In this document: positions 1-64,000 of the stretch, one piece after another | Numbering within the stretch: the stretch's first letter is position 1 | How the letters are laid out: the number at the start of each line of letters is the position of its first letter | IMG/VR virus record: IMGVR_UViG_3300027971_000001 | Source: a virus | Lineage: Duplodnaviria; Caudoviricetes | Direction: 5' to 3' (one strand) | DNA length: 64,000 nucleotides | Program-made: the position numbers and the translations under genes | The notes under the pieces: model-generated | What the model was told of the DNA's origin: nothing | The model's input: only the letters and a program-made list of their open reading frames with translations | The model's database searches: none

Positions 1-1821
1 TGTCCGGTGCAGCGGGAAAGCTATTCTCTGGGTTCCATAACTTCACTAGAACTGGGAGAAAGCAAAATAGAATATGAGGAAAGCAATCTGTCTTCATTGG
101 CGGAGAAAAATTGGAAGCAATTCGTGGATTATAACATTCAAGACGTTAATCTTCTGGTTAAGCTAGAGGAAAAATTGCATTATTTGAGCATTCTTCGTTC
201 TCTTTCTCATGTAGGATTGACCAATCTTGAAACTGCCATGAGCACAATCAGTATTGTGGCGGGTGCAGTGGCTATTCAAGCCAAGAAAAACAAGAAAATT
301 ATACCCACCTTCCCACATAAAGAAGATGATGGAGTTACAATTGAAGGTGCATTTGTTAGTGAACCACAAAGAGGTTTTCATGATGCGGTTATCAGCTTTG
401 ATGCCAATTCACTCTATCCCAATTTGATTCGAACATGCAACATGAGTCCGGAAACAAAGGTGGGAAATCTTGAAAAACTAGACGACAAGACATTTTTACA
501 TCATGTAAATGGTAAAAAATATACGTTAACTGATGAAAAACTTAAAGTATTGATGGAAAAGGAAAATCTTGCTGTAACAAAGATAGGAACTTTGTTTAGT
601 CAAAAAGAAACAGGTCTTGTTCCTCAAATTATTGAAGAAAATTATAAAAAACGGGTGGATATAAAAAAGGAATTAAAGAAAATAAAGCGAGAACTGCTTA
701 ATTCTGAAAAAGATTCAGAAGATTATAAGGAAAAAAAGAAACGAGAATCCATCCTAAACAACAAACAATATGCCCTTAAGATTCTCATGAACAGTATCTA
801 TGGAGCATTTGCAAATAATTTCTTTTTTTTAAGTGATAGAGATGTGGCTAGAAGCATTACAGTCACAGGTCAAAGTGTAATCAAAAAAGGAAGTGAAATT
901 ATTGAAGAATTCTTTGTTAAAAATGGCATAGAAAAGGAATCATTAGAAAAGAACTCTCCAATGGTTTATGGAGATACGGATAGTTGTCACGTTTCAGTCA
1001 AACGGCTTCTTGAAAAAAATAATATAAAATTATTAAAGAAGGACAAAACTTTAAATTCCGACGCAGAAAAGGTTATTGAGAATCTAGAAAAATACATCAA
1101 TGAACAAATAACCTTTTGGGCTAAAAAGGAACTTAATAGCAATTCACCAAATCTGGAATTTAAACGGGAATCCATATGTGATGTGGCCATTTATATACAA
1201 AAGAAACGATATGTGCTTCATGTTATTGATGAAGAGGGTGTTCCTTGTGATAAAACAAAATATACAGGAATTGAAGTGGTTCGAAGCACCATGACCAAGC
1301 AAGTAAAAGAATTTAATAAAAAAATTATTGAAACCATGATACAAACTCGGGATCCATCTCAGACAAATATAATCCTAGAAAAGATTTATGAGGATTTTCA
1401 AACCAAAGATGAAAAAAATCTTTCATTTGTGGTGGGTATTAAGAATTATGAAAAGTATTCTGATTCATGTAATGAACTGATGACAGTAAAAGGAATGCCT
1501 GTACATGTTAAGGCAGCTTATTATTATAATTATTTTCTTAAAAAACAGTCTTTGTTAAAAAAACATGAAACCATAACAAGCGGAGACAAGATTCAATATT
1601 ATTATGTGCAACAACCAAATCAATTTGCCATTTCAGTTATGGCATTCAAAAATCGTCTTCCAGATGAAATCAAAGAATTGTTTCCCATGGACAAAGAAAA
1701 GCAATTTGAAAAGCTTGTTTTGGAAACAATGAGAAAAATTTTTGAACCGGTAGGATGGGAAATACGAGAACCAGGAAAAATGAACTATGCTAATCTTGAA
1801 TTACTTTTTTCTGACGAGTAA
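1..1821 (+). CDS. gp43: Family B DNA polymerase, C-terminal part (5' end lies upstream of the window)
   Basis: Motifs DANSLYPNLI (A), KILMNSIYG (B), YGDTDS (C), KKRY and KYTGIE. Frame is open from base 1, so the GTG at 7 is internal. Confidence 0.97.
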   Translation, partial: CPVQRESYSLGSITSLELGESKIEYEESNLSSLAEKNWKQFVDYNIQDVNLLVKLEEKLHYLSILRSLSHVGLTNLETAMSTISIVAGAVAIQAKKNKKIIPTFPHKEDDGVTIEGAFVSEPQRGFHDAVISFDANSLYPNLIRTCNMSPETKVGNLEKLDDKTFLHHVNGKKYTLTDEKLKVLMEKENLAVTKIGTLFSQKETGLVPQIIEENYKKRVDIKKELKKIKRELLNSEKDSEDYKEKKKRESILNNKQYALKILMNSIYGAFANNFFFLSDRDVARSITVTGQSVIKKGSEIIEEFFVKNGIEKESLEKNSPMVYGDTDSCHVSVKRLLEKNNIKLLKKDKTLNSDAEKVIENLEKYINEQITFWAKKELNSNSPNLEFKRESICDVAIYIQKKRYVLHVIDEEGVPCDKTKYTGIEVVRSTMTKQVKEFNKKIIETMIQTRDPSQTNIILEKIYEDFQTKDEKNLSFVVGIKNYEKYSDSCNELMTVKGMPVHVKAAYYYNYFLKKQSLLKKHETITSGDKIQYYYVQQPNQFAISVMAFKNRLPDEIKELFPMDKEKQFEKLVLETMRKIFEPVGWEIREPGKMNYANLELLFSDE

Positions 1822-2571
1822 TTGACTGGGTTTTGTTACATTTCTTCCTAATTTTTTACTAATAGCTTTGGACCAAGTTTTGTTTAAATTTTTCAATCTT
1901 GTTATTTCAGCTTTTAATTTGTAAGGATCTTGAGGAAGTTCTTCTGTAGATGGTTCAGCAGGAGTTTCATCTGCTACAGGTTCTGGAGTAGGAGCAACGG
2001 TTTCTTTTTTGGCATAAACATCACCATGAAGTTTTTGCTTTTCTTCAGGAGAAAGTTTTGCATATTCCGCAGGATTCATGGTTTTTAATTCAGGTTCAGC
2101 TTTGGCTTGTTCTACAGAATCAGCAGGCTTTGATGATGTTACAGGAGCCGGTGTTTCAGAAGGAGTTTCCTCTTTAGCAGGTGTATATAATGATGTTTGA
2201 CCATACAAAAGAGTTTCTAGTGCACCTTTTTCAGCATCTTCATATTTCTGAGCAGTATGATTAGTTTTGAAGTATTCCAAAGCTTTAGCTTTGTTTTCTT
2301 GCATGTTTGCATCTGCCCATGCACGACTGTTTAAGAACTTATTAAAGGTATCTACAGCTTTTTCTTTGTTTGTTTTGATATCGCCCTTCTTGGCAAATCG
2401 AGGATACCAAAAACGTGTCCACAAATCTTTATATGTTTCATATCTTTTTTTATCTTCACTTCTTTTAGGAATGCCTTTTAAGAAATCCATAATCCCTTCG
2501 TTAAGTGGTTTTCTTTCAACACTTTTCGCAAGAACATAGGCTTCAAATATTTTATGGCTTTCCAAGTGCAT
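1801..2571 (-). CDS. Hypothetical late protein with Pro/Glu/Ala-rich linker; candidate internal head protein
   Basis: Preferred start ATG 2571 (MHLESHKIFEAY), 5 nt behind ATTAAATA (2584-2577). Converges on and overlaps the polymerase end by 21 nt. Confidence 0.7.
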   Translation of the reverse strand: MHLESHKIFEAYVLAKSVERKPLNEGIMDFLKGIPKRSEDKKRYETYKDLWTRFWYPRFAKKGDIKTNKEKAVDTFNKFLNSRAWADANMQENKAKALEYFKTNHTAQKYEDAEKGALETLLYGQTSLYTPAKEETPSETPAPVTSSKPADSVEQAKAEPELKTMNPAEYAKLSPEEKQKLHGDVYAKKETVAPTPEPVADETPAEPSTEELPQDPYKLKAEITRLKNLNKTWSKAISKKLGRNVTKPSQLLVRKK

Positions 2572-2621
2572 ATTATTATTTAATATAGTTGCTTTTCTAA
2601 ATCGTATGATTAAATGGTGGT

Positions 2622-2969
2622 ATGAGTTCAATTCAACCATTCGTAGATCATGTAGGACGTACAATCATAGGCGAAGTTCTTGGCGAGGAGAACGGAAACC
2701 TAAAGGTAAAAAACCCCGCTATTCTGCTGGTTCAGCCGAATCAAGCCACTGGACAACTGAGCATCCAGACGATTCCCTTGTTTTTCAAGGAATTCATCAG
2801 CCCTGCTCTTCGTGAAACAGTTGGCACCTGGCTTTTCCCAAAGGATAAGCTGGTTTTGACCACTGACGTTCAATTAGAAGAGCGTATTATTGAGCAGTAC
2901 AAGCGTATTTTTACGTCTGCTCCTGTTGCTGATTCTAATCCTGAAGTAGTCAAGCTGTTCGAAGACTAA
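2622..2969 (+). CDS. Small beta-rich hypothetical protein directly upstream of uvsX
   Basis: 115 aa ORF; its stop TAA overlaps the uvsX ATG (TAATG), indicating translational coupling. Confidence 0.8.
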   Translation: MSSIQPFVDHVGRTIIGEVLGEENGNLKVKNPAILLVQPNQATGQLSIQTIPLFFKEFISPALRETVGTWLFPKDKLVLTTDVQLEERIIEQYKRIFTSAPVADSNPEVVKLFED

Positions 2970-4045
2970 TGAGTGATCTGGATAAAATTCTAGGTTGTCT
3001 GGATGATATCAATCCAGAAGCTGCTTTTCTATCAGATAACACTCTAAGCAACGTTGATACTTGGTATGATACTGGTTGTTATGCTCTAAACGCCATTATT
3101 AGCGGAAAAATCCGTGAAGGTGGTGTTCCAAAAGGACGAATCATCGTCTTTACAGGAGAATCACAAACAGGTAAAACACTTCTTATCAATAAAATCTTGG
3201 GTCTTGCTCAAAAACAAGGAATGTATCCTGTGATTTTTGATAGTGAGATGAGTGTTGATGCAGATAGCGGTAAAACCGTAGGACTTGATCCGGAAAAGAC
3301 CAAGTATTGCCCTGTTTATACTGTTGATGAAACCAAAAACCAGATATCTAAATTTTTGGATCAAGTTATTGAGAAAAAAGCTCAAGGCAAATTCATTATC
3401 AGCATAGACAGTCTCGGCAATCTTGCAGGTGCAAAAGAAGTTGCTGACATTGAAAAGGACAAATCTGTTGCAGATATGGGTCTTCGCGCCAAAAGCTTAA
3501 AGAGCATGTTGCGTATTTTGACTTATAAAGCAGCAAAAGCAGGTGTGACTGTTCTTTGCAGTAACCATACATATGCAGATCCTGCCAGCATGTATCCAAG
3601 TTTGGTTAAAAACCAAAGTGGAGGAAGTGGTCCTTTGTATATGAGCAGTGTCATCGTTCAATTGGCTCGCAGAAATGAAAAGCAAGATGATAAAAATGAA
3701 GAAGACAAAATGCTTCCCGAAGCAAAACAATATTCGGGTGTAACTCTTCGTGCCATGACAACCAAGAACAGGTTCTTACCACCTTTTCTGGAAGTTCCAA
3801 TTTATTTGAATTACAGAACAGGATTGGACAAATATAGTGGACTTTTGGAAATGGCAGTAAATCATGGAATTATTATCCAAAACGGACCAACCTATACTAA
3901 AGCAGACGGAACAAAATTAGGTTATGCAAAAAGTTTTAAAAATGATATATCTTTTTGGGAAGAGTATGTTATACCTAATCTCCAGGAGAAATTAAATGTC
4001 GCCTACAAATACGCAGACTCAGATACAGACGCAGCAAAAGAATGA
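2969..4045 (+). CDS. uvsX: RecA-like recombinase UvsX
   Basis: DTGCYALNAIISG, Walker A GESQTGKT, Walker B IISIDSLG, NHTY and SGG motifs. Confidence 0.95.
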   Translation: MSDLDKILGCLDDINPEAAFLSDNTLSNVDTWYDTGCYALNAIISGKIREGGVPKGRIIVFTGESQTGKTLLINKILGLAQKQGMYPVIFDSEMSVDADSGKTVGLDPEKTKYCPVYTVDETKNQISKFLDQVIEKKAQGKFIISIDSLGNLAGAKEVADIEKDKSVADMGLRAKSLKSMLRILTYKAAKAGVTVLCSNHTYADPASMYPSLVKNQSGGSGPLYMSSVIVQLARRNEKQDDKNEEDKMLPEAKQYSGVTLRAMTTKNRFLPPFLEVPIYLNYRTGLDKYSGLLEMAVNHGIIIQNGPTYTKADGTKLGYAKSFKNDISFWEEYVIPNLQEKLNVAYKYADSDTDAAKE

Positions 4046-4712
4046 AAAAATTCTTTTCATTAGTGCAACTCGTGGCGACAAATCAAACATATCGTTTCTA
4101 AAAAGTATCAGCAAAGTTTCGGGTGCTGAATACGAGATAATCGAAAATAACACCGAAAAACTTTCGGTAGTTTATAATCGTGCCATTGAAAAACACATGG
4201 ACGAATATGATATTATATGTTTTATTCATGATGATGTGTTTATTGATGATCTTCGTATTGCAAAAAAGCTGGAAAAAGCAGTTCGAGAAAACAATTATGA
4301 TGTGATTGGATTGGCTGGAGGAATCAATCCCATAATCAAATCTCCAGCACTTTGGCATCTGATGTGTGATCGACACAACTTAAGAGGTGCTGTAGCCCAT
4401 CCATTTGATAAAGGTAGTATTTTCATGACTAGCTTTGGAAATACGCCTTGTGAAGTTGATTTGATTGACAATTTGTTCATGGCGTTTAGAACCAAACTAT
4501 TCAAAATAAACAAAAATTTCCGTTTTGATGAAACCAATCCCTGTCATACACATTTCACGGATTTGGATATCAGTTTACAGGCTAAAAAGTATTCTTATAA
4601 AATTGGTATTTGGCCGATTTGGGTAATTCATGCAAGTCCCGGATTAAGGAACTATGAAGATATTGTTTTTCAGAATGGTCAAAAATGGTTTCTTGAAAAA
4701 TGGTCAAAATAA
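3996..4712 (+). CDS. GT-A fold glycosyltransferase (GT2-like, resembles Glyco_tranf_2_5)
   Basis: LSVVYNRAI, IICFIHDDVFI (DD motif), VIGLAG, DLIDNLFMAF, FDE, HFTDLDISLQ and VIHAS. Confidence 0.8.
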   Translation: MSPTNTQTQIQTQQKNEKILFISATRGDKSNISFLKSISKVSGAEYEIIENNTEKLSVVYNRAIEKHMDEYDIICFIHDDVFIDDLRIAKKLEKAVRENNYDVIGLAGGINPIIKSPALWHLMCDRHNLRGAVAHPFDKGSIFMTSFGNTPCEVDLIDNLFMAFRTKLFKINKNFRFDETNPCHTHFTDLDISLQAKKYSYKIGIWPIWVIHASPGLRNYEDIVFQNGQKWFLEKWSK

Positions 4713-6046
4713 ACAAAATCGATAACGATACATTCGAGACACTTATAATATACAAGTGTCTTATGGATGGTGCCTATTTGGGTACCATTGCAGAGTATTT
4801 AAAACCTGAATATTTTACCAATGAGGATATTAAAAATGTTATTGGCATTATAACTGATTTTTATCAAAAAAATAATGTTCCTCCAACCATAACCGAGATT
4901 AAAAATTATCTTATTAATGATAAGCTTAAACAATCATTAAAAAATATTGTAACAACGTTTGAAACAATTGATAAAAATCTTAATACAAAAGAACTATATG
5001 AAAACACTGAAAAGTTCCTAAAAGAAAAAGCGGTTATTAAAACCATGATCGATATCATGGAAAAGACTGAAAAAACTAGTGTTGATACAAATGAAATTTT
5101 AGAGAAATTCCAACAGGCATGCAGCATAAGTTTGACGCATGATTTGGGAATGGATTATTTTGAGGATATTGAAAAACTTGCAACGGAAATTACAAAGACA
5201 GAAAATTACATTTCTACCGGTTATAGATGGATAGATGAGAAACTTCAGGGTGGATTTTTACAAGAAGGAAAAGCCCTTTATGTTTTCAGCGGTCAAACCA
5301 ACGTTGGTAAGAGTATTGTTTTGGCCAATATTGCCAGTAATATTTGCGCACAAGGCAAAACCGTTTTGTTGATTAGTCTGGAAATGAGTGAAGTTGTATA
5401 TGCAAAACGGCTTTGTGGAAACTTTGCCAACATTCCAATCTTTTCCTTAAAGCATAAATTGGATGATTTAAGGGATGAAATTGCAAAATATAAAAGGGAA
5501 AATCCAAAATCCAAACTTGTGATCAAGGAATTTCCCCCTAGCACAATTAGTGTTGGTCAATTAAATGCATATATCAAGAAACTCATACAGAGTGGAATCA
5601 AACCAGATGCCATCATTGTGGATTATGTAAACCTTTTAACCACATCATTTGGAACCAATTCCTATGAAAGGGTCAAGCATATTACTGAAAATCTCCGAGC
5701 TGTAAGTTATATTTTTAATGTTCCTGTGATTACAGCAACCCAATTAAATCGAAGCGCCATGAATCAAAGCAATCCTCAATTAGAAACAGTGAGTGAAAGT
5801 CTCGGATTAGCCATGACTGCTGATTGTATTATTGGTTTGTGGCGGGAACCTGAAGATATAGAATTAGGTCGTATTAATATGAATATTCAGAAAAACCGTA
5901 TGGGTCCTGCTTTTGGTACTGCGACTTTTGCATTGGATCAAGCAACCATGCGAATTCGAGAAGAAGCAAAAATTGAAACAAATGATGCTATTTCCAGTAC
6001 AGAAAATACTTTGAATAATCTAGCAGTCAATGATTTGATGGAATGA
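4700..6046 (+). CDS. gp41: DnaB-like replicative helicase
   Basis: ISTGY, Walker A GQTNVGKS, ISLEMSE, IIVDYVNLL, ITATQLNRS, VSESLG and KNRMG. Confidence 0.95.
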   Translation: MVKINKIDNDTFETLIIYKCLMDGAYLGTIAEYLKPEYFTNEDIKNVIGIITDFYQKNNVPPTITEIKNYLINDKLKQSLKNIVTTFETIDKNLNTKELYENTEKFLKEKAVIKTMIDIMEKTEKTSVDTNEILEKFQQACSISLTHDLGMDYFEDIEKLATEITKTENYISTGYRWIDEKLQGGFLQEGKALYVFSGQTNVGKSIVLANIASNICAQGKTVLLISLEMSEVVYAKRLCGNFANIPIFSLKHKLDDLRDEIAKYKRENPKSKLVIKEFPPSTISVGQLNAYIKKLIQSGIKPDAIIVDYVNLLTTSFGTNSYERVKHITENLRAVSYIFNVPVITATQLNRSAMNQSNPQLETVSESLGLAMTADCIIGLWREPEDIELGRINMNIQKNRMGPAFGTATFALDQATMRIREEAKIETNDAISSTENTLNNLAVNDLME

Positions 6047-6894
6047 AAAAGACAGTCATTCTTTGTGATTTTGATTTGGATGGAGCAGGATGCTGTCTTG
6101 TAGCCAAATGGTCTTCACCTAATCAACAATATGATATTATACCTACAAATGAAGATGAATTGTCTCAACATTTAAAGAACAGCGATCCCAGAATTCCTTT
6201 GATTGTTTGTGATATGACATTTAATCAAAAACATGTGGATATAGCAGATAGACCGAATGTGCTTTTTGTTCATCATCATGATTTACCTGAACAGATAACT
6301 TCAAAAAATTGTAAGATAATTTCCAAGCAGGAAACATCCTGTACAAAATTATTTGCCGATCTTTTAAAAACACCATTATCGGATGAAAAGAAAAAATTGA
6401 TAGAGTATATTGATGATTACGACAGTTATAATTTAAAATATAAAAAATCTTTATTCCTAAACATGGTATTCTGGTCTTTTACAGGAAACAAATTGGAAAA
6501 ATTTATCACTGCTTTTGAGCAAGGAGATAGAGATTTTAACGATACAGAAAAAAATATGATACGGATTTATGCATCAAAAATGGTTGAAGCCGTTCAAAAT
6601 TCCGAACCACATGTTCTTAAAACAAAAAATTTTAATATAATAATTTTTTATGCTGATTTTGCAATAAATGAACTTTGTGCGGAATTTTGCAAAAAATATG
6701 ATTCTGATGCAGCCATAAGCATAAACAAAAATACACTTTCAGCTTGCATAAGAATCAATCGAAAGAAAGAAACCAATTTCGATTGTGGTGTTTTTGCAAA
6801 AATATTCATGGATGGACATGGATATAAAAACTTTGCTTCTGGTAAAATTATAGATAAATTTGTTGATTTATCAATCAAATTCACTAAGATCTGA
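6043..6894 (+). CDS. DHH-family phosphoesterase-like protein
   Basis: N-terminal CDFDLDGAG, CDMTF, VHHHD, IDDYD and C-terminal GHGYKNFASG (DHHA1-like). ATGA overlap with the helicase. Confidence 0.75.
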   Translation: MKKTVILCDFDLDGAGCCLVAKWSSPNQQYDIIPTNEDELSQHLKNSDPRIPLIVCDMTFNQKHVDIADRPNVLFVHHHDLPEQITSKNCKIISKQETSCTKLFADLLKTPLSDEKKKLIEYIDDYDSYNLKYKKSLFLNMVFWSFTGNKLEKFITAFEQGDRDFNDTEKNMIRIYASKMVEAVQNSEPHVLKTKNFNIIIFYADFAINELCAEFCKKYDSDAAISINKNTLSACIRINRKKETNFDCGVFAKIFMDGHGYKNFASGKIIDKFVDLSIKFTKI

Positions 6895-6895
6895 T

Positions 6896-7168
6896 ATGGA
6901 AAAGACTATTACAGATAAAGAGACCGAATATTACTTTCTTTGTTTCTGTAGTCTAATGTGTATTTTGGCAGAAAAGAAGCTGAATCTTCCCAATGTCTTC
7001 ATAGCATTTTTAAAAAATAAAAATTATCGCCAACTTTTCAAACAAATGTTGAATGTTGAAACTGATCATGAATGTGTTAAAATTTTTATAAATTTCGATC
7101 CAAATTTACACAAATCAAAATACATAACTAAGTTTTTAAATAAAAATAAAAAATTGAACCTTTCGTGA
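6896..7168 (+). CDS. Hypothetical protein (90 aa)
   Basis: ATG 6896 lies 1 nt after the DHH stop; GTGA overlap with the next gene. Confidence 0.7.
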   Translation: MEKTITDKETEYYFLCFCSLMCILAEKKLNLPNVFIAFLKNKNYRQLFKQMLNVETDHECVKIFINFDPNLHKSKYITKFLNKNKKLNLS

Positions 7169-7794
7169 AACACGATTTGTTGGATATTTACAATTCCTTT
7201 ATCAAGGCATATCGGACTGCAAATTCTGCACCATTCCGGTACAGAAAAACATATGAAACTCTTCCACAAGAGGTAAAAAACAAGGTTGAAAGAATCAAGC
7301 TGTTTTTTGATTCTTATGAAATAAATGTGGATAATTTTTTTGAAGCTCCTTATTTTTTATACAAGGACACAAAATATTTTGCGTTTGATTATTATCTTTC
7401 AAGAAAAGCGGTAAAAAGTTACAGTGATTTTGAAAAGGAAATATTAATGATGGGACCAGATCATATCCGCAATCTTGTTAAAATAAAAAATTCTGCATTG
7501 TTTTTAAAGAAGTTTTTAAAAATTGAAGGAATATCTTTTGCAGAATACCTAAACAATAAAAAAGAAAAAGTTCCTTCATTTGTGACACATTTAAAAAATA
7601 GAAATGTTTCAATTTATTTTTTGATGGGTTTAGAAGGTTTTGAAAAAGCTTTTTTTGCTTTTGATTCCAATCTTTTAAAATTCATAATACCAGACATTTA
7701 TGAAAATTATGAATTATATAATAAAAAGTTTCTTACTAGCCAAAATGCCAGAATTTTGGTAAAAAGTATTTTAAATAAAAAGATTCTGAGTTGA
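7165..7794 (+). CDS. Hypothetical helical protein; possible gp59-like helicase loader
   Basis: 209 aa, directly upstream of gp32 as gp59 is in T4. No diagnostic motif recognised. Confidence 0.45.
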   Translation: MKHDLLDIYNSFIKAYRTANSAPFRYRKTYETLPQEVKNKVERIKLFFDSYEINVDNFFEAPYFLYKDTKYFAFDYYLSRKAVKSYSDFEKEILMMGPDHIRNLVKIKNSALFLKKFLKIEGISFAEYLNNKKEKVPSFVTHLKNRNVSIYFLMGLEGFEKAFFAFDSNLLKFIIPDIYENYELYNKKFLTSQNARILVKSILNKKILS

Positions 7795-7817
7795 CATCTT
7801 AATTTGTATGTTAAGAT
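7791..7817 (+). promoter_or_regulatory. Sigma70-like promoter for gp32: TTGACA-15-TAAGAT with TG extension
   Basis: TTGACA 7791-7796, TAAGAT 7812-7817, ATG 6 nt later; inverted repeat ATCTTAA/TTAAGAT. Confidence 0.6.
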
Positions 7818-7823
7818 AAGTTC

Positions 7824-8702
7824 ATGAGTAAATTCACATCATCTATGTTTGAAACGCTGAAGGAATCCCTTACAAAGAAGGGTGAAAATAACAGCGGATT
7901 ATATAAAAATATTCTGAAACTGGAACCAGGAAACACATATAGTGTTCGTTTGATTCCTAATTTGAAGGATGCCAAAAAGACATTCTTTCATCATGTTCAA
8001 CATGGTTGGACAAGTTTCGCAACAGGTCAATATGTCAGTGCCCTTTCCCCGACTACATGGGGCGAAGTTGATCCTATTGGCCAAACTCGTTATAAGCTTC
8101 TTTATAAGAGCAATAATGATGCTGACAAGGTAAAGGGAGCAGAAATCAAGCGTACTGAAAGATGGCTTGCAAATGTTTTGGTTGTTGATGATCCTATTAA
8201 CAAAAGCAACAATGGGAAAGTAATGATTTTGAAGTTTGGCAAACAGCTTCATAAGATCGTTATGGATGCAATGTCCGGTGAAGAAAGTGAAGATTTTGGT
8301 GACAAAATTTTTGATCTTTCTGAAAAAGGTTGCAATCTAAAGATCAAAGTGGAAAAGCAGGGGGATTTCCCGAATTATAGTAGCAGTAGATTCACCTCTC
8401 CAAAAGAAATTGAAGGATTGGATGAAAAGGCTCAAGAAAAAATCTATGAAAGTGGTTTTGACTTGGAAAGTGTTTATCAAAAGAAAACACAAGATGAGCT
8501 TCAGAAACTTTTGGAAGAACATTTCTTCTGTAACGTTTCTGTAACTCCTCCTTCATCTAAAAAGGCGGTTGCTGCTGAAAAGAGCAGCGATCTTGTGGAG
8601 CAGAAAACACAGTTGAAATCCAGCATTGGTGGTAAAAAAGCCGATGATAAAGAGGAAGATTTGATCAAGGATCTTCTTGAAGGTCTGGAAACATCTGAAT
8701 GA
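7824..8702 (+). CDS. gp32: Single-stranded DNA-binding protein
   Basis: YSVRLIP, HHVQHGW, RWLANVLVVDDPINKSNNGKVMILKFGKQL, GCNLKIK, NYSSSRF and an acidic tail. Confidence 0.92.
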   Translation: MSKFTSSMFETLKESLTKKGENNSGLYKNILKLEPGNTYSVRLIPNLKDAKKTFFHHVQHGWTSFATGQYVSALSPTTWGEVDPIGQTRYKLLYKSNNDADKVKGAEIKRTERWLANVLVVDDPINKSNNGKVMILKFGKQLHKIVMDAMSGEESEDFGDKIFDLSEKGCNLKIKVEKQGDFPNYSSSRFTSPKEIEGLDEKAQEKIYESGFDLESVYQKKTQDELQKLLEEHFFCNVSVTPPSSKKAVAAEKSSDLVEQKTQLKSSIGGKKADDKEEDLIKDLLEGLETSE

Positions 8703-9142
8703 GCCACATTCAAGATCCACAAATAGCTAATATTGTTTATAATTTTTTGGGCAATACACTTGCTCAATTAAATGAAATAGACAAGCATAATGTAGGAGGA
8801 AGTAGTTTAAAGGCTTTAAAAACAGATCCTAAGAATGTTTTTAGGGTAAATTCTGATCAAGGCATGAGTTTATTGCCATCAGAACCTTCTAATTTAACTC
8901 CACCTGTAATTCAACAACCACAGGCACCAGTTATTCCTCAAGCTACAGTTCCGGCAGCTCCTGCTGTCAATGTAGTAAATGCAGGATTGAATGTTTCGGC
9001 ACCAGTTCCTGTTCAAGAAACAATTCAACAAGTTATCCATTTTACAAATGGACCCAAACTGATTCCTGAGTTTGATAAGATTATATCAGCTTTAACCAAT
9101 ATTAAGAATATATTAAATGAATCGGTTCACGATAGAAAATAA
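8699..9142 (+). CDS. Hypothetical protein with Pro/Gln/Val-rich central linker
   Basis: 147 aa ORF, ATGA overlap with gp32. Confidence 0.75.
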   Translation: MSHIQDPQIANIVYNFLGNTLAQLNEIDKHNVGGSSLKALKTDPKNVFRVNSDQGMSLLPSEPSNLTPPVIQQPQAPVIPQATVPAAPAVNVVNAGLNVSAPVPVQETIQQVIHFTNGPKLIPEFDKIISALTNIKNILNESVHDRK

Positions 9143-9851
9143 GAACAAATTCTGTCGATATTTTCTTGAACCGCTTCTGAAACTGAATCCGAAGTGTGTT
9201 CTTAAAATAGAACCAGACAAAGTTCAGGCAAAAAGCAGTTATCCGGATGGTTCACTTTTTTTGGAAGCATCATCCAGTATTGATACTGATATTAAAGATC
9301 AGAAAGAACTGGCATTTATTGATCTTTCTAGATTCATTAAGACTCTTGATTTTGTGCAAAAAGATGTGGTCAGTTTTAAACTGGATCAGAATTATCTTTC
9401 ATACAAGGACACAACAAATCATTTTACAATGCAAATGTATGATACCAAGGTTGTGCCAAAACCCCGTTTAAGTTTTGAAAAAATAAATGCCCTTCCTTTT
9501 AATTTGGATATTGTTTTAAATACTGATGTTTTTTTTGAAATAATTAAGGCGAGTGGAATATATCCAGATTTAAATAAATTATATTTTGTTTTTGCAAATA
9601 ATACCCTAAAGATTGAACTTTCCGACAAAACAAAAAATCAGTGTGATGGATTTACCCGTACTATTGAGAACATCGCATCTGTGGATGGTGGTTTGGATTT
9701 TATTCTTCCGCTGGAACCCTTAAGAATTATTTTGGCAAATAAGATGGAAAAATTACAATTTCGCTTCCATAAAGCAAGCAGCCTAGTAAATCTAATATAT
9801 GAAAATGATGGAATCAAAATGTCTTATGTCATACCATGCCTAATCAAATGA
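9117..9851 (+). CDS. gp45: Probable sliding clamp (gp45/PCNA-like)
   Basis: 244 aa with two similar alpha/beta halves typical of clamps (FIDLSRFIKTL; FFEIIKAS...LYFVF; C-terminal MSYVIP). Replication-cluster context. Confidence 0.65.
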   Translation: MNRFTIENKNKFCRYFLEPLLKLNPKCVLKIEPDKVQAKSSYPDGSLFLEASSSIDTDIKDQKELAFIDLSRFIKTLDFVQKDVVSFKLDQNYLSYKDTTNHFTMQMYDTKVVPKPRLSFEKINALPFNLDIVLNTDVFFEIIKASGIYPDLNKLYFVFANNTLKIELSDKTKNQCDGFTRTIENIASVDGGLDFILPLEPLRIILANKMEKLQFRFHKASSLVNLIYENDGIKMSYVIPCLIK

Positions 9852-10261
9852 ATACATCAAACAAAAAAAGAATAAGCAAAAACAAAGTTCGTACACCCAG
9901 TTATTTCATCAAGCGTCTCCGTGACAACGGATTCATTGTATGGAAACTGTTCCAGGAATATGCAAAAACAGATCCTCGTCTTTGGACCATCATTGTTGAT
10001 CCTTCTAACAGCAGTATTTTTATCACCTGTTATCAGAACAAGGATTTCAACGGAGATATCATGTTTGAAATAAATGATGGCGGAATTCGTTTCGTGAAGA
10101 ACTTCAGCCTGAGAACAGACAGCATTGAAAGTGTAATTCTTTTGCTTCTTGAAAAGAACATTGGCAATAATGCTAAAAATAGTAGATTTTTCAAAAAGAT
10201 GGTAAATAGTTCAAGTGAAAAGCCCTCGGAAGAAAAACAACAAGAACTCAACCTCGTCTAA
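9848..10261 (+). CDS. Hypothetical protein
   Basis: ATG 9848 gives an ATGA overlap with the clamp stop (alternative ATG 9836). Confidence 0.75.
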   Translation: MNTSNKKRISKNKVRTPSYFIKRLRDNGFIVWKLFQEYAKTDPRLWTIIVDPSNSSIFITCYQNKDFNGDIMFEINDGGIRFVKNFSLRTDSIESVILLLLEKNIGNNAKNSRFFKKMVNSSSEKPSEEKQQELNLV

Positions 10262-10577
10262 TTCTCTTTCTGCAAAACAGCCGACGAAATCAGTATCGGC
10301 AGAGAATATCGAAGGATTGATCAAAAGCACGTTGCACAATTATCTGCAACAAAAGATTAATTTAAAAACAGAAAGATCTGCTGATCTTACACATCTGGAC
10401 AGCATCATCAGCGAATATTTGGATTGTTTTATTATTATCGGATATGACATGGCAAATAGTCAGGTGAATTTTATCCATGCAAAAGATCAAAAAGATGCGG
10501 ATGCATTAAGCGCAGCAATCAATCGTTTCTTTTATCAGTCACAAAACAATATCAAACCAAAAAACAACGATGATTAA
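10215..10577 (+). CDS. Hypothetical protein
   Basis: 120 aa ORF in operon orientation; start uncertain. Confidence 0.7.
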   Translation: MKSPRKKNNKNSTSSNSLSAKQPTKSVSAENIEGLIKSTLHNYLQQKINLKTERSADLTHLDSIISEYLDCFIIIGYDMANSQVNFIHAKDQKDADALSAAINRFFYQSQNNIKPKNNDD

Positions 10578-11460
10578 TAATGCTCTTATCCTCGGAGGAG
10601 GATTTGTAGGAAAAAATATGGCAGCCAAACTGAAAAGTTTGGGTAATGTAAAAACCGTGGACATGGTTCGCCGGGAATTCTTAGATTATACACAACCAGA
10701 AAAACTCCGGGAATATCTGGAAAAAGGAAAGCCTGATTATTTGATCAATGCAGCAGGTTATACTGGATCACCAAACGTGGAAGGTTGTGAAACCAATTGG
10801 CAGGATTGTTATTTTTGGAATGTGGTTGTTCCTGTTCGTATTGCTAACATATGCAAAGAAATAGAAATCCCTTTTATTAATGTAGGAAGCGGATGCATTT
10901 ACGACAGCCAGGATAAAATTTACAGTGAATATGATATGCCTAATTTTGGAATTTTTAGCAATCGCAGCAGCTTTTACAGCAAAACCAAACATCTTTGTGA
11001 AGAAAAACTGGAAGATTATCCTGTTTACACCTTTCGTATTCGTATTCCTTACAATGACAGTTATGCAAGTAAAAACTATCTTTATAAACTTTTGAAATAT
11101 GACAATTTGATCAGCATGAAAAACAGTATCACCAGTATGAACCTTTTGAGTGAATTTACAGACTTCTTTATCAATTTGAAAGAAAAGCCCCGATATGGTG
11201 TTTATAATGTGGTGAATAATGATAGTATTCGAGGTGAAGACGTTATTCAATTGATGCGAGAAGAAGGGTTAGAAAACAAAAATTGGAAAATTCTAAGCTA
11301 TGAAGAGATGAACTTCAAAGTTAACCGAAGCAATTGCATGCTTTCGCCCATGAAAATTGAAAGTCTGGGTTATACGCCTAAAAATGTTATCGAGGATTTG
11401 AAGGAAAATATCAAAGGATTTAGTCATGCTGTCAAAGCTCTTCAAAAAGATAAGGTTTAA
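10570..11460 (+). CDS. SDR nucleotide-sugar epimerase/reductase, NRS/ER type (RmlD_sub_bind-like; rhamnose synthesis)
   Basis: GGGFVG, INAAGYTGSPNVEGCE (cf. TGxPNVDxCE of plant/giant-virus NRS/ER), GSGCIY, YSKTK and RIRIP. Confidence 0.85.
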   Translation: MINNALILGGGFVGKNMAAKLKSLGNVKTVDMVRREFLDYTQPEKLREYLEKGKPDYLINAAGYTGSPNVEGCETNWQDCYFWNVVVPVRIANICKEIEIPFINVGSGCIYDSQDKIYSEYDMPNFGIFSNRSSFYSKTKHLCEEKLEDYPVYTFRIRIPYNDSYASKNYLYKLLKYDNLISMKNSITSMNLLSEFTDFFINLKEKPRYGVYNVVNNDSIRGEDVIQLMREEGLENKNWKILSYEEMNFKVNRSNCMLSPMKIESLGYTPKNVIEDLKENIKGFSHAVKALQKDKV

Positions 11461-11701
11461 AACTTATAAAAAAGGTGCCTTTTTTGCAATATTAAAAGGC
11501 AAATATGCAGGTGAATTTTGGGTGGTTATAGACAGTGATGATAACGAATATCGTTTTTTGAGTTTGCCTAATCTTATTAAAAGAAATGCTCCTCTTGGAA
11601 AAGTTGATATTGGAATTAATGCTAAAATAATCGATTTTATTCAAAATCTTCCAAATAAGGTGTTTAAAGTTTGCGAATTACAGTATAAAAATATAAAATA
11701 A
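11426..11701 (+). CDS. Hypothetical protein (91 aa)
   Basis: ORF in operon orientation. Confidence 0.6.
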   Translation: MLSKLFKKIRFKTYKKGAFFAILKGKYAGEFWVVIDSDDNEYRFLSLPNLIKRNAPLGKVDIGINAKIIDFIQNLPNKVFKVCELQYKNIK

Positions 11702-11702
11702 T

Positions 11703-11710
11703 TATAAATA
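11703..11710 (+). promoter_or_regulatory. T4-type late promoter TATAAATA
   Basis: Exact T4 late consensus, 5 nt before ATG 11716. Confidence 0.75.
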
Positions 11711-11715
11711 ATAAT

Positions 11716-11901
11716 ATGATCAAAAACGTACCATTTGTGCAGCCCAAACCTCAAGTAAGTCCTATTTCAGGACAATTGACAAGACCTATTATTGTGGAAC
11801 GTCAAGTAGGCAAAAATGTTATGAAAGAAGCACAATGGATTGATCCTGCTTCTGGAACACTCTTTCTGCGCGGTATTGTGAGTGTAGAAGAGAAAAAATA
11901 A
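11716..11901 (+). CDS. Small hypothetical late protein (61 aa)
   Basis: Perfect TATAAATA at 11703-11710, 5 nt before the ATG. Confidence 0.75.
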   Translation: MIKNVPFVQPKPQVSPISGQLTRPIIVERQVGKNVMKEAQWIDPASGTLFLRGIVSVEEKK

Positions 11902-11910
11902 CCTTTTACC

Positions 11911-13269
11911 GTGAGTCGTGCAAGCATACTTGGAACATTGGGATTATCTGGATTTAACATCCAGGGAACAGTTCTTGTAAGCCGAGGAAGCACAGCCCAG
12001 CCAACATTCAGCGCGGCTCCAGTCACATCAGGTGTTTCTAATTTAAATTTTGACAGAAGCGGTCCTTTAACAAGAATAGCATCAAATGCCAGCACAGGCG
12101 TAGTTACACTTTCAGCAGTACCAAGCCTTACAGATCTTCAGGCAGCTGATTGGACTGATGGAAGTAACATATCAAACTGGGGTACATTGCAATCTTATCT
12201 GAGTGCAGTTGCTTATAGTAATCGAAACATTTCAGCCAGTGCTGTGACCATGCGCCTTTTTGGAACCACAAGGGGATATAGCGTTTCAATGCAAGTACAT
12301 CCCAATGGAAAAATATACATGTTTCCCGCAGATATCACACAAACCACACATGGTTATGTGATTGATCCTGAAGGTGAACGTATCATAACAACATTTTTTT
12401 ACACGAGTGGTGTAACAAGAGCAATGCTGGCACCCAATGGAAAATTCTACATGGGGGGTATATCTACTCGTCTTATTGTTCTGGATCCTAGCACCGATAC
12501 GGTTAATCAAACCATAAACACTTCACCAGTTACTTTCGGTTATCCGACCTTGGCCAGAAATGGTAAATTTTATGAAGCTGGATCTGCAATTATTGGAGTT
12601 TTTGATCCTGCAAATAATACAACCACAACTATTGCAGCACCAGCTTTTAATGCAAGTCTTAATGTTAATGGAAGCCAACTTGCTCCCAACGGAAAAATAT
12701 ACTATGCTCCTTATTTTGGCACAGTGTTTGCAGTAATTGATCCAGAAGCAGGAACAGGTGCAACTTATGGTTTTGCCGGAGGATTTTCATATGCTGGATT
12801 GCCTTCATTTAGCATGGTTTTCGAAGGAATGGTACTTGCTCCTAACGGGAAACTATATTGTATTCCTCATAATGTTCCCAGTACTAGTGGAGCTGTTACA
12901 GCAGGACCAATCGGAATTATAAATCCAGATGATAACACCACCACAACCATAGCAAGTTGGATAGGAAGTGGAACAAGCGGAGTAAATTGTCAAACTGCAT
13001 TTCTTGCTCCGAATGGAAAAATATATACAGCGCCCAATCAAGACACTTTTGTGGTTATTATAGATCCTGAAACAAATACCACTACAAAATTAATTGGAAA
13101 TACATTTGGATTTTCTTCTTTACAATCTCAAGGAGGTGTGATGCATCCGAATGGAAAAGCATTTTTTGTTCCTTATTATACTACAGCAATAGGAGTCATG
13201 TATTTCAATTTAAACAATAATTGGAATATAAATGTTTGTACCAATCCAATGTTTAACAAACAAATTTAA
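11911..13269 (+). CDS. Beta-propeller protein, paralog 1 (putative receptor-binding/fibre tip)
   Basis: Seven xPNGK/ARNGK blade-like repeats, each followed by IDP/LDP; N- and C-terminal motifs shared with paralogs 2 and 3. Confidence 0.75.
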   Translation: MSRASILGTLGLSGFNIQGTVLVSRGSTAQPTFSAAPVTSGVSNLNFDRSGPLTRIASNASTGVVTLSAVPSLTDLQAADWTDGSNISNWGTLQSYLSAVAYSNRNISASAVTMRLFGTTRGYSVSMQVHPNGKIYMFPADITQTTHGYVIDPEGERIITTFFYTSGVTRAMLAPNGKFYMGGISTRLIVLDPSTDTVNQTINTSPVTFGYPTLARNGKFYEAGSAIIGVFDPANNTTTTIAAPAFNASLNVNGSQLAPNGKIYYAPYFGTVFAVIDPEAGTGATYGFAGGFSYAGLPSFSMVFEGMVLAPNGKLYCIPHNVPSTSGAVTAGPIGIINPDDNTTTTIASWIGSGTSGVNCQTAFLAPNGKIYTAPNQDTFVVIIDPETNTTTKLIGNTFGFSSLQSQGGVMHPNGKAFFVPYYTTAIGVMYFNLNNNWNINVCTNPMFNKQI

Positions 13270-13281
13270 TAAATATATTAT

Positions 13282-13656
13282 ATGACAATTTACGTTGATT
13301 GCGGAACATATTACGAAACAGGCGATGCAGTGATTTGCCGCATGCGCAAAGATCAACCTTATTATCCTTTTAGTGGAGGTAGCATTACATGGGAACAATA
13401 TGTAAACCAACAAGTTGCACAAGGATTGGCTCAAGTTGTTCAACTAATCAATGATCCCACTCGTCTGGCCACTTACTGGAATGATGTAATCATCAAACGG
13501 AACGGTCTTCTTGTGGAAAGTGATTGGACACAGCTTCGCGACGTTTCCCTTGGTGATAATCCTGAATGGGTAAGTTATCGTCAGCAATTGCGTGATATTC
13601 CTCAGACATATGCCAGTGATCCTCGTTTGATTGTTTGGCCTGTTAAACCTAGCTAA
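13282..13656 (+). CDS. Tail fibre assembly chaperone (Phage_tail_APC-like)
   Basis: RNGLLVESDWTQLRD...WVSYRQQLRDIPQ...WPVKP is the characteristic signature; AATAAATA 6 nt upstream. Confidence 0.88.
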   Translation: MTIYVDCGTYYETGDAVICRMRKDQPYYPFSGGSITWEQYVNQQVAQGLAQVVQLINDPTRLATYWNDVIIKRNGLLVESDWTQLRDVSLGDNPEWVSYRQQLRDIPQTYASDPRLIVWPVKPS

Positions 13657-13711
13657 ATCATATATAAATTTTGATGTTTTTCGTTAAATAATATTATATT
13701 ATTTTAACGAT

Positions 13712-15064
13712 ATGAGCAACGCATATAATCTAAGTCTTTTAGCATCAAGAAACAATCTGGGAAATGCTGGGGTTGTCTTCATCAGTCAAGGAAATGATAT
13801 TGCTCCATCTTTGGGTCCGCTAAGTGCCGGTGTTTTGAGTTTAAGTGGAATAAACCAGCTTACCAGTCAAATAGGTGTAAACAAATCAACAGGGGTTGTT
13901 ACCATATCCGCAGAACCTCATTTGTGTGAATTGGGTGTGCCAGGATGGGATAAAGGACAGCACATAACACAATGGAGCACATTGCAAAAATATCTGAGTG
14001 CAACAGCCCTAACCAATAGTACTATTCCTGCAAGTGCTGCTTTTGTTGAATATTTCGGAACTGTACCAGGATTTGGTGGGGCTCAAAATTATGAAGGAGG
14101 TACTTTGGCTCCCAACGGAAAAATATATTGTTTTCCAGAAAATGCAACAACCGCCCTACTTATAGATCCTGTAACAAATACTATAACAACATTCGGAAGT
14201 TTTCCGGGAGGATCACTTAGTAATAAATTTCAAGGATCTGTTTTGGCTCCCAACGGAAAAATATATGGAATTCCTTGTGGTAATACTGCAGGAGGAGGTG
14301 GGGCTCAATCTGTGTTTTATTTTATAGATCCGTCCACAACAACAGTTTCAGCTTTTGCAACTGTCGCCAACATTGCAGGTACAAATGCATATCAGGGAGG
14401 AATTCTTCATCCAAATGGAAAAATTTATATGACTCCCGAAGCAGGATCAGTCGTTCATTATATCGATCCACAACTTAATACTGTTGTGGCTTTTGCAACA
14501 ATTTCCTTCAACAATTTTTATGCACTTTCAAAAGCAGCATTGGCTCCTAATGGAAAAATATATTTTGGAATAAACTCCGGAAGTGTGGGACGTATTTTGG
14601 ATCCAAGTACCAACACATTTGGAACATATGCTCCAGTAGGAGGATTTCCCGCAAATCTAGCTTCAAATGGTATTACTCTTGCACCTGATGGAAAATTATA
14701 TCTTACACCGAGCAACTCAATAGCGTATCTTGTGGATCCGGATAATGATTCAGTTACATCCTATGCAACTGGTCCGTCAATAACAGGAAACATAAGCACA
14801 TTCGGAGGAAAGCTTGCTCCGAATGGAAAAATATATTTTACATCTTGGGTGGGTACATATTTTGGAGTTTTGGATCCTGAAAATCTAACAGTCACAAGAT
14901 TGGGAACAGTTGCATCTGTTGCTTATCTTGATATGGTTGTTACCCCTAATGGTAAATTGGTTTTCATACCCGCAGCGGCAACAACAGTAACAGCTTATAA
15001 TCTTCTTTTAAACAATAATTGGAATATGAATATTTGTACTAATCCTTTGTTTAACACAAATTAA
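13712..15064 (+). CDS. Beta-propeller protein, paralog 2
   Basis: Repeated LAPNGKIY/HPNGKIY/APDGKLY blades; ends NNNWNMNICTNPLFN. Confidence 0.75.
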   Translation: MSNAYNLSLLASRNNLGNAGVVFISQGNDIAPSLGPLSAGVLSLSGINQLTSQIGVNKSTGVVTISAEPHLCELGVPGWDKGQHITQWSTLQKYLSATALTNSTIPASAAFVEYFGTVPGFGGAQNYEGGTLAPNGKIYCFPENATTALLIDPVTNTITTFGSFPGGSLSNKFQGSVLAPNGKIYGIPCGNTAGGGGAQSVFYFIDPSTTTVSAFATVANIAGTNAYQGGILHPNGKIYMTPEAGSVVHYIDPQLNTVVAFATISFNNFYALSKAALAPNGKIYFGINSGSVGRILDPSTNTFGTYAPVGGFPANLASNGITLAPDGKLYLTPSNSIAYLVDPDNDSVTSYATGPSITGNISTFGGKLAPNGKIYFTSWVGTYFGVLDPENLTVTRLGTVASVAYLDMVVTPNGKLVFIPAAATTVTAYNLLLNNNWNMNICTNPLFNTN

Positions 15065-15072
15065 ATAAAATC

Positions 15073-16389
15073 ATGAGTAATGCAACAAATCTGGCACTTT
15101 TGGGACTGAGCAGCTTCGGCAATGCCGGAAATGTTTTGACCAGCACCGGTGAAACCACTGCCCCAGCATTCAGTGCAAGCAGTGTGGGTGTACGAGAAAT
15201 CCGTGTTGTAAATCAGGTTCTTAGTCGATTGGGCGTTAATAGAAGCACAGGAAATGTTAGTGTCAGCGCTCTTCCTGATATCAGTGAAATTGCTGTTCCA
15301 AGCTGGCTGAACGGTGGTCACATCAGTGATTGGAGCACGTTGCAATATTATCTGAGTGCAGTTGCTGCTACGAATACAAGTCCGGCCAGCGCTGGTTTTG
15401 TTGAATATCTATCCGTTGTTCAAGAGTATAACAAAGGAATGGTTCTAGCACCTAACGGAAAAATGTACACAGCCCCTCATGGTGCAGGAGTAGGAACGAC
15501 ATATGGTTTGATAATTGATCCTTCCAGCAATACAATTTCTTCATATATAGCCACAATAGTAGCGTTGGGTAGTCTAACTACTGATGCATTTTATGGTTCA
15601 GTTTTAGCACCAAATGGAAAAATTTATTTTGTTCCAGACAGGGCAACTGTCGGTGCATTAGTCGATCCTTCAACTAATACAGTTTCAACTTTTGGAACTT
15701 TGCCAGCATTTGGTGCCGGAACAAATGCTTTTGGTTATGCAATTTCTGCTCCAAATGGAAAAATATATCTTATTCCTGAAAATTCAACTATAGGAAGAAC
15801 AATTGATCCAAACACAAATACATTTGGAACTTATCCAAGCAGCAATTGGTCAGGAGGTTTAAGTTATCATAGTACAGCAGCTCTTGCTCCTAATGGAAGA
15901 ATATATGTGTTTCCTAACATAAGTACACTTGTTGCTAAAATTGATCCAAGTAATGATTCAACCACAGTAATTTTATCAAATGTTAAAAACATTGCAGGAT
16001 CTGTTCTTGCTCCAAATGGAAATATATATTTGTTTCCAAATACTTCTTCTCAAAAAATTATAAAATTCGATCCTAATTCAGAAACAGTTTCAACTATTGC
16101 AGCAACAAATCCTAGTGGAGGTCCTGCATGTTTGCTTCCAAATGGAAAAATATTTTATGGAGGATACTCCAATACGTTAGCGGCAATTTTCGATCCATCC
16201 AATGAAACCATACAAACAATTTGTACAATAGGAGGTGTTCCTCCAACTTATGCTGGTTGGAATGTAGCACCAAATGGAAAAGTGTATGGATTGCCCTTTA
16301 GTACCAGTAATATTATATGTATTAATTTTTTAAACAAAAATAATTGGAATCTGAATGTTGCAACAAATCCAATGTTCAACAAAAACTGA
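15073..16389 (+). CDS. Beta-propeller protein, paralog 3
   Basis: Repeated LAPNGK blades; ends NNWNLNVATNPMFN; ATTAAATA 5 nt upstream. Confidence 0.75.
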   Translation: MSNATNLALLGLSSFGNAGNVLTSTGETTAPAFSASSVGVREIRVVNQVLSRLGVNRSTGNVSVSALPDISEIAVPSWLNGGHISDWSTLQYYLSAVAATNTSPASAGFVEYLSVVQEYNKGMVLAPNGKMYTAPHGAGVGTTYGLIIDPSSNTISSYIATIVALGSLTTDAFYGSVLAPNGKIYFVPDRATVGALVDPSTNTVSTFGTLPAFGAGTNAFGYAISAPNGKIYLIPENSTIGRTIDPNTNTFGTYPSSNWSGGLSYHSTAALAPNGRIYVFPNISTLVAKIDPSNDSTTVILSNVKNIAGSVLAPNGNIYLFPNTSSQKIIKFDPNSETVSTIAATNPSGGPACLLPNGKIFYGGYSNTLAAIFDPSNETIQTICTIGGVPPTYAGWNVAPNGKVYGLPFSTSNIICINFLNKNNWNLNVATNPMFNKN

Positions 16390-16518
16390 TTATTTTTTCT
16401 TTTTCCTGTCCCAACGAATCTGATCGTAATTTTCCCAAAACTTTTTGCTAATATTTCTTGGTTTATCCCCTTTGCCGTTTTGAACCGTGTTTAGTTTAGC
16501 GCTTTTTTCCTTACTCAT
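16390..16518 (-). CDS. Small basic protein (42 aa) with GKGDKPR motif; not in the ORF track
   Basis: Manual translation MSKEKSAKLNTVQNGKGDKPRNISKKFWENYDQIRWDRKKKK; start overlaps the end of the zinc-ribbon gene and the ORF fills the gap exactly. Confidence 0.7.
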   Translation of the reverse strand: MSKEKSAKLNTVQNGKGDKPRNISKKFWENYDQIRWDRKKKK

Positions 16519-16729
16519 AATCATCTAAATTTAAAAGATCCTCTTCCTCTGTCAACATAGCATCTGCTTTTTTGCTAATTGCCACAATACTGTCATCAAA
16601 TCGATAATTTCCACAAAAAACGCAAAAAGGACTTTCTTTAGCATTTACATTATCACAAGCTTCACATAATTTATAATAAAAAGGATGCTTCTTCACATCC
16701 TGAATCCACCGCTTTTGTTTGTTATTCAC
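16511..16729 (-). CDS. Zinc-ribbon protein (72 aa)
   Basis: CEAC-x9-CVFC; TATAAATA on the minus strand at 16748-16741. Confidence 0.75.
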   Translation of the reverse strand: MNNKQKRWIQDVKKHPFYYKLCEACDNVNAKESPFCVFCGNYRFDDSIVAISKKADAMLTEEEDLLNLDDYE

Positions 16730-16747
16730 GTTCTGTTAAATATTTAT

Positions 16748-16945
16748 ATGGGGAAAGATGATAAAATAGAGGCTGTTGTTACGCAAAAAATCACTGCTGA
16801 TTTTATTCTGAAAATATATGATAATTACAAAAAAGAAAAAAATGTCAAAAAGAAAAAAGAAATGTATGAAAAATTGCAATTATTATCAAAAAACCTTAAT
16901 CAATACTTAGTAGTGCCTAAAGATTATGATAAATATTACAACTAA
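16748..16945 (+). CDS. Hypothetical basic protein (65 aa)
   Basis: Preferred start ATG 16748 (MGKDDK), 5 nt after GTTAAATA. Confidence 0.65.
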   Translation: MGKDDKIEAVVTQKITADFILKIYDNYKKEKNVKKKKEMYEKLQLLSKNLNQYLVVPKDYDKYYN

Positions 16946-17196
16946 TGAATAAAAGACCCAGCAACGATAATGATATTAAAGGAATTTATGAAAGTGATGT
17001 ACGCAATACCGGCATCATGAGTGCGCCGGATGCAAGCAAAATAAATCCAGGAATTAACCGGGATAGTGGAGCTAGCCAGAACATTTACACACCAAATGAC
17101 TATCGGATCGGGGAAAATGAAGAAGGTGAGAAAGAAAGCAAGGTATTGGAAGCGTTGAAAAAAATTAAAGAGATTTTAAATAATCTTGATCTATGA
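16945..17196 (+). CDS. Hypothetical protein (83 aa)
   Basis: TAATG coupling upstream, ATGA coupling to the GH108 gene; GATAAATA at 16928-16935. Confidence 0.7.
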   Translation: MNKRPSNDNDIKGIYESDVRNTGIMSAPDASKINPGINRDSGASQNIYTPNDYRIGENEEGEKESKVLEALKKIKEILNNLDL

Positions 17197-17726
17197 ATGA
17201 AATAAAAATCTCGGAAAATAAAAGTCCGGAATTTGAAACAGCCATGAAGTTTGTGCGGGAAGCAGAAGGTGGTTATTATAACCATCCAAATGATCCTGGC
17301 GGTGAAACAATGTATGGTCTTACCAAACGGGATTATCCTCTTTTTGATATTAAAAATCTGACAAGGGAACAAGCAGATGAAGTATTTTGGCAAGATTATT
17401 GGCTGAAAAGCAATGCTTATCTGATACCTTATCCTGCATATATTAGCTTTTTTGATAGCGTTGTGAACACAGGCAGAACGCAGGCCAATAAATTCCTGCA
17501 ACGTGTGGTGGGTGCTACTGCAGACGGTATTGTTGGACCATATACCCGCAGTCTAATGAGCAAAAAAGATCCTGTTGATGTTGCATATGGCATAATTGAT
17601 CAACGGCAAACATTTTATAATAATTTGGCAGAAAATCGTCCAAAATTATCAGTATTCCTCAAAGGTTGGACCAATCGCAACAAGAATCTGCGCAATTATA
17701 TTCAAAATCTTTTGAAAAACGCTTGA
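17193..17726 (+). CDS. Glycoside hydrolase family 108 muramidase with PG-binding C-terminus (endolysin candidate)
   Basis: EAEGGYYNHPNDPGGETMYGLT (EGG motif), FDSVVNTG, LQRVVG...DGIVGP.T and FLKGWTNR. Confidence 0.92.
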   Translation: MNEIKISENKSPEFETAMKFVREAEGGYYNHPNDPGGETMYGLTKRDYPLFDIKNLTREQADEVFWQDYWLKSNAYLIPYPAYISFFDSVVNTGRTQANKFLQRVVGATADGIVGPYTRSLMSKKDPVDVAYGIIDQRQTFYNNLAENRPKLSVFLKGWTNRNKNLRNYIQNLLKNA

Positions 17727-17771
17727 GTTTTTTTATCAAAAGATAAATATTATTAACAAAACAAATACTAT

Positions 17772-17819
17772 TTTGTAAAGATTACCTTTACAAACTTTTT
17801 GACCTGTTATAATCAGGTC
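17772..17819 (+). promoter_or_regulatory. Two tandem inverted repeats overlapping a sigma70-like promoter TTTACA-15-TATAAT
   Basis: TTTGTAAAG/CTTTACAAA (17772-17794); GACCTG/CAGGTC (17801-17819) with TATAAT in the loop. Confidence 0.55.
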
Positions 17820-17827
17820 TCCTTATT

Positions 17828-18418
17828 ATGAAAAAAACCATCTTAGCCACAGCTTTAGCCCTGACCCTAGTAAACGGGTTTTCAGATATTTCAGTTCCGC
17901 CTAAAAAAGGTTTGCAACCAAATCTAACAAGCACTGAATTCAAAACATTCATGGGTGATGTCAGTAAACTTACCCGAAGCTATAGTAGTGGGGTTTGCGC
18001 CAAGTTCACAACTGCTCTTTTGGACAATCTTCATGAACGCAATGAAAAAGCTTTTCCTCAATTGGATCTTAGGGAAGGTGGGATTGTTAAAGGAAGAGCA
18101 GGTCGGCAAACATATCCAATCACCACATCCAGCAACGAGATAATTTACGCCAAAAACTATAAAACAGTGTTTCAAAGTCGTAAAGATTTTGAAAAAATCA
18201 CTCAAAATGATGTGTTAAACTTGCCTGAAAACACACTTGTTATTGCTGTATACCAACCAAAAAGTTCAGGCAGACCAGGTCACATAGAAGTTATTTTTAA
18301 AAGAAATAACAGGCTATATGCAGCATCAGATAAGCTTGACAAACCCATGTTTTTTTGCAATAAACTCTACAAACAAGTGGACTTCTATTATCCAATAAGA
18401 GAGGATAGGCAATCATGA
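17828..18418 (+). CDS. Signal-peptide protein with NlpC/P60-CHAP-like Cys/His motifs (putative amidase/peptidase)
   Basis: N-terminus MKKTILATALALTLVNG; SSGVCAKFTTAL (Cys) and GRPGHIEVI (His). Confidence 0.6.
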   Translation: MKKTILATALALTLVNGFSDISVPPKKGLQPNLTSTEFKTFMGDVSKLTRSYSSGVCAKFTTALLDNLHERNEKAFPQLDLREGGIVKGRAGRQTYPITTSSNEIIYAKNYKTVFQSRKDFEKITQNDVLNLPENTLVIAVYQPKSSGRPGHIEVIFKRNNRLYAASDKLDKPMFFCNKLYKQVDFYYPIREDRQS

Positions 18419-18900
18419 AAAAAATAGCATGTTTGATGATTATTGCCGGAATATTATATAATATTATTCAGCAAACCAAAGAAAAAGCCATAATCAATCC
18501 AGTTGATAATGTGATTTGTTCTGGAATGACTAAAATGGCTGATGATTTTGTAAAGAAATTGGTTGTTGAAAAGACTGTAAAGGTTCGATTAACAACATAT
18601 TGGGCAAAAGGTGGAGAAACTGATAAGGATAGCGCAAAAAAGCATAGCTATACAGGAGCCACATTAAAAGAAGGGGTGAGTGTTGCAGTCGATCCTCGTC
18701 TAATCCCCTTCTTTAAGCGTTTATACATACCAAATTTAGGGCTTAGAGTGGCTCATGATACAGGAACAGCAGTTAAGGATAAAAAGGCAAGTAAGGGTAA
18801 ATTGCCTGTTATAGACGTATTTTTTGAAAAAAAGAAGGATGCCATGGAATTTGCATACAATGGACCTAAAATAGTCACAGTTAGCATTTATAAATACTAA
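18415..18900 (+). CDS. 3D-domain (MltA-like) protein with N-terminal signal anchor
   Basis: VRLTTYW, VAVDPRLIPF, AHDTGTAVK and VIDVFF supply the three Asp; hydrophobic N-terminus IACLMIIAGILY. Confidence 0.85.
   Translation: MKKIACLMIIAGILYNIIQQTKEKAIINPVDNVICSGMTKMADDFVKKLVVEKTVKVRLTTYWAKGGETDKDSAKKHSYTGATLKEGVSVAVDPRLIPFFKRLYIPNLGLRVAHDTGTAVKDKKASKGKLPVIDVFFEKKKDAMEFAYNGPKIVTVSIYKY
18889..18896 (+). promoter_or_regulatory. T4-type late promoter TATAAATA
   Basis: Exact consensus, 5 nt before GTG 18902. Confidence 0.7.
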
Positions 18901-18901
18901 T

Positions 18902-19423
18902 GTGCGTTTTAACGAACTTATAAATGAAATAATAGGGGATTTACCCCCACCTCCTCCTGCAATAATTCAAAAAGCAGAAGCTGCCATCAAATATAGCGAT
19001 ATAGTAGCGGCTGCTCTTATCGGTGAAGCAGGTGGTGAAGGTGAAAAAGGAATGCAAGCTGTCATGAATGTAATCATGAACAGGGTAAAAGATGGTGATC
19101 CTTTCCGGGGTGCTGTGAATATTGTTTTAAAACCCAAACAGTTTAGTTTTTTTAACAAATACAATGATGGAACAGAAAAAATGGGAGATATTATAAGCAA
19201 AGCCACTAAACATCCTAATTGGGCCAAAGCAAAAGAGCTGGCCCTTGTTGGAATGCGGGGAAAACTACAAGATATTACAGACGGAGCTACACACTATCAC
19301 GTGACAAGCGGACCCAGCAAAGTGTCTCCTAAATGGAGCAATCCTAAATTTGGAGGAAAAAATCCCGAAGCTTCAGCGACCAACACGATTGGCCATCACA
19401 CGTTTTTTACGAACATTAAGTGA
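18902..19423 (+). CDS. SleB/Hydrolase_2-family cell wall hydrolase
   Basis: GEAGGEGEKGMQAVMNVIMNR, KQFSFFN, GATHYH and IGHHTFF; TATAAATA 5 nt upstream. Confidence 0.9.
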   Translation: MRFNELINEIIGDLPPPPPAIIQKAEAAIKYSDIVAAALIGEAGGEGEKGMQAVMNVIMNRVKDGDPFRGAVNIVLKPKQFSFFNKYNDGTEKMGDIISKATKHPNWAKAKELALVGMRGKLQDITDGATHYHVTSGPSKVSPKWSNPKFGGKNPEASATNTIGHHTFFTNIK

Positions 19424-19630
19424 TTTCTTTTTCTTTTTCTTAACAGGCAATTGAAAAACTATTTGAGCACTGCTTGTATTAAAACTATCGCCTTTGAATC
19501 CAGAAGGATGTGTGGCTGTTTTACCCCAATCAATATTTTTTCCATTATATGTTCCAGGAACTCTTGATTGAGGCGCAATGCTAAAATCTTCTGATAGCTT
19601 TTTAACAATACTATCAAAATTCTTTGTCAT
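19373..19630 (-). CDS. Hypothetical protein (85 aa)
   Basis: ATGA overlap with the tail-collar gene; N-terminus MTKNFDSIVKKLSE. Confidence 0.6.
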   Translation of the reverse strand: MTKNFDSIVKKLSEDFSIAPQSRVPGTYNGKNIDWGKTATHPSGFKGDSFNTSSAQIVFQLPVKKKKKKSLNVRKKRVMANRVGR

Positions 19631-20781
19631 GATGTGGCTTTGATCAGTTTGCGAACAACGGCGCTGGGCTGAATGGTATTGTGAGGTGTTGATGTTCCTG
19701 AACCAACAGTGCCTGTTGCATCAACAGCACCTTGAGAATATGTATAAGAATAATCTCCATTTGCATTTTGAATGGTCAGACCTCCTACAAATCCTGTTCC
19801 GTTTGGATTAAGAGAACCTGGTTCACGAAATTGAGCAGTAACATCAAATTCACATTTACCTTCTTGTTTGGTAAGAGTATGATTTTCTTCACCTCCTACG
19901 CTACCAACAGCATTGTTAATAGTTGCAGAACCTGTTCCACCCGCACCAATGGTTGTTCTGCGACGCAAATCAGGAAGATTAAAGGTTGTGCTGCCGTCTC
20001 CAGATCCCCAAGTCGTACCCAGAACATTGAACAAATCGACATATGTTGTTCGGGAAACTGCTGTACCATCACATTCCAGATAAGTGGCAGGAGGTGATCC
20101 TGCTCCTGCCCAATCTATAAGAGTTCCTATCGGATTGGTGGTAACAAGACCTGCCAAAAGAACTGCCAAATCTGTTGTGGTAAGATCCTGAACTTGACCG
20201 CTAGTATTCAATCGTCCTTTAATTGTGTTTGCTGGTGCGGCGACTAACATTGAATTGCTAACGCTATTACTATTAACAATCATTGCTTGATTACCATCAT
20301 AAGTCAGACTGTTACCCAATTTTGTTTTCAAAACTGTGTTGCTTCCTATACGCTCAAGACCAGCACCTATAGAAAGATTCGACAATTTTGTTGCAAGCAA
20401 TCCATTATCAGCCACCCTGACAACGTTTGCCACATTAATAAGAGTATTGTTATCTATAGTGAATTGGCTTCCAAAAGGAGCAAAGGCACTGACTTTGGCA
20501 AAATTTGTGCCTGTGAGCATATATGTCAGATTGGATACTGTATCAAAAACAAAATCACCACTGGCAGGAGCAAGATTGCTGCTGATGTTTGTGTTGTTTC
20601 CACCAAATGTTGCAAATCCAAGATTTTTGGTTCCTACTGGAACTCCACCATCAGATCCTGTTCCTATATAAAGACGACTGCTATCTGTACAATAGCCCGG
20701 TTCTCCTGGTTCTAATGTGATATTTTTTCGTTCAGTTTCCGTTCCTTGACGGAATATGATCTTTTTGATTTCAGCAGCCAT
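19627..20781 (-). CDS. Tail-collar-domain fibre protein with Mtd/hyaluronidase-type N-terminal domain
   Basis: IIFRQGT...LEPGEPGYCTDSSRLYIG; PIGTLIDWAG...YLECDG...LFNVLG...FNLPDLR; HNTIQP. Confidence 0.88.
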   Translation of the reverse strand: MAAEIKKIIFRQGTETERKNITLEPGEPGYCTDSSRLYIGTGSDGGVPVGTKNLGFATFGGNNTNISSNLAPASGDFVFDTVSNLTYMLTGTNFAKVSAFAPFGSQFTIDNNTLINVANVVRVADNGLLATKLSNLSIGAGLERIGSNTVLKTKLGNSLTYDGNQAMIVNSNSVSNSMLVAAPANTIKGRLNTSGQVQDLTTTDLAVLLAGLVTTNPIGTLIDWAGAGSPPATYLECDGTAVSRTTYVDLFNVLGTTWGSGDGSTTFNLPDLRRRTTIGAGGTGSATINNAVGSVGGEENHTLTKQEGKCEFDVTAQFREPGSLNPNGTGFVGGLTIQNANGDYSYTYSQGAVDATGTVGSGTSTPHNTIQPSAVVRKLIKATS

Positions 20782-20848
20782 TAGTAATATTTATTTAATA
20801 TATCAGTTTCTACAATTATTTTAAAAATATTTTGAATAAATAACTTAT

Positions 20849-21082
20849 ATGGCAACAAAAGCTTACTCTGTGGTTGTGGATGGTATGAACAGTCTTCGGG
20901 TATTTGATGCAAATACAGGCACCACTGTAAGGTCTTTAAAACTACAGGAATCTATCCATTCCAGCCCTGTGGTCGTTAATGACCGGGTAACAGTCATTGT
21001 GCAAAATTCAAGCGGAAAACGCAAAGGAATTATTTTTAAACTTCCCGGTCTTTCTCAAGTTTTTTCTTTCCCAGTGGCTTGA
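20849..21082 (+). CDS. Small beta-rich hypothetical late protein (77 aa)
   Basis: AATAAATA at 20835-20842, 6 nt before the ATG. Confidence 0.75.
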   Translation: MATKAYSVVVDGMNSLRVFDANTGTTVRSLKLQESIHSSPVVVNDRVTVIVQNSSGKRKGIIFKLPGLSQVFSFPVA

Positions 21083-21113
21083 AATTCTTTGTGTGTACCT
21101 TACGATACACACA
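21079..21113 (+). promoter_or_regulatory. Sigma70-like promoter TTGAAA-16-TACGAT
   Basis: ATG 6 nt after the -10; 8 bp inverted repeat TGTGTGTA/TACACACA (21090-21113). Confidence 0.55.
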
Positions 21114-21616
21114 TGATGAATCTAACATTTAGCGATACAGAAAAGCCAGCCGATCTGGAAAAGTTCCAAAAAATTACATATCCGACTTTCTTTTTCGGTT
21201 TTGCCATAAGAACCATGTATGATCAGAAAAGATTAAAAATTAAAAAAGAATATAACCCCAATTATATTGTTCACAAATATGGCAACAAAGCAGATGAAAT
21301 CATGTTTCTTTATGGAATGATTGCTCCTGTATCGAATGATGTGATGCCTTATATACTGCCATTACGGGCCAATCCTAACGTGAATCATGAGCAATATGAA
21401 GCAGTACTAAGACCTTTGGAAGTAGAATGCAGTGATTGTTATCTATTCTTAGCCAAGAATCTTTATCCTATCAATTCATTTTATACCCATAGATTCTTTA
21501 CAAAATCAAATTTTAAAAATATAAACAACTATTCAGAATTGCTTGATAGGGATCCAGAACTTCCGTTGCATCACACCATATCCCCGTTCCACCTGTTTTT
21601 ATTGACTAACTATTAA
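21113..21616 (+). CDS. Hypothetical protein
   Basis: Preferred start ATG 21113 (MMNLTF) behind the promoter above. Confidence 0.75.
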   Translation: MMNLTFSDTEKPADLEKFQKITYPTFFFGFAIRTMYDQKRLKIKKEYNPNYIVHKYGNKADEIMFLYGMIAPVSNDVMPYILPLRANPNVNHEQYEAVLRPLEVECSDCYLFLAKNLYPINSFYTHRFFTKSNFKNINNYSELLDRDPELPLHHTISPFHLFLLTNY

Positions 21617-23937
21617 CCACCAACAATCGGATCATTTGGTGGATTGCTGTCCTTGATGTTATAGGCATTGTTCTGCGGTGCAGCCACAACCCTGTCCGTA
21701 TTATTGCAAGCTTGAGCCACGTTACGAACATTCTTATTTTCTGGAAGCAGATTAAGAGGTATATTTTTAAATAAATGACTGTGACTATATGTAAACAAGC
21801 AATTTTCATCTGAAATATTGTTACAAGGAGTTTTACTCCAAACAATACCCCAACCATTACAAATACTTGCTCCAGGTTGCACATAACCAATAATTTTAGC
21901 ATCAATCGTATTAGTTTGACCATACACAAAACTCTTTTCAGTTTCCTGAATTTCTACAGGAGCAGTGATATGGTTGACTGTGAGTTCTCCTTCAATATGG
22001 GCACCTCCTCCTACTACTAAATTGCGACTAACACCCAAACTAGAATCTACCATTACCTGTTCATAATTACGTTGACGCAAAACCAGAATGTCACTGGTTA
22101 TAACTGTGCGGTTACCTCCATCAATATTCAATTCATATTGAGCACCTATATTCACTTGTTGTCCGGCCATGGTGGTTATGGTTCCACTCATTTCTATAGG
22201 TCCTAGGGTTTTTACGCTAATCCCTCCTGCACCCACTTGTAATGTATAACGATTACATGCATTAACTGTATAATTTCCACCAGGAAGATCATCAACATGT
22301 ACAGGTTCAATCAAAGGACTGGATTTTTGATTTTCAAATACGCCCAATTCACCCACTTGAACTTTATAATTATATATTTTTCCTTCTGTGTCGATACGAA
22401 TTGAACCAAAATCATTCATGACTTGACCAATCATATCAAATTTGTGTTTGGGTATTTCTGTAACCAAACTACCCCCAGTACCCAAACTTTCTTCAATTTT
22501 ACCCAATTCGACTATTTTTTCTTTATAAAGCTGTTCGAGTTTCTTTTTTTCTGGATTTTCCTCCCATTTACCATCCATGCTGCTTGGACTTAATTTTTGT
22601 CCTTTACAAACAGGACATTGATTAGGAGCAGGGAATGCAATAAGTTGACCATCTTGTTGTTTTCCTTTTGGATCAACTGTTTGATATTGATCTACACCAT
22701 TACTTCTGAATGTTACAACGGGAATAACTACTTGATTAAATTTGTTATTAACTGCGTAATATTTTCTATCTTTTGAACAAACAGGACAAGGTCCAGGGTT
22801 TCCTTTTTGTTTTTGATTGGTAGAACTTATCCTATTTGGATCACCGTCTTTTTTCTTGGTACGATCAATTTCAAACAATTGTTTAAGATCTGCTATAGGA
22901 TCCATCTGAGTCTTCCATTGTTGCTGATGTTGAGGATCCTGATTTCCTATTTTAAAATAATAATTACCTTTGACCACGATATCTAAATCACCCCCGACGT
23001 AAAGACTATTATTACCTTTTACAGTTGTGAATTTGTCGGCCAGAACCAATTGTTGATCATTTTTTACAGATAATCTACTTGTTGTTGCATTATTAAATTC
23101 CAAAAATGATCCTGAATAGTGTGTAAATTTTAAAACCTCTTTCAAATCTGTGTTTACAAATTCAATTGTTCCGCCTTTTTGAGACATGACCATTTTGTTT
23201 CTGTAAGTTTCAGCATCACTTTGCTGGACTTTCAATTCTGAATTATTTTTGTCCAGATTTTCATAAGCACCCGGATAATCTTCTGCCACTCCATAATCAT
23301 CCTGATATATTCCTTGCCAAGCTGCTTGACCAAAACTTACAGCCCAATAAACAGGACGCATGGGATTTCCATCATAAAAGAATACCCAAACATGTGCTCC
23401 CACATTAGGAACACTGAATAAACCTTTAGCCCTGTTACTGTAACAGCTGGGAACATATCCGTAAGAATTTGGATTTACGTGGGCAACATTATTGGCTGGT
23501 GCAGAATTGAATGCATCGCTTAATTTTACCGCTTTTCTTTCCAATACATTTCCTGGTTTTTCACCAATACCATCTGTATTTTGACTGAATTCTGTTGTTT
23601 GAAAATCCTTTTGAGGTTTGCAAGTATCAATAAAGCTACTGTCGCTTATCGAACCAAATTTTTCTGTTGCATTATATCTTCCGCTTGCTGCTCCTCCAAA
23701 CAAAGGCATGGCACAGTCCGACCAAGGAAGAATCTTTTTAAGATCGTCCAAAATATCATTTAAACTGCTGTTAAGATTTTGACCTATGAAATTAAATTCT
23801 TTATCTACTTTTACTTCATTCCATTTATTGTAAACAGTGGAAGTAACGTGAGGAACAAATATCTTGAGTCTTCCTCTTTGTTCTGGGTCATTGTTTTGTA
23901 CAACTATACCTAAATATTGACCATCATATCTTTTCAT
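21613..23937 (-). CDS. gp5: Baseplate central spike, gp5/VgrG-like, lacking a lysozyme domain
   Basis: OB-fold GIVVQNNDPEQRGRLKIFVP...VPNVGAHVWVFF.DGN; HYSGSFLE and V-x-G beta-helix repeats; C-terminal HSH. Confidence 0.85.
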   Translation of the reverse strand: MKRYDGQYLGIVVQNNDPEQRGRLKIFVPHVTSTVYNKWNEVKVDKEFNFIGQNLNSSLNDILDDLKKILPWSDCAMPLFGGAASGRYNATEKFGSISDSSFIDTCKPQKDFQTTEFSQNTDGIGEKPGNVLERKAVKLSDAFNSAPANNVAHVNPNSYGYVPSCYSNRAKGLFSVPNVGAHVWVFFYDGNPMRPVYWAVSFGQAAWQGIYQDDYGVAEDYPGAYENLDKNNSELKVQQSDAETYRNKMVMSQKGGTIEFVNTDLKEVLKFTHYSGSFLEFNNATTSRLSVKNDQQLVLADKFTTVKGNNSLYVGGDLDIVVKGNYYFKIGNQDPQHQQQWKTQMDPIADLKQLFEIDRTKKKDGDPNRISSTNQKQKGNPGPCPVCSKDRKYYAVNNKFNQVVIPVVTFRSNGVDQYQTVDPKGKQQDGQLIAFPAPNQCPVCKGQKLSPSSMDGKWEENPEKKKLEQLYKEKIVELGKIEESLGTGGSLVTEIPKHKFDMIGQVMNDFGSIRIDTEGKIYNYKVQVGELGVFENQKSSPLIEPVHVDDLPGGNYTVNACNRYTLQVGAGGISVKTLGPIEMSGTITTMAGQQVNIGAQYELNIDGGNRTVITSDILVLRQRNYEQVMVDSSLGVSRNLVVGGGAHIEGELTVNHITAPVEIQETEKSFVYGQTNTIDAKIIGYVQPGASICNGWGIVWSKTPCNNISDENCLFTYSHSHLFKNIPLNLLPENKNVRNVAQACNNTDRVVAAPQNNAYNIKDSNPPNDPIVGG

Positions 23938-23940
23938 ATA

Positions 23941-25731
23941 TTATGTATTTCCTGCTGCTTGTAGTAATTGTTGTGCGGATGGATTCTTAAACTGTTTGTA
24001 TCCGGATGGATAATATGCCACTTGCTTTCTTCCTTTTACAATTTCAACATTTTGTGCATAAACACCACTTTTAGGAGGTTGTACAGTTGCTGATTGTGTT
24101 TTTCCTCCTGCAAGAACATTTTTTTCAAAATTCAATCTTGATTGCTCCGTATCAAAATATATATCAACTGTTGCTGTTTTTACCTCTTGTGGTTCTTTAT
24201 TTTCATCTTTTAAACGAATAACGCTTCGCACACTATTAGTATTTCGTCTATTTTTACGAAATACGCCCTGACCTTCCCGATCCATATCCCGTCCACTTGT
24301 ATTTCCTTCAATTGTTGTAAAACTACCATCAGAATTAACTGTTTCAACGATTCCAGTATGGCTATAATTATAAGTTATAATATCTCCGGGTTGAAGTGGT
24401 TTTTCACCAGGCCGAAATATTTCAGCATTACCATTTCTTGCAAAATCTTCCATTCCGTATGCCCTCATGGTTGCTGGTGCAGGTGTGTTGGTTCCTGCAG
24501 TTGCTTGCTGTGTAACTGCACTAACAAAACCTGCACACCATGGTTGACCTTGTGAACCTCCTCCTGCAGAGAAAAATGGATTTAATTGTGACCCTGTATT
24601 ACTGCTTGCATTTTCTGTAACACCCAAATAACTTTGTGCAGCAGTCACAGTTCGAGCACCAACGGAGCTTCCATTCTTAAAGTCAGGATTACTTGGATAA
24701 TATGATTGTGATCCGTCTCCTTTTACAATTCCCCTTTGCCTTGCTGCTGTTTGTTTCACAACATCTGAACCGGTATCCATTGCCACACGAACTCCAATTG
24801 CCGGATTGTCAAAAACAATTTTACTTCCATATGGAATGATTGAAGGATCCACAGCACAGCTTTGACCTTCAACAAGATTTTTTTCTCCGGTTGAACTATC
24901 CTTTTTGGCAGTCCATTCATCTCCTCCTTTTCCTATGGCTTCTTTTGCACCGTATGTTGTTACCACTGCATTAATACGAAAATCATTAGGAGAAACGGCA
25001 TTTGGAACAACAGGTCCTGCTTTTACTTGTGTATTATCTCCTCCTGTTTTACTGGATGCATAACTTTGTGCATTTTGTTTGGTCTGATTGCTGATATTAG
25101 CCGCAGCTATAGATTCACTTCTTTGACGGAATTTAGTAAATGATTGTGTGTCTACTGACAAATCCCTTATTGTTTTTGGGGAAAGGTTTGAAGGAACACT
25201 GGTTTGTATGGAATTCAACAATGAACTTATGTTGGAAACATTCTGTATTCCTTGCAGATTGTTTGTGACCTGGCTTTTTGCAAAATTAAAATTGTTTGTG
25301 TTTATATTGGCAAATTGAGAAAATGTATTGGAAAAAATACTTTGAATATCAACTTCACCTCCGGCAAAATTAGGAATAGGGAAATTGTTTCCTAGATAAG
25401 ATTGGACAATACCCTGTAATTGATTGGTTATGTCCAATCCTTGTGTTACATTTTGTATGGTTTGATCTAATATTTGAGGTGATGGCAATTGTGGAAGAAA
25501 GTCAGTTATAGGAAGATAGTCTTTAATATTTCCAAATTGCATTCCAAAATTGCTCATATTGGAAAATTGAGGTGGCAATTGAACTGAACCGAATATTTGT
25601 TCTGGATTTAATTGGGAAAGTTGCTGCGAAATATCATCAAAAGATGGAACAGATATGATCTTTTTTAGCTGTTTAAGATTCATTTCCGGAGCTAATTTTG
25701 TTAATAATGCCGGTGGAATATCATCTGCCAT
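23941..25731 (-). CDS. Virion-associated lysin: Q/N/S-rich N-terminus, then a 3D domain interrupted by a CHAP domain
   Basis: VVTTYG, CAVDPSIIPYGSKI, AMDTG; then QPWCAGFVS, PGDIITYNYSHTGIVE, IEGNTS; then VDIYFD. Immediately upstream of gp5. Confidence 0.85.
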   Translation of the reverse strand: MADDIPPALLTKLAPEMNLKQLKKIISVPSFDDISQQLSQLNPEQIFGSVQLPPQFSNMSNFGMQFGNIKDYLPITDFLPQLPSPQILDQTIQNVTQGLDITNQLQGIVQSYLGNNFPIPNFAGGEVDIQSIFSNTFSQFANINTNNFNFAKSQVTNNLQGIQNVSNISSLLNSIQTSVPSNLSPKTIRDLSVDTQSFTKFRQRSESIAAANISNQTKQNAQSYASSKTGGDNTQVKAGPVVPNAVSPNDFRINAVVTTYGAKEAIGKGGDEWTAKKDSSTGEKNLVEGQSCAVDPSIIPYGSKIVFDNPAIGVRVAMDTGSDVVKQTAARQRGIVKGDGSQSYYPSNPDFKNGSSVGARTVTAAQSYLGVTENASSNTGSQLNPFFSAGGGSQGQPWCAGFVSAVTQQATAGTNTPAPATMRAYGMEDFARNGNAEIFRPGEKPLQPGDIITYNYSHTGIVETVNSDGSFTTIEGNTSGRDMDREGQGVFRKNRRNTNSVRSVIRLKDENKEPQEVKTATVDIYFDTEQSRLNFEKNVLAGGKTQSATVQPPKSGVYAQNVEIVKGRKQVAYYPSGYKQFKNPSAQQLLQAAGNT

Positions 25732-25770
25732 AGTATAAAATTATTTATGAAAGAAAATCTTTTTACAATG

Positions 25771-25804
25771 TTGAAAAACCCTTATCATTTAGTAACATAA
25801 ATGA
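25771..25804 (+). promoter_or_regulatory. Sigma70-like promoter TTGAAA-16-TAACAT
   Basis: TTG start 7 nt after the -10; inverted repeat TCATTT/AAATGA with the -10 in its 8-nt loop. Confidence 0.5.
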
Positions 25805-25805
25805 A

Positions 25806-26363
25806 TTGAAAATAGCATTTTCCGGACCTCAAGCATCAGGTAAAAGCACAGTTATCAAGCATTTGCTAGATAATTTTTTGAAAAAAGAGGAGTATTCTTT
25901 TATCAAAGGAGGAGCCAGAAAATTGAAAGATTGTGGTTTTGAAATAAATGAAAAAGGAACAGATTTGTCTCAAGTTCTGCTGTTTAATTCATATATTGAT
26001 GATTTATTGATTAAGCCAAAACAAACAATAACAAAGCATTACATTTATGATCGTTGGTTGTTGGATGGTCTTGTTTATTGTGATTGGTCTGTCAGCATAG
26101 GAAAAAACAGCCCATGGGTTTATGATTATGGTCAATTAATGCTCAAAATGATTCACAGTGAAATTGATATACTGTTTTATTGTGATACTGAAGGTGTTCC
26201 TGTTGAAAATGACAATTACAGGAACGTTGATGAAGAATATCGAACTGTCATTCGATCCATCTTTGAAAATTATCTAAAAGAACCGATTGTTAAATTTAAA
26301 AAAGTGGTGTATCTGACCGGCCCTTTGAAGGATAGAACATCAAAGGTACTTAACGAACTTTAG
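25806..26363 (+). CDS. P-loop nucleotide monophosphate kinase-like protein (AAA_28/thymidylate kinase-like)
   Basis: KIAFSGPQASGKST, IYDRWLLD, DILFY and D.YR. Confidence 0.8.
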   Translation: MKIAFSGPQASGKSTVIKHLLDNFLKKEEYSFIKGGARKLKDCGFEINEKGTDLSQVLLFNSYIDDLLIKPKQTITKHYIYDRWLLDGLVYCDWSVSIGKNSPWVYDYGQLMLKMIHSEIDILFYCDTEGVPVENDNYRNVDEEYRTVIRSIFENYLKEPIVKFKKVVYLTGPLKDRTSKVLNEL

Positions 26364-26770
26364 AGATAACCTAAAAGACTGAGACGGCGAATATTAGGTG
26401 AAACAGATTCAGCGCCATTATTTGTCAATGTTTGCAATGATGGAGCAGCAGTAGCAGTTGCTGCAGTGAAAAGAGAGCTTGTACGGTTTTTATATATGAT
26501 TGCAAATTGAACACCATTATAAGCACTGTCAACACGCAATCTAATGCTATCTTGACCAACAACACCAGAAGCAACAGTATTGGCAGATAATGTTACCAAA
26601 GTGTTTGTTAGGGCAACCGGAGGATTGTTAAATGCAACAGATTCGACATTTGATCCAACAATATGAAGTGCCACACCAGCAGCGCTCAAACTGTAATTGT
26701 TTGTAGCTGTCATGTCCGGGTTAAAATTGTCTGGATCCAAAACTTGATTAGGGAAACTTAGTATTGCCAT
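26360..26770 (-). CDS. Hypothetical late/virion protein (136 aa, Ala/Thr/Val-rich)
   Basis: AATAAATA 6 nt upstream; beta-rich composition. Confidence 0.7.
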   Translation of the reverse strand: MAILSFPNQVLDPDNFNPDMTATNNYSLSAAGVALHIVGSNVESVAFNNPPVALTNTLVTLSANTVASGVVGQDSIRLRVDSAYNGVQFAIIYKNRTSSLFTAATATAAPSLQTLTNNGAESVSPNIRRLSLLGYL

Positions 26771-26802
26771 ATAATATATTTATTCTTTTTTTAATATTTT
26801 TT

Positions 26803-27015
26803 TTAATATAATCCTATTTTAGTTTTTACAACATCCCAAAGAAAAGTAGCTACTGCAGAAACAGTTATAGCACCACCAATAATTTTAGTTTTAAATTTTT
26901 CAACAGTTGTTAAACGATCATGGTGATCATCAATTTTATTGATAATATGATCAATTTTTGTTTCCATGCGGACAACCCGTTCTCGCACATCCATGATATC
27001 GTCTTGATAAGGCAT
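26803..27015 (-). CDS. XhlA-like small membrane protein (coiled coil plus C-terminal TM); holin candidate
   Basis: ERVVRMETKIDHI...RLTTVEK followed by hydrophobic IIGGAITVSAVATFLW. Confidence 0.6.
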   Translation of the reverse strand: MPYQDDIMDVRERVVRMETKIDHIINKIDDHHDRLTTVEKFKTKIIGGAITVSAVATFLWDVVKTKIGLY

Positions 27016-27039
27016 AATAAAGTTTTAAATATTTATTAT

Positions 27040-27336
27040 TTAAGGTGTTGGAATTGTTAAAATTTTAGGTAAAAACTTAAAATTTGAAGGATCCAACTCT
27101 TTCATTCTTTCCAATTTAGGATTTATCATTTTTTCCCAAACACGTTTAGTTATTTCGTATCTCTTTTGTAATATATCTTTCTTTTCTTCTTGGTCAATTA
27201 GTATATTTTCTTCTATTTTCTGTGTATTAATTATATAATTATTAAAATCATTTATTAGAGCTGTAAGTTGATCAAATTCCTGTTCACCACTATAAGGAAT
27301 GTTGAATTCTTTTAAAAATACCTTCTTTAGCTGCAT
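27040..27336 (-). CDS. Hypothetical late protein (98 aa)
   Basis: TATAAATA at 27350-27343, 6 nt before the ATG. Confidence 0.75.
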   Translation of the reverse strand: MQLKKVFLKEFNIPYSGEQEFDQLTALINDFNNYIINTQKIEENILIDQEEKKDILQKRYEITKRVWEKMINPKLERMKELDPSNFKFLPKILTIPTP

Positions 27337-27342
27337 ATTATA

Positions 27343-27350
27343 TATTTATA
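27343..27350 (-). promoter_or_regulatory. T4-type late promoter TATAAATA
   Basis: Abuts the gp23 terminator; 6 nt before ATG 27336. Confidence 0.75.
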
Positions 27351-27387
27351 AAAAAAGAGGGGGATCTTTCGATCCCCCCCTCTTTTT
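27351..27387 (-). terminator. Intrinsic terminator after gp23
   Basis: Minus strand GGGGGATC-GAAA-GATCCCCC followed by TCTTTTTTT; a smaller CACGG/CCGTG stem lies at 27395-27410. Confidence 0.88.
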
Positions 27388-27447
27388 AAAACTTCACGGG
27401 ACGTACCGTGTGAAAAATTTTCTTTTACATGCCAGGATCTACTTTTT

Positions 27448-28941
27448 TTAGAAGTAGACGCTCTGTGTGGCAGGTGTGAACGGCTGACCCAGACCAACGA
27501 CAATAATGACGTGGTAGTACAGGTTAGCCCCGAAGATATTATCCACAACGCCGTAACGAGTCATCAATCCAACGCGAGGCGAGAAGTCGTTAGGACCAAT
27601 CGTTCTCTGGACGAGGACTGGGATGTACGGGCAATAGATGATACCTGTGTCGTAATACTCCGGACCCTTGTACCCGAGTAGTGCATACTCGAGGCGGGTG
27701 CTACGCTGCGGGTTAGTGAGAGTTCCCGGATATGCTCCGAGGTTCTCAGCCTGCGCGTCTGTGCGTGTATCACGATACACATTAAACCGACCACCGAGAT
27801 TTCCAACCTTGGAAACGCCAACAGGTTGAGTGTTGACATTGCCTTGGACGGGAACCCACTGGAATTCAGGAAGCATTTCCAATATGGCGCAAACGCGAGG
27901 TGTTGCAACAATGAAGTTGGCAGCACCACGACGGTTACGAACCGCAATGCGGTTAGCTTCGATGATTAGTCTCTGGTAGAAGTCACGATTACGTTCAACT
28001 AGCCAGCGACCATCAGCGGAAGCGGGAGACCATACGGAATATCCTGATCCGAAGCCAGCATTGAGGGCAACCTGAATCATACGAATGATCATCTCACGGT
28101 CAATTTCTGCCTGTAGCTCATAGCTCATAGCATTTGTCAACTCGGTGTCGATGTCGATACCATTCATATTCTTCAAGTCTTGTTCAAGCTCTACGGACCA
28201 GCGAGCAGCAAGCCTACGGGTTCCTGCTTCGACTGCAGTTTTCTCGAAAGAAACTTCAATCTGAGGAATCTTACCGGTAAGTTCGAAGTTACCCAGGATC
28301 TGAGCAACACCCTGATCGGTGCCGAGCATTGTGAATTGATCATAATACGGCTGCGAAGGGGATGCGCCAGAGAGCTGAGAAGACGAAGTACCAGTATAAC
28401 GGGTGTCAAGGAGTTGATATCCAAGTTCAGCACCGTTAGAAGGATTGGCAGGTGTTATGGCGGCATTTGCGTTAGTTCCGCTACCGTCAACGCCAGAATT
28501 ACCCAATTGTTTATTGAGGTACTTATAGCGAAGAGCGAAAGCAAGACCGACGGGACCACTCATAGGTTGAACACCTACTATCTCGTTGGTGATTAGTTCG
28601 GGGAATGTACGACGAATCATCGGGATCAGAATCTTGGGCAGACGTGCATCTCCCTTAGCATAGTCGTCACCAGCGGTGATCTTGCCAGGGGGATTGAACG
28701 AAGCTCCAATAGATGTACCTGAACCGAAAACACCACCGCTAGCGGCAGTGTTATCTTCATTAACCATGCACCATTGCTCTTGGTTTTCCAAAAGCATGGC
28801 GGTGTTGAGACGTGTGTGATCGTCTTCGATAGCCCGGACAGAATCCGAGGTATAATCGAGGACGGGTGCCCACTTCTCTAGAAGGGTTTTAGCGCGACTC
28901 TGATTGATGTAACTCGTGGGAGGAGCGATACGCTTACTCAT
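27448..28941 (-). CDS. gp23: Major capsid protein
   Basis: LLEKWAPVL, ILIPMIRRTFPELITNEIVGVQPMSGPVGLAFALRY, RRLAARWSVELEQDLK and YCPYIP; SD AAGGAG upstream. Confidence 0.98.
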   Translation of the reverse strand: MSKRIAPPTSYINQSRAKTLLEKWAPVLDYTSDSVRAIEDDHTRLNTAMLLENQEQWCMVNEDNTAASGGVFGSGTSIGASFNPPGKITAGDDYAKGDARLPKILIPMIRRTFPELITNEIVGVQPMSGPVGLAFALRYKYLNKQLGNSGVDGSGTNANAAITPANPSNGAELGYQLLDTRYTGTSSSQLSGASPSQPYYDQFTMLGTDQGVAQILGNFELTGKIPQIEVSFEKTAVEAGTRRLAARWSVELEQDLKNMNGIDIDTELTNAMSYELQAEIDREMIIRMIQVALNAGFGSGYSVWSPASADGRWLVERNRDFYQRLIIEANRIAVRNRRGAANFIVATPRVCAILEMLPEFQWVPVQGNVNTQPVGVSKVGNLGGRFNVYRDTRTDAQAENLGAYPGTLTNPQRSTRLEYALLGYKGPEYYDTGIIYCPYIPVLVQRTIGPNDFSPRVGLMTRYGVVDNIFGANLYYHVIIVVGLGQPFTPATQSVYF

Positions 28942-28974
28942 TTTATTACATTCTCCTTTATAAAATATCGACCA

Positions 28975-28990
28975 GTAGCAAATTTGCTAC
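28975..28990. other. Perfect 16-bp palindrome GTAGCAAATTTGCTAC in the gp23 leader
   Basis: Read directly; the minus-strand RNA stem extends by G-U pairs. Confidence 0.7.
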
Positions 28991-29019
28991 CAAATAATCT
29001 CAGGTATAAACCTCAGAAA

Positions 29020-29895
29020 TCACCAGCGACCAAGTTCGTTGAGATAGCTGTTTGTCGATTCGTTAGCTTCAGAAGCAGGCTTTTCAGCAGCTTCTTCTAC
29101 TACGACACGATCAACAGTTTCAGTTTGCTCAACGGCTTCGTCGCGTATGTTTGAAAGACGCTCCTCTTCAGTATTATTAAAGAGTTTAAGAGTGTAATCA
29201 TAGTTCTCATTAATGAACTCAACATCTTTGTTACCCAGAAGCTTCGCGATATATTTCTTCTTGTTTTCAGGAAGATCACGAGTTTTCTGTTCTAGTAACA
29301 GAGAGGCTTTCGCCTGATTGAGTTCTTTTTCAAGAACTACACTGCGCTCTTTTGCGCTTTCAAGCTCTTTACGAGCTTCATCTAATTGTTTCTTTCCGTC
29401 CATTACTGCTTCACGAATGCTTTCTTGGGCAGTCGCTGCATCAACGGCGAGAAGATTGCGGACCTTGCCGAGAACGTCAACAGCACGACGATTAGTCACT
29501 GCTTTTTTGATGTCTTCTGCAGGTACAACTTCATCAAGATAAGCTTCCAAATAGGTGCTAATATCATTGATGGTTTCGGATTTGAAAGATTTAGCTTCGT
29601 TAGAAAGTGCAGACTGATATTTTTCTACGATAGACTTGAGTTTATCTGAATGATTTTCATCGATAGCAGATACAACCTTGTTTAGTTTAGAAACGTGATC
29701 TTTATCGATTGCTTCAACGAGGGATTCTAGCTTTTTGCTATGATCTTCGTCTTGTTCGACAAGAGCTTTTTCAACGTGAATCTTGACTTTTTCATTCACG
29801 CTAGCTTCAAAAGCTTGCTGAATTTCATTCAAGGTTTGTTCCGAAAGAATATCCTTTGTGGCTTCTTTTAGTACATCTACAACGTTTTTGCTCAT
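29020..29895 (-). CDS. gp22: Prohead core scaffold protein
   Basis: Long acidic coiled coil, IQQAFEASVNEKV, STYLEAYLDEVV, C-terminal YLNEL; directly upstream of gp23. Confidence 0.9.
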   Translation of the reverse strand: MSKNVVDVLKEATKDILSEQTLNEIQQAFEASVNEKVKIHVEKALVEQDEDHSKKLESLVEAIDKDHVSKLNKVVSAIDENHSDKLKSIVEKYQSALSNEAKSFKSETINDISTYLEAYLDEVVPAEDIKKAVTNRRAVDVLGKVRNLLAVDAATAQESIREAVMDGKKQLDEARKELESAKERSVVLEKELNQAKASLLLEQKTRDLPENKKKYIAKLLGNKDVEFINENYDYTLKLFNNTEEERLSNIRDEAVEQTETVDRVVVEEAAEKPASEANESTNSYLNELGRW

Positions 29896-29935
29896 AAAAT
29901 TATTTATTTATTTCCTCGTTATTTTTTTGATTTTT

Positions 29936-30085
29936 TTACTTTTTTAAATCCTTAACAGCGTTCTGTATACGATTTTGCAATTTAATATCCATAACAGCTT
30001 GAAGGGATTTTTTGGCACTAGAATAATCTTTTTCAGTAAGACACTTCAGAAAATTGTTAATCAAAGATTTTTGTTTAATGTCCAT
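29936..30085 (-). CDS. Small prohead core protein, gp67-like (49 aa); not in the ORF track
   Basis: Manual translation MDIKQKSLINNFLKCLTEKDYSSAKKSLQAVMDIKLQNRIQNAVKDLKK; GCTAAATA 9 nt upstream; fills the gp21-gp22 gap. Confidence 0.6.
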   Translation of the reverse strand: MDIKQKSLINNFLKCLTEKDYSSAKKSLQAVMDIKLQNRIQNAVKDLKK

Positions 30086-30097
30086 GTGTTTTTATAT

Positions 30098-30778
30098 TTA
30101 GCTCTTTGCACTCAATTTTCTAAAGAAAAGAACAACTTGTTCTTTCAAAAATGCTTCAACATCAGTACGAGGAAGGTTGAAAAGGGCAGATGTAAAGCTG
30201 TCATATATCTCTTCATAATGACCACTTTCTTTCAAAACAAACTGTTTACTTTCCAAAATACCATCAACAAAAGCTTTGGGGAACGACGGATCAGCAACAC
30301 AATCAATTGCAACCAAACGAAGATCGGAAACCTTGTTTATTCCGTTTGATCCTTCGCTAAGTTTTCCTAGAGCACGGCTGCTCATTCCTACCTTTACTCC
30401 GTCCTGTATCAAACTCTTAACAATCATTCCCATAGGAGTGCTGAGAACTTTGCTTTTACCGTAAAAAACATTTCCATCCTGACGAAGTTCAGTAACCATG
30501 TGACAAACACGTTCCAAATTAACTTCAGGAGTTTGAGGATGATTCAATTCACCCATGCTACGGTGATTCTTGATCATTTCATTTGTGTAACGACCAACTT
30601 CTTTGGTCATTTCTTCAAGATTGTAGATTCGACGATTACGATTGGCTTGTTCTGCCATCATGTAAGGACCTTTGATATAAAGAGTGGCCGGTTGGTTGGG
30701 ATTTTTTTCTTCCAACACGTATTCGAAATCATCATTAGATGCGGGACGTTCTACAATAAGTTTTAAACCATCATTCAT
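30098..30778 (-). CDS. gp21: Prohead protease
   Basis: YIKGPYMMAEQANRNRRIY, GELNHP, VCHMVTEL, GVKVGMSSRALG and DCVADPS. Confidence 0.96.
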   Translation of the reverse strand: MNDGLKLIVERPASNDDFEYVLEEKNPNQPATLYIKGPYMMAEQANRNRRIYNLEEMTKEVGRYTNEMIKNHRSMGELNHPQTPEVNLERVCHMVTELRQDGNVFYGKSKVLSTPMGMIVKSLIQDGVKVGMSSRALGKLSEGSNGINKVSDLRLVAIDCVADPSFPKAFVDGILESKQFVLKESGHYEEIYDSFTSALFNLPRTDVEAFLKEQVVLFFRKLSAKS

Positions 30779-30787
30779 GGATATAAT

Positions 30788-30795
30788 TATTTATA
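30788..30795 (-). promoter_or_regulatory. T4-type late promoter TATAAATA (gp21)
   Basis: 9 nt before ATG 30778. Confidence 0.75.
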
Positions 30796-30803
30796 TAAAT
30801 TAT

Positions 30804-31277
30804 CTATTTTTTCGAGTTATTTATTTTTAAATCTTTCTCTGTGAGGATAATGAACTCCGTATCATGGCTTTTTGCCCATTTTTTAGCAGCTTCCCATTTT
30901 GAACAATTTGTTATGTAAGTCATTTGTTCATAGAGAATTGTGGCTTTTCTGCATCTACTATTTTCAAAATTAGGTTTTCTGGTTTGTTTTTCAGGTTTTA
31001 TTTCAACAAGATATTTTTTATAAATTTCTCCTTCTTTTATTACCATATTTAAATCCACATGATACAACCTAGTGGTTTTGGCAAACGGATGAAAGTAAGG
31101 AATTTTTATGCTTTCACTGGCCCAGCGGGAAACATTCGGATTATCATCACAAAAACGAAAAAATTTCAGCTCATATGATGAACGATACAAGATTGGTTTT
31201 TTTCCGACATATTTTTTTTCGTTTTTAGGAACAAAAATTCCTTGAATGAATTTGCTGTTTTTTTGTAAAGGTATCAT
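30804..31277 (-). CDS. gp4: Head completion protein (TnsA-like fold)
   Basis: YRSSYELKFFRFCD.NPNV..WASE.I.IPY, YHVD, LVEIKP and KWEAA. Confidence 0.9.
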   Translation of the reverse strand: MIPLQKNSKFIQGIFVPKNEKKYVGKKPILYRSSYELKFFRFCDDNPNVSRWASESIKIPYFHPFAKTTRLYHVDLNMVIKEGEIYKKYLVEIKPEKQTRKPNFENSRCRKATILYEQMTYITNCSKWEAAKKWAKSHDTEFIILTEKDLKINNSKK

Positions 31278-31293
31278 TCAGGATATTTTTAAA

Positions 31294-32310
31294 TTATCCT
31301 ACCAACATTTGAACAGGGCTTGCATCACCCAAACCCGGAGCAGAACCTTCGTAAAGTCTCTTTTCCAAAGCTTCTTTTTCACGCAATCCTTGTTGCAACA
31401 TATCGTTATAATTCAACTGTCCACCTCCGAAAAGATTTACAGCTGTATACTTTCCACGAACATGACCAATGGATATTTTTGTAAGAGCCAATGAATACTG
31501 TTGAACCCATTGTTCTTGGATTAGTTGTTGAACAGGACGTTCCACATAACAATTAATGATACCATAAAATCTAGATCCAGATCCAGGTGTACGGGGTGGC
31601 GGAAACATCTGAAGATACTGTGTACGTTCATCAAATTTTACAGAACGAGGTATGCTCAATAGCTTATCACGATTTTTTAACCAATCTTTCAAAATATACC
31701 AACTGATAAGATCAAAACCATAATTTCCCATTGAATAACTGAAATAAGTTTGCTGGGCCAATGTTTGTTCAATTGTGAAAAGAGTGTTTACTCCATCAGA
31801 TGAACCTTCCTCAAAATATCTCAAATCAATAACCTTCCTGTATGTTTGAATCAAATAATCATAACTATTCATAATAGACAATTGGTCGGGGAGATTCCCT
31901 TTTGGATCTGCTTCAGATACTTGAAACGCCAAAGGATTTGTTGGATCACCAATTACCATGCTACCTATATTATACATGCTATTGATGCTGGTGTTGCGAA
32001 TATCGTAACGGAAATTAAAATCTGGAGTTAAACTGAACAATGTATCTAAACGAACACCCTTTCCGTCTTCATAAAGATCGCTGTCAAAAACAAGATATTC
32101 ATCGGTATAACCGGCAAATTTGCTGAACATTTCCACAGCAATTGCAATGTTCTCATAAAGTTGATCCTGATGTATTTCGACATTAACAAGTGGAGCACCT
32201 AATTGTCTGCTTATTCGAATACCAAGATCATTGAATGCTTGAATACGACTGTTTAAATTAGTACTATAAAATGTACTGACGTTTTGTGTTACTGTGCAAC
32301 TCAGGCTCAT
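31294..32310 (-). CDS. gp13: Neck protein
   Basis: RQLGAPLVNVEIHQDQL, WVQQYSLALTKISIG..RGKY..VNLFGGGQLN. Confidence 0.88.
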   Translation of the reverse strand: MSLSCTVTQNVSTFYSTNLNSRIQAFNDLGIRISRQLGAPLVNVEIHQDQLYENIAIAVEMFSKFAGYTDEYLVFDSDLYEDGKGVRLDTLFSLTPDFNFRYDIRNTSINSMYNIGSMVIGDPTNPLAFQVSEADPKGNLPDQLSIMNSYDYLIQTYRKVIDLRYFEEGSSDGVNTLFTIEQTLAQQTYFSYSMGNYGFDLISWYILKDWLKNRDKLLSIPRSVKFDERTQYLQMFPPPRTPGSGSRFYGIINCYVERPVQQLIQEQWVQQYSLALTKISIGHVRGKYTAVNLFGGGQLNYNDMLQQGLREKEALEKRLYEGSAPGLGDASPVQMLVG

Positions 32311-32311
32311 A

Positions 32312-32935
32312 TTAATTGTTACTGGTTATGGAAACCATAATGGTGGATTTATCTGCTGTTAGTCCTGTAAACATTACATAAAGGGCATTTACACGTTCAT
32401 GAAGGGCTGATACAGCGGCTTGTATGGATGAATAATTTAAATCTAAAGCCTGTATTCTTTGTTGATAATAGATATTAGGAGAAAGAATTGCACCAAATCC
32501 TACTGATGAAAGTACGGAAAGATAATTTCCACTGTTTCCAACAAGATTGTTATATGCTTCGCTCCAATAAGAACTGTTAACATTTGTAGTTGTATAAACG
32601 GATGACCAGCTTCCTGAAAGAATATTGACAGTCAAATATGTGCTTTGCCAATTGGAACTGAAACTTCGAACATGTGTATAAACGCTTTCCCATCTGGAAC
32701 TGTTTCCATAAACAGTGGTATAAACACTAACCCAATAACCACTGTTTGCCTGAAGAGTAACATAACCACTATACCAGTTTTCACTGGTACCTTGATCTTG
32801 TGTATAAATTATACCTTGAAATTTAGAAGACGGTCCAGCAATAGGATCGGTACCACTTTCCAAAATTCCCGGAGTGGGATTTGTATGGTGGGTGGATCGA
32901 TGAAGTTTTCCGTGAAAAGGATAATTGCCAGCCAT
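32312..32935 (-). CDS. Late protein with 14-residue Trp/Tyr coiled-coil repeats (fibre stalk-like)
   Basis: About 7 tandem NS(G/S)xWxS(V/T)Y(T/L)xV units; TATAAATA 5 nt upstream. Confidence 0.75.
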   Translation of the reverse strand: MAGNYPFHGKLHRSTHHTNPTPGILESGTDPIAGPSSKFQGIIYTQDQGTSENWYSGYVTLQANSGYWVSVYTTVYGNSSRWESVYTHVRSFSSNWQSTYLTVNILSGSWSSVYTTTNVNSSYWSEAYNNLVGNSGNYLSVLSSVGFGAILSPNIYYQQRIQALDLNYSSIQAAVSALHERVNALYVMFTGLTADKSTIMVSITSNN

Positions 32936-32940
32936 ATATT

Positions 32941-32948
32941 TATTTATA
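32941..32948 (-). promoter_or_regulatory. T4-type late promoter TATAAATA
   Basis: 5 nt before ATG 32935. Confidence 0.75.
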
Positions 32949-32950
32949 AA

Positions 32951-34711
32951 TTAATTGCATATTATACTGATTATAAATGCGCCGTCTCCTACTCCTTGCA
33001 TATCTGAACCAGCTTTAATTGTAATAATATTACATTCAGTCCGGAATAGCGGTATGGGGAAAGGAGTATCCCCTTGAATAACATTCAGAATTCCTAATTG
33101 TTGTAAATATAATTTATATAAACATCTGTTAATAGTGTCACTTTGATAATTTTCATTATTTCCTATAAAATTATTGCAATCAACATTTAAAGAAGGATCA
33201 GTCAAAACACCATCATCAATATAGATATTTTTTATAAATTTATAACTTTCATAAATATCCTGATTTGTCATCTGAATGTTTACGGCTGAAAGCGGCAAAT
33301 ATGGATCCAAATCAAATTTGAATCTCTGACGGGATTGATTCAAAAGAACATAATTATTGTTTATAAGTTTGCTTATGCTTTTGTTGAATGTAAGACTTTG
33401 TGAATATTCTTCATTTTTTATGTGTATTTGATCTTTTGAAAAAATATCAAAATCATAAGAATAAAGCATGTTATTGGTCGCATTAGGTTCAAGAAACCTG
33501 AAAAACTCGCCTGCCGAAAGGTTGGTTCCAATTGTTGTTTTTGAAAAAAGAAAAATGCTATCTCTATCTTCGTCCAAATACAAATCCAAAGCTTGCAAGC
33601 TATAATTTCGAATATTGTCTTTAGACAAATCAAATTTTCCAATCTTTGTTGTTGGACGGGAAAAATATTTTTTATAAAGAGATTTGTTTGTGAGAATATA
33701 AAAAATATTAGTATTATCTTTACTAAACAAATATTTTATTGAATATTCTCCGGTTTTTGTTTCTTCGGAAAAATCTACAACTTTGTATGAAGAATCAGAA
33801 ACATTTAGAATTATGATTTTATTTTCTTTGGCCAATAAAAATATATCGGTTATTCCTGTAAACTGATTTTTATGAAGTTTGATATCAACAATCGTATACA
33901 AAGAAAATAGATTTTTTAATATTAAAGAATATCTCCAATTCAATTGGTCGTCAAAAAACTTCAAACAAGAATTTCCGCTGTCCATTACAACTAGAGTTGA
34001 AAGATAAAGATCAGCAGCATAAGGTGTGTTGAATTCATTGTTGTCATATCGACCACCTTGACCACCTATGATTTTCTTCAAATATCGTTTATTGAATTTT
34101 ACATTTTCTCCTCCTATGAAACCTTCAACGTCATATAAAAGAACTTGGTTATTAACCGAATCTACCACGTAAAGATCATTTCCATTAAGAACCAAATCCG
34201 TTATGTTTCCATTTTTTAACTGTGTTTTTTCATCTATATAAATGCTTGAAAGAATAATATTAAATGAAGAATATTCTGTATCAAATTTTGTAAAAAATAA
34301 AGTTTGACCTTGAGATGCAATCAAAACAATGTTTTGACCATCTGTTGTTGGGGAAACAACAAAATCCTTAATATCATCTAATCCAGATAATCCTATTCCT
34401 GTTTGAAAGTTTCTGGCACTAGTATTTGGAACGGAAGTGGAATTCCATGTGGCTTTGGTTTTTCCTGAAATAACACCTAACCAAGATGTGTATGAATATG
34501 GAATTTGATTTGTTAAAATTTTTGTTCGAGAGTACAGATACAAAAGATTTTCATACAAATAATTAAAACGGATATTAATAGCCCCTGCAACGCTAAGTTC
34601 ATTGACAGGTATTTGAATTTTATCAAATACATACGGAAGAGAAATAAAATCTCCTACAACCCGATCAAAAATAAGATTTTCTTTTTGGAAAGATGAGTTT
34701 ATGGCTATCAT
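32951..34711 (-). CDS. Virion protein with NHL/beta-propeller-like repeats
   Basis: DLYVVDSVNNQVLLYD, FNTPYAAD, LVVMDSGNSCLKFFD; start 34711 gives an ATGA overlap. Confidence 0.7.
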   Translation of the reverse strand: MIAINSSFQKENLIFDRVVGDFISLPYVFDKIQIPVNELSVAGAINIRFNYLYENLLYLYSRTKILTNQIPYSYTSWLGVISGKTKATWNSTSVPNTSARNFQTGIGLSGLDDIKDFVVSPTTDGQNIVLIASQGQTLFFTKFDTEYSSFNIILSSIYIDEKTQLKNGNITDLVLNGNDLYVVDSVNNQVLLYDVEGFIGGENVKFNKRYLKKIIGGQGGRYDNNEFNTPYAADLYLSTLVVMDSGNSCLKFFDDQLNWRYSLILKNLFSLYTIVDIKLHKNQFTGITDIFLLAKENKIIILNVSDSSYKVVDFSEETKTGEYSIKYLFSKDNTNIFYILTNKSLYKKYFSRPTTKIGKFDLSKDNIRNYSLQALDLYLDEDRDSIFLFSKTTIGTNLSAGEFFRFLEPNATNNMLYSYDFDIFSKDQIHIKNEEYSQSLTFNKSISKLINNNYVLLNQSRQRFKFDLDPYLPLSAVNIQMTNQDIYESYKFIKNIYIDDGVLTDPSLNVDCNNFIGNNENYQSDTINRCLYKLYLQQLGILNVIQGDTPFPIPLFRTECNIITIKAGSDMQGVGDGAFIISIICN

Positions 34712-37700
34712 ATGTTTTCTCTCCAAACAATATTTTTAATTTGCGTCAAATAAGGAAAATTATTTAATATAATACTATTCAATTGTTTCTGTATGTATGC
34801 TTTTGCATTAGGATCTGTTATTTTTGAATTATTTATAGAAATATCAACAGCAGGAGACTTGTGGTAAGGAATCCTTTGTCTAAAAAATTTCTCAATTGTA
34901 TCTGTATAATTTCTATTTTCTGCCGGAAGATTCAACATTAAAGGTTGAATATTTTTGGAATATTTCTGAAGAAGGCGTATGGAATAATAATCTAAAGCTT
35001 TTGTAAAGAAAAATACATCCTTTATTTCAAGATTTTTTATTGTGAAAGCGTCACTTATTTTTAATTTCTCATATAAATTAATTCCAGCAAAATATTGTGT
35101 TGCTCCATAAGTGAATGGTTCACTTATGATTTGGCTTAAAGCATACTTTCCTTGATCAAAAGTTTTTGAATCAACAATTTGTCCGTCTACAAACAAAATA
35201 CAATTACCGTTAACAGAATCCAAAGTAAGAGCGAATTCATGATTTCCAAATTTTAGCTGGGAAGCATCAAATTTAAGATTCAATTCTTCCGGATTTTCAG
35301 AAGGATAAATGTTGGGAAGATTAATACGAACCGAAATTGTGTTTTTAGGATAATTCACATCTAAAATTTCATGATTGTAAAGAGAATTTGTGATAGGAGA
35401 TAACAAACATCCAGACAAAGCATAATTAAATGCTATAGGATTTTCATTAACTTGAAATGTTTTTGTATTAATTGAAGCTATCGTGTTTGTGGAAGAACAA
35501 ACGGCATAAATTGTTGTTGTATTTTCTCCTTTGATATATGATGACCCAAAATCACTAGCAACTACATTTTGTGCACTTGAAGGTAAACTGAAGGTTGTAA
35601 TGACAAATCCACCTGAATTGTGTACATAACATGTGGATTTATTATCAAAAATAAAGAAATTTTGATTATCATCTATTGTAAATGTCATAATATTTCCACT
35701 TGTGTTATAAAAACGTGTTTCAATATTATTAGTGCTTACATTCCATTCGAGAATTTCACCGTTTGATTTATAAAAAATTCTTACACCTTCACGAATCTCT
35801 GCATCAGTTCCATCTATAATATAGACTCCAGAACCTATCCGCTTTATGGATTGTGCGCTTACCATTGGAGTTGTTGAATAAAAACGAGTAAAATTGTTGT
35901 AACCTAATTCTTCAGTTCTTCGATTATATGAAACAAAATCTCCTTTAGGTGAAACAAGGAAAAATGTATATGTTTCATCAGAGAAATTGGAAATTGTAGA
36001 TGATAAAGGATTATATTGGGTGCTATCAAAAATTGTATTTTGTGAGTTTATTTGAAACAATTCACCAGTTTTATCCAACACAAAATAATCATCCAAACTT
36101 TCCAATTGAACAATATTAATTAGTGGATTATTAAATGTAATACTATCAATAAAACCAAATTCTTGATTGTAAATATACAATTTATTATCACTTATGATTC
36201 TAATAAATGGTGTAACGGATCTATCCGAATAAATTCCAAAACCTCTGTTTTTATAATTACCTATAATTTCATGGCCAAAAGGATTGTCGAAACTTTTGCT
36301 TGCTAAAGTAAACAAGAACGAAAAGCAATTATCAAATGATTTGCTATTAATCGTTTCATTAATTCCGTATTGACTTCCTGAAAATTTGTACACTCCATTT
36401 TCAGAAGCCAAAATAGTTCCATTTGTTTGTAAATATTGATCAATACCATTGAATAAAATGCTAGAATTATTTTTGTTTATGTATTCATCAATATCGTTTT
36501 TACCTATTCGGTAATAAGCATAAAGACAATATGGTTCAAAAGTCATTTGACTTTTTATATCAAAAATTTCCGTGGGTGTTGTTGCTTCGTTTGTTATACA
36601 ATCGTAATAGCTTTCATAACTGAAAACATCATTTGCTGAAAAAGCTGTTTGTCTGGTTGTTTTGTTAGGGAGAAAATATCTGTCATACCAAATTGGTCTT
36701 GTGGTAGGATCACAAGAACCGCTCAACCAAGAACAAAGCCACGTTCCATTAACTTCTCCGCGAGGATTTCCAAAGTTTGAAGTATCTTTGTAGTTTGAAA
36801 GTTTTTTCCATATTTTATCGGAGAACTCAGGTGTATCTGAATAAATTGCTCCGGATTCAGCTAATGATGAATCGTTTATATTAATAAAATTATATTCACC
36901 CATGTCTAAAGGGGTATGGAAATAACTTATTTTTCCAGGGGCAAACAGATATTCATTTATTTTACTCAAATAATTTTGAGAAAATTTTAAATTTCCTTTT
37001 TCTTGAAATGATCCAGTATTTAAAGAAACATAATTTCGCACTTGCTTATTTTCCGATACAAAAACATTTTCTGATTTTGGAGTAAGAGGATTTTTTTCTG
37101 TAAAGAAATTGTATGGTATTTCTGCAGAAGTTATGTTATTGAATTCAGAATGAAAAACAATTTGATTTTTAGTATTTTCGGATTTTGAACAATCAACATT
37201 AAGATTGTTTGTATCAAATTCTTTTGTGTATGAATACCAAAAAGAGGATAATGTAGAAATCAAATTAAATTTTATTGGAAGAATATTAAAAGTATTATCT
37301 ACTGTAAACTGAATATCACTTCCGCTAAGAGGTAAAAAAGTAAGAGATGATGATGATCGTGTTAATGTATAGACATTATTATTTTTTCTGTAAAAAAATG
37401 TTATACAGTTATTAATGTTATCAAAAATATATTCAAAAGCCTGTTGATAGAGACTGTTTGAATTGAATATGTCACTTGAGCCAGAAAGAAGATAAACATT
37501 ATTGTTTAAAAAGTTTAAATTTAGATAATATTTATTATTATAATATTCATGAGAAATTCTGCACAAATTGTTGGGAAGAAAATCTATTTCAAAATAGTAA
37601 TTAGGATTTTTTCCTCCAAAAAAATTATTTGTGGTAATATCCAAATAATTTGATGAAACTGTAGGATTGATAGACCAATATCTTTGAGATGATTCTTTTA

Positions 37701-37980
37701 TTGCATCTATACCGTTGCTTATGTATGTTACAAACCCATTTCCTTTTTGTGCTGGATTCATCAAAGAAAATGATTCTTCAAATTTAATTGAAGATGTCAA
37801 AACCATATTGGAATAATTGTTATTTTTTTGATCGTATGATTTTGAAAAAAATTCAGGAAAAGCAAAATTCATGCATGAATCACTGAAGATCTTTTGTTGA
37901 ACTGTGTCCAAATCCCTGTCTTGAACATAGGAAACTCCCATGTTCGACCAATTATTTTTATCAAAAACTCTGACAGGCAT
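34708..37980 (-). CDS. Large virion protein (about 1090 aa) with propeller and LamG-like segments
   Basis: HEFALTLDSVNGNCILFVDGQ is LamG-like; start 37980 lies 5 nt after AATAAATA. Confidence 0.7.
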   Translation of the reverse strand: MPVRVFDKNNWSNMGVSYVQDRDLDTVQQKIFSDSCMNFAFPEFFSKSYDQKNNNYSNMVLTSSIKFEESFSLMNPAQKGNGFVTYISNGIDAIKESSQRYWSINPTVSSNYLDITTNNFFGGKNPNYYFEIDFLPNNLCRISHEYYNNKYYLNLNFLNNNVYLLSGSSDIFNSNSLYQQAFEYIFDNINNCITFFYRKNNNVYTLTRSSSSLTFLPLSGSDIQFTVDNTFNILPIKFNLISTLSSFWYSYTKEFDTNNLNVDCSKSENTKNQIVFHSEFNNITSAEIPYNFFTEKNPLTPKSENVFVSENKQVRNYVSLNTGSFQEKGNLKFSQNYLSKINEYLFAPGKISYFHTPLDMGEYNFININDSSLAESGAIYSDTPEFSDKIWKKLSNYKDTSNFGNPRGEVNGTWLCSWLSGSCDPTTRPIWYDRYFLPNKTTRQTAFSANDVFSYESYYDCITNEATTPTEIFDIKSQMTFEPYCLYAYYRIGKNDIDEYINKNNSSILFNGIDQYLQTNGTILASENGVYKFSGSQYGINETINSKSFDNCFSFLFTLASKSFDNPFGHEIIGNYKNRGFGIYSDRSVTPFIRIISDNKLYIYNQEFGFIDSITFNNPLINIVQLESLDDYFVLDKTGELFQINSQNTIFDSTQYNPLSSTISNFSDETYTFFLVSPKGDFVSYNRRTEELGYNNFTRFYSTTPMVSAQSIKRIGSGVYIIDGTDAEIREGVRIFYKSNGEILEWNVSTNNIETRFYNTSGNIMTFTIDDNQNFFIFDNKSTCYVHNSGGFVITTFSLPSSAQNVVASDFGSSYIKGENTTTIYAVCSSTNTIASINTKTFQVNENPIAFNYALSGCLLSPITNSLYNHEILDVNYPKNTISVRINLPNIYPSENPEELNLKFDASQLKFGNHEFALTLDSVNGNCILFVDGQIVDSKTFDQGKYALSQIISEPFTYGATQYFAGINLYEKLKISDAFTIKNLEIKDVFFFTKALDYYSIRLLQKYSKNIQPLMLNLPAENRNYTDTIEKFFRQRIPYHKSPAVDISINNSKITDPNAKAYIQKQLNSIILNNFPYLTQIKNIVWRENI

Positions 37981-37991
37981 AAAATTATTTA

Positions 37992-38876
37992 TTAATATAT
38001 CGGGGCAACACAACTAATTGGAACCAAATAAGTTGAGTTGAATACATCAACTCCTATCATTATATCATTGTTTACAATTGTTATAAGGGCACAATATGCG
38101 GTTAATGGAGGTATATTTGGATATATTGGCTGAGTTGTTAAAGCAGGAACAATTGTAATTGCAAATTGAAGAGGTGGAAGTTCGGGGCGCACAATAACAG
38201 GAGGAATAAACAAATAATCACCTGTTCCCAAAACACCATAATTAATATCCAAAAGTTGTGAACCTTGCAAAGTTAGTAGATAATTTCTGTTATCATCCAA
38301 TAACTGATAATTCAAAATTTTATAATCTAAAATAGGATTGATTATGCTGGGTTGTGTTGCACTTAAATGAACAACAAATACATCCACATAAAAGTTTTCC
38401 CGATAACAGCTGATTATTGCTGTATGGGCAGTGATGAAATCTTCCCCGGTTTCATAAATTCCTGTAATCGAATCTAGTGTAGTAGAACTAGGATTTGTTA
38501 AATCTATGAATTTTTCAACATATTGATTGTTAATATCCGCTGTTATTTTTTGTATTTTATATAATGTTTGATCTACACCAGATAACGAAAATGTTATTTG
38601 AACAGGTGCTGTGAACAAAAATTCATCCTGTTCGTATCTGTGTATCACAATATTTTCAGATGCCGAAAATGTTGAAGTGTTTGTATAAGCAGATAATGGT
38701 AATGCAGAAAGCGATGGAAGTGCACTCAATGAACGGAAAGTTCCAGAACAAAGAACATTAGTATATGTAAAATTATATCCAAATATCGGATCACGATAAA
38801 CATAACCGTCAATTGTGCCGTAACTGACAAAATTTTCTCCCGCCGTCAAATAAATTGTTCCTGTGTTATATTTCAT
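37992..38876 (-). CDS. Hypothetical virion protein
   Basis: 294 aa beta-rich ORF in the structural block, with a Pro-rich linker and Cys-bracketed C-terminal module. Confidence 0.7.
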   Translation of the reverse strand: MKYNTGTIYLTAGENFVSYGTIDGYVYRDPIFGYNFTYTNVLCSGTFRSLSALPSLSALPLSAYTNTSTFSASENIVIHRYEQDEFLFTAPVQITFSLSGVDQTLYKIQKITADINNQYVEKFIDLTNPSSTTLDSITGIYETGEDFITAHTAIISCYRENFYVDVFVVHLSATQPSIINPILDYKILNYQLLDDNRNYLLTLQGSQLLDINYGVLGTGDYLFIPPVIVRPELPPLQFAITIVPALTTQPIYPNIPPLTAYCALITIVNNDIMIGVDVFNSTYLVPISCVAPIY

Positions 38877-38877
38877 T

Positions 38878-40797
38878 TTATATTCCTGTTAATGGACATA
38901 CCAAAGGACTTAAGATATCCAAACCATTGATTGAATATAATGGTATGCTGCTATCTACAATTTCTACTAATGCACAATATGAACTCAAAGGAACAACCGG
39001 AGGTTTCGGACATTGGATTGTCAAAACATATCCACTTAAATCTATTTTCTTCAAGAAAGAAACTGGCAATGGATTCAACAATTGTATGACACAAGGAGGA
39101 ACAACAGGTGCAGGAACATATGCAGGATCGCAATTTAAATTATAAACAGATATTCCATTTGTTGATCGTGCAGCCAGAATTTTACCTTTAATATCCATGT
39201 TAGATCCCAAACGAACATTAGGAGTTAGTGATATGGGTGGATATGTTTTTAACAATAATAAAGATTCATTAGATTCTGAATAGTCATAAATATCGATTAA
39301 TCCAGCATTTGAATTGAGCGAAACTGTATTTCCAGGACGGCTAATGCCTAATGTTGTGTCACTGATTGAAATGGCAGAACCATATTTTGCATCAGGATTA
39401 TCTCCTGCAGAAAGCTGAATGGAATATGACCATACGTTTGTGGTTTGATTTTTTGTAAAAACAAAAACAGCACCGTCAGAACTATATAAACAACCTTTAT
39501 AAGGGGCACTTATTGCGGCAAAATAATCACCCATTGCGATTGAATAACCAAATCCTTCAGAAGAATTTGATATGCCGGAAAGATAAAACACACTGCTATA
39601 ATTTCCTAAACCATCTTTTTCAAATATTTGTGCAGATCCATCGATATAAGATATGATACCTTGATTGTTTTTAAATTTAATATTTGTTGGAATTGAAGAA
39701 AGGGTTGTAATTGATGAATAGTAATTCCAATCGTAGTTGTTTCTTTTGTATATTTCTACAGATGAAAGAGTGGAAAGAAATACATAGTCATTGTCTATGC
39801 TTCCATGAAATCCAAATCCAGAAACATTATTTGAATATACAGTATATTCTTTTACAACATTTCTTCCTAAATTTCTATAAATGTCAATAGAATTATTGAG
39901 TGTGTTTCTTACAAGCAATTTATCATTTGAATTATCCAGGAAGTTTTCAATAATTGAAGCATCATAATTTATTGTTTGACGCTCATCATAAGGAGCGGTG
40001 CTTGAAGTGGTAAGAATATAATCATTAAAAGACTTGTTTCCTGATTTTTCAGAAAATAAATTATTAGAACCTAAAAACAATTTTGAAGTTTGACCAACAC
40101 TAAACACATTTGTTCGTATAAATTGCAAACAGGTGGATAAGGTTGCATCTAAAATATTGTCCACATTCTGTTCAAATCCGTAGCAATCAAATTCTTTAAT
40201 TTTAAAAACTGTTGTATCATCCGGAGAAATAAAATTACAGGCTATTCGATATGAAGTTTGTTTTCTTTTATCCAGATAGGTTTGAGCCAATGTTACAAAA
40301 TTATCTGGGGAAATCATTTTTTGAACTTTAACCAAACGGCCATGTTCTGTTAAAACAACACGAATTGTTGTATAAATTGCATTATTTTCAGTTGTATAAT
40401 TTTGACCCAATACAATATTGGAGAATGATGAAAGATTTTCAGTATAAGTTAAAAGAGGATAGTCATCAAATTCTGGACCCCTAATAGCTATTGTATTTGG
40501 ATTGTTTTTATAATCACCATCATTTCTTCCGTCACCTTTTTTGGAAAATTCTCCTGTAACGTCTAATCCAATACCTATATATGCACCTTTTAAACCCTCA
40601 TATCCTGTATATGGCGAATAACCTAATGATCCATTTATTCCCCCTCCATATGGTGAAGACAAAGAATCTTCATAAAATGCAATCGATATTCCTCCTGAAC
40701 AGGACGATACTGGATTAAAAATAGAAAAGGTCAACGATGTCGCAATATCATGGCGACTATCGAATGATTTTTCGTTATATATCCTATTGAATTGCAT
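38878..40797 (-). CDS. Virion protein: L-type lectin-like domain plus FG-GAP-like propeller
   Basis: GGISIAFY...GGGINGSLGY...IGIGLDVTGEFS...NTIAIRG; GFGYSIAM...ISAPY...GAVFVF and KYGSAISIS repeats. Confidence 0.7.
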   Translation of the reverse strand: MQFNRIYNEKSFDSRHDIATSLTFSIFNPVSSCSGGISIAFYEDSLSSPYGGGINGSLGYSPYTGYEGLKGAYIGIGLDVTGEFSKKGDGRNDGDYKNNPNTIAIRGPEFDDYPLLTYTENLSSFSNIVLGQNYTTENNAIYTTIRVVLTEHGRLVKVQKMISPDNFVTLAQTYLDKRKQTSYRIACNFISPDDTTVFKIKEFDCYGFEQNVDNILDATLSTCLQFIRTNVFSVGQTSKLFLGSNNLFSEKSGNKSFNDYILTTSSTAPYDERQTINYDASIIENFLDNSNDKLLVRNTLNNSIDIYRNLGRNVVKEYTVYSNNVSGFGFHGSIDNDYVFLSTLSSVEIYKRNNYDWNYYSSITTLSSIPTNIKFKNNQGIISYIDGSAQIFEKDGLGNYSSVFYLSGISNSSEGFGYSIAMGDYFAAISAPYKGCLYSSDGAVFVFTKNQTTNVWSYSIQLSAGDNPDAKYGSAISISDTTLGISRPGNTVSLNSNAGLIDIYDYSESNESLLLLKTYPPISLTPNVRLGSNMDIKGKILAARSTNGISVYNLNCDPAYVPAPVVPPCVIQLLNPLPVSFLKKIDLSGYVLTIQCPKPPVVPLSSYCALVEIVDSSIPLYSINGLDILSPLVCPLTGI

Positions 40798-40826
40798 ATA
40801 AATTATTTAATTGTAAATTTCCTTTG

Positions 40827-43601
40827 TCATCTTGGATCTATGTAAATCACATGTTGTCCACTGGCAACATAGGTTATTGAGAAGATATTGATCCCATCTT
40901 GGGCTGTAATAGAGTCATTAATTGTTGTAAAATAATGTTGATTTGATCCGGAGAAGTCATAAACCAGAGTTCCGTATACATCTCTTAAGTTTAATTTTGT
41001 ATTACCTGCAGAAATAGTGAATATATTTGTGATTGTAGAATCACAAACAATAAATGAAGAAACAGTGCTGCTTACTGTCAATGGCTGAGATGCTGCATAA
41101 TAATAGTTAAAAAACTCAGAAGAAGATGATGAACAAACCAAACTGTTAAAATCTTTTTGATTGGCAACGATTGATGAAGATAGTGATATATGTCTGACAG
41201 TTTGTTCTTTTATTCTATCATTATAATTTCTATCATAAATGAATCCACAAGGTTTAAATGATAAGAAATTATCTAGAGCCAGAGTATTAAAAGATCTTTT
41301 AAATTTGTAATTGTTAAGAATTGGTATGCCATTTTTATTGTAACTTTTTACCAATATACCCATTACCTGAGATTCATGACTAATGTTCATCAAACTTCTG
41401 TCATTCAATGAAAGATTGAAGTTTTCCGAACTTAAATTAACAATAAAAGAGCTTAAGCTTTGAATGTTTTCAATTATTGGATAAATTTTTGTAAAATTTA
41501 AACTTTGAATATTTGCTGCAAAAACTTTTGGATAAACTATTTTTTTGCTTGTGGATGAATTTTCCTGAAACAATGTTAAAAATGATAGAAATATATTATT
41601 ACTTTCATCATCATACCAAAAATTTGAATAATTTTCTATGTTAGAATCTGTATTATATTTCTTAAAGTATGTGTTTTTTGTATAAAAACCATTAAATGTG
41701 TTTGTGTCAAAATCAAAATTAATTTTGTCTAATACAATATAATTGGATGTTTCCAAAACAATTGTATTAAAAATCAATTCCATATCTATGATGGAATTTT
41801 CAAGTTCGTTTCTGACTATTGTTGGATATTTTATGAAAATTCCACTTAGAGCAGAACTTAAAGGTAAAACTTTCGTATCATCGTAGGATCTTACAAAAAC
41901 TTGTCCGGGTTGGAAATTCTGTTTCGCATAAAGAGAACATAACGAAGATGTGTTAGTGTCATACAATGATGTTGCTGATGGAAAACGAACATATGTTGAA
42001 ACTGCAGAATAACTATTTGTTAATGAATTTTTAAATAATCCATAATGATTACCAAAAATATCAGTTTTATATTTTGTTAGTATTCCTTTATTATAAAGAA
42101 GATATTTTTTTCTTTCATCCAATGGATAATAATCATCACCAGAGAATTCAAAAACGTCTCTGTTTCTCCAAATAATATTATCATTCCAAAAATCTTGATA
42201 GTCTGTTACTCTAGAAACGCCTTCATCACTATCTTCAGATATTTCAGTTTTTCCTGTATAAGCAAAGAATTTGTGAATTTTTGGTTCGGAATATATTTTT
42301 CCAAATGCATAATCATTAGACCAATCATAACGATTCCATTGCAAATCAACTTGATAATCTATTCCGCTTAATGTTTGATCGGATAGTGACAATCCAGAAG
42401 CGTTTGAGCCAACTTCAGGATCTGGAATTAAAATAACTTCTCCTGCAGACAAAAATCTAGAAAATGAATATTCTTTTTTATATGTGTTCCAGAATAAAAT
42501 TCCTAGATTATCTTTTGTGAAAAAGTTACCAAGATATTTTTCACGTTGAGCATATGTAATTTCAGGTGTATGTGCGACTGTTGGAAATCTTCTGTTTAAA
42601 ATATTTTGATATGGATATGTGGGAATCAATACATAACTGCTCAAAGGACTGAGAAGATATTGCCCTGATAATCCGACGAGTTTATTTCCCAAATTTCTTT
42701 CATACAATTTTTTATATTCATAAACATTTGTATTGGTCGGATCAGAATTATTATCATAATTTTGAAAGTCTCTAGAATCCAAATAAGAATAATTTGTTGT
42801 AGAAAGATTGAAATTTACAGTAAAATTAGTCAATCCCAGTTCTTTTAAAAAGAAAGGATATGATTCAATCGCTTCGATAATAGCAGCGTTAAGATTAAAA
42901 ATAGAAGTATCATCCACCAATGTGGAGTCTAAATTGAAAAATTCTTTTCGTTCAGGGTCTTGAACATCATAGGATTCATACTTAGATCCTGGTTCAATAT
43001 CAAAATAATACTGTTGTGTGTCATATGCATCATTGATTTGCACGTGAAAATCAGAAAGAACGGATGAAAGAGCAGGCAAACGAACACCAGTGGGTTCAAA
43101 ATCATTGTTTTGAAGTATGGAAACAATTGCTTTTTTAATTAATGTTTCAATTCCAAAATCACTTCCACGCAGATTTGATTGAATAACACCAGTGGTTAAT
43201 GTATCTCTTTTTTGTGCATAATATTGGCATATTTTTTTGATTTTTTTGGTAAAGAAAGGAATTGCAATATCTAAAGATTGATTATCATCAAAATTAATAT
43301 TAGATAAAAATCTTTTTTCGTCGGGAGTTGTATATTTTAAGCTTATTTCTTTTAATAAATTTATATATTGTAAACGGACAAAAGAAGTTTTATCAGATCT
43401 TGAAACATTATAATAATCAAACCATTCGTTTAGATATTTGTTATAAGATGAAATGTAACTGGCAGTATCTGTGCTTGAAATTTTTAGATTTTTAAGCCAA
43501 TCTATTAAACTATATGCTTGAGAAAAATCTCCTGGAACATCAGTATTGTCAGGATTTAATACTGAGTTGTATGGGATATAATTTTGTAAATTTGTCTCCA
43601 T
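40827..43601 (-). CDS. Large virion/baseplate-associated protein (924 aa)
   Basis: Long ORF co-oriented between the baseplate wedge genes and lectin proteins. Confidence 0.7.
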   Translation of the reverse strand: METNLQNYIPYNSVLNPDNTDVPGDFSQAYSLIDWLKNLKISSTDTASYISSYNKYLNEWFDYYNVSRSDKTSFVRLQYINLLKEISLKYTTPDEKRFLSNINFDDNQSLDIAIPFFTKKIKKICQYYAQKRDTLTTGVIQSNLRGSDFGIETLIKKAIVSILQNNDFEPTGVRLPALSSVLSDFHVQINDAYDTQQYYFDIEPGSKYESYDVQDPERKEFFNLDSTLVDDTSIFNLNAAIIEAIESYPFFLKELGLTNFTVNFNLSTTNYSYLDSRDFQNYDNNSDPTNTNVYEYKKLYERNLGNKLVGLSGQYLLSPLSSYVLIPTYPYQNILNRRFPTVAHTPEITYAQREKYLGNFFTKDNLGILFWNTYKKEYSFSRFLSAGEVILIPDPEVGSNASGLSLSDQTLSGIDYQVDLQWNRYDWSNDYAFGKIYSEPKIHKFFAYTGKTEISEDSDEGVSRVTDYQDFWNDNIIWRNRDVFEFSGDDYYPLDERKKYLLYNKGILTKYKTDIFGNHYGLFKNSLTNSYSAVSTYVRFPSATSLYDTNTSSLCSLYAKQNFQPGQVFVRSYDDTKVLPLSSALSGIFIKYPTIVRNELENSIIDMELIFNTIVLETSNYIVLDKINFDFDTNTFNGFYTKNTYFKKYNTDSNIENYSNFWYDDESNNIFLSFLTLFQENSSTSKKIVYPKVFAANIQSLNFTKIYPIIENIQSLSSFIVNLSSENFNLSLNDRSLMNISHESQVMGILVKSYNKNGIPILNNYKFKRSFNTLALDNFLSFKPCGFIYDRNYNDRIKEQTVRHISLSSSIVANQKDFNSLVCSSSSSEFFNYYYAASQPLTVSSTVSSFIVCDSTITNIFTISAGNTKLNLRDVYGTLVYDFSGSNQHYFTTINDSITAQDGINIFSITYVASGQHVIYIDPR

Positions 43602-43605
43602 AAAA

Positions 43606-46600
43606 TTAATTACCCGAACTTAGCAGTCCTAATCCTAATGATAATTGATAATTTATAAGATTATCTGCTATATTATTTGTATCAAACCAATCAGAATATG
43701 TGCTGATTGTTTGAGAAACTGTTGTTTTTTCACTATCCCAATCAATTAAATTATTATAAAATAAATTATTATTACCTTCATTATATTCAAAAACATCATA
43801 ATAACGTGAAACTTCAATTCCTCCGGTAACATCATCACCCAGAACAAGTGGCCATCCCCATGAAGTATTCACATCACTAAGATGAACAACCTGTGTTGAA
43901 CCGGATAAAAATCCATTTTGGGAAACACCATAATTTGTCAATATGCCATCAGAATAAACTTCACCGAATTTTTCATATAAAACAACTTTACCAGATGTAG
44001 GAACAGTTGAAGTGCTCCAGCTTAATTGTTTTCCAAGATTTTTTCCATAGTTAGGATTGGAAATGGTTTGTTTTTTGTCATAATTTGAATCAAAAAGATT
44101 TGGAGAACCTCTGAAGTAAGAAAGTTTCGTTCCAAGCAAATTAACTAATCTTTGCATATCTGGAGGAAATGGAAAATTATAATTTTGTAAATCCACACCT
44201 ATGAGTGATTCCATGCTTTGTAATGCTTCTAGTTCATTTGCATCCAAATCTGCATTATTTGAAACAAAGTTTGCTATTTTTTCATAGATTCTTTTACCCA
44301 AAGAATTTATAGCACTGTTTTTATTACCAACTATGGGCCCTAAAAATTGATCGAAAAGAACATTTTTGTTTAAAAGAGATTCTTGAAGCACGTATGATTT
44401 GATATTTCCTATAGCATCAAAATTTTCATTTATTTTAGCTAAACCATATCCACCACTAACAGGGTAAATGTTAAACGTGTTGCTTTGACCAGTAACTGTT
44501 CTTGTTCTTGTATTATAATAATATTTGTTTATCCACCGCATTCCTGTCCAATCACCATAAGCCCTTAAATTAGAAGGATCGACATCATCAGTGTTAATTC
44601 TGTTTACATCCACTGTGTTTAAAACTGTAAAAGAATTCAAAGGATACAAATACACACGTCGATCAAAATTATGAACAACCCACAGAATATTTTCAGTATC
44701 ACAAGCAATTGCATTTATACTTTGATATTCTGTTGTAAGATTTGTTCCACTTCCAACAGAAAATGTAGTGGTATCAGTTCCTGTTTTTACACGTAAAATA
44801 TCTTGTTTATTATAAGAAGCATATATATTCTGATCTTTATCAACAGCTAATGGTCCCAAACCGCTATAACCACTTAAAGGATAATTTTCCGAAAGATTAC
44901 CGGAATTGGATTCATATTTATAAAGAAAATCATTACGGTTGGTAATACTTGAATTGTTATTCAAATATGTCATCACAGTCATATAGAGATTATTATCTCG
45001 ATCTATTAACAATTGTTGCGGGCTGAATAATGTTGGGTATTCTTTTGCCCCTAAAAAGTTTCCATTTGGATCGTATTTGATTAGATATCCTTTTAAAGGA
45101 TTTGAATATGCTACCCAAATATTACTATCTAAATCTGTTTCAATGCATGATGGTAAAATAGTAGATTCATCAGCATAAATGCCACTCAAAGGACCGAAAC
45201 CGTAATTTAAAAATGATTCTATGGTAATTCCAGAAAATGCATCTATAGGTTCTCCACTAAATGAATGTAAAATTGAAAAATCAACATTAGGATATGTTGG
45301 ATAAGCTTCAGCATCAATATAACCTGTATCCCTTTGAATTCTTAAGCAAGAACCAGCTGTATATAATGTTACCCAAGCATTTGCCTGTCCGTCTAATGCG
45401 ATAGAAGAAGGTGTTGCACCTGAAAGAGATCCTTGGAAATTTTGATATATGACATTTCCATCTGGGTAAATTCTGGGTGCATTAGATAGATCTATATCAA
45501 AAATAATCTGCCCATTTTTCTTTAATTTTAAGATTCTATCCCGATCAGAATCTGCAAACCAAACAGCATCATCTTCAGAAGGACTTACTGCTATTGCAAA
45601 AGGATTTTTGAGGATTCCTGCAAAAACTGTAGGAGACGATTTTGTACCTGTTAATTGAAGAGAAATAGTTTCCTTACATGCATCATATTCCCTGAATTTA
45701 TTATATCTATAAATATTGGATGCAATATCTGCATTTGATGTTATTGAAATAGAATAAGAATCCAAACCTTGTCCCAACCAAGCATAAGGTGAATCTTTGG
45801 CAAAATATGCAGGATCATAAATTTTTACAGATGCAGTTAATGCCACATTTTCAACCGCATAAGGACTGTTCAAATAACCGGCATAAAATCCACCTGTTCG
45901 ATTTATATTTTTTATATTATTATTTTTGTAAAAATGTATTCCATCAATTACTTTTTGGGAACATACTGAAATTAAATCACATGTTAAATCAAAATAATCT
46001 GTGGATCTGTTAAAATTTAAAAGAGGGTATTGTTTGGTAGTATAATTTTGATTGTCTTTTAACTTAATGAAAAATGAAATTGGGTAATTTTGCCATTTTA
46101 TTTTATTAATATAAAATGATTCATCTGTATAGCCTTCTCCGTCAATTCCATTTGATGTAATGCTTAATGTTTGTGCTGGATTATATCTGATTTTAACTGG
46201 TGTTACGAGTGATGAATAATTTATATAAGGAAGTTTTGAAAAATTTTCTGTATAATTTGAATTTGGAATTTCATTTCTGGAAGGAAATAATGAGAGATCC
46301 AATGAGGCATAAAGAAAAATAGGCGTTTCAGATGTTAGATTTTTAGGATATTGATCAACATAGTAAATGGTTGTTGTTCCACTTGTTCCTGCCAACATCG
46401 ATCCTTCATATGGATATGATGATTCAACTATTTGATTGTTGGATATATAAACATAGATTGGATCAGCAGTTGTTACAGCTGAACTTAAGATGCCAAATCG
46501 GTTTCCAACTTTTTCAACAAAAAAGAAATAAGATTGTAAATGTGCCCATGGATCTTTTACATAATTTTCAAGTTGAAGATAATCCGATTTGCTTCCGCTT

Positions 46601-47052
46601 GCATAAAAATTAATTGTATATCCTGTGGCAGAGACGGTGGGAAGTGATTGCCAAGAATTATATCGTACTATTTCAATAGGATCAGAAACCTGTCCACTGT
46701 TATATGAAGCTATTTTTTCATCATTCAAATAATTAGAATGAATAAAGTCACCTACATAATTAACCGCAGTTACTTGAAAGGTTCGACATGCTTGAACTGT
46801 GTTTCCTGCACTAGTATATCCATAAAATGTGACATCATATACACCGGGCCATGTATAAGAGTGATTTGTACTTAAACTTGTGGAAATTGTCCCGTCCCCA
46901 AAATTCCAAAGACCCTTTTGATCGCTTAAGGAAAGATTATTTGAAGATAGCGATGCAACAAAAGTAAATGGGGTGACATCAAGAGTATAGGTGCTTAATG
47001 ACTCCAAACCTGTGAAGTTTGTTACACTTATGTTTATATAGGTGCATGTCAT
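43606..47052 (-). CDS. Baseplate wedge-associated protein (gp7 position) with PKD domain and beta-propeller
   Basis: WNFGDGTIS...HSYTWPGVYDVTF (PKD); repeated IALDGQANAWV / IETDLDSNIWV / LAVDKDQNIY blades; follows gp6. Confidence 0.7.
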   Translation of the reverse strand: MTCTYINISVTNFTGLESLSTYTLDVTPFTFVASLSSNNLSLSDQKGLWNFGDGTISTSLSTNHSYTWPGVYDVTFYGYTSAGNTVQACRTFQVTAVNYVGDFIHSNYLNDEKIASYNSGQVSDPIEIVRYNSWQSLPTVSATGYTINFYASGSKSDYLQLENYVKDPWAHLQSYFFFVEKVGNRFGILSSAVTTADPIYVYISNNQIVESSYPYEGSMLAGTSGTTTIYYVDQYPKNLTSETPIFLYASLDLSLFPSRNEIPNSNYTENFSKLPYINYSSLVTPVKIRYNPAQTLSITSNGIDGEGYTDESFYINKIKWQNYPISFFIKLKDNQNYTTKQYPLLNFNRSTDYFDLTCDLISVCSQKVIDGIHFYKNNNIKNINRTGGFYAGYLNSPYAVENVALTASVKIYDPAYFAKDSPYAWLGQGLDSYSISITSNADIASNIYRYNKFREYDACKETISLQLTGTKSSPTVFAGILKNPFAIAVSPSEDDAVWFADSDRDRILKLKKNGQIIFDIDLSNAPRIYPDGNVIYQNFQGSLSGATPSSIALDGQANAWVTLYTAGSCLRIQRDTGYIDAEAYPTYPNVDFSILHSFSGEPIDAFSGITIESFLNYGFGPLSGIYADESTILPSCIETDLDSNIWVAYSNPLKGYLIKYDPNGNFLGAKEYPTLFSPQQLLIDRDNNLYMTVMTYLNNNSSITNRNDFLYKYESNSGNLSENYPLSGYSGLGPLAVDKDQNIYASYNKQDILRVKTGTDTTTFSVGSGTNLTTEYQSINAIACDTENILWVVHNFDRRVYLYPLNSFTVLNTVDVNRINTDDVDPSNLRAYGDWTGMRWINKYYYNTRTRTVTGQSNTFNIYPVSGGYGLAKINENFDAIGNIKSYVLQESLLNKNVLFDQFLGPIVGNKNSAINSLGKRIYEKIANFVSNNADLDANELEALQSMESLIGVDLQNYNFPFPPDMQRLVNLLGTKLSYFRGSPNLFDSNYDKKQTISNPNYGKNLGKQLSWSTSTVPTSGKVVLYEKFGEVYSDGILTNYGVSQNGFLSGSTQVVHLSDVNTSWGWPLVLGDDVTGGIEVSRYYDVFEYNEGNNNLFYNNLIDWDSEKTTVSQTISTYSDWFDTNNIADNLINYQLSLGLGLLSSGN

Positions 47053-47060
47053 ATGCCATG

Positions 47061-48899
47061 TTATACTGTCTCAACGACAACTTCTATTCTTTCCAGGAAA
47101 TTATCCCTGTCGTAAAGATAAGGAAATTGGAAATAATCCATATTTAAATTCTGTGTAGAAACATTAATATCTTCTTTGTCATATACACTATTCCAATAAA
47201 GAATGCTTATTCCATCAGCTTGTAGGACTCGACCATCATCAGTCACACGTTTTGTATAGAAATTTTTAACTCCAGTAACTTCTGAAATAGAATTGTTTAG
47301 CTTAGTTAAATCTACTGTTTGTTGTAATTTAATATTGTTCGAATCAAAATAATTTTGGAATATCTTTGCCACCACACTTTTGATTTCATCGTCATTTGTT
47401 CGTGAATCCATTCTTTTAACTATTACCAATTTGGTTTGTTTATAAATTTCCTTATCAAGAATTTCAACAGGTAGAGAAATTCCCAAATTAAAAGCCATAT
47501 AAACTGGATCACTATAAATAACTTCTGAAGAAGTTAATTTGATTGGATCGACATAAGATTCAATATATTGTTTTTGTGAATCTGTGACAAAATTATTGTT
47601 TACTTTTATTGAATTGCTCTTTTGTAATTTTGGAACCATATAACAATATACATTGTTAAAATTACATGTATCTGCAAATGTTACCTGATTATACAAAACT
47701 CGACTTTCCAATGAAGGATATTTTAATCCAATATTATACAAATATTTCATATGCCCATTCAAATAATCCTTATTATTCACAACTTGAACATCATGAATAA
47801 TATTTTTGAAGGTGTTTGAGATATAACTTTTAAAATCTGATGCAGTTATGAGACGATATTGACGTTTGAATGTATTTGGAGCATTATCCCTTATATTATC
47901 AACAGTTTCAGGTTCGCCAAATATTGTGGATGGATCTGTATTTGAAAATGAAATAAACCCAAACTGGGTTGTTGTCATGTAATTAATATTTTCATTTTTG
48001 GTATCATTTGTTACATCAGCATAATTCAAACTGCTGTAAGGAAACAAACTGTTACCATTCAATGCACCAACACCTATTTCTCCAGGTGTGCCATCGCTTT
48101 TCAAATAATAAATCAAGACTTCATCGCCACTATTGAGTTTTTTTCCTGTGACATCATTACCAAATTTTATTTCATAACGTCCATTTTCATTAAACCGAAG
48201 TTCATAAACTTTATCTTGATTTTCATTCAAGAATAAATTAGGCACCTGTGTCCAAAGAGACCATTTTTGACTAACCTTATCTTTTACATAAACATTCATG
48301 GTGAAGTGATCCACAAAAGGAGGATTTCCATCCTGATCAACCAAAACAACTCGTACCAATTCATATGGCTCACCAATTGCCGTATATATTGGATATTCAA
48401 CAAATCTTCCTTGGTAAAGAAGGTTATTTTTAGCTAATTGTTCGAGGGATACTCCTCTTGTTTCTGTTTTGGTAAAAGTAACATCCTCTTTGAATCCGTA
48501 ATGAATTCCGTTAACAATAAAATATGAATATCGAGGAATTGTATATGTTCCTATTGGTAAACTTTCACTTGCATTTGCTTGAAACGAAAGAACGCTTGTT
48601 TGATATCCTATCGGTTTATAATCGATAAGCTTAACAATACGATTCATGTTCTCATAAAGTTGTGCTTGAGTGAAAAGACTTTCGGATGATGTTTTGTTCA
48701 GATAAAACAACAGAACATGATAGCTATATGCAATAACATCCAAAAAGCTGTTAAAATTACTGCCTTCAAAAATTTGATCAGTAAACACACCTCCTCGGTT
48801 TAATTGATCTAACATCAAGCTTTTTAATGTTTGAGCATCAAATGCAGCATATGCATTTTGCTGCAATGGAAAATCTGTTTTTGAAATTTCGTTTGCCAT
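47061..48899 (-). CDS. gp6: Baseplate wedge protein
   Basis: FEGSNFNSFLDVIAY, FTQAQLYENM, FGNDVTGKK, GEPETVDNIR.NAP...QYRLITASDF. Confidence 0.9.
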   Translation of the reverse strand: MANEISKTDFPLQQNAYAAFDAQTLKSLMLDQLNRGGVFTDQIFEGSNFNSFLDVIAYSYHVLLFYLNKTSSESLFTQAQLYENMNRIVKLIDYKPIGYQTSVLSFQANASESLPIGTYTIPRYSYFIVNGIHYGFKEDVTFTKTETRGVSLEQLAKNNLLYQGRFVEYPIYTAIGEPYELVRVVLVDQDGNPPFVDHFTMNVYVKDKVSQKWSLWTQVPNLFLNENQDKVYELRFNENGRYEIKFGNDVTGKKLNSGDEVLIYYLKSDGTPGEIGVGALNGNSLFPYSSLNYADVTNDTKNENINYMTTTQFGFISFSNTDPSTIFGEPETVDNIRDNAPNTFKRQYRLITASDFKSYISNTFKNIIHDVQVVNNKDYLNGHMKYLYNIGLKYPSLESRVLYNQVTFADTCNFNNVYCYMVPKLQKSNSIKVNNNFVTDSQKQYIESYVDPIKLTSSEVIYSDPVYMAFNLGISLPVEILDKEIYKQTKLVIVKRMDSRTNDDEIKSVVAKIFQNYFDSNNIKLQQTVDLTKLNNSISEVTGVKNFYTKRVTDDGRVLQADGISILYWNSVYDKEDINVSTQNLNMDYFQFPYLYDRDNFLERIEVVVETV

Positions 48900-48901
48900 A
48901 A

Positions 48902-49375
48902 TTAGATAAAGTAAAATCCGCTATCTTTTAAAACGCCTTTAATATTTACGTTTGAAAGATTAAGAGATGGTACATTGATCCTCATGTTTATTGTGTACTG
49001 ACTTTGATCGTAATCTACGTTCACATTTATATTTAAAATAGAAACTCGTGGTTCAAACAATTCTGTTCCTTCAAAAATAACTTTTCCTATCAATCTGGCA
49101 TTTGCTTCACTTAAATTTGTAAAAACAAATTGCATGAGATTTAAGCCATAAATGGGGTTAAGAATCTTTTGTCCTGGAAGGGTTGTAAAAAGGTTAAAAA
49201 GACTGTTTTTTATTGCATCCAAATCATAATCTGCCTTTAAATCCTTGATTTCCAGCTTTTTGGACAATTCCGTCCCACGGGTATAATTTTGTTCTAAATC
49301 AAACCGAATATCCTTATAAATGTGATCATCTATTTTGGGTGGTTGCTGTAAAAATGAAAGGTTAATAGATGCCAT
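48902..49375 (-). CDS. gp25: Baseplate wedge subunit
   Basis: YKDIRFD, DLDAIKNSLFNLFTTLPGQKILNPIYG and FEPRV. Confidence 0.9.
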   Translation of the reverse strand: MASINLSFLQQPPKIDDHIYKDIRFDLEQNYTRGTELSKKLEIKDLKADYDLDAIKNSLFNLFTTLPGQKILNPIYGLNLMQFVFTNLSEANARLIGKVIFEGTELFEPRVSILNINVNVDYDQSQYTINMRINVPSLNLSNVNIKGVLKDSGFYFI

Positions 49376-49423
49376 ATTTTATAAATATTTAATATAAAAG
49401 TTTGTTTTTAAGGATAAATATTC

Positions 49424-50035
49424 ATGATGAGAAAATTTACAAGTTTATACGAGTCATTCATTAGCCGATATACCCGTGGTGGATTCCTTACCGGGGATAT
49501 TGTTAAATTTAAAGAAGGTGCTTTGAAAAATGAATGGTTCAAAAAACAAGGTTCTTCCATCGTTGAAAAGGCAAAACAGTTTGCTGATAGCGGTCTGCAC
49601 ATGCGTGTAAGCTCTGTAAAAACCCTTCGCCCCAGCAGTCAGCCTGGATTTGTTGAAGGAAATAACGCAGATGACTTTTATTGTGATGTTACACTCGAAT
49701 TAGCTCCTGGATGTTATAAAGATTTCATGACTCTTCCTGCCGGAATTCTTGAATATAAAGATTATTATCCGAATCTTCCTGAAGTACCTGAAGGTTTGAA
49801 AAGGGATAATAATATCAATATCAAACCCAAAGAACTTGAAGAAGAAAAAGCCACAGCAGCTGCTATTCTCAACCCCACCTATCAAACATCTCAGACAGAT
49901 CGGGGCGATGGTAAAAATTCACCTTCCGAAATTGAATTAAAGAATACAAACGTAAAGATACCTTCCAAACCTGCTGAAGGTAGTAAGAATCCTAGTGTGG
50001 CTTCTTATACCTACGATTATCTTCCTAAGAGCTAA
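49424..50035 (+). CDS. Hypothetical late protein
   Basis: GATAAATA at 49413-49420 just upstream; N-terminus MMRKFTSLYESF. Confidence 0.75.
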   Translation: MMRKFTSLYESFISRYTRGGFLTGDIVKFKEGALKNEWFKKQGSSIVEKAKQFADSGLHMRVSSVKTLRPSSQPGFVEGNNADDFYCDVTLELAPGCYKDFMTLPAGILEYKDYYPNLPEVPEGLKRDNNINIKPKELEEEKATAAAILNPTYQTSQTDRGDGKNSPSEIELKNTNVKIPSKPAEGSKNPSVASYTYDYLPKS

Positions 50036-50960
50036 TAATATCCTGTAGTTTACAAACGCAGGAAGAAAAGTTTATTTCCTGATCCAATACCTGTTTACTC
50101 CTATACAGCGTTTCTGATAGTTCTAAAAAGCATTTCTTTTTCTTTACAATATCCATATCAGAATAGAAAATAACTTCGCATATTTTTTTGGTCAGACCAT
50201 AATAATCAGAATCAAAGTTCTTTTCATTTTCTATAATATATTTTCTTACTGTCACAAAATCTTCTTTTGATAGTTTATTGAGCAATCCGGATGCAACACT
50301 TTCAAGATTTTGTACATTATCATTCAAATTAAAAGATAAATCCAAAGATGCTTGAAGTTCAAATACAATTTTACGAATATCTGGATAAAACGCTTTTACT
50401 TTTTTTGTAAGAATATCTTTGTTTTTATCATTTATTTCTATCTTTTCATTTTTTAAAATATTAAGACATCTTTCCAAACATGTTTTAACAGGAGGATTGG
50501 AAATGTTTATTTCATAAACCCGGCTACGAATAGGATCAATTACTCTGTTAATATCATTACAAGTAAAAATGAAGCGGTTGGTTTCGGAATACTCTTCCAA
50601 CATGTTTCTCAAAGCTCGCATGGCATCTGCTGTAAACCCGTCAAACTCATCCAATATAACCACCTGAATAGACCCGTTACTGGGCATAAGTTGCAGGAAA
50701 TTTTTAATTTCATCCCGTACAGTATCGATTCCTCGGGTATCTGATGCATTAATATACAAATAATCGCAACCTAGTTCTTTGACTATGATTTTTGCCAATG
50801 AAGTTTTGCCCATCCCTTGTTTTCCATAAAGCAAAAGATGCGTGATTGTTTTCTTTTGTAAGCAATTTTTTATGAATTCCCTAGTTTTATCATCCAAAAC
50901 GATTTCTTCCAAATTTTGTGGCCGATATTTTTCCACCCATAGATTATTTGCAATATTCAT
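50025..50960 (-). CDS. gp44: Clamp loader AAA+ subunit (RFC-like)
   Basis: LWVEKYRP, GKQGMGKTS, INASD, ILDEFD, LRNMLEE and IRSR. Confidence 0.95.
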   Translation of the reverse strand: MNIANNLWVEKYRPQNLEEIVLDDKTREFIKNCLQKKTITHLLLYGKQGMGKTSLAKIIVKELGCDYLYINASDTRGIDTVRDEIKNFLQLMPSNGSIQVVILDEFDGFTADAMRALRNMLEEYSETNRFIFTCNDINRVIDPIRSRVYEINISNPPVKTCLERCLNILKNEKIEINDKNKDILTKKVKAFYPDIRKIVFELQASLDLSFNLNDNVQNLESVASGLLNKLSKEDFVTVRKYIIENEKNFDSDYYGLTKKICEVIFYSDMDIVKKKKCFLELSETLYRSKQVLDQEINFSSCVCKLQDIISS

Positions 50961-50977
50961 ATTAGTTGTAAATATAT

Positions 50978-51005
50978 ATGTTATGGATCAAAAAGTCGAA
51001 GTCAA
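50978..51005 (-). promoter_or_regulatory. Sigma70-like promoter TTGACT-16-TAACAT for gp44
   Basis: Read on the minus strand; ATG 17 nt after the -10. Confidence 0.55.
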
Positions 51006-51468
51006 GAATTTATTAGACCAGTTGAAGGATGTACAGGCATTGTCTGAATCGCCCAGACAACCCGAAATTAAACTGGAAAAAGACCAAGTTGAGGATTTTG
51101 TAATCCAGCAATCGTCTCGTTTGATAAAGGAAACAAATGAACTCATACTTTCAATGAAGGATTATATAGCCCACAGTCCTGAAAGCAAGGAAATACTAGC
51201 AATTTCTGAACTAATTAAAGCAAGTACAGCAGCAATAGACACTTTAAATAAAATTAATTTGAGTGAAAAGAAAAATCAAAATGCCAAAGAAATCAAAAAA
51301 ATGGATATTGAATCTAAAAAGGAACTTAAAAATACTGAAAATGAAAGTCGCATGACTTTTACACGGGAAGAAATTCTGAAACAATTGATGCAATCTTCTG
51401 TTTCAATTGAGAGTGTTACTGTTGATGCTAAGAAATCGGAACCGTATCCAAAGCTCGCCGGTTCGTAA
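50983..51468 (+). CDS. Possible terminase small subunit (gp16-like)
   Basis: Helical, with SKEILAISELIKASTAAIDTLNK and TREEILKQL resembling gp16 segments; TGTAAATA 8 nt before ATG 50983. Confidence 0.45.
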   Translation: MDQKVEVKNLLDQLKDVQALSESPRQPEIKLEKDQVEDFVIQQSSRLIKETNELILSMKDYIAHSPESKEILAISELIKASTAAIDTLNKINLSEKKNQNAKEIKKMDIESKKELKNTENESRMTFTREEILKQLMQSSVSIESVTVDAKKSEPYPKLAGS

Positions 51469-52282
51469 ATGATGTCAAAATATCTGCGGCACGGCTTTTG
51501 AGTTGTGTTTGATACTGAACTTGTCCTTCCACTAATGTTGTTACGATTGTTGGTGGTACGACTTGAACATTTGTGGATTGGCTGTTTGGATTGTAATTTG
51601 AATAAAATTCATTTACTCTGAAGAAATCTGAAAATTCTTGTCGCAATTTTTGCGTAACATCATTTATACTTTTCATCATTCTTTGATAATGGTTATAATC
51701 AGGAATCATATTTTGTCCGTGTGATAAAGTATTTTCAGAAACTTTTTCTTGAAGATTAAATGATGAGTAACGGAAAAGACTATTAGAAGATTTTGAAAAG
51801 CTGGAGTTAACAATTTTGGCATTGTTACTGAGAGTATTTTCCATACCAGCACCATATAATGCAGGAACAGGAAGATTTTCCATATCTCGATCAGAAACCA
51901 ATTGAGTCGATGAATTCGTATAATTGCTCATTCGTGCCAATGATCCAACACAATCTGATGGATTTCTATTAATTGTGGCATTTGGTCCCATTTCTAATCT
52001 TACTTGGTCTTGTACTTCAGAATATGTTGTTTTGTATTGCTTCAACCAATGAACAACAAAATCTGTTTTAAGACTTTTTAAATCAAGATTTTTAAAAAAG
52101 TCTGTTTTTGCTTTTATCGGATCGTTTGCATAATCTGTTTTCAACCACTCTAGATGAACATCCAATTCTTTAGGAAGATTACCAATATAATCCAAATAAT
52201 TTGATGCAGACTTGTAAAAATCTTTTTTAAAAAAAAGATTAACTGATACCATTTCTGGATCTATTGTTTTAATATTATTCAT
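51428..52282 (-). CDS. Hypothetical baseplate-region protein
   Basis: ATGA-coupled to the hub gene. Confidence 0.7.
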   Translation of the reverse strand: MNNIKTIDPEMVSVNLFFKKDFYKSASNYLDYIGNLPKELDVHLEWLKTDYANDPIKAKTDFFKNLDLKSLKTDFVVHWLKQYKTTYSEVQDQVRLEMGPNATINRNPSDCVGSLARMSNYTNSSTQLVSDRDMENLPVPALYGAGMENTLSNNAKIVNSSFSKSSNSLFRYSSFNLQEKVSENTLSHGQNMIPDYNHYQRMMKSINDVTQKLRQEFSDFFRVNEFYSNYNPNSQSTNVQVVPPTIVTTLVEGQVQYQTQLKSRAADILTSFTNRRALDTVPIS

Positions 52283-53889
52283 GATACTTTACTGGTAAAT
52301 TTCGGATCTTTATAATTATAAGTTTTCACTGCAAAAATTTCATTGTAATATTTTTGATCCATGAACACATGTTCAACCCGAATGACCAAATATATACCCA
52401 AATTTTTATCATCGAAATAATTATCTGGTACACTGTTATGTCTTTGTATGCTTATGAATTGTCCCGCTTGACGACTTGTAACACCTTTAGTTCTGAATTT
52501 TATACAATTATTTAAAAATAATGAAGAACGCAATATGGCATTACGACCAAAAGAATATCTTTGAGTTTGACTTTCGCTGCTGATAGTGAAAATATTTTGT
52601 ATATTTTGTTGTTTGAGACGATATTGATTATTTGCAAGATTTGATGCGGGTGGTTTTCCACCAGATCCTTTTAAATTCTTAACATAATTGTTAATATAGG
52701 TTTGTTGTGCTGATTCAATATCATTGTTCGAAAAGTCTATACGGAATGTGTTTGTGCTGAAATTATGACTATGTACGGGATGTGAAACAATCTTTTCTTG
52801 AGTATCCTTTCCTGAAATGTTGGTAAATTCATATTGATTTAATATACTGGAATCATTAAAAGTCATCATGTTTCCGGCAAAATCTGGAACTCTGGATTGA
52901 ACTGTGGAGGTTGTAGAATCGTCCATAGGCATGCCAAGGAAAAAACTTTCGAGCAGGGAGGGTCCAGCCGATTCACTTAAACCAAATTGAGATAAAGAAG
53001 GAGAATTTATGAATGCGGAACTGAACAAATCTTTAAAACTTTGCAATTTCCATTCTTCAGTATATCTTTCCAATCGCAAATAACAGTTGTCATAATCAGA
53101 TTCAGACGAACTTACATGATAATCCAACAGATAATTCAAATCATCTATTGCTTTATATTGTGCAGGACTGCTATAAAATAATGTGCTTCCTCCAACATCC
53201 CATTTTCTAGAAATTTTAGGATTATATCCTTCTTCTGCATTAAAAACCTTTTTGATAAGATTTTGAATCGCAGTTCCTGTCGGTATTCCCCTATCCTGAT
53301 TTGACAATTTAATAACTTCTTTGTTATCAAGATAATCGGATGTTGAAAAATATGCCTGTTTTTCATTCATTATTTGATAAGTCACATCATGAAAATAAAG
53401 CTTTTTATATTTTTCATTTAAAGTATTTCCCCGAATATCTTCAGAATTATAAATTGAAAAGGTAAAACGCATATTAAAAACAATTTTATCTTTTTCATTC
53501 ATTTCACCTTTTTTAATTGTTCCAGGTTTAATTTCTGGCATGATATCAACAATTAGAAAATCCCTTGCATCACCTCTATAACGATATCCTTTGCCTACTG
53601 TTCCATTTAATGTTCCATCAACTAATGATGGAGTTTGAGAATAGCCTGGTTGCAGTGAATTTAATGATTCAATAACATCGAATTTATTATCGTAAATTAA
53701 ATAACCTTCCTGATAGAAATTGCTGATATCGTCTTCAATATACAAAGTTTTGATTGCAGATTGTTTGATGCGCACCACATCATAATCAGGATTAAACAAT
53801 AAAATGTTATAATAATATAAAATATCATTGATCTGAACAACCTGATCATTATAATTTTGAAGGTTGCTAATCGGGGCGGGCAAACTCAT
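52279..53889 (-). CDS. Probable baseplate hub protein (gp27-like)
   Basis: Follows gp53; C-terminal RQAGQFISI...GIYLVIRVEHVF resembles hub beta-barrels. Confidence 0.6.
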   Translation of the reverse strand: MSLPAPISNLQNYNDQVVQINDILYYYNILLFNPDYDVVRIKQSAIKTLYIEDDISNFYQEGYLIYDNKFDVIESLNSLQPGYSQTPSLVDGTLNGTVGKGYRYRGDARDFLIVDIMPEIKPGTIKKGEMNEKDKIVFNMRFTFSIYNSEDIRGNTLNEKYKKLYFHDVTYQIMNEKQAYFSTSDYLDNKEVIKLSNQDRGIPTGTAIQNLIKKVFNAEEGYNPKISRKWDVGGSTLFYSSPAQYKAIDDLNYLLDYHVSSSESDYDNCYLRLERYTEEWKLQSFKDLFSSAFINSPSLSQFGLSESAGPSLLESFFLGMPMDDSTTSTVQSRVPDFAGNMMTFNDSSILNQYEFTNISGKDTQEKIVSHPVHSHNFSTNTFRIDFSNNDIESAQQTYINNYVKNLKGSGGKPPASNLANNQYRLKQQNIQNIFTISSESQTQRYSFGRNAILRSSLFLNNCIKFRTKGVTSRQAGQFISIQRHNSVPDNYFDDKNLGIYLVIRVEHVFMDQKYYNEIFAVKTYNYKDPKFTSKVS

Positions 53890-54257
53890 AAGTTAATATT
53901 TTTTTGTATTATATTTAAGACTGTTGCCAAATAATTTTTTCTAATAACTTTAAGTTCAGCTCCAGGTTCAACAAATTTTATAGGATTGTTTATTTTATTT
54001 ACAAGACATATGAACCACCACAAGTCTATTGTTCCATATTGTTCATAACTTATGGTTGTCCACGGTATTTTTCGGTTTAATTTTATTATATAATAAAATT
54101 GTTGATCAATATTGTCTGGAACAATAATATTATTCAAAATATTATAAAAATAAATAGAATTCGGATCTTTATACAATTTAAAAATATTTTCATACCGTGT
54201 TGAATCCAAAGGAAACAAATCCGGGATATCATTTTGTTGTTTTCCAAAATCTATCAT
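53886..54257 (-). CDS. gp53: Baseplate wedge LysM-like protein
   Basis: WTTISYEQYGTIDLWWFICLVNKINNP...GAELKV. Confidence 0.85.
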   Translation of the reverse strand: MIDFGKQQNDIPDLFPLDSTRYENIFKLYKDPNSIYFYNILNNIIVPDNIDQQFYYIIKLNRKIPWTTISYEQYGTIDLWWFICLVNKINNPIKFVEPGAELKVIRKNYLATVLNIIQKNINL

Positions 54258-54259
54258 AA

Positions 54260-55492
54260 TTATATTCCTCCTGTGGTAGTTACACTTACAGGATCTGCAT
54301 TTAATGATGTGTAAAGGAAATTACGAGTTTCAGAAACCAATCCTTTAAGTGTGATTTGTATGCTATAACCATCTGGAATAATTGTATTAACACTGTTTTG
54401 ACCTTGACCCAGACTGCTTTCATCCTTGAATGTTATATTCATTGGACGGCGAGATCCCTGGAATTGAACTTCCAATCTGCTCACATAAGCATATGGCATA
54501 TATTTTATACCTGGAAGTGAAACTTCATAAATTACAGGCGGTTCAATCAAATCTCGTGTAAAACGAATAGGACGGTTTTGATAAACCATAAGATATATGA
54601 ATTGCCAATTTCTTACTACATCCTCATAAGTGGCATGACCAGTATTCAAAAGAGGAAATTGGATGGTAACCTCATCTCCGCTATCTTGGAATTGATAAAA
54701 TTTAGGTTTTTCAATATATGTTCCTGGTTCCATTATATTGATTGCTCCGGCCATACTTTCAGCCAATGCCCGACTTCCTGCTACAAGTTCTGATGCTCCT
54801 CCTGCAAATATACCCTCTCCTATACCTCCTACATTTGCATCACCAAAGTCATTTGAAACACCATTTTGATAATCTTCAAAATAAGGAAGAACGTATTCCC
54901 ATCCTGTAGGTTCTGTAATATATAAACCTTCATAAACACGCAACACATTTCGAGAACCTTGATTTTGAGGAAGACTAAAAAGACCATCACCTCCTAAGAA
55001 ATTATTGAATTTTTCTTTAGCTCCACCTATTAATGAACCGAGTTTGTCTATCGTACTTCCGGTAGGTCCAGATTGAAGAAAATTCTGAACTTTTTGAAGC
55101 TGTTCGCTCAATTGACCTTGTGTAACAGTATCCAAAGATCGTCCTGCCCTTTGCAACAATCCAGTTTTATCAAACAAACCTACAGTCATTGAGTTATAAG
55201 CCGCTTGAGCAATAAGTGCATTCGTTTTTAGACGTTTTTCACTTAAAGCAATATAAGGAACTTCTTCTCGCTTGGTTAAAGGGGTATGAGTCCAATATAA
55301 ACCATTTATAACATCAACAAGAAATTTATCACCTATTCGAAGACGTTGTGAGGATCCTTGTGCAATCGAAGATCCTACAGAATAACCAGCTCCTACCAAA
55401 ACAGGAGGAGCTGAATCGCCAGTAACATCCCTTCCTTCAAAATTGATGGGATTGTCTGCAAATTTCCAAATATCTCCTACAAAATCTGACAT
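54260..55492 (-). CDS. Baseplate-tube junction protein (gp48-like)
   Basis: Between tape measure and gp53; EVTIQFPL, PPVIYEV.LPG, YVSRLEV and ITLK. Confidence 0.55.
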   Translation of the reverse strand: MSDFVGDIWKFADNPINFEGRDVTGDSAPPVLVGAGYSVGSSIAQGSSQRLRIGDKFLVDVINGLYWTHTPLTKREEVPYIALSEKRLKTNALIAQAAYNSMTVGLFDKTGLLQRAGRSLDTVTQGQLSEQLQKVQNFLQSGPTGSTIDKLGSLIGGAKEKFNNFLGGDGLFSLPQNQGSRNVLRVYEGLYITEPTGWEYVLPYFEDYQNGVSNDFGDANVGGIGEGIFAGGASELVAGSRALAESMAGAINIMEPGTYIEKPKFYQFQDSGDEVTIQFPLLNTGHATYEDVVRNWQFIYLMVYQNRPIRFTRDLIEPPVIYEVSLPGIKYMPYAYVSRLEVQFQGSRRPMNITFKDESSLGQGQNSVNTIIPDGYSIQITLKGLVSETRNFLYTSLNADPVSVTTTGGI

Positions 55493-55494
55493 AA

Positions 55495-57381
55495 TTAATT
55501 ACCTCTGTATCCTTTTCTCAAATCAAAAACTGAAGTTGATTGGGGAAAACTGTTTTGTGTGCTTTGGTTGATAACATTATTGACAACATTCTTTCCGTTT
55601 GCCAATTGTTCCATCAACATATCAAATTTTTGATTTAATGTTTTGAATTCACGCAATTGATCTACTGCTATCTTGTTGTTAACAGTATTTGTTTTATTGA
55701 GATTGCCCATTTGATCACCAAACATTGAAAAAGCTTCAGACGGATTGTTTTCAATTTTAGATACTAAATTTTCAAAATTAAACCCATTTGTTTTATTTAA
55801 ATTATTCATTTCATCGGTGAACACTGAAAAAGGTTTTGATAAATCATTTAAATTTCTATTAGCCATATTTGTTTCTGAAGAAACATCAAATATAGGCGTT
55901 GTAGCAACTGCAGGTGTAGGCATTTCTGTTATTTGTGATTCTGATGCTATGGCTTTTAATTCCTCACCTACTTTTTTCATGAAAGGAATCTGGGATATTT
56001 TGTCAGCCAAAGACTTTATACCATCCCAAATCATGACAAAAAAGTTCTTTATATAACCAAAGAATTTTGATGCCAATGATGCTATTTCTTTCATTAACGG
56101 TGCAATATATTCAAAGGTTTTTTTAAGAATATTAAACGCACCGACAACAGGACCGCCTAAAAGATTTAATATTGGAGTTATGTATGGACCAAATTTTTCC
56201 CCTATAGCTTTAAAAAGATTTATAATAGGATCAAAAATATTTCCTATTCTTTTTGCGATAGCTGTGTAAAATTTTCCTAAATCAAATCTATCAAAGAAAT
56301 CACTAATTTTCTTTCCCAGATCTTTATCAAACCAACCTATAATCCAACCAACTATTTTTCCGGGTATGGAAATGATTACAGATGAAAGTTGATTTCCTAT
56401 TTGTGACAATCCTTGTAACCATTTTCCTTCCCGAAACGGCTTAAATATCTCTTCTATCCGATCCCTGATAGTTTCAAACTTAAAAAGATCCAAACCAAAA
56501 ATTTCAAAGAAATCAAAAAAGTTTAACAATCCTTTTGTAAGACCTGTAACTACTTTTTGAAGAAATGATTTGTCTTTAAGCTTAGGATCATTAAATGCTT
56601 CAACCAATCCAACAATAACTTCAAAAAGAGCCAAAACAGGTCCTAAAATTTTACCAACCAACCTTCCTATTTTGGATCCAACTTGAAAAACTTTAAATGC
56701 TATTCTTATATAATCTTCAAACAATCTAAAAAAGGTCGGAAATGCTTTCATCATAAGCAAAGGACCTTTTCCACCTTCAACTATTTTGAAAACTCTTCCT
56801 ATAGTTTCAAACAATTTAGCTATAGGTTTAATAACCTTTTCTTTTAAAGCATCTTCAATAAATTTTACAAATTTTGTTTCACGTATAGGTTTTAACAATT
56901 CAAGAATTTTAAGTTTTATAGCAGAAAAAATTTCTTTTATGAATTTTCCTAATTTGGTTTCACTTAAAAATAATTTTAATCCTTTTAACATCTTTACTAT
57001 TTCTGCAATAGCTCCGGATACAATACCAGCTAAAAGTGCAAGTGCACCTAAAAGTGCTTTTATCCACTTATTAGATTTTTCTTCAATTTTTGCCAATGTA
57101 GGTGAAAGAACAAGATCTTTAATTTCTTTTTGTTTAAATTCAGGTCTTCCCACTTTTTCTTCACCTTTGGGAAATACAATATCTTTGATTGATTTGGCAA
57201 GAATTTTCGACATTGTTTCCCACCGACGTTTTTCAGTAGTTGAAAGAGTAGAAGACAATTTATCGTCCTCATTTACTATAGTATCCCCCTTTTCATCCCC
57301 CTTCTTTCTGTCAAAAGAAGCCAATTTATCTACTGTTTGGGATAAGGTTTTTAAGAGATTGATTGTCTCTTCATTAGTCAT
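55495..57381 (-). CDS. Tape-measure-like protein (gp29 position)
   Basis: 628 aa amphipathic helical repeats with hydrophobic stretches; AATAAATA 6 nt upstream. Confidence 0.6.
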   Translation of the reverse strand: MTNEETINLLKTLSQTVDKLASFDRKKGDEKGDTIVNEDDKLSSTLSTTEKRRWETMSKILAKSIKDIVFPKGEEKVGRPEFKQKEIKDLVLSPTLAKIEEKSNKWIKALLGALALLAGIVSGAIAEIVKMLKGLKLFLSETKLGKFIKEIFSAIKLKILELLKPIRETKFVKFIEDALKEKVIKPIAKLFETIGRVFKIVEGGKGPLLMMKAFPTFFRLFEDYIRIAFKVFQVGSKIGRLVGKILGPVLALFEVIVGLVEAFNDPKLKDKSFLQKVVTGLTKGLLNFFDFFEIFGLDLFKFETIRDRIEEIFKPFREGKWLQGLSQIGNQLSSVIISIPGKIVGWIIGWFDKDLGKKISDFFDRFDLGKFYTAIAKRIGNIFDPIINLFKAIGEKFGPYITPILNLLGGPVVGAFNILKKTFEYIAPLMKEIASLASKFFGYIKNFFVMIWDGIKSLADKISQIPFMKKVGEELKAIASESQITEMPTPAVATTPIFDVSSETNMANRNLNDLSKPFSVFTDEMNNLNKTNGFNFENLVSKIENNPSEAFSMFGDQMGNLNKTNTVNNKIAVDQLREFKTLNQKFDMLMEQLANGKNVVNNVINQSTQNSFPQSTSVFDLRKGYRGN

Positions 57382-57408
57382 CCAAAATATTTATTAAAAA
57401 ATATCTTT

Positions 57409-58185
57409 TTAGACGTTAGAGAAGAAACTTGTATCTAGGTTCAAATCAACAGTTTGCTCACCTATTTTCTGGCTGGTTATATTATTTTCCAAATTCTTGA
57501 TATTTGCAATAAATCCGAGTATCTTTTGAACCAAAGAAGCCGTTAAACTTTCAACTGTCTTTATATTTTGAGCCACTGTTTGACTTTTAAGATCAATAAC
57601 AATCGGTTCTTTTTCTGTTAGTTCTATACTGGTTATATACTTGGCAATTTCCAGTATATAAATTTCACTAAGAAGCTTTTGAATCTTTGAATCATTTTCA
57701 AATTCTGCAGAACGATACTTCAGATAGGAATCCAAAGTCTTATTCTCATATTCAATTGTTGGTACCGAACAGTTAACTGTAATAGGACCTTGAGAAAAAG
57801 TTTCATTATATTTTACTTCAATATTTTTATCAAAATTATCCAATATGGTTTGAAGATTTACCTCGATATTTTGACCATCCTTTTCAATCTTTTGATTAGG
57901 ACCAAAAGAATGAACACGCAATGCCAATACAATCAATGCCCGGTCACTAACAAGCATGTTTTTATCCTCACCATTATCCAAAAGAATGCTGTTTACTGCT
58001 TTAGGATACAAGAAAGCTGCCTTAGAACCTGATGCAGCAGCTTCAATCAGATCCTTTTGTTGCTTGGCAGTAAGCGGTGTGAACTTGCGAGTTTCTTTTT
58101 TGCTCAATACAAGACAATCCACCTTGTCTGAATTGGAATACTCTTTTAATTTACTTAAAACTTTATCTAAATTGACTTCTGCCAT
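57409..58185 (-). CDS. gp26-like baseplate hub assembly protein
   Basis: RKFTPLTAKQQKDLI, DRALIVLALRVHSFG and C-terminal LDTSFF; preferred start MAEVNL. Confidence 0.65.
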   Translation of the reverse strand: MAEVNLDKVLSKLKEYSNSDKVDCLVLSKKETRKFTPLTAKQQKDLIEAAASGSKAAFLYPKAVNSILLDNGEDKNMLVSDRALIVLALRVHSFGPNQKIEKDGQNIEVNLQTILDNFDKNIEVKYNETFSQGPITVNCSVPTIEYENKTLDSYLKYRSAEFENDSKIQKLLSEIYILEIAKYITSIELTEKEPIVIDLKSQTVAQNIKTVESLTASLVQKILGFIANIKNLENNITSQKIGEQTVDLNLDTSFFSNV

Positions 58186-58213
58186 AAAATTAATTAGCAA
58201 TCAAGCCTGTTTT

Positions 58214-59059
58214 TCAAGGGCTATTCTTTTTTTGCATCTCTTCTATTGTTTGTAATTCCTTTTTGTAAAGATTAAGATGCAATTCTGCTTCATTAATTGA
58301 CATATTTTGTAAATCGGATAGAGAAAAACGCAGTCTTCTTATCAAAATATACTCCAATTCATATATATTCATCAAATCATAGTTGAAAATGGCCAAAAGA
58401 TATTGAATTACAGACTCATTATATGGATTTAATGTTATATTTTTAAAATCTTTTATTTCAATATCTTCAAAAAGCTTAATTTGATCTAATAATTTTATTA
58501 TTTTTTGATTATATTTTAATATTTCACCGGAAAATGATGCATCCAACATGCTTAATATGTTTTGTTTATCGGAACTTTTTATATTTTTAAAATCTATTTG
58601 TTCATGATCCACCCTAAGATACTTTATATTACGAGAAATTACATCGAAATCCTCGTCAGATATCAAATTATAAGGAAGATCCACACAAAGTTCTATATTT
58701 TTATTATAAAAACATTCTTCTTGGCACTCTTTGATTGTACCGGAATAGTTTAGGATGCGATTTATACGATGTTTGTATGTTACAGGCTGATCTTTTTCAT
58801 TTTTTCCTGACAAAGTTATGGTATCACCATATGAATATGATCTTAATTGGCATAAAATAGCCAACATATCGATGATATTAAACCTTTTTTCGCCCTGAGA
58901 ATTGGCTTCTATGATGCTTTCCATGCATTTTGAAAACCCCAACACATCATTATTCTGTATGTATTTGCTGATGGTTTTGCTTGTGGAAAAGTCTATTTCC
59001 CGGAAATATTCGTATTTTCCAGTTGAAGGTATGAGCACCTTACAAAGAAAATTTTTCAT
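58214..59059 (-). CDS. Second gp26-like protein with gp51-like C-terminus
   Basis: DMLAILCQLRSYSYGDTI; terminal IYELEYILIRRLRFSLSDLQNMSINEAELHLNLY. Confidence 0.55.
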   Translation of the reverse strand: MKNFLCKVLIPSTGKYEYFREIDFSTSKTISKYIQNNDVLGFSKCMESIIEANSQGEKRFNIIDMLAILCQLRSYSYGDTITLSGKNEKDQPVTYKHRINRILNYSGTIKECQEECFYNKNIELCVDLPYNLISDEDFDVISRNIKYLRVDHEQIDFKNIKSSDKQNILSMLDASFSGEILKYNQKIIKLLDQIKLFEDIEIKDFKNITLNPYNESVIQYLLAIFNYDLMNIYELEYILIRRLRFSLSDLQNMSINEAELHLNLYKKELQTIEEMQKKNSP

Positions 59060-59062
59060 AGA

Positions 59063-59977
59063 TTAAAAGAAACCTTGGAAATTCGTAGGCAGATTGGCAG
59101 ATGTAAAGCTATTTCCATTTTGGAAAGGTGAAACATTCGGAATTGTTCCAGTACTGATTCGATTAATGATGTTTGGAAGCGGAATATACAGATTGGAATG
59201 CACAGTATAATTGGTATAAGTCCAATATGTGGCATATTTCTCATATTCAGTATCAGGAGAATAGGTTAAACTTTGGTCAACAAGTCCGGTTGGAACACAA
59301 TTATAGAATGTCCAAACTTTACGAGGTATTTGACTGACTTTTTGATAAGAACGTGTGTATTGAAGAATTGTTACAGTACATTTTATGTTGCGTATATCGT
59401 TATCACCACCAGGACGTGCCACAAAACCATAATGACTGGCCAATATTACCCATGGACGAATGACCATGTCCATAAAAGATGTGTTTGTTTCTCGAAATTC
59501 AATAACAAGAGGCAACCCAGAATACCCTGTTCGGTCACCAGCAATAAGACCTGGAACAAATCCTCGATTATTTTTGATTGCTAGATTCTGAACATCATAT
59601 TTTTCATTAGGAATATTAACTCCTTGAGCAAAAAGACAGCCCACCACCTTTTGGTAAAAGTAACTTGTTAATATTCCTTTTGGTTGAGAAACGTCCCAAC
59701 CTTTTTTGTCTCCGCCTACATATTCAAGATTTTGAATAATGTCGGATGAAATAGCCCTTGGATATGTATCTATCAAAACAACCCATTGACTGTTTAAAGG
59801 AATTGAACTGAACCAACTCTCCATTTGTGTCAGGAAATATTCCTGTGCACTGATAAGGGGAACACCTGGTATATTGAAACCGAAAAGACTGCTTACTTGT
59901 GGAGCAAAAAGAGGATTTGTGCCAGTGGCCAAACCACGAATATTACTTCCTAAACTGCGTATAGCATCTGTTACTGG
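59063..59977 (-). CDS. Tail-tube-like baseplate junction protein (gp54-like); start uncertain
   Basis: LVIEFRET, IRPW and WTFYNCVP resemble tube-fold proteins. Frame is open upstream of the TTG at 59932 to a TAA near 60007, with no ATG. Confidence 0.6.
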   Translation of the reverse strand, partial: PVTDAIRSLGSNIRGLATGTNPLFAPQVSSLFGFNIPGVPLISAQEYFLTQMESWFSSIPLNSQWVVLIDTYPRAISSDIIQNLEYVGGDKKGWDVSQPKGILTSYFYQKVVGCLFAQGVNIPNEKYDVQNLAIKNNRGFVPGLIAGDRTGYSGLPLVIEFRETNTSFMDMVIRPWVILASHYGFVARPGGDNDIRNIKCTVTILQYTRSYQKVSQIPRKVWTFYNCVPTGLVDQSLTYSPDTEYEKYATYWTYTNYTVHSNLYIPLPNIINRISTGTIPNVSPFQNGNSFTSANLPTNFQGFF

Positions 59978-59995
59978 ATTATTGATATGATTATC

Positions 59996-60016
59996 CTCCT
60001 CTAATATTTAGAGGAG
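59996..60016 (-). promoter_or_regulatory. 9-bp hairpin containing TAAATA and sequestering a GGAG(G) SD-like sequence
   Basis: CTCCTCTAA-TAT-TTAGAGGAG; the minus strand reads CTCCTCTAAATATTAGAGGAGG. Confidence 0.7.
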
Positions 60017-60020
60017 TATA

Positions 60021-60572
60021 TTAACTTTGATAGGTTCTGCGGAAATATTGATAAGCAACAGTGACTGTGAATGTTACGAATTCACCACCATTGGTAATAT
60101 CATATTCCAGAGGTCCAACATTACGAGGAGAAACACCGACCAACTGATATTGCGAAACGCGATTCAATTGGTTGTCTAATTGAACCAAATCAATGACGGC
60201 TGTTTGCTTGGCGGCAAAATAGTTACCAGTGCTTGTGACATCATCAAAAACATCTCGTGTCCAATCTTCAAACTTTTGACGAAGATTGCTCTTTTGATCG
60301 CAATAAAATTCCATTGCATAAGCTTCGGAGCCAGGATATTTTGCACTACCAGGAATATGGAAATCCAATCCCATGTAAGGAACTGTTACTTCAGTGATTT
60401 CACGGGCAGGAAGTGAAGCGGTACGAACATAAACCAAATCATCTTCGTTCCAAACTTGGCTGCTTGAGTCACCCGCATTAATATTAATAACACGGAAATT
60501 AAATTTACGTGAAAAATCACGTTCAGTTACTATACGGTAAAAATTCTGAATTGTTTGTTGTGTGGCTGCCAT
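60021..60572 (-). CDS. gp19: Tail tube protein
   Basis: RTASLPAREITEVTVPYMG...IPG, FEDW, VDLVQLD, GPLEYD and FTVTVAYQYF. Confidence 0.9.
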   Translation of the reverse strand: MAATQQTIQNFYRIVTERDFSRKFNFRVININAGDSSSQVWNEDDLVYVRTASLPAREITEVTVPYMGLDFHIPGSAKYPGSEAYAMEFYCDQKSNLRQKFEDWTRDVFDDVTSTGNYFAAKQTAVIDLVQLDNQLNRVSQYQLVGVSPRNVGPLEYDITNGGEFVTFTVTVAYQYFRRTYQS

Positions 60573-60582
60573 ATATTATTAT

Positions 60583-60981
60583 TTATTCTAAAGTTAACAA
60601 ATACTTTAATTTATTTAGTTCTGCAACGATTTCTTCTACAATATTTTGTGCATCGGTGTCATTTGCATTTAAGATTGGACATTCTTTATTTGTTAAAATT
60701 CCTATATATTGATTTATTTTTGCCAAAATATTGTCATTAGAATATGGCTCTATAGTCAAATTTATGGGTTTATACTCGTAACTACGATAACGACCTAGTA
60801 AAGCTTCCACCAATTTATCAAAAGCTTTTGCTAAATCTTTTCCTATTTTATCAAACGCTTCGTGTTGGGCAAAGCTAAAAGTTTGCCAATGAAACAACTT
60901 TAACTGGGCACTGCATTCCAAAGCAAGAGTTATAATATATGAAGGATCGTAACTTTGTTGGATTTTAATTACTTTTATCAC
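60583..60981 (-). CDS. Ferritin-like four-helix protein (Dps-related, DUF5856-like)
   Basis: QLKLFHWQTFSFAQHEAFD...DKLVEALLGRY...EEIVAELNKLKYLLTL; GTG start 5 nt after TATAAATA. Confidence 0.8.
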   Translation of the reverse strand: MIKVIKIQQSYDPSYIITLALECSAQLKLFHWQTFSFAQHEAFDKIGKDLAKAFDKLVEALLGRYRSYEYKPINLTIEPYSNDNILAKINQYIGILTNKECPILNANDTDAQNIVEEIVAELNKLKYLLTLE

Positions 60982-60986
60982 GTTTA

Positions 60987-60994
60987 TATTTATA
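60987..60994 (-). promoter_or_regulatory. T4-type late promoter TATAAATA
   Basis: Abuts the gp18 terminator; 5 nt before GTG 60981. Confidence 0.75.
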
Positions 60995-60997
60995 ACA

Positions 60998-61028
60998 AAA
61001 CACCCCTCTTTCAATAAGAGGGGTGTTT
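60998..61028 (-). terminator. Intrinsic terminator after gp18
   Basis: 13-bp stem AAACACCCCTCTT/AAGAGGGGTGTTT with 5-nt loop, followed by TTGTT on the minus strand. Confidence 0.85.
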
Positions 61029-61048
61029 CATAATTTTATATATTATTA

Positions 61049-63412
61049 TTAGGATACCAATTCTTGGAAGTCCTGACCAGTTCGTGTGGCATAGAAGTTA
61101 ACCAAGATGAATTCTGCGGCACGTACAGGTTTGATGTAGATGTCCACAACCAGTTCATTTTGGTCGATCACATCAGGTGTATTGTTTCTTTCGTCGCATA
61201 TGATCAGATAGTCATATACACCTTGTGTGTTCTTGGCCAATTCGAATATCGGTGTAAGAACGTTTATTACTTGCGTTCTTGTGAACAGTGTATTCGGTTC
61301 GAACAAGAAGAACTTGATGGTATTCCTTGTCGCGACTTCCAGATACAAGAACAACCGGCGTACATTGATACGATCAAATGCGCTTGGTTTCTTTAACAAG
61401 GTCTTTTGACCGAAGATTACAAATCCTTCAGCAGGGAAGAATGCAACCGGATTCAAATTAACCTTATACAATTGATCACGATGTTTTTGTGTGGGATAGA
61501 TCGGAAGATCATTCACACCAAGCAATACGCCCCGAGTAAATCCGGCAGGAGCGAACCAAGGTTGGAAGTTATCGTCAGTATTTGCCATTGCAGCACCTGC
61601 AAATCCTGAGAAAGGAACCCATGTTTGCTTGCCTAGACCATCATCAAATACCCTAGGGAATGTGGCATATGTACATGCATAGCTTGTGTTCAGCAAGCTG
61701 TACAAGTGACGTAATGGCCAGTAAATGTGTTGATTAAAGTTCTTTGATGGATCATCAATAACTTTGCTATTTTCACCTTGAACAAAGATGTTACGGAGAG
61801 GATCTGCAATGAATAGATGATCTTTGCGAACATTCTGGGCAAAGTTTGTGAATACGCTTGCCACAGTATTGTAATTTTCGCGAATATCAAGAGCATTTCC
61901 ATTAAGACCTTCGTTATTAGTAATGAAGAATCCAGTCATATCAAGAGGAATAGTGTCATCGAACACGTCTGCACCGCTAAGAACATTCAGATTGTAACGG
62001 GCAGCTGAGAATATTGTTCCAAGACCACCTTCCAATGACAATGAAAGATTGTAAAGATCAGGATTTTCAAGCAATGTGAACACACGTTCCAGCTTTGTTG
62101 GAACGTTTCCGATTAATTTGGCAGTTGCAACTGTTGTATCGAAAGCACCGAAGCTATAAAGAGCGTCAATGCGACGAAGAGGACTTGCTACATTGTTGGC
62201 CAACCAACCCACAACTGCACTAGGAGCACCCACACGTGTTTCATATGTTGCATTTGTGTCAACAAATCCATCACTATTCAAAGGATTAGCCAGATTCGGA
62301 TTCAACATACGAACCTTCTTGTTGGGATTTCCTGCACTATTCAACCATGTTTGTGTATTACGATTGCTGATAAAAGGATTGATCAACAATGAAAGATTGG
62401 GACTATCATCTTCAACCGATCCTATAAAGAATGTTTGGGCTGGACCGCCGTTTTCGCTATTGATTTGACGGAAATAATCAAATGAACCCACATAACTTTC
62501 AGACAATAGATAATCTAAACTGATAACATCAGGGGCAAACACGCTTTGGCGGAGTTTGAACACACCAAGGATGATTGTATCATCAAACTGGCGTGTGCTG
62601 ATATCAAAAGTAGGAATATTTTCCATTACTTCACTAACACTGTTTCCAAGACCAAACTGTGTTGCGCTTAATGGGAAGTTCAAACGAGTACGAGGAACAT
62701 TCAGGAAGTTGTATGTGGATCCAGCTTTGGAATCAACACTGCGAACTTGACTGATACCATCGAATTGTGTGGCAGGATTCAAATTAGTGTTATCAATCGC
62801 TCCTACATAATATCCTTCATATTTTTGATTGATGCTGGTTTGAGCTTTGTTAAGAACAATCATTCCGGCATTGGCCAATTGTGTAAGTTTGCTGGCGCCT
62901 GTGCTGGTGAAGCTGAATTGTGTTGGTACATTTTTCCAACTTGAGAATGCATCACCATTAAGAATGCTTTGATATTCAGTTGCATTCAATTCAATCTGTG
63001 TGGGTTGACCGAAGAAATATGTGTTTGCACCAGAAAGACCAGTACCACCTGTGGCAGCAGTTCCTTCATATGCTCCATTATAACTGGTTACAGGATAAAC
63101 AAGAGCAGAGTAAGAATCTGTGAAACCTGCACCGCTTCCGCTACCATATGGCATACGGCTGACAAGCACTTCTGCTTGGCTTTGGAACATTGCTTTAACA
63201 GTGTGATAAAAATAACGTTCAGCCGCATTGGTGGGCTTGCCATAAATTTGTTCAAATTCGCTAAGACTTGAAGGTTGGATAATTTCATCCAAAGGACCTT
63301 GAGGTGCATAACCAGGTATTAAAACCGTTGTGGGAACATTAATTACTGGACGTAATGAAAGATCTATTTCGTTAATTTCAACACCAGGACTCTGAATTGT
63401 ACGCTTAGGCAT
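61049..63412 (-). CDS. gp18: Tail sheath protein
   Basis: SPGVEINEIDLS, WFAPAGFTRG, NPVAFFP.EG..IFGQKTL....SAFDRINVRRLF, FEPNT and IKPVRAAEFI. Confidence 0.97.
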   Translation of the reverse strand: MPKRTIQSPGVEINEIDLSLRPVINVPTTVLIPGYAPQGPLDEIIQPSSLSEFEQIYGKPTNAAERYFYHTVKAMFQSQAEVLVSRMPYGSGSGAGFTDSYSALVYPVTSYNGAYEGTAATGGTGLSGANTYFFGQPTQIELNATEYQSILNGDAFSSWKNVPTQFSFTSTGASKLTQLANAGMIVLNKAQTSINQKYEGYYVGAIDNTNLNPATQFDGISQVRSVDSKAGSTYNFLNVPRTRLNFPLSATQFGLGNSVSEVMENIPTFDISTRQFDDTIILGVFKLRQSVFAPDVISLDYLLSESYVGSFDYFRQINSENGGPAQTFFIGSVEDDSPNLSLLINPFISNRNTQTWLNSAGNPNKKVRMLNPNLANPLNSDGFVDTNATYETRVGAPSAVVGWLANNVASPLRRIDALYSFGAFDTTVATAKLIGNVPTKLERVFTLLENPDLYNLSLSLEGGLGTIFSAARYNLNVLSGADVFDDTIPLDMTGFFITNNEGLNGNALDIRENYNTVASVFTNFAQNVRKDHLFIADPLRNIFVQGENSKVIDDPSKNFNQHIYWPLRHLYSLLNTSYACTYATFPRVFDDGLGKQTWVPFSGFAGAAMANTDDNFQPWFAPAGFTRGVLLGVNDLPIYPTQKHRDQLYKVNLNPVAFFPAEGFVIFGQKTLLKKPSAFDRINVRRLFLYLEVATRNTIKFFLFEPNTLFTRTQVINVLTPIFELAKNTQGVYDYLIICDERNNTPDVIDQNELVVDIYIKPVRAAEFILVNFYATRTGQDFQELVS

Positions 63413-63418
63413 ATAAAT

Positions 63419-63426
63419 TATTTATA
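63419..63426 (-). promoter_or_regulatory. T4-type late promoter TATAAATA (gp18)
   Basis: 6 nt before ATG 63412. Confidence 0.75.
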
Positions 63427-63453
63427 TTTTTTGAGAATATTTTTTTCCTTTAT

Positions 63454-64000
63454 TTAGATCAAAGTAGCCTGAAACTGAAAGAAACTAAAGGTAAACGTAC
63501 TTTCGGCTTCACTGCTATCCCTATAATTGTAATTAATACCACCCAGTTCAACAGGTACTGCCCCTGAGTATTCAAACTTTATTTTGTTATTATTATATTC
63601 ATCCAAACCATAAACTGTTATGGTTGTACTATAATCGTTTAATTTAGGATCATCATTAGGGTTTCTAGCATTAGGAATACTAGCTTTATTGTCGTTAAGT
63701 GCTTTAAGCCAACTATATACAAACCAATAATTATTGTATAAATTATCCACTGTAAAATTAACTGCAACATTTCCATAGCTTGGACGGGCATAACTGGTCA
63801 CTTTCATGACTTGACCGGCATATTTGGTTTCCACTTCAGGAACACTCATTGTAGGAACCACAATTCCATAAACAGAAAATTGAAAACTTTCCAAATTAAC
63901 TTCACCATTATTTCGGGTATATTGATTCAAATAAGGACGCAAAATATTAGGAGGATTTACCACCATTATAAATTTGTCGCGACGTGTCTTGTTGAGCATC
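63454..64000 (-). CDS. Tail-tube-fold completion protein (gp3-like); start may lie outside the window
   Basis: VNFTVDNLYNNYWFVYSWL, KFEYSGAVPVELGGINYN and FTFSF; upstream of gp18. Confidence 0.65.
   Translation of the reverse strand, partial: MLNKTRRDKFIMVVNPPNILRPYLNQYTRNNGEVNLESFQFSVYGIVVPTMSVPEVETKYAGQVMKVTSYARPSYGNVAVNFTVDNLYNNYWFVYSWLKALNDNKASIPNARNPNDDPKLNDYSTTITVYGLDEYNNNKIKFEYSGAVPVELGGINYNYRDSSEAESTFTFSFFQFQATLI

Follow-up and report, generated by a model that had tools for sequence, protein, structure and literature searches.

What purpose is served by four unrelated wall-cutting enzymes encoded in tandem in an uncultured, T4-related freshwater phage? The genes, here called g1 to g4 (starting at positions 17193, 17828, 18415 and 18902), were analysed within a stretch of 64,000 nucleotides, referred to below as the window. 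An initial annotation had proposed a division of labour, with a GH108 enzyme for lysis, a SleB-like enzyme for the virion, and an exported pair made before the late phase. The addressing of the enzymes does differ, but pre-late timing of the pair is not supported as it was stated. The division of labour is partly supported by the observations described here, and the clearest difference among the four lies in their N-termini, not in their timing.

Organization and conservation of the block

All four peptidoglycan hydrolase genes of the initial annotation were found, and the four enzyme families are real (Table 1). The genes share one strand inside the late/structural region and are flanked by late-box genes; g2 and g3 overlap by ATGA, and the gap between g3 and g4 is a single nucleotide. 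The gene order, whose conservation had been suggested as a check, is retained in seven distinct related contigs (g2 identity 63–97%), and in the divergent relative L009 g2 and g3 still adjoin. With the 3D and CHAP domains of the protein encoded at 23941, the window holds six wall-acting domains, as first counted. A DNA search of isolate phages with the region returned 68 nt in the GH108 gene as the sole match, the four-gene block was found to be unreported in a literature search, and the module is absent from the descriptions in a paper on pelagimyophage metagenomes (PMC7029224). The 83-residue product of the gene upstream of g1 gave no Pfam or PHROG match.

Table 1. Positions of the enzyme genes, regulatory elements and other relevant features in the window
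Feature	Position	Strand	Basis or remark
ATAAATA late box	16929..16935	+	Motif position; 9 nt before 83-aa gene start
83-aa gene, function unassigned	16945..17196	+	Conserved in relatives
g1, GH108 + PG_binding_3 endolysin	17193..17726	+	Pfam and PHROG profiles
Distal ATAAATA box	17743..17749	+	78 nt before g2; conserved in 9/9 loci
Hairpin 1, 9-bp A/U-rich stem, then T-run	17772..17794	+	Fold prediction
Hairpin 2, GACCTG/CAGGTC arms, loop with TGTTATAAT (17805–17813)	17801..17819	+	Fold prediction; compensatory changes in relatives
g2, orphan Cys/His protein, predicted export	17828..18418	+	Signal peptide ~residues 1–19; NlpC/P60-CHAP-type predicted fold
g3, signal anchor (residues 4–18) and 3D domain, YuiC-MltA-like	18415..18900	+	PF06725; predicted model
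TATAAATA late box in last codons of g3	18889..18896	+	Motif position; 5 nt before g4
g4, leader 1–9 (ends I-N-E), DLPPPPP linker 13–19, SleB/Hydrolase_2 45–169	18902..19423	+	PF07486
85-aa gene, N-terminus MTKNFDSIVKKLSE of the same leader type	19373..19630	-	51-nt overlap of its 3' end with g4
gp5-like baseplate hub	21613..23937	-	Profile matches; no lysozyme domain detected
596-aa protein, CHAP nested in split 3D	23941..25731	-	Pfam; adjoins hub
70-aa protein, C-terminal membrane helix, weak holin/XhlA-like candidate	26803..27015	-	phrog_689 holin, E 0.0015
gp21-type prohead protease (Peptidase_S77)	30098..30778	-	PF03420, E 9e-29

The GH108 protein g1 and the search for a holin

The g1 product matches the GH108 profile PF05838 (E 1.4e-18, 67.7 bits, cut-off 21.2), a C-terminal PG_binding_3 domain (E 4.7e-10, 40 bits, cut-off 24.6) and the endolysin profile phrog_315 (E 7e-45). 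Its E-G-G-Y motif, which we take to hold the catalytic Glu, reads REAEGGYYNH in the translation and is retained by all relatives. The N-terminus has no hydrophobic segment, signal peptide, conserved leader or cut site, and because any targeting signal is lacking, g1 fits a plain cytoplasmic endolysin. A head-type leader was ruled out since I-S-E is unconserved among the relatives. The ATG of g1 overlaps the stop codon of the 83-residue gene (ATGA), which in turn follows an ATAAATA box, in keeping with the signal-less GH108 enzyme coupled to a late-box gene that had been described at the outset. No holin or spanin was found within ~5 kb of the block, as also noted initially. The weak 70-residue holin candidate has a late box 14 nt upstream of its gene. 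A search for holin T (PF11031) in three partial relatives gave no match, and the control genomes were likewise silent.

The export-tagged pair g2 and g3

The signal peptide attributed to the Cys/His protein g2 is of the typical n-h-c build, with MKK, 12 hydrophobic residues and NGFS, and the N-terminal hydrophobic signals of both g2 and g3 are present in all homologues. In sequence searches, g2 gave no match to Pfam or PHROG profiles, including NLPC_P60, CHAP and related families, and none to PDB sequences; when 1.84 billion representatives were searched with its profile, only its own cluster was returned, and tblastn against isolate phages gave nothing at E up to 1. Its sequence relatives are confined to 23 metagenomic proteins. 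C57 and H152 do not vary across 16 homologues, and in the predicted model (pLDDT 77.8) they are the first residue of helix 57–71 and the first of strand 152–159, respectively; D168, also invariant, is a candidate third catalytic residue. Using VIA-align, the model is closest to Tae3 (Z 10.1, rmsd 3.0, 114/118 residues), followed by Tse1 (Z 9.0), MepS (Z 8.0) and then ~40 NlpC/P60 or CHAP wall hydrolases. Foldseek against AlphaFold DB clusters gives NlpC/P60, CHAP and Tox-PL matches with E down to 7e-6, and the matches to the PDB are weak (E 4e-3). The initial reading of g2 had been made dependent on an NlpC/P60 fold, and the predicted model has a fold of this type: papain-like, of the NlpC/P60-CHAP kind, and nearest to the type VI amidases Tae3 and Tse1. 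The only RNA run found, metatranscriptome X20, contains a 439-nt contig on g2 with ~94% identity, possibly DNA carry-over, and beyond this contig only chance fragments.

The g3 product matches PF06725 (3D; E 8e-8, 32.8 bits, cut-off 23.8) and begins with MKK and 15 strongly hydrophobic residues that are not followed by a small-residue cleavage site. D93, D115 and D134 are invariant in 18 sequences, and the predicted model superposes on YuiC (Z 10.8, rmsd 2.4, 31% identity in the aligned core) and on MltA-type enzymes (Z 8.3–9.3). The profile match, the three Asp residues and the fold agree in placing g3 in the double-psi β-barrel 3D/MltA-YuiC class, with a predicted YuiC/MltA-like fold of the lytic transglycosylase type. 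The anchor, the 3D domain and the overlap with the g2 gene correspond to the initial description. The anchor, IACLMIIAGILYNII, has a mean Kyte-Doolittle hydropathy of ~2.5 with 4/15 small residues, and the anchors of relatives are likewise rich in Ile, Leu and Phe. A SAR endolysin reading of g3 was ruled out since the anchor is too hydrophobic and not rich in Gly, Ala and Ser. Two other candidates were rejected: a spanin pair, as both g2 and g3 are folded enzyme domains and g2 has no lipobox, and a programmed frameshift that fuses g3 to g4, as a slippery site is lacking and g4 begins at the same codon, ATG or GTG, in all relatives.

Homologues of g3 are also found outside the block. The 3D part of the 23941 protein is 43% identical to g3, and this 3D/CHAP protein, which adjoins the gp5-like hub, is likely a tail-associated lysin. 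In the diffocin baseplate chain 8v3w_H, residues 328–460 match g3 and residues 463–581 match g2; in the manner of a Rosetta stone, this chain and the nested domains of the 23941 protein hint at cooperation between 3D and papain-like domains. In a distant clade (L010 and L011), an anchored 3D homologue that is 52–55% identical to g3 stands by itself, surrounded by small ORFs, and is immediately preceded by TTGACA-N17-TAnnnT and a Shine-Dalgarno sequence. Promoters of this type number 4 in that region versus 0.84 expected, and ATAAATA occurs there at chance frequency. These solo genes may be paralogues rather than orthologues of g3.

The SleB-like protein g4 and its leader

The g4 product, translated from a GTG start codon, matches PF07486 over profile positions 1–100 of 100 (E 2e-13, 51.1 bits, cut-off 27). 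A G-E-A-x-G-E motif in the form LIGEAGGEG is found in nearly all g4 homologues, and its Glu is presumably catalytic. The catalytic domain is nearest to annotated endolysins of Pseudomonas, Agrobacterium and Roseobacter phages.

Nearly all of the 83 g4 homologues start with M-[RK]-[FY]-x-x-[LF]-[IV]-x-x-[IL]-L-E|A, followed by D-[LVI]-PPPPP; a subgroup of 213–218 residues has another N-terminus, yet carries [LIVF]-K-E|A right before the poly-proline. In the window the leader is shortened, with I-I-G where most homologues have L-L-E|A, and I-N-E (residues 7–9) alone remains. The same leader is present in L009, but on a GH24 lysozyme domain in place of SleB. Among relatives, leaders of the same type head unrelated late proteins (L014 and L015), in a 97–99% identical one shortly before the upstream edge of the window, and within the window such a leader is found on the 85-residue protein whose gene overlaps that of g4. 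In T4, cleavage by gp21 follows L/I-x-E, and the N-terminal 10 residues of IPIII are enough for head loading (PMC9026906). By analogy, the gp21-type protease encoded at 30098 is expected to cut (L/I)-x-E leaders, and g4 is probably loaded into the phage head via its leader. The earlier assignment of the SleB-like enzyme to the virion thereby receives unforeseen support from a conserved T4-type leader with a protease cut site, which points to the head and not the tail. The (L/I)-x-E motif is short, and the large baseplate-region protein 38878, which begins with MQFNRIYNE, shows that the N-terminal pattern also occurs on proteins other than head cargo. T4 delivers its internal proteins into the cytoplasm, a compartment with no substrate for a wall hydrolase, and an entry role for g4 therefore needs periplasmic release. 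One literature search for natural T4-type, CTS-tagged head cargo of the wall-hydrolase kind found none.

Late boxes and the region upstream of g2

The enzyme genes are preceded by three differing architectures, and this difference is real. Of 33 copies of ATAAATA in the window, 17 lie 1–11 nt before a start codon on the same strand, all of these before late/structural genes and none before replication genes. The box of its own that was initially ascribed to the SleB-like gene, TATAAATA, was found within the end of g3; the bare 8-mer is unenriched (13 versus 8.4), its 7-mer core is strongly linked to start codons, and its 5-nt spacing to g4 is typical. L016 has a TAAATA variant 5 nt before g4, though g3 ends differently there.

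Unlike 15 other late genes, g2 lacks a start-proximal late box. The two-hairpin fold upstream of g2 is more stable than shuffled sequences (z −4.0), and in L009 and L016 the corresponding folds have only a slight advantage over shuffles (z −1.5 to −1.9). A sigma70-like element, TTTACA-15 nt-TGTTATAAT (17787–17813), extends into the second hairpin, and the -35/-10-like elements with the TGn extension occur in 7/8 relatives. The hexamer TGNTATAAT is present in 6 copies in the window, versus 6.4 expected by chance. The -10-like hexamer is TACTAT in L008, and is missing in L009 and L016 although the hairpins remain. Because the hairpin arms co-vary while the hexamer degrades or vanishes, it is the pairing, not the hexamer, that looks selected.

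Discussion

We judge the chances to be evenly balanced that the block consists of three peptidoglycan-cutting units sorted by N-terminal address, and is not a redundant lysis cassette. This proposal builds on the domain identities, folds, conserved catalytic residues, signals, translational coupling, conservation and leader family described above, from which we infer enzymatic activities, export, head loading and timing. The g1 endolysin, made late through coupling to a late-box gene, would stay in the cytoplasm and act in the classical manner once a holin opens the membrane. Following coupled translation, g2 and g3 would be exported by Sec, g2 as an NlpC/P60-type enzyme, soluble in the periplasm, with amidase or endopeptidase activity on peptide stems or cross-links, and g3 as a lytic transglycosylase of the YuiC/MltA type, tethered to the inner membrane and cutting glycan strands. 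The two could then attack the sacculus from the periplasmic side with no need for a holin. The structured 5' leader, with its distal late box and two hairpins, sets the pair apart from all other late genes and probably limits or times its synthesis. A Tae-like amidase that is freely secreted should cause lysis, and some unseen control of g2 is therefore required. The leader of g4, similar to a T4 capsid-targeting sequence (CTS), would load the enzyme into the prohead; there the gp21-type protease would cleave the leader off, and g4 would then ride in the capsid to the next host. The full split into a holin-dependent endolysin, a secreted Tae-like amidase with a tethered transglycosylase, and SleB/GH24 capsid cargo is tentative, and we consider it somewhat doubtful in this complete form.

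Similarities to known systems are noted for each unit. As for the CTS of T4 IPI–III and Alt, which is cut by gp21, a short amphipathic N-terminal peptide ending in (L/I)-x-Glu is found on unrelated late proteins in a genome that also encodes a gp21-type Peptidase_S77, and the domain behind the leader can be swapped (SleB or GH24). Unlike in T4, the putative cargo is a peptidoglycan hydrolase with a poly-proline linker between leader and enzyme. With Tae3, Tse1 and MepS, the last a housekeeping NlpC/P60 endopeptidase, g2 shares a compact papain-like fold (Z 8–10) and a putative periplasmic destination, and its predicted model has a Cys at a helix N-terminus and a His on a strand, but it has no detectable sequence similarity to them; in contrast to injected Tae3 and Tse1, it would reach the periplasm of the producing, i.e., infected, cell by a Sec signal, and no immunity protein is evident. 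The double-psi β-barrel with three conserved Asp residues and the Pfam 3D match relate g3 to the stationary-phase survival proteins YuiC and YocH and to MltA. The differences are that g3 is phage-encoded, translationally coupled to a papain-like enzyme, and N-terminally membrane-anchored, whereas MltA is an outer-membrane lipoprotein. Sec-exported and SAR endolysins such as phage P1 Lyz and fOg44 Lys44 are likewise phage wall hydrolases that cross by host Sec without a holin; the g3 anchor is too hydrophobic for the SAR type, and since the export-tagged g2 and g3 coexist with a signal-less g1 endolysin, they are not the sole lysis enzymes. Tail lysins with fused 3D and NlpC/P60 or CHAP domains (8v3w_H and the 23941 protein) also combine a glycan-cutting 3D domain with a peptide-cutting papain-like domain, but g2 and g3 are separate export-tagged polypeptides and not one virion protein.

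It is unlikely, in our judgement, that the block is instead a single multi-enzyme late cassette in which all four enzymes are made late and serve host lysis. In such a cassette g1 and g4 would await a holin, g2 and g3 would be Sec-delivered endolysins, akin to signal-peptide or SAR types, that build up in the periplasm and act upon membrane de-energisation, and the N-terminus of g4 would be a mere linker or regulatory helix. The same-strand position among late-box genes, the consensus late box upstream of g2 in all loci and the affinity of the g4 catalytic domain to annotated phage endolysins are what a cassette of this kind would show. Endolysins of the Sec-exported and SAR types form an established class (PMC7143992), and a phage genome with several endolysin ORFs has been reported (PMC11180984). 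For a linker, however, conservation of the leader and its Glu site over 83 homologues, and survival of both in a domain swap, are unexpected. The Ile/Leu-rich g3 anchor is unlike SAR domains, and a homologous anchored 3D gene lies in an early-type region of another clade.

The same solo 3D gene behind an enriched promoter type argues for early transcription, as does the lack of a start-proximal late box at g2, and the sigma70-like elements are widely retained. If host sigma70 polymerase transcribed g2 and g3 from TTTACA-15-TGTTATAAT, with g1 and g4 late, the pair could remodel the living host wall for superinfection exclusion, cell enlargement, division block or peptidoglycan salvage. Against this, the hexamer is at chance frequency, sits in the loop of a co-varying hairpin and is lost or degraded in three relatives, a conserved late box lies upstream of g2, the possible paralogy of the solo 3D genes weakens the comparison, and a Tae-like amidase secreted early should endanger the infected cell. 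Taken together, we find transcription of the pair before the late phase, as the initial annotation had it, quite improbable. Sorting by N-terminal address remains the reading that we prefer.

Implications

Phage wall hydrolases are usually classed either as endolysins for exit or as tail lysins for entry, and two more roles, in a widespread lineage of uncultured, T4-like lake phages, are suggested by the block. The start-proximal ATAAATA boxes suggest nearly leaderless late mRNAs, which is relevant to the annotation of such phages. With an amidase and a transglycosylase exported by Sec, the wall of a still-living host would come under attack, and since the putative amidase is a sequence orphan with a predicted fold similar to type VI wall toxins, the repertoire of such enzymes gains a family. 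A capsid-borne wall enzyme for the next infection would, if true, be a new class of head cargo that extends the known T4 head-loading cargo, with the 83 homologues and their exchangeable catalytic domains as the test case.

Three proposed addresses for four wall hydrolases

The four adjacent hydrolase genes, here g1 (GH108), g2 (a Cys/His protein), g3 (3D) and g4 (SleB-like), may be divided into three units distinguished by address, with g1 acting from the cytoplasm, g2 and g3 exported, and g4 loaded into the head. They lie in a run of genes with almost no gaps in an uncultured, T4-like phage, whose other products include a Gp23-type major capsid protein, a gp5-like hub, a baseplate wedge protein, UvsX, a DnaB-like helicase and a DNA polymerase. 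The capsid protein is about 33% identical to those of cyanomyoviruses, and no higher, the GC content is about 34%, and many freshwater metagenomes hold near-identical DNA. Relatives from metagenomes (loci L001-L016) were used for the comparisons.

Coordinates of the hydrolase genes and other features, in the window unless a locus is named
Feature	Position	Strand	Description
Gene run	16748-19423	+	
g1	17193-17726	+	GH108 and PG_binding_3; phrog_315 endolysin match, E 7e-45
g2	17828-18418	+	No Pfam or PHROGs match
g3	18415-18900	+	3D domain
g4	18902-19423	+	Full-length Hydrolase_2/SleB domain; GTG start
85-aa gene	19373-19630	-	Overlaps g4 3' end by 51 nt
Tail-lysin candidate, 596 aa	23941-25731	-	CHAP and 3D; adjoins gp5-like hub
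70-aa protein	26803-27015	-	Late box 14 nt upstream
Major capsid protein	27448-28941		Gp23-type
639-aa protein	38878-40797	-	Baseplate/fibre region
628-aa protein	55495-57381	-	Two hydrophobic segments
Promoter-like element	7789-7823		6 nt before gp32-like gene
197-aa ORF	L001 8795-9388		No family match
Divergent-relative module	L009 1875-2462; L016 4421-5639		PRTase, (g2), 3D, leader-bearing hydrolase (GH24 in L009)

The N-terminus of g1 is polar and a conserved cut site is absent among its relatives, and the protein is most likely a cytoplasmic endolysin. In L001, L002, L006 and L007, the 197-aa ORF lies between an 83-aa gene and GH108, and there the GH108 N-terminus is longer and basic. The 70-aa protein, helical in its N-terminal part and with a single membrane helix at its C-terminus, shows weak similarity to holin (phrog_689, E 0.0015) and to XhlA-type "hemolysin" families, and is a possible holin-like partner of the endolysin.

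In the tail-lysin candidate, CHAP interrupts the 3D domain, lying between its second and third Asp segments, and the 3D part shares 43% identity with g3. With the four in g1-g4, these two domains bring the wall-acting domains in the window to six, the number given by the initial annotation. Pfam profile comparison detected no lysozyme domain in the gp5-like hub, and the entry lysin of the tail is more plausibly the adjoining 3D/CHAP protein than g4. The tape-measure (gp29-like) protein may be the 628-aa one, in which case the 3D/CHAP protein would be a separate hub-associated lysin.

A probable exported pair

The relatives of g2 found by a word-based search of 5.8 billion proteins number 23, all metagenomic and 55-95% identical, and a profile search of 1.84 billion cluster representatives returned nothing beyond its own cluster. 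An AlphaFold2 model built from 16 homologues (mean pLDDT 77.8, pTM 0.76) was compared exhaustively with 48,161 PDB representatives. Tae3, a type VI amidase, ranks first (Z 10.1, rmsd 3.0 A, 114/118 residues), followed by Tse1 (Z 9.0) and MepS (Z 8.0), below which NlpC/P60 and CHAP wall hydrolases, phage endolysins among them, form a near-continuous series. Foldseek gave weak matches in the PDB, and NlpC/P60, Peptidase C51/CHAP and Tox-PL among AlphaFold DB clusters (E down to 7e-6); language-model look-alikes include Tae4, CHAP, NLPC_P60 and amidase clusters, with scores at lead level. Cys57 and His152 are invariant among the homologues, as is Asp168, a candidate third residue. In the model, Cys57 is the first residue of a helix and His152 the first of a strand, as in a papain-type dyad, from which the active-site geometry is inferred. 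The earlier assignment of g2 as NlpC/P60-type is borne out at the level of the fold, by the structural matches.

The g3 model (pLDDT 75.8) has an N-terminal helix (residues 2-23), a second helix and a beta domain, which aligns best with Bacillus subtilis YuiC (Z 10.8, rmsd 2.4 A, 31% identity) and also with MltA-type lytic transglycosylases. Asp93, Asp115 and Asp134 are invariant across 18 sequences, and the family is far wider than that of g2 (615 matches). In the diffocin baseplate chain 8v3w_H, residues 328-460 match g3 and residues 463-581 match g2, so the two domain types are fused in a contractile-tail lysin, as they are, by nesting, in the tail-lysin candidate of the window.

Signals were judged by inspection. 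The g2 N-terminus (MKK, twelve hydrophobic residues and NGFS), kept in all homologues, appears to be a standard cleavable signal; that of g3 (MKK and a strongly hydrophobic stretch of fifteen residues, lacking a small-residue site) is predicted to be a signal anchor. A SAR domain is ruled out for g3 because the hydrophobicity is too high. Most likely, g2 and g3 form a Sec-exported pair that would cut peptide and glycan bonds from the periplasm. A main weakness of the overall reading is that a secreted Tae-like amidase must somehow be restrained from killing the cell early.

A head-loading-type leader on g4

The N-terminus of g4 proved more informative than any other feature. In alignments of g4 with its relatives, a conserved N-terminal module precedes the catalytic domain. 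Almost all of 83 homologues start M-[RK]-[FY]-x-x-[LF]-[IV]-x-x-[IL]-L-E|A, followed by D-[LVI]-PPPPP; a 162-aa subgroup has the leader and no poly-proline, and a 213-218-aa subgroup has a longer, different N-terminus, yet retains [LIVF]-K-E|A right before the poly-proline. In L009, the most divergent locus, the module (MRFNDLINRILE, then DLPPPPPP) is carried by a GH24 phage lysozyme in place of SleB. The g4 leader in the window is shortened, with I-N-E at residues 7-9 and I-I-G replacing the L-L-E of relatives.

In T4, the prohead protease gp21 cuts after L/I-x-E, and for head loading of proteins the first ten residues of IPIII are enough (PMC9026906). Among the genes of the window is one for a gp21 homologue (Peptidase_S77, E 9e-29). 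Other late proteins were checked in L014 (97-99% identical) and the more distant L015, where unrelated ones start MISFKNIKSLLSE, MKFEQILKNKYSLLSE|APP, MGLFSNIFSKILNE and MTQNFDNLVDSLINE. The 85-aa gene product also starts with a leader of this type (MTKNFDSIVKKLSE); the gene is conserved and has no family match. By analogy with T4, g4 is probably a wall hydrolase that is loaded into the head and trimmed by the protease. T4 head cargo normally reaches the cytoplasm, which is another main weakness of the overall reading. The 639-aa protein starts MQFNRIYNE, resembling the g4 leader; this may be due to chance, or else proteins other than head cargo also carry the pattern.

Upstream elements, timing and origin

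ATAAATA, the "late box" of the initial annotation, occurs 33 times on both strands of the window. In 17 cases it lies 1-11 nt before a same-strand start codon (e.g., 13269, 20794, 25748, 29907, 32947, 57394 and 63425); the genes behind these are all in the late/structural part, and none of the replication genes (2622-11460) has a start-proximal copy. Such distances imply very short leaders, and if the boxes act as late promoters of the gp55 type, late mRNAs would have little or no leader.

The three units differ in their upstream architecture, as initially described. The g1 gene lacks its own box and is ATGA-coupled to the 83-aa gene at 16945, whose box is 9 nt upstream. Before g4, TATAAATA lies 5 nt from the GTG, a typical spacing, and overlaps the last g3 codons (Y-K-Y-stop). 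This box looks functional, since g3 homologues without a downstream g4 end in VAVY and lack it, and L016, where the g3 end is different, retains a TAAATA variant, again 5 nt before g4.

The 101-nt spacer between g1 and g2 is the sole sizeable gap in the gene run, and its conservation exceeds that of the flanking coding sequence. It holds a consensus late box, 78 nt upstream of the g2 ATG and present in 9/9 loci, and two hairpins, the second with TGTTATAAT in its loop. The two-hairpin fold is far stabler than shuffles (z -4.0 in the window, -3.1 in L005 and L008), and substitutions in the two arms of hairpin 2 are compensatory across relatives (GACCTG/CAGGTC to GACCC/GGGTC and GATCTG/CAGATC). 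The sigma70 promoter proposed here is not established: TGNTATAAT occurs in the window about as often as expected by chance, and the -10-like hexamer is TACTAT in L008 and missing in L009 and L016, where the hairpins persist more weakly. An element of the same layout, TTGACA-15-TGtTAAGAT with an inverted repeat around the -10, precedes the gp32-like gene; a translational operator hairpin would explain it equally well.

Exclusively late expression of g2-g3 is somewhat favoured; early or dual expression is a serious contender, its probability just short of even. Bearing on the latter, L010 and L011 (52-55% identity) have an anchored 3D gene alone among many small same-strand ORFs, near an Ogg-like gene and MazG and directly behind TTGACA-N17-TAnnnT and a Shine-Dalgarno sequence. 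Such promoters are enriched in that region (4 against 0.84 expected), ATAAATA is at chance level, and the region looks like an early one; an anchored 3D enzyme can therefore be expressed early. This gene is a homologue of g3, possibly a paralogue.

L016 and contig P0164 have the order PRTase, signal-peptide 3D protein and leader-bearing g4, without g2 or g1, which argues that g3-g4 is the oldest unit. In L016, the signal peptide of the 3D protein is of the cleavable type, as in g2. Insertion of g2 would have taken place in a sub-clade, and addition of GH108 in a narrower one.

Known and new features

Each catalytic family, Sec-exported endolysins, T4 head-loading leaders and tail lysins combining 3D and papain-like domains are already known. 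New are the predicted Tae3/Tse1-like fold of an orphan sequence family (g2), a special structured leader before the presumed exported pair, a wall hydrolase with an apparently exchangeable catalytic domain behind a head-loading-type leader (g4), and, within a T4-like lineage, the conserved arrangement of four families in tandem.

Follow-up and report, generated by a model that had tools for sequence, protein, structure and literature searches.

Organization of the locus

The window, by which we mean the whole 64,000-nt stretch of virus record IMGVR_UViG_3300027971_000001 that was analysed, comes from an uncultured T4-like phage of a deep-branching lineage and carries on its minus strand a single unbroken open reading frame (23941-25731) encoding the protein that we call P0001 (Table 1). 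From one end to the other, P0001 consists of an N-terminal domain, a 3D domain that is split by a nested CHAP cassette, and a C-terminal tail. The N-terminal domain is rich in Ser, Gln and Asn and is kept in all orthologs, with a LSPKQIRDL motif at about aa 183-191. Searches with aa 1-240 gave no Pfam, PHROG or Atlas match and no gp27-like hub fold was recognisable in the domain by sequence; we presume that it is a docking or structural part. Neither a signal peptide nor a transmembrane segment was found in P0001, and its C-terminal tail (...YYPSGYKQ.KNPSA..LL) is kept among insert-bearing orthologs. The neighbouring gene, P0003, encodes a gp5-like central spike protein made of an OB domain and a beta-helix, and its start and the stop of P0001 share a 5-nt overlap (23937-23941). 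Also in the window is a free 3D paralog, which has an uninterrupted hairpin between its second and third conserved Asp and a hydrophobic segment at its N-terminus.

Table 1. Positions in the window of P0001, its parts and the two genes compared with it.
Feature	Position	Strand	Details and basis
Free 3D paralog, 161 aa	18415..18900	+	comparator; Pfam, free-3D HMM
P0003, gp5-like central spike gene, 774 aa	21613..23937	-	Pfam Phage_base_V, PHROG 430
P0001, whole gene, 596 aa	23941..25731	-	ORF and translation, Pfam, PHROGs
N-terminal domain, aa 1-234	25030..25731	-	alignments A1, A4
3D domain, first part, aa 235-335	24727..25029	-	Pfam 3D, free-3D HMM, pLDDT, YuiC/MltA superposition
Asp1, D295	24847-24849	-	3D first part, AVDPS motif
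Asp2, D319	24775-24777	-	3D first part, AMDTG motif
Inserted cassette, aa 336-517, 182 aa	24181..24726	-	linker + CHAP + linker
CHAP peptidase/amidase core (predicted), aa 361-512	24196..24651	-	Pfam, PHROG, VIA-align
CHAP C399	24535-24537	-	
CHAP H458	24358-24360	-	
CHAP E475	24307-24309	-	
CHAP N477	24301-24303	-	
3D domain, second part, aa 518-555	24067..24180	-	insert-less ortholog alignment, HMM, pLDDT, structure
Asp3, D523 (putative catalytic)	24163-24165	-	3D second part
C-terminal tail, aa 556-596	23944..24066	-	alignment A1

A CHAP cassette nested in a split 3D domain

A sequence-only reading of this DNA had proposed that a whole CHAP domain is nested inside a 3D domain, and our analysis upholds that proposal: the 3D domain breaks off after D295 and D319, its first part terminating in ...AARQRGI, and resumes at K518 with D523 beyond. 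The region that had drawn attention, 24150-24975, corresponds to aa 253-528 of P0001, and the motifs lie as they had been placed (TTY at 258-260, D295 in AVDPS, D319 in AMDTG, C399 in QPWC, H458 in SHTG, E475 and N477 in IEGNT, and D523 in TVDIYF). Under-annotation by standard profiles had been foreseen too, and indeed Pfam returns CHAP (PF05257) at 393-477, with profile coverage 3-81 of 81 (E 1.1e-10, 42.3 bits against a cutoff of 26), together with a truncated 3D domain (PF06725) at 291-325, covering profile positions 2-41 of 72 (E 4.4e-5, 24.0 bits against a cutoff of 23.8). An HMM built solely from 89 uninterrupted 3D proteins recovers two complementary pieces, hmm 26-119 at aa 234-334 (i-E 2e-30) and hmm 122-156 at aa 518-555 (i-E 0.004, 6 bits), with a full-sequence E of 6.5e-32. 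Alignment places D295, D319 and D523 at the Asp1-3 positions of insert-less orthologs and of free 3D proteins. The short loop described for the free 3D paralog is borne out too, its Asp2 and Asp3 being 19 aa apart where those of P0001 are separated by 204 aa. The sequence-only reading needs a small correction where it left only a VDIYF strand after the insert: that strand, which carries Asp3, is there, but within aa 518-555 it is followed by a helix and by another strand of the barrel. These residues, about 40 in number, align with the C-terminal 3D part of insert-less orthologs, in which the domain is contiguous.

Judged by its sequence, the cassette is a putative CHAP Cys-His peptidase/amidase. 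PHROG families labelled endolysin match this part of P0001 (1e-14 to 3e-11), free CHAP proteins have their Cys and His at the positions of C399 and H458, and all four CHAP residues are present, including E475 and N477 (E-x-N), which we take to be the equivalents of LysK E134 and N136. The CHAP part of the model (153..282), the N-terminal half of which has pLDDT below 50, matches the CHAP domains of PlyGRCS, PlyPy, LysIME-EF1, LysGH15 and LysK with Z 6.4-6.8.

Whether the split strands close the barrel had been suggested as a check, and we judged closure from structural-alignment ranges, aligned counts and pLDDT of predicted structures. The P0001 model superposes on YuiC (4wlk_B) with Z 8.9, rmsd 2.9 and 92 residues aligned, model 12..304 corresponding to chain 79..177 with D162 included, and on MltA (2pi8_C) with Z 7.7 and 110 residues aligned over model 3..317 (VIA-align). 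The model of the YkuD-bearing variant described below gives Z 8.9 for YuiC over 5..296 and Z 7.8 for MltA over 2..310. In both AlphaFold models the match to YuiC and MltA thus bridges the insert (Z 7.7-8.9), and the two 3D halves are accordingly predicted to close into one double-psi beta-barrel with the three Asp retained. In the P0001 model the pLDDT is 76-87 for the first 3D part and 73-84 for the second, the strands after the insert have pLDDT 73-90 across CHAP and YkuD models, and the pTM of the models is 0.47-0.54. The counterpart of Asp3 is the catalytic residue D162 of YuiC and D308 of MltA (PMC4499186). Only Pfam 3D and the comparison of structures reveal the kinship of the 3D domain to these two enzymes; neither YuiC nor MltA was among the sequence-level matches when the PDB was searched with a profile of alignment A5. 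Foldseek with the P0001 model gave weak rows and nothing better than E 1.3e-3, owing to the two-domain make-up and partly low confidence of the model.

The weakness of the post-insert piece when it is scored alone against the 3D profile is what one would expect if the architecture were an artefact, either an assembly chimera or a chance VDIYF-like motif following a tandem truncated 3D domain and CHAP domain. But independent contigs from JGI, ENA, Logan and IMG/VR, representing independent samples and assemblers, show the same nested architecture in more than 20 protein clusters. The post-insert segment is, moreover, homologous to the C-terminal 3D part of insert-less orthologs, and in the models it forms strands of the barrel that can be overlaid on YuiC and MltA. 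We give an artefact almost no chance. P0001 instead reflects a true domain insertion, as had been claimed: orthologs lacking the insert exist, and in the models both halves form one YuiC/MltA-like barrel.

Relatives without the insert and with a different cassette

A search for relatives without the insert, which had also been proposed, recovered about 17 ortholog clusters. Their members, 345-400 aa long and including P0063, share the N-terminal domain of P0001 and have an unbroken Asp2-Asp3 hairpin. Close and fully syntenic relatives carry, between the same two junctions as the CHAP domain, a predicted L,D-peptidase of the YkuD/Tlde1 fold. The junctions of the P0001 cassette, which we set by protein and DNA comparison of orthologs with CHAP, with YkuD and with no insert, read ...RGI| and |K-T-x-T-V-D. 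Pfam YkuD matches P0014 and P0016 at 23.7-24.9 bits against a cutoff of 23.4, with Tlde1_dom below its cutoff. The model of the YkuD variant has a pLDDT of 81.9, and its insert matches Csd6 (Z 10.8), Pgp2 (10.4) and LdtMt2 (10.1) as well as YkuD (Z 9.5) and Tlde1a (Z 9.1). His and Cys of this cassette, spaced by 9 residues, are invariant across 11 orthologs and 12 free modules, and the free copies occur in large phage proteins without a Pfam match. Among the loci of our IMG/VR scan, five have CHAP, five have YkuD and one is insert-less, and no third cassette type was found in that scan.

The two cassette types sit in loci that are syntenic over more than 15 kb. Between P0013 (CHAP) and P0014 (YkuD), DNA identity is 70-87% in the flanks and neighbouring genes and falls to 24-46%, which is background, only across the ~600-nt cassette; the best conserved DNA of the locus lies right beside the cassette, in the 3D core (85-87%). 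In a maximum-likelihood tree built from flanks only, the YkuD-bearing P0014/15/17 fall inside the CHAP clade (98/95, 99/97), and an AU test on that tree rejects CHAP monophyly (p = 0.0017). The flank tree and the AU test require that CHAP and YkuD cassettes have been exchanged at least two times. We regard the loop as an exchangeable slot because related phages bear another peptidase there, or none. A further-reaching and more tentative idea, which we hold to be somewhat less probable than its opposite, is that the Asp2-Asp3 hairpin is an evolved, reusable slot at which co-circulating phages trade in-frame peptidases and so retune which peptide bond of the wall is cut beside the site of glycan cleavage.

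The contigs of this phage clade have freshwater sources. When P0001, P0014 and the insert-less P0071 were run by tblastn against 50,697 records of cultured phages, no full-length relative came up, the matches being free 3D domains of Bacillus-type phages only, and the nearest of the virus records compared (G001, a 10-kb fragment) gave no match. Searches of the ESM Atlas and BFVD with the P0014 model matched the insert or the barrel singly and never the whole nested architecture, and our literature search turned up no earlier description of nested 3D/CHAP proteins or of domains inserted into phage wall hydrolases.

Conservation of the 3D catalytic residues

The 3D part can be non-catalytic in this family: the catalytic Asp3 is absent from 11 of 19 insert-less orthologs, and in the YkuD-bearing P0065 none of the three Asp is left, although the His and Cys of its peptidase persist. 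Glycan cleavage is thus not constant across the family. One might therefore suppose that in P0001, too, the barrel is structural or binds peptidoglycan and merely presents the CHAP domain, which would be the sole catalyst. The Asp3-less orthologs still stand beside gp5 (for example P0069 at L007 and P0140 at L008), the YkuD residues of P0065 are intact, and within the CHAP clade the cassettes are more conserved (83-86%) than the flanks (71-79%), all of which would suit such a scaffold. Yet the 20 insert-bearing members other than P0065 all keep Asp1-3 and the TTY motif, the 3D core flanking the cassette is the top-conserved DNA in the locus, and the homologues with the same triad (YuiC, MltA and the lytic transglycosylase lobe of a diffocin) are active as, or described as, lytic transglycosylases. 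On this evidence we consider a purely scaffolding barrel unlikely in P0001, though it is the most serious of the alternatives.

Linkage to a spike gene without lysozyme

The 3D gene lies directly upstream of a gp5-like gene in 8 of the 9 loci that we examined; it precedes a Phage_base_V gene of 767-859 aa in the window and in L002, L005/6, L007, L008, L009, L010 and L011. This overlapping or abutting gene order persists down to ~25% identity and includes catalytically dead orthologs, and from such conserved adjacency we infer that the P0001 product is located at the spike. A complex prediction for residues 1-345 of the gp5-like protein with residues 1-240 of P0001 (alignments A7 and A4) gave no verdict (score 0.00, partner pLDDT below 50) and so speaks neither for nor against such a location. 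Other hub genes and the tape measure sit elsewhere in the window, and a candidate gp27-like gene lies at 54260-55492. We considered P0001 as a tape measure and rejected this, there being a separate 628-aa TMP-like gene at 55495-57381 and the insert-less orthologs being too short for a tail ruler.

Pfam, PHROGs and a PDB sequence search found no lysozyme domain in P0003 or six orthologs, and the sole matches of the P0003 profile in the PDB were the T4 gp5 beta-helix and the VgrG OB domain. The sequence-only reading had the insertion replacing the gp5 lysozyme. Its premise of a lysozyme-less neighbour stands, but the insertion itself was not the replacing event, because insert-less orthologs occupy the same place. 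A 3D protein was thus already paired with a gp5 devoid of lysozyme before the insertion, which therefore added a peptidase to an existing spike-linked 3D protein.

It is also conceivable that P0001 acts in lysis from within, as an endolysin or an exported autolysin-like enzyme with no part in the virion, its position beside gp5 being incidental. The endolysin labels of the matching PHROG families fit this, and endolysins with two activities are common. However, a conserved, non-enzymatic N-terminal domain of 234 aa and the lack of any signal or transmembrane segment argue against it, as does a spike-gene adjacency kept even where the enzyme is dead, and four other wall hydrolases clustered at 17193-19423, a GH108 lysozyme among them, are available for lysis. 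We therefore find a lysis enzyme very improbable.

Comparison with known wall-degrading proteins

The T4 gp5 spike polypeptide includes a GH24 lysozyme domain, and we presume it to be a functional analogue in that a wall-degrading activity is tied to the central spike; P0001 differs in that the enzyme is encoded by a separate upstream gene and the folds are unrelated, P0003 having no lysozyme. YuiC and MltA (PF06725; PDB 4wlk, 4wjt, 2pi8 and 2ae0) share with P0001 the double-psi beta-barrel (Z 7.2-8.9), three conserved Asp and a Thr/Tyr on the first strand. In those enzymes Asp2 and Asp3 are 11 residues apart in a tight hairpin, whereas in P0001 the corresponding interval holds a whole enzyme domain. 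MltA does have an extra domain inserted in its barrel, but this sits upstream of Asp1, at the position of the short 97-110 loop of YuiC, and is not a second enzyme; the MltA domain boundaries were reportedly described by van Straaten et al. in 2005. The tail-associated CHAP lysins of phage K and phi812 (9eum, 9euf_E; Z 5.0-5.6 to the P0001 CHAP) are terminal domains of contractile-tail hub proteins, unlike the CHAP of P0001, which is nested in the 3D domain. The YkuD cassette resembles the YkuD-fold L,D-carboxy/endopeptidases Csd6, Pgp2, Tlde1a and DpaA in fold (Z 9.1-10.8) and in its His...Cys pair, but its sequence has diverged greatly (Pfam E 1e-5 to 1e-2, at the cutoff or under it) and it is nested in a 3D barrel.

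Two structural precedents are hub proteins. Diffocin CD1368, a part of a contractile-tail hub, has a DPBB lytic transglycosylase lobe (residues 338-458) and a Cys-His peptidase, and has been proposed to act as "scissors" for glycan and peptide bonds in penetration (PMC11329794). Its lytic transglycosylase lobe (8v3w_H, chain 333..462) matches the 3D part of the P0001 family with Z 8.1. Its domains (hub, LT, NlpC/P60) are in tandem and fused to a gp27-like hub, whereas those of P0001 are nested; its peptidase is NlpC/P60, whereas the P0001 family uses CHAP or YkuD; the diffocin particle targets a Gram-positive host; and no cassette exchange is described for it. The myophage baseplate hub protein gp15 of cyanophage A-1(L) has a DPBB "endoglucanase" (residues 266-430) and a peptidase, both of which lyse host cells (PMC10966104). 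Its DPBB (8kea_A) matches the P0001 model with Z 6.2, but its two enzyme domains are ~300 residues apart and decorate a hub barrel protein, and neither is interrupted. Hub enzymes joining a glycan cutter and a peptidase are thus already known, and in those the domains are separate.

A proposed dual wall-cutting spike protein and its implications

We favour, at a probability of roughly 0.7, the reading that P0001 belongs to a family composed of an N-terminal domain and an MltA/YuiC-type 3D domain, in which a slot between Asp2 and Asp3 takes swapped peptidase cassettes, and that it is a dual wall-cutting protein of the hub or spike. The hairpin between the strands of the substrate-binding Asp2 and the catalytic Asp3 would have become an insertion slot in this lineage, with a peptidase cassette of ~182 aa leaving and re-entering the barrel by two flexible linkers, and CHAP and YkuD would have replaced one another through recombination in the conserved 3D-coding flanks. 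The product would be carried with the baseplate hub or spike, and during tail penetration the peptidoglycan could be opened locally by two tethered active sites: the 3D groove would cleave glycan strands as a lytic transglycosylase while the nested peptidase, a few nanometres off, would cut stem peptides or cross-links. The type of cassette would be adaptively matched to the wall chemistry of the host.

Textbooks present phage lysins as modular proteins that evolve by shuffling domains end to end. In the P0001 family an enzyme domain is exchanged within another, at the very hairpin that bears a catalytic residue, with the barrel predicted to stay intact. The DPBB/3D fold thus offers a natural insertion-tolerant site that has been used repeatedly and has defined junctions (...RGI / cassette / K-T-x-T-V-D...), and a slot so defined is useful for engineering tethered dual-activity muralytic enzymes. 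Standard annotation under-reports the family, as PF05257 alone, or nothing, is precomputed for most members. The analysis thereby links a previously unannotated family (N-terminal domain plus 3D) to gp5 spikes that have no lysozyme, and suggests how uncultured, deep-branching T4-like phages breach the wall. Should the more tentative idea of an evolved, reusable slot be true, the slot would be a determinant of host range or penetration at the level of peptidoglycan and a natural template for nested two-site lysins.

Results

The stretch in which the sequence-only reading had placed a CHAP domain nested inside a 3D domain, 24150-24975, corresponds to aa 253-528 of P0001, which is encoded by a single continuous ORF, and every motif named in that reading is found there in the claimed order, the 3D motifs first, then those of CHAP, then the VDIYF strand (see table). 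HMM tools had been expected to give only CHAP or a broken 3D, and Pfam indeed reports a whole CHAP domain (E 1.1e-10, 42.3 bits vs a cutoff of 26) and a 3D match (E 4.4e-5) ending at profile position 41 of 72. Asp2 and Asp3, the second and third of three conserved 3D-domain Asp residues, lie 204 residues apart in P0001 vs 19 in the free 3D paralog P0002, whose short loop at the insert position the sequence-only reading had noted. An independent HMM, made from 89 proteins whose 3D domain is uninterrupted, hits P0001 in two segments that complement each other, positions 26-119 (aa 234-334, i-E 2e-30) and 122-156 (aa 518-555, i-E 0.004), so the 3D profile is interrupted in the Asp2-Asp3 inter-strand loop.

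Positions of the features discussed, in the window or in P0001
Feature	Position	Strand	Detail
P0001	23941-25731	-	596 aa
TTY motif	P0001 aa 258-260
Pfam 3D match	P0001 aa 291-325
AVDPS motif			Asp1 = D295
AMDTG motif			Asp2 = D319
Cassette between Asp2 and Asp3	24181-24726 (P0001 aa 336-517)
Pfam CHAP match	P0001 aa 393-477
QPWC motif			CHAP C399
SHTG motif			CHAP H458
IEGNT motif			CHAP E475 and N477
TVDIYF motif			Asp3 = D523
gp5-like spike gene (P0003)	21613-23937	-	774 aa
Mtd_N/Collar gene	19627-20781	-	384 aa
Wall-hydrolase cluster	17193-19423	+	four genes in tandem; conserved in syntenic relative L005/L006
Free 3D paralog (P0002)	18415-18900
gp23-type major capsid protein	27448-28941	-	Pfam E 1e-88
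ORF directly after TMP-like gene	54260-55492	-	410 aa
TMP-like gene	55495-57381

The proposed search for relatives lacking the insert combined a word index with an exhaustive HMMER profile scan over 1.8 billion representatives, and it returned orthologs of 345-400 aa in about 17 clusters (including P0063, P0064, P0067-80, P0107, P0140 and P0156). These have the same S/Q/N-rich N-terminal domain as P0001, including the LSPKQIRDL motif, followed by an uninterrupted 3D domain, as in P0071, where DTGGAVKARTASSGTVPIIDLFF is unbroken. The insert is present in only two 50%-identity clusters, and among 157 3D-containing proteins compared the split domain is confined to the P0001 clade. The comparison of these orthologs supports a domain insertion as the origin of CHAP in P0001.

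A model of P0001 aa 235-560 has a mean pLDDT of 57.8, and the N-terminal half of CHAP, where alignment depth is zero, is unreliable; the 3D parts reach 76-87 ahead of the insert and 73-84 behind it. The top VIA-align matches are YuiC (4wlk_B, Z 8.9, rmsd 2.9 Å, 92 aligned, model 12..304 to chain 79..177) and MltA (2pi8_C, Z 7.7, 110 aligned, model 3..317 to chain 35..333). Because about 100 residues are aligned across a span of about 300, and because the target ranges pass YuiC D162 and reach the MltA C-terminus, these alignments must jump the insert and resume at the post-insert strands. The better model, that of the ortholog P0014, agrees (YuiC, Z 8.9 over 5..296; MltA, Z 7.8 over 2..310), so that in both models the post-insert strands superpose on the barrels, the point for which structure prediction had been suggested. 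A strand carrying D523 does follow the insert, as claimed, but it is not a single last strand: the post-insert part supplies two barrel strands and a helix (model numbering 284-292, with D523, and 312-317; helix 295-304). Model residue 289 (D523) lies 15 before the range end, as does D162, an offset compatible with Asp3 aligning to D162, as judged from VIA-align range ends rather than a residue-level alignment.

Eleven orthologs (P0014-P0023 and P0065, 561-598 aa) have P0001-like flanks and, at the same site, an unrelated segment of 168-178 aa, which Pfam assigns to YkuD (23.7-24.9 bits, cutoff 23.4) or, with a sub-threshold score, to Tlde1. In an AlphaFold model of P0014 aa 236-549 (mean pLDDT 81.9) this insert has a YkuD fold, matching Csd6 (Z 10.8), Pgp2 (10.4), LdtMt2 (10.1), YkuD (9.5), and Tlde1a and DpaA (9.1 each). 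The P0014 locus and the window are syntenic over more than 15 kb, sharing the order gp23, three small genes, AAA_28, the P0001/P0014-type gene, the gp5-like gene, the Mtd_N/Collar fibre gene, Hydrolase_2, 3D, a gene of about 200 aa (196 aa in the window) and GH108. Between the CHAP-bearing P0013 (L011) and the YkuD-bearing P0014 (L006), DNA identity is 70-87% across the flanks and adjoining genes, peaks at 85-87% directly at the cassette borders, and falls to background (24-46%) over about 600 nt only; the junctions read ...A-A-R-x-R-G-I, cassette, K-T-x-T-V-D-I-Y-F.

For the YkuD-like cassette, strong matches (E 1e-38 to 1e-21) also exist to free copies in large multidomain proteins of 411-1226 aa (P0082, P0085, P0090, P0094, P0099, P0127, P0133, P0135, P0167, P0179, P0197 and P0198), in which Pfam gives no match whatever, and Atlas and BFVD tie its fold to DUF5675 and cyanophage tail-lysozyme/TMP-type proteins. 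It represents an L,D-peptidase module that is widespread in phages and has gone unannotated.

A maximum-likelihood tree was computed from the flanks only, with inserts cut out, and rooted on the insert-less orthologs. Among the lineages with an insert, the basal ones (P0065, P0018-23) have YkuD, and the YkuD-bearing P0014/15/17 fall within the CHAP clade as sister to the CHAP-bearing P0012/13 (support 98/95), with P0011 next (99/97). A single CHAP clade is rejected by the AU test (delta lnL 30.3, p = 0.0017). The most parsimonious history on this tree is YkuD, then CHAP, then YkuD again in one sub-lineage, and at least two exchanges are required whatever the rooting. An IMG/VR scan turned up 11 loci, five with CHAP, five with YkuD and one without an insert; a third cassette type was not among them.

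Discussion

Does the barrel still cut glycan? In YuiC and MltA the catalytic carboxylate is D162 and D308, respectively, and D151 and D297, 11 residues away, bind the -2 sugar (PMC4499186); because Asp2 and Asp3 are equivalent to the sugar-binding and catalytic Asp, the cassette is located in the active-site hairpin. Asp1 and Asp2 are near-universal in the family, and Asp3 is absent from 11 of 19 insert-less orthologs. The metagenomic, YkuD-bearing P0065 (562 aa) has Asp1 deleted, Asp2 changed to Glu and Asp3 to Lys, with the cassette His and Cys retained, and its barrel looks, from these residues, like a natural "scaffold-only" version. Because of these losses, the 3D barrel can be a non-catalytic scaffold within the family. 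Against this, the Asp triad and TTY motif are intact in P0001 and every insert-bearing member except P0065, and the barrel-coding sequence adjoining the cassette is the most conserved DNA of the locus. On balance we favour the prediction that P0001 is a bifunctional enzyme.

The P0001 stop codon overlaps the start of the gp5-like gene, whose product P0003 matches Phage_base_V and PHROG 430. A profile built from seven spike proteins of this type and run against the PDB had the beta-helix of T4 gp5 and the OB domain of VgrG as its only matches, and no lysozyme domain. The P0001-type gene precedes the gp5-like gene in eight of nine loci examined (the exception is P0063/L001), whether insert-less (P0071/L002, P0069/L007, P0140/L008, P0070/L009), YkuD-bearing (L005/6, L010) or CHAP-bearing (L011). 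No signal peptide or TM segment was found in P0001, and the TMP-like, gp48/54-like and wedge genes lie elsewhere in the window. Two further structural matches of the 3D part are to the diffocin hub-hydrolase, in its lytic-transglycosylase lobe (8v3w_H, chain 333..462, Z 8.1), and to gp15, the hub of cyanophage A-1(L), in its DPBB domain (8kea_A, Z 6.2), both hub proteins described with glycan-cleaving and peptidase activities for wall penetration. From gene context and this likeness, we infer that P0001 is a spike- or hub-associated penetration enzyme. Lysis could be left to the four other clustered wall hydrolases: GH108 with PG_binding_3, a 196-aa protein without a family, the free 3D protein, which has a hydrophobic N-terminal segment, and a SleB-type Hydrolase_2.

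Several neighbours deserve mention. In the spike alignment two cysteine pairs of the C-P-x-C / C-x-x-C type are invariant (C384/C387 and C441/C444 in P0003). They fall in a region of about 200 aa that separates the first beta-helix segment from the distal helix, and a zinc knuckle within a gp5-like spike appears unusual; near the C-terminus of P0003 an invariant Y-x-H-x-H motif (Y717, H719, H721) is similar to the H-x-H apex that binds metal in other piercing spikes. The protein encoded about 0.8 kb downstream of the spike gene, past two small ORFs and in an arrangement kept in relatives, combines Mtd_N (major tropism determinant N-terminal) and phage tail Collar domains and may act as a receptor-binding fibre. 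The 410-aa ORF, without Pfam or PHROG match, is by position and size a candidate gp27-like hub protein.

Tail-hub enzymes joining a DPBB glycan cutter to a peptidase are already known, as are CHAP domains on tail hubs (phi812/K) and the extra domain in the MltA barrel, but the latter is inserted at another site than the P0001 cassette, corresponding to the YuiC loop upstream of Asp1 (PMC4499186). No description of the nested enzyme, the alternating cassettes or the underlying 3D family was found in the literature or structure libraries searched. The major capsid protein of the window is 32-34% identical to its closest cultured T4-like phages, mostly cyanophages, and at most 34% to any cultured phage; the lineage is deep-branching, T4-like and known from metagenomes only. 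Three things are new: a 3D domain that holds a whole second enzyme between Asp2 and its catalytic Asp3; the alternation, through at least two exchanges, of two unrelated peptidase folds whose junctions are identical in genes that are orthologous and syntenic; and the coupling of an unannotated 3D family to lysozyme-less gp5 spikes in this uncultured lineage.

What the first reader, a model, noticed from the sequence alone, without database searches (positions are those of the whole stretch)
32312..47052. L-S-(A/G/S) tripeptide saturates virion proteins but not replication enzymes: a possible glycosylation sequon
Seen: SLSALPSLSALPLSAY, FSLSG and HLSA in the 294-aa 37992 protein. PLSG, GLSG, PLSA, YLSG, QLSAG, WLSG, LLSG, ALSG and PLSS recur through 32951, 34708, 38878, 40827, 43606, the propeller N-termini, 26360, gp18 and gp23. 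I noticed essentially none in gp43, UvsX, gp41 or gp32. Inference: a short serine-centred motif under selection only in virion proteins, as expected for an O-glycosylation or other modification site. This would link to the phage GT and rhamnose enzyme and suggest a glycan-coated particle.
Basis: partly seen in the sequence, partly recalled or inferred. Interest (0 to 1): 0.7.

Follow-up and report, generated by a model that had tools for sequence, protein, structure and literature searches.

The report
Leu-Ser-small tripeptide on outer tail proteins
Seven unrelated outer baseplate and tail-fibre proteins of this uncultured T4-like phage carry the ordered tripeptide Leu-Ser-(Ala/Gly/Ser) about five times more often than chance. 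The excess is kept by selection across a large phage clade, which fits a tag read by some enzyme (perhaps a sugar-adding one), but no modification has been shown.

Summary
The seven ORFs at 32312-47052 hold 42 LS[AGS] against 8.8 expected, and none of 5000 shuffles exceeded 21. LSG and LSS are the two most over-represented of all 8000 tripeptides in this block.

The contrast is not virion versus replication. Capsid, sheath, hub, gp6, gp25 and gp13-like proteins are at expectation (8 vs 7.2). Only the module in the T4 gp7-gp12 position is enriched.

- **Level:** the signal lies in the protein, not the DNA, because codons at the motif match background.
- **Specificity:** it depends on order and on residue (Ser far above Thr, Leu far above Ile).
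- **Families:** it occurs in proteins that are not paralogues.
- **Relatives:** it recurs in relatives at about 30% identity and genome-wide in two long relatives.
- **Selection:** Leu, Ser and the small-residue class are conserved above background.
- **Counter-example:** a marine sister clade has the same module almost without the motif, so the folds do not need it.

A tag read in trans, possibly a Ser O-glycosylation site, is my leading reading (about 0.4). A structural cap or turn is close behind.

The window's glycosyltransferase sits in the replication module, and the "rhamnose enzyme" call is weak.

Earlier notes of this scan report similar short Ser/Gly motifs on outer tail proteins of other phages.

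The parts
43606..47052 (-). 1148-aa protein in the gp7 position, directly downstream of gp6. N-terminal PKD domain and propeller-like repeats. 7 LS[AGS] against 2.31 expected.
   Evidence: orthologues
40827..43601 (-). 924-aa protein with a helical N-terminal part and a beta-rich C-terminal part. 10 LS[AGS] against 1.64 expected. Founder of a large family (585 representatives at 50% clustering).
38878..40797 (-). 639-aa protein with an N-terminal beta-sandwich and an FG-GAP_2-type beta-propeller. 8 LS[AGS] against 1.61 expected. Three of them lie at the ends of blade strands.
37992..38876 (-). 294-aa protein. 5 LS[AGS] against 0.36 expected, the highest density in the block.
38685..38732 (-). 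Tandem run of three LSA motifs (residues 49-64 of the 294-aa protein).
34708..38013 (-). 1101-aa orphan protein. 6 LS[AGS] against 1.41 expected.
32951..34726 (-). 591-aa orphan protein. 4 LS[AGS] against 0.86 expected.
32312..32935 (-). 207-aa Ser-rich protein, the last gene of the module. 2 LS[AGS] against 0.64 expected.
47061..48899 (-). gp6-like baseplate wedge protein, the upstream boundary of the module. 0 LS[AGS] against 0.55 expected.
31294..32310 (-). gp13-like head-tail adaptor, the downstream boundary of the module. 0 LS[AGS] against 0.56 expected.
3996..4712 (+). GT2-like glycosyltransferase (PF13712) between uvsX and gp41. The only glycosyltransferase found conserved in all long relatives checked. 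Its substrate is unknown.
10570..11460 (+). SDR-type sugar epimerase/reductase, RmlD-like but far below the equivalog threshold.
11911..16389 (+). Three paralogous propeller proteins. 8 LS[AGS] against 2.6 expected, mostly two sites shared by paralogy.

Best explanation
**Shown.** L-S-[A/G/S] is an ordered, protein-level short motif. Purifying selection keeps it in the distal tail proteins (peripheral baseplate and some fibres) of a large clade of uncultured T4-like phages. It is absent from the capsid, sheath, tube, hub, inner baseplate and non-structural proteins.

**Inferred.** The motif is a tag that a trans-acting factor reads on outward-facing surfaces. The leading candidate is a cytoplasmic phage glycosyltransferase that puts a sugar on the serine before or during tail assembly. 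This would resemble the Ser-only, small-residue-after-Ser specificity of the autotransporter heptosyltransferases TibC/AAH.

In this reading Leu is a half-buried anchor kept from the ancestral fold. The Ser and the small residue after it occupy positions that are polar or charged in relatives lacking the motif. Some of the sites are instead old structural (hydrophobic)-[S/T]-G turns.

I give about 0.4 to 'tag read in trans'. Within that, about 0.25-0.3 goes to glycosylation specifically.
For: **Excess beyond composition and dipeptides.**
- 42 against 8.8 expected, and against a Markov-1 expectation of 19.4.
- LSG and LSS rank first and second of 8000 tripeptides.

**Order matters.** Other orders of L, S and [AGS] give only 0.9-2.5x, against 4.75x for the motif. 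PLS[AGS] is found 9 times against 0.3 expected.

**Residue specificity across 150 family representatives.**
- LS[AGS] 3.7x against LT[AGS] 1.3x.
- First position: L 3.7x, V 2.1x, I 1.2x, F 1.1x.
- Third position: A 5.6x, G 4.2x, S 2.6x.

**Not a DNA-level signal.** Codons at the motif match background, and both TCN and AGY serine codons are used.

**Independent families.** The seven block proteins are not paralogues.

**Same module in relatives.**
- The excess recurs in relatives whose block proteins are about 30% identical.
- Genome-wide scans of a 127-kb relative and a complete 230-kb relative find it in the same module. The complete genome also shows it in a few fibre- or spike-like ORFs elsewhere.

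**Selection on the motif as a class.**
- Leu and Ser are each conserved 89%, with flanks at 59-78%.
- The third residue toggles among A, G and S.

**Not a few inherited columns.** In the 924-aa protein's family the motif lies in 158 alignment columns. More than half of the occurrences are in columns shared by under 20% of the sequences.

**Concentrated in the distal parts.** There is no excess in the N-terminal 170 helical residues (0.93x). The excess is 4.9-5.6x in the distal and variable C-terminal parts.

**The folds do not need it.**
- A marine sister clade with the same synteny and homologous proteins has only 1.1-2.0x. Its nearest IMG/VR relatives have 0.9-1.65x, against 3.4-5.9x in most other loci.
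- At conserved motif columns the sister clade has N/E/D/Q/K/R in place of Ser and the small residue, while the hydrophobic first position is often kept.

**No single structural role.** The two AlphaFold models place the motifs in mixed contexts: strand ends, strand starts, helix starts and loops.

**Controls.** Baseplate and fibre proteins of T4 and cyanophage S-SM1 show no excess.

**Precedents.**
- TibC modifies Ser but not Thr, at N-S-G-G and T-S-A-A (PMC4358343).
- A three-residue O-glycosylation motif exists in Bacteroidetes (PMC8550257).
Against: - No chemistry of any kind supports a modification, and no writer has been identified.
- The only glycosyltransferase conserved in all long motif-rich relatives (PF13712) lies in the replication module. 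In one relative it is flanked by QueC and an amidotransferase, which suggests a DNA or nucleotide role.
- The accessory glycosyltransferases vary between motif-rich genomes: GT2 at different places, GT1 and GT8 each in one genome, GT9 in none.
- No glycosyltransferase lies next to the module.
- Published readings of glycosyltransferases in related aquatic myophages favour host O-antigen or DNA modification (PMC7029224).
- A conserved Leu next to the acceptor is unusual for a surface sequon.
- Some sites are ancient and structural. These include LSG[Y/I/V], which is conserved even in the motif-poor clade, blade-end positions of the FG-GAP_2 propeller, and repeat units of a fibre in a relative.
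- Some outer proteins lack the motif: the tail-collar fibre at 19627-20781 (0 vs 0.74) and a 1019-aa fibre in the complete relative (1 vs 2.56).
Confidence: 0.4

Rival explanations
1. **Structural cap or turn motif.** Leu closes a strand or helix into the core. Ser caps the backbone with its hydroxyl. A small residue allows the chain to turn. This phage clade simply uses that solution often in its beta-rich outer tail proteins, and nothing reads or modifies the motif.
For: - Many motifs sit at the boundaries of secondary-structure elements in both models.
- Some sites are conserved across the whole family, including the motif-poor clade: LSG at column 1598 and (V/I)-[S/T]-G-x-L at residue 320 of the 924-aa protein.
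- Two sites in the propeller resemble, from my recollection of the FG-GAP_2 blade consensus (not checked here), its L-[S/T]-[A/G] position (family match).
- In a relative's fibre the motif is part of internal repeats.
- VSG is also enriched (112 vs 38).
- Hydrophobic residues are enriched at -3 and +3.
Against: - The contexts are mixed (helix starts, strand ends, strand starts, loops), so there is no single geometry.
- Ala, not Gly, is the most enriched third residue.
- Thr, Ile and Phe are poor substitutes, although they suit beta structure.
- Homologous proteins of the sister clade fold without the motif and carry charged residues there.
- The excess is shared by seven non-homologous families yet absent from other beta-rich tail proteins of the same phage, and from T4 and S-SM1 baseplate proteins.
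Confidence: 0.3
2. **Docking motif for assembly.** The tripeptide is a short linear motif recognised, without covalent change, by a dedicated tail-fibre or baseplate chaperone, or by a neighbouring subunit. That would explain why only co-assembling proteins of one module carry it.
For: - The excess is module-specific, in proteins that lie in the T4 gp7-gp12 position and presumably assemble together.
- The motif is a conserved island within less conserved flanks.
Against: - Five to fourteen copies per protein, with rapid positional turnover, is unusual for a docking site.
- No candidate chaperone was identified.
- The motif also appears in fibre-like proteins encoded far from the module in a complete relative.
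Confidence: 0.1
3. **Artefact.** The excess reflects Ser/Leu-rich composition, local low complexity, a DNA-level word, or post-hoc choice of a pattern.
For: - The block is Ser-rich and lower in GC (0.30) than its surroundings.
- Other orders of the same residues are mildly enriched (0.9-2.5x in the block, 1.1-2.1x in the family), so some local clustering of composition exists.
Against: - No per-protein shuffle comes near the observed count.
- The Markov-1 control is still exceeded.
- An unbiased scan of all tripeptides puts LSG and LSS on top in the block, and LSA on top in the 150-member family.
- Codon use at the motif matches background.
- The excess is replicated in independent genomes.
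Confidence: 0.03

Closest known systems
Autotransporter heptosyltransferases TibC/AAH acting on TibA and AIDA-I (PMC4358343)
   Same: - A cytoplasmic enzyme modifies many serines of a folded, beta-rich surface protein.
- Serine is modified and threonine is not.
- The mapped sites are followed by a small residue (N-S-G-G and T-S-A-A).
- This parallels the Ser-over-Thr bias and the A/G/S preference found here.
   Different: - The residue before Ser is Asn or Thr there, and Leu here.
- The substrates there are repeats of one beta-helix, whereas here they are seven unrelated proteins.
- A search with the heptosyltransferase family PF01075 (GT9) found nothing in three complete motif-rich relatives.
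- No modification has been shown here.
[quoted passage not shown]
   Same: A three-residue, Ser-centred sequon defined by the residues on both sides, found on many unrelated outward-facing proteins.
   Different: - Asp precedes the acceptor there. Here Asp is depleted at the position before Leu (0.3x), and DS[AGS] is itself under-represented (0.59x).
- Thr is accepted there but barely enriched here.
- From my own knowledge, that system acts in the periplasm with an oligosaccharyltransferase. Phage tail proteins assemble in the cytoplasm.
Virion glycosylation of mycobacteriophages by phage-encoded glycosyltransferases (Freeman et al. 2023, known to me only through its citation in PMC12582341)
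   Same: Phage-encoded glycosyltransferases decorate virion proteins. This shows that glycan-coated tailed phages exist.
   Different: - From my own recollection, the targets there are the capsid and tail-tube subunits. The paper itself could not be read.
- Here the capsid, sheath and tube are at expectation and the baseplate periphery is enriched.
- I know of no comparable ordered tripeptide sequon reported there.
Host-recognition clusters with glycosyltransferases in aquatic T4-like myophages (PMC7029224)
   Same: Uncultured aquatic T4-like phages carry glycosyltransferases among or near their tail-fibre genes. In the complete relative G008, two GT2 genes lie just upstream of two motif-enriched ORFs.
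   Different: The authors read these enzymes as modifiers of host O-antigen or of DNA, not of the virion. They report no motif.

Membership tests
Bacteroidetes-type O-glycosylation sequon D-(S/T)-(A/I/L/V/M/T) | Asp immediately before the acceptor Ser/Thr | tested here: not met
   The residue before Ser is Leu by definition of the motif. DS[AGS] is under-represented in the family (0.59x).
Bacteroidetes-type O-glycosylation sequon D-(S/T)-(A/I/L/V/M/T) | Ser and Thr both serve as acceptor | tested here: not met
   LS[AGS] is 3.7x enriched against 1.3x for LT[AGS].
BAHT-type (TibC/AAH) serine glycosylation | Ser-only acceptor followed by a small residue | tested here: met
   The sequence statistics agree with the sites mapped in PMC4358343. 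This is a resemblance in specificity only.
BAHT-type (TibC/AAH) serine glycosylation | A GT9-like heptosyltransferase encoded with the substrate | tested here: not met
   PF01075 found nothing in three complete and two partial motif-rich relatives. The Pfam and PHROGs scans of window ORFs named no such enzyme.
Glycosylated phage virion (any sequon) | A covalent glycan on virion proteins | not testable with these tools
   This needs mass spectrometry or glycan staining of particles or of co-expressed proteins.
Glycosylated phage virion (any sequon) | Presence of the motif tracks presence of a writer enzyme across lineages | tested here: inconclusive
   - The PF13712 glycosyltransferase is present in every long motif-rich record.
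- The complete genomes of the motif-poor marine clade could not be searched.
- No glycosyltransferase homologue with their contig lengths appears among the 240 rows listed, of 391 hits reported in the two searches.
RmlD (dTDP-4-dehydrorhamnose reductase), for the ORF at 10570-11460 | Score above the equivalog cut-off of TIGR01214 | tested here: not met
   69.3 bits against a cut-off of 224. Only family-level SDR/RmlD_sub_bind matches were found.
T4 gp7-gp12 baseplate periphery and short fibres, for the seven block ORFs | Position between gp6 and gp13 | tested here: met
   gp25 and gp6 lie upstream and a gp13-like gene lies downstream. T4 has the same order.
T4 gp7-gp12 baseplate periphery and short fibres, for the seven block ORFs | Sequence or fold similarity to T4 gp7, gp8, gp9, gp10, gp11 or gp12 | tested here: not met
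   - No PHROG match, and no Pfam match apart from PKD.
- No match among PDB sequences with the family profile of the 924-aa protein.
- Foldseek returns only generic propellers.

The most novel reading that the evidence does not exclude
A large clade of uncultured aquatic T4-like phages encodes a sequon, L-S-[A/G/S], on the outward-facing parts of its baseplate and fibre proteins. A conserved phage glycosyltransferase O-glycosylates the serine, so that the host-contacting end of the tail is sugar-coated. The PF13712 enzyme is the only glycosyltransferase found in all motif-rich genomes checked. A marine sister clade has lost, or never gained, the system.
Probability: 0.25. Interest if true: 0.85.

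Novelty: new variant of a known kind. Interest (0 to 1): 0.6.

Why it matters
If the motif is a modification site, it would be, as far as I know, the first sequence-defined sequon for glycosylation of a phage tail. Glycan-coated receptor-binding machinery could then be predicted from sequence alone in abundant uncultured phages. That would bear on host recognition, resistance to proteases and grazing, and phage engineering.

Even if the motif is purely structural, the finding has value. A three-residue code shared by seven unrelated families, yet dispensable in homologues of a sister clade, marks which proteins and which domains face outward in a baseplate that has no recognisable homologue in T4.

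Earlier notes of this scan describe comparable short Ser/Gly motifs on outer tail proteins of other phages. The phenomenon may therefore be general and would merit one decisive experiment.

Tried and rejected
**Explanations tested and rejected**
- *DNA-level word or codon bias.* Codon usage at the 42 motifs equals the block background, and no 9-mer recurs more than twice.
- *Shared repeat domain or paralogy among the seven proteins.* All-against-all BLASTP finds only one weak C-terminal similarity, E = 0.003.
- *General property of T4-like baseplate or fibre proteins.* T4 gp6-wac, T4 gp34-37 and the S-SM1 baseplate block are all at expectation.
- *Helix N-cap or hydrophobic-staple box.* No Glu or Asp at the expected positions, and LSD, LSE and LSP are depleted.
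- *Lipobox or signal-peptidase site.* Considered because L-[AS]-[GA] matches the first three lipobox positions, but Cys is not enriched after the motif.
- *Sulfatase Ser-to-formylglycine motif S-x-[PA]-x-R.* No Arg enrichment at the required position.

**Searches that found nothing**
- Block DNA and the 1148-aa protein against cultured phages.
- The window's glycosyltransferase against cultured phages.
- PDB sequences with the glycosyltransferase or with the family profile of the 924-aa protein.
- The ESM Atlas for the 294-aa protein.

**Steps that did not resolve the question**
- Low-scoring members of the 924-aa protein's family are mostly scattered on the tree (14 changes against 15.3 in shuffles). 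One small marine clade is the exception, and I followed it up.
- I could not test whether that clade lacks the glycosyltransferase. Its 223-232-kb contigs are not searchable, a close-relative scan of the viral contigs found nothing, and the contigs end just past the module.
- The first maximum-likelihood tree run timed out, so FastTree was used instead.
- No complex prediction was run, because an enzyme with its substrate is rarely informative in that test.


Full report
**What the window is**

The window comes from a deep-branching T4-like myophage. Its major capsid protein is only about 33% identical to cyanophage gp23, and no cultured phage holds the block or the glycosyltransferase.

PHROGs and Pfam give this map:
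- **Plus strand:** gp43, UvsX, a GT2-like enzyme (PF13712, 3996-4712), gp41, gp32, an RmlD-like SDR (10570-11460), three paralogous propeller proteins, and several lysins.
- **Minus strand:** a tail-collar fibre, gp5, gp23, gp21, a head-completion protein, a gp13-like adaptor (31294-32310), then seven ORFs (32312-47052). These are followed by gp6 (47061-48899), gp25, gp44, the tape-measure protein, gp27 and gp18.

The seven ORFs have no family match apart from a PKD domain. They occupy the place that gp7 to gp12 and wac hold in T4.

All quoted strings are present. With per-protein composition as the null, the seven ORFs hold 42 LS[AGS] against 8.8 expected. In 5000 shuffles the mean was 8.8, the standard deviation 2.9 and the maximum 21. 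A first-order Markov expectation is 19.4, which is still exceeded at p = 6e-6.

The pattern was not cherry-picked:
- LS is the most over-represented dipeptide of the block (75 vs 44).
- Among all 8000 tripeptides, LSG (16 vs 2.5) and LSS (18 vs 4.7) rank first and second, PLS third and LSA sixth.

The stated scope is wrong, however:

| Protein set | Observed | Expected |
|---|---|---|
| Seven block ORFs | 42 | 8.8 |
| Fifteen other structural proteins | 8 | 7.2 |
| Remaining proteins | 6 | 8.0 |
| Three propeller paralogues | 8 | 2.6 |

The propeller count comes mostly from two sites shared by paralogy.

**What kind of signal is it?**

- *Protein level.* It is not a DNA word. Leu, Ser and third-position codons at the motif follow the block's background. 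Both TCN and AGY serine codons are used, and no 9-mer recurs more than twice.
- *Ordered.* The other five orders of L, S and [AGS] reach only 0.9-2.5x against 4.75x for the motif. All nine PLS in the block are followed by A, G or S (9 vs 0.3).
- *Residue-specific.* In 150 representatives of the 924-aa protein's family, LS[AGS] is 3.7x and LT[AGS] 1.3x. The first position prefers L (3.7x) over V (2.1x), I (1.2x) and F (1.1x). The third prefers A (5.6x), G (4.2x) and S (2.6x).
- *Not inherited through a shared domain.* The seven proteins show no significant similarity to each other.

**Relatives**

Loci anchored on gp6 and on the 924-aa protein gave orthologues at 69-81% identity. A second tier has block proteins about 30% identical. 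In every one, the ORFs downstream of gp6 are enriched and the upstream ORFs are not.

Two long relatives were scanned genome-wide without prior choice of ORFs:
- **G002 (127 kb).** The enriched ORFs lie almost entirely between gp6 and the gp13-like gene, about 39 observed against about 10 expected. The rest of the record gives 27 against 33.
- **G008 (complete, 230 kb).** The same module is picked out, plus a few fibre- or spike-like ORFs elsewhere.

The 924-aa protein founds a family of 585 representatives at 50% clustering. Over the best 150 of them the motif is pooled at 739 against 199 expected, and LSA is the single most over-represented tripeptide.

In a 70-sequence alignment the 452 occurrences fall in 158 columns. 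Of these occurrences, 254 lie in columns shared by fewer than 20% of the sequences.

Along the protein, the N-terminal 170 helical residues show no excess (0.93x). The distal part and the variable C-terminal extensions show 4.9-5.6x.

**Selection**

Against orthologues at 69-81% identity:
- Motif Leu is conserved 89% of the time, against 78% for other Leu (p = 0.0015).
- Motif Ser is conserved 89%, against 68% for other Ser (p = 7e-9).
- The third residue is no better conserved in identity (74% vs 72%). It stays within A/G/S 95% of the time, against 81% (p = 1e-6).
- Overall, 117 of 152 motif instances are retained.

The flanking positions are at or below the mean conservation of 0.75. The orthologues are not independent of each other, so these p-values are indicative only.

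**A sister clade without the motif**

Members of the family with low scores are mostly scattered on the tree. One small, well-supported clade stands out.

Its contigs are marine according to their record names. They carry the same synteny: gp44, gp25, gp6, a PKD-bearing protein in the gp7 position, then the homologue of the 924-aa protein. Yet the module scores only 1.1-2.0x.

The IMG/VR loci nearest this clade score 0.9-1.65x. Three loci score about 2.2-2.3x, six score 2.6-2.9x, and the other 30 score 3.4-5.9x.

At columns where the motif is conserved elsewhere, this clade has residues such as N, E, D, Q, K and R in place of Ser and the small residue. It often keeps a hydrophobic residue in place of Leu. 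A few sites are shared by both clades and look like old structural turns.

The folds therefore do not require the motif, and the Ser position is probably solvent-exposed. Exposure could not be computed directly.

**Structure**

Two AlphaFold models were made.
- *The 639-aa protein* (mean pLDDT 71) has an N-terminal beta-sandwich and a beta-propeller. Its relatives carry FG-GAP_2.
- *The 924-aa protein* (mean pLDDT 75) has a helical N-terminal part and a beta-rich C-terminal part. It has no convincing structural neighbour.

The 18 motifs in the two models sit at strand ends, strand starts, helix starts, loops and low-confidence tails. That is no single geometry.

The PF13712 glycosyltransferase is real (47.8 bits against a cut-off of 27). 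It is present in every long relative checked, including three complete genomes. It always lies in the replication module. In one relative it is directly preceded by an amidotransferase-like gene, with QueC two genes further upstream. Another relative carries QueF. A role in DNA modification is therefore at least as likely as virion glycosylation.

The RmlD-like protein scores far below the equivalog cut-off.

Other glycosyltransferase families vary between motif-rich genomes, and GT9 is absent from the three complete ones. If a single writer exists, PF13712 is the only conserved candidate seen.

Whether the motif-poor clade lacks it could not be settled.

**Conclusion**

- **Tag read in trans (about 0.4).** Several findings fit such a tag best: order and residue specificity, selection on the motif as a class, positional turnover, and convergence in unrelated families. 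So do restriction to outward-facing domains and dispensability in a sister clade. Ser O-glycosylation is the most concrete candidate. It parallels the Ser-only TibC/AAH enzymes (PMC4358343) and the three-residue Bacteroidetes sequon (PMC8550257).
- **Structural cap or turn (about 0.3).** This explains part of the sites and cannot be excluded for the rest.
- **Direct evidence.** Nothing here shows a modification.

Earlier notes of this scan report similar short motifs on outer tail proteins of other phages. I treat these as leads, not as support.

Noticed in passing
L148:6603-12025 (a relative's 226,760-bp contig): In this relative the PF13712 glycosyltransferase is directly preceded by an amidotransferase-like gene, with QueC two genes further upstream, between uvsX and gp41. 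The complete relative G008 carries QueF. This hints at 7-deazaguanine DNA modification in the lineage, and at a DNA-related role for the glycosyltransferase.
   Followed up: partly
L057:5851-21869 (marine sister clade): The motif-poor module instead carries very many Thr-Pro repeats: TPT 73 vs 4.8 expected and PTP 55 vs 3.8. These look like long TP linkers between domains.
   Followed up: no
window 37992-38876 and 38878-40797: The C-terminal roughly 50 residues of the 294-aa and 639-aa proteins are weakly similar (BLASTP E = 0.003). This agrees with other readers' notes of a shared Cys-bracketed C-terminal module.
   Followed up: partly
G008 89981-94177 (L136:9981-14177): This 1398-aa spike-like protein has internal repeats that resemble adhesin head repeats. 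Each repeat carries LSA, LSG or LSS at fixed places (14 vs 2.1 expected).
   Followed up: partly
window 32000-48000: The seven-gene block has GC 0.29-0.31, against 0.35-0.39 in the head and replication genes nearby.
   Followed up: no
window 40827-43601: The 924-aa protein founds a very large, unnamed family (585 representatives at 50% clustering). It has a conserved N-terminal part of about 525 residues and highly variable C-terminal extensions, up to about 1800 residues in total length. No PDB, Pfam or PHROG match was found.
   Followed up: partly
G008 181476-197789: Two GT2-family genes lie immediately upstream of two mildly motif-enriched large ORFs (813 and 2179 aa). One of these matches a protease PHROG.
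   Followed up: no

Follow-up and report, generated by a model that had tools for sequence, protein, structure and literature searches.

A hairpin with a putative late promoter and a candidate AUC start codon at the tail-tube initiator gene of an uncultured freshwater T4-like phage

How is a structural gene translated when its reading frame holds no canonical start codon where its protein should begin, and when the Shine-Dalgarno (SD) sequence in front of it is drawn into a hairpin? The question is raised by a minus-strand locus in a 64-kb stretch of DNA (the window, in what follows) from an uncultured freshwater T4-like phage, in which the gene for a second tube-like protein directly follows the tail tube gene. 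An earlier, sequence-only reading of the locus had proposed that a hairpin containing a late promoter hides the SD, and that this device, together with a non-canonical start that was probably ATC, throttles a low-copy tube initiator encoded immediately downstream of the abundant tube protein gp19. The comparative analysis reported here supports that interpretation: a promoter-in-hairpin arrangement of the T4 gene e/soc type and a near-cognate AUC start probably act together to keep the output of a gp54-like initiator low.

Layout of the locus

From the stop codon of the tube gene onward, the minus strand reads TAA(60023..60021)-TATA-CTCCTCTAA-ATA-TTAGAGGAG-G-ATAATCAT-ATC AAT AAT CCA GTA ACA GAT GCT. 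The gene upstream (60021..60572, minus strand, as are all the features described below unless a strand is given) encodes a gp19-type tail tube protein (PHROG 45, tail tube, E 4.7e-25), so the gp19 neighbour named in the sequence-only reading is indeed there, and it carries a AATAAATA motif of its own 7 nt upstream of its ATG. Four nucleotides past its stop lies the hairpin CTCCTCTAA-ATA-TTAGAGGAG (60016..59996), whose 5' arm, CTCCTCTAA (60008..60016), is an anti-SD, and whose 3' arm, TTAGAGGAG (59996..60004), bears most of the SD; both arms are defined by folding and covariation. The SD itself is GAGGAGG (59995..60001), with a GGAGG core that ends 8 nt 5' of an ATC codon (59984..59986). A CTAAATA motif resembling a late promoter (60005..60011) runs from the last part of the 5' arm through the loop.

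The same motif contains a TAA (60010..60008) that closes the initiator-gene frame eight codons upstream of the ATC. Beyond this stop the open frame runs ATA TTA GAG GAG GAT AAT CAT ATC, and reading on in frame meets no ATG, GTG or TTG before the TTG at 59932 (59930..59932), which is the start offered by the ORF finder. In these respects the sequence-only reading was accurate: it had described the absence of ATG or GTG ahead of that TTG, the 8-nt spacing between GGAGG and ATC, and an in-frame TAA near 60007. It had, however, placed the ATC at 59977, which is wrong by 9; the ATC occupies 59986..59984, and 59977 belongs to the CCA codon. Counted from the ATC, the coding sequence comprises 307 codons and a stop (59063..59986).

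Identity of the protein

The product of 59063..59986 is a gp54-like baseplate tail-tube junction protein, the tube initiator that had been proposed, as both profile and fold indicate. A profile built from 65 diverse relatives (profile A3) matches PDB 9ufn_C, "Baseplate tail-tube junction protein gp54", with an E-value of 6.4e-6; the match extends over only ~60 residues and is weak but specific. A profile of close relatives gave no PDB match, and no Pfam family matches the protein. The AF2 model computed from a 65-sequence alignment obtained by representative search reaches a pLDDT of 83.5 (53.6 from 21 close relatives alone), and in it the protein adopts the tail-tube (gp19/Hcp-like) fold. Foldseek aligns the model with the baseplate cup of the Klebsiella phage KP1 (9f4b_BQ, E 5e-9), with T4 5iv5_BG (E 1.6e-8) and with the T4 tube (5w5f, E 7.6e-6). 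PHROG 45, the tail tube family, matches 18 of 21 family members. The gene order is also that of a tail cluster: sheath and tube genes come first, then the initiator gene, and after it genes for two hub proteins (PF12322) and for the tape measure.

The probable start codon

Protein and locus searches recovered hundreds of relatives from aquatic metagenomes; in the cultured-phage collection neither the gene nor its region had a match, as DNA or as protein. Judged by these relatives, the conserved start of the gene is very probably an AUC, AUU or AUA codon, namely AUC 59986 in this phage. At the corresponding position, all 17 distinct relatives at 70–100% identity have ATT, ATC or ATA (ATH): ATT in 14, ATA in two separate lineages and ATC in this phage. 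In the protein tree these 17 distinct sequences form a single clade, the ATH clade (SH-aLRT 99), and every member has an SD (GGAGG or AAGGAG) 8–9 nt upstream of the ATH, across a spacer that varies in sequence. At 50–60% identity the homologous codon is GTG in 58 of 63 distant loci and ATG in four. In these relatives the N-terminus M/V-N-N-P begins exactly at the codon homologous to the ATC, where homologues starting M-N-N-P had been expected.

The alignments also show on which side of this codon the sequence is read as protein: the coding signature switches on exactly at the ATH. Over codons +1 to +17, third positions are variable in 16 of 17 cases and second positions in 5 of 17, and pairwise differences amount to 855 synonymous versus 554 non-synonymous. 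Over the five in-frame codons upstream of the ATH, the corresponding figures are 20 synonymous versus 440 non-synonymous, and one lineage (L167) has a 1-nt indel within them. It should be borne in mind that the set ATT/ATC/ATA is also what an ordinary isoleucine codon would give; what speaks against such a codon is confined to the stop upstream, the coding signal that is lost ahead of the ATH, and the homologues with GTG. The third position of the start codon has changed at least three times and never to G, but chance alone would give this with a probability of ~0.3, so that we do not count the missing ATG as evidence of selection. When the window was scanned for further ATH starts behind an SD, none appeared, leaving this as the sole case among ~52 genes.

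Several other ways of decoding the region were considered and rejected. For a phage-encoded initiator-like tRNA that would read AUH, no tRNA was found in the window or in the ATH-clade fragments, and the CAU-anticodon tRNA common to GTG-clade relatives is paired at 1:72 and has no GGG/CCC anticodon stem, which makes it a tRNA of the elongator or Ile2 type. Fusion to the tube protein by frameshift or readthrough is precluded by the two frames, which differ and are each closed by a stop (TAA 60023 and TAA 60010). The loop also offers an AUA in frame (60007), but no SD precedes it and the next eight codons are not conserved as protein.

As a separate observation on tRNAs, the conserved CAU-anticodon phage tRNA, which looks like an elongator-Met or Ile2 tRNA, lies at the ends of three ~160-kb GTG-clade contigs (L184, L185 and L186). 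Another CAU tRNA, in G006 (L187), resembles initiator tRNA in the GCGGGG at the start of its acceptor and has a possible 1:72 mismatch.

A hairpin over the SD

For a 35-nt stretch of the locus, folding gives a stem of 9 bp capped by a loop of 3 nt (-12.3 kcal/mol, z = -3.8 versus shuffles), the stem covering GAGGAG of the SD. In nearly all lineages the relatives form hairpins of -11 to -13 kcal/mol from arms of differing sequence: the SD variants GAGGAG, GGGGAG, GAAGGAG and GAAAGGA are matched by CTCCTC, TCCCC, CTCCTTC and TTTCTTTC, respectively. Among 16 distinct sequences, both partners have changed in five of the eight pairs scored, and pairing holds in 93.8% of cells (at most 67% in the slid-partner controls; 0/500 shuffles). 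The z-score and the compensatory changes together make the hairpin more than chance, and an SD-hiding hairpin, previously read off a single sequence, is thus a stable and covarying structure in nearly all lineages of the clade.

One variant departs from this pattern. On two contigs (L008:2969-3003 and L159) three stem pairs are broken (CTCGTC...CCGGAG) and the stem is lost (-2.4 kcal/mol), while the SD, the ATT and the spacing are kept. The hairpin is therefore dispensable at least in L008/L159, which provide a ready-made natural hairpin-minus comparison.

The late-promoter motif

Although both arms change, CTAAATATTA is invariant. CTAAATA is present in 17 of 17 ATH-clade sequences and also in the GTG-clade relatives, where it is kept without any hairpin. 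Within the window the motif is depleted (5 copies found versus 16.6 expected), and all four of its minus-strand copies precede gene starts, those of the sheath gene, the tube gene, the initiator gene and a small ORF. The shorter TAAATA ends 5–7 nt before the start of 12 genes in the window, where by our estimate ~0.1 would be expected.

In T4, roughly one turn of the helix separates the late box from +1 downstream of it. In the T4-like phage Aeh1 the late promoter is CTAAATA beginning at -12 (PMC1524935), and the motif described for cyanophage S-PM2 is NATAAATA (PMC2984593). The late promoter that had been claimed within the hairpin is thus borne out at the sequence level, in that CTAAATA is invariant and fits the published T4-family late-promoter motif. 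By Aeh1 and T4 promoter geometry, +1 would fall near 59999, inside the 3' arm, and a late RNA would start GGAGGAUAAUCAUAUC, with the 5' arm absent. A homologue of the late sigma factor gp55 (E about 1e-18) is encoded in three GTG-clade relatives of ~160 kb; searches of the 64-kb window (tblastn noise only) and of the available ATH-clade fragments did not find one. A terminator scan detects a strong terminator after the sheath gene (61021..61003) and none between the tube gene and the initiator gene, so that transcripts reading through from the tube gene should contain the complete hairpin.

Boxes of this kind recur along the window. The 12 starts with an NTAAATA box 5–7 nt upstream are 63412, 60572, 57381, 40797, 32935, 29895, 26770, 20781, 13282, 15073, 18902 and 10215, and an SD is usually absent from them; with T4/Aeh1 geometry, their late mRNAs would be leaderless or have a leader of 1–2 nt. 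For most of the gp54-like relatives, the distance from the end of the box to the GTG is exactly 5 nt, an arrangement that would give a leaderless GUG. The rare gp54-like relatives that bear an ATG (L081, L085, L087 and L092) form a weakly supported sister group of the ATH clade on the tree; three of them are extended by 4 codons at the N-terminus and have the box 5 nt ahead of the ATG, and the remaining one has a 10-nt leader.

Two further gene readings were noted in the window. At 60979-61035 (minus strand), the sheath terminator is intrinsic and bidirectional-looking, with the sequence ACACCCCTCTT-ATTGA-AAGAGGGGTGT + TTTTGTT, and it is followed by TATAAATA, 5 nt and the GTG at 60981. The DUF5856 gene probably starts at this GTG, and not at the TTG at 61014 given by the ORF finder, since the GTG has TATAAATA and 5 nt upstream and the TTG lies inside the terminator loop. 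In window 29937-30101 (minus strand) there is an unlisted small ORF of ~48 codons, whose ATG (30084) lies 10 nt beyond a CTAAATA, itself overlapping the stop codon of the gene at 30098..30778.

Proposed mechanism and its alternatives

We propose that expression of the initiator gene depends on which RNA carries it. On read-through RNA from the abundant tube gene, the SD would be paired with the anti-SD arm in the 9-bp hairpin, and such RNA would presumably be translationally silent for the initiator. The CTAAATA motif in the 5' arm and loop would start private transcripts, with a predicted +1 near 59999; these would have no 5' arm, and their SD would be free at the 5' end. On them, the strong GGAGG 8 nt upstream would serve AUC 59986, which by analogy with infC-type AUU starts would be read by initiator tRNA with a third-position mismatch. 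The net output would be small and fixed, ~6 copies per virion beside a tube protein present in ~138; the T4 virion has 6 copies of gp54 and 138 of gp19 (PMC3004832).

Most likely, then, three weak-expression devices are stacked at this gene: a near-cognate start, an SD occluded on the read-through message, and a private late promoter. The family-wide GTG makes the weak start an old trait of the initiator gene, and the alignments indicate that the ATH clade swapped "box + 5 nt + GTG" for a hairpin-wrapped "box + SD + 8 nt + ATH". The purpose appears to be stoichiometric throttling. The temporal logic of the T4 device is not directly transferable, because the upstream gene here is late, not early.

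That the upstream gene is itself late makes translational coupling an equally natural use of the same hairpin. Initiation at the SD and AUC would then need ribosomes that are finishing the tube gene: a ribosome at TAA 60023..60021 would cover and melt the lower stem 4 nt downstream, the SD would briefly be free, and a fixed small fraction of tube translation events would lead to initiator synthesis, with CTAAATA silent or secondary. The tube stop lies only 4–8 nt before the stem in every ATH-clade lineage, which makes coupling a serious alternative to the promoter-in-hairpin scheme or an additional mode beside it, and one that we hold to be possible rather than probable. It is helped by the lack of a terminator between the two genes and by the fact that, with both genes late, temporal gating is unneeded; re-initiation coupling is moreover an established setter of ratios, as in gene V–VII of M13 (PMC2268962). 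However, coupling leaves unexplained the invariant CTAAATATTA beside covarying arms, the retention of the motif in GTG-clade relatives that have no hairpin, and a similar cassette in cyanophage S-CAM1 (described below), which follows non-adjacent early genes and lies ~40 nt past the upstream stop. The two modes are compatible, and both can coexist.

It is unlikely that the hairpin governs the fate of the RNA instead, whether by weak attenuation or by forming the 3' end of most tube mRNAs through stabilisation or processing, so that the initiator would be limited by less downstream message rather than by a hidden SD. The hairpin does come directly after the stop of a highly expressed gene, and in bacteria stem-loops between cistrons are known to give the parts of an mRNA different stabilities. 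However, no U-tract follows it, and the terminator scan that detects the sheath terminator ignores it. In addition, its 3' arm is always the SD and its 5' arm follows all four SD variants, which indicates SD occlusion.

Two further alternatives concern the start codon and not the hairpin. A canonical start downstream, here the TTG at 59932, with the first 18 codons as an untranslated leader, is very improbable: gene callers shorten the relatives as the ORF finder shortens this gene (lengths 244–297), but the TTG has no SD ahead of it, as had been pointed out, and relatives have TTA, CTG or CTT in its place. Depending on the relative, the first canonical codon downstream is number 11, 18, 33, 41, 52 or 54, and since its position differs between them it cannot be the conserved start; codons 2–18, for their part, show purifying selection at the protein level and line up with the first residues of the homologues that start with GTG. 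Least credible of all, to the point that we set it aside, is a sequencing or assembly error or a decaying pseudogene in which an original ATG or GTG was lost and the gene broken, for although ATC and ATG are one base apart, the identical ATC recurs in six assemblies made independently from different samples (four contigs from IMG/VR, and two of ~200 kb from JGI), which answers the concern over a read error, 16 other distinct sequences have ATT or ATA, the ORF is intact and conserved throughout the clade, and the role of gp54 is essential in T4 (PMC3004832).

Implications

Very few natural non-canonical starts have been confirmed in bacteria and phages, and here comparative data alone fix an AUC/AUU/AUA start to a single codon of an essential structural gene. 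The clade offers a clean natural system for studying how the strengths of start codon and SD, the structure of the RNA and the placing of the promoter are balanced to set virion protein ratios. There is also a lesson for annotation, as standard gene callers cut 11–54 codons off the initiator gene in every clade member.

A broader and more tentative reading takes its basis from the NTAAATA box 5–7 nt before at least 12 starts in the window and 5 nt before most gp54-like GUG codons. It could be that the default late-gene design of this freshwater lineage is leaderless, and that one clade swapped a leaderless GUG for an SD-led, hairpin-gated AUH, the start codon being a selected stoichiometry dial; we regard this as conceivable but doubtful. 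As part of it, a weak start may have been retained on the initiator gene through more than 50% protein divergence. Near-cognate AUH starts are discriminated against by IF3, and if this reading were true, the AUH start would make the supply of initiator depend on how stringently IF3 acts in the infected cell.

Comparison with known systems

The hairpin-promoter device is already known, and AUU starts are known but very rare. What appears to be new is their combination, a clade-wide AUU/AUC/AUA start on an essential tail gene, derived from GUG and lying inside a hairpin-promoter cassette.

The protein itself resembles T4 gp54 (PDB 9ufn chain C, 5iv5) in its tube fold, in its profile-level match and in its place in a sheath-tube-hub-tape-measure cluster. 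It differs in that identity in structural alignments is only ~14%, in that Pfam is silent, and in that T4 gene 54 does not adjoin gene 19.

For the start codon, the nearest parallels are infC and pcnB of Escherichia coli, whose AUU codons are the only two confirmed non-canonical starts there (bioRxiv 10.1101/063800). As in those genes, an AUH codon behind a good SD would limit the output of a low-abundance protein. Unlike in infC and pcnB, three isoleucine codons interchange across one phage clade, they replaced an ancestral GUG, and no autoregulatory loop is evident. In T4, an internal AUU start in the baseplate gene 26 was reportedly described by Nivinskas et al. in 1992.

For the hairpin, the precedents that the sequence-only reading had cited are confirmed: in T4 e (lysozyme), soc, 49 and I-TevI, a hairpin sequesters the ribosome-binding site and a late promoter lies in its 5' strand (PMC3014915), and the same device is found in Aeh1 mobE and in metagenomic homing-endonuclease genes (PMC2677866). 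The present locus shares with the T4 genes the SD in the stem, the T4-family late box in the 5' arm or loop, from which it follows that a late transcript could not form the stem, and the T4-like phage background. The T4 precedents serve mainly temporal control. Here, in contrast, the upstream gene is itself a late structural gene, so that the role is likely to be ratio-setting and not delay, and the start is AUC/AUU/AUA and not AUG.

The cassette recurs outside this gene family. An exact scan for the pattern CTAAATATTAGRGGAGG found 36 viral contigs, ~20 of which carry unrelated genes; in these ~20 cases CCTCC(T) precedes the motif and an ATG follows 7–9 nt after GGAGG. The cyanophage form of the cassette is CCTCCT-CTAAATA-(T/C)TAG-GGGAGG + 7–9 nt + ATG, and the two downstream proteins that were searched against cultured phages have their relatives in T4-like cyanophages. 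In the cultured Synechococcus phage S-CAM1 (HQ634177.1; L147:1468-1503, the other cases being L111-L146), CCTCCT-CTAAATA-CTAG-GGGAGG-TTTTTTCGT-ATG stands ahead of SXBG_00153, downstream of gp41 and mazG. This design, in which 9 nt separate the cassette from the start codon, is nearly identical to that of the present locus. Unlike here, the start codon in S-CAM1 is ATG, the genes served are unrelated and of unknown function (PHROG 8438, 1462 and 3560), and the genes upstream, gp41 and mazG, are of early type. The recurrence of the hairpin-promoter cassette in cyanophages suggests that T4-like phages of aquatic habitats make wide use of the device known from T4 gene e.
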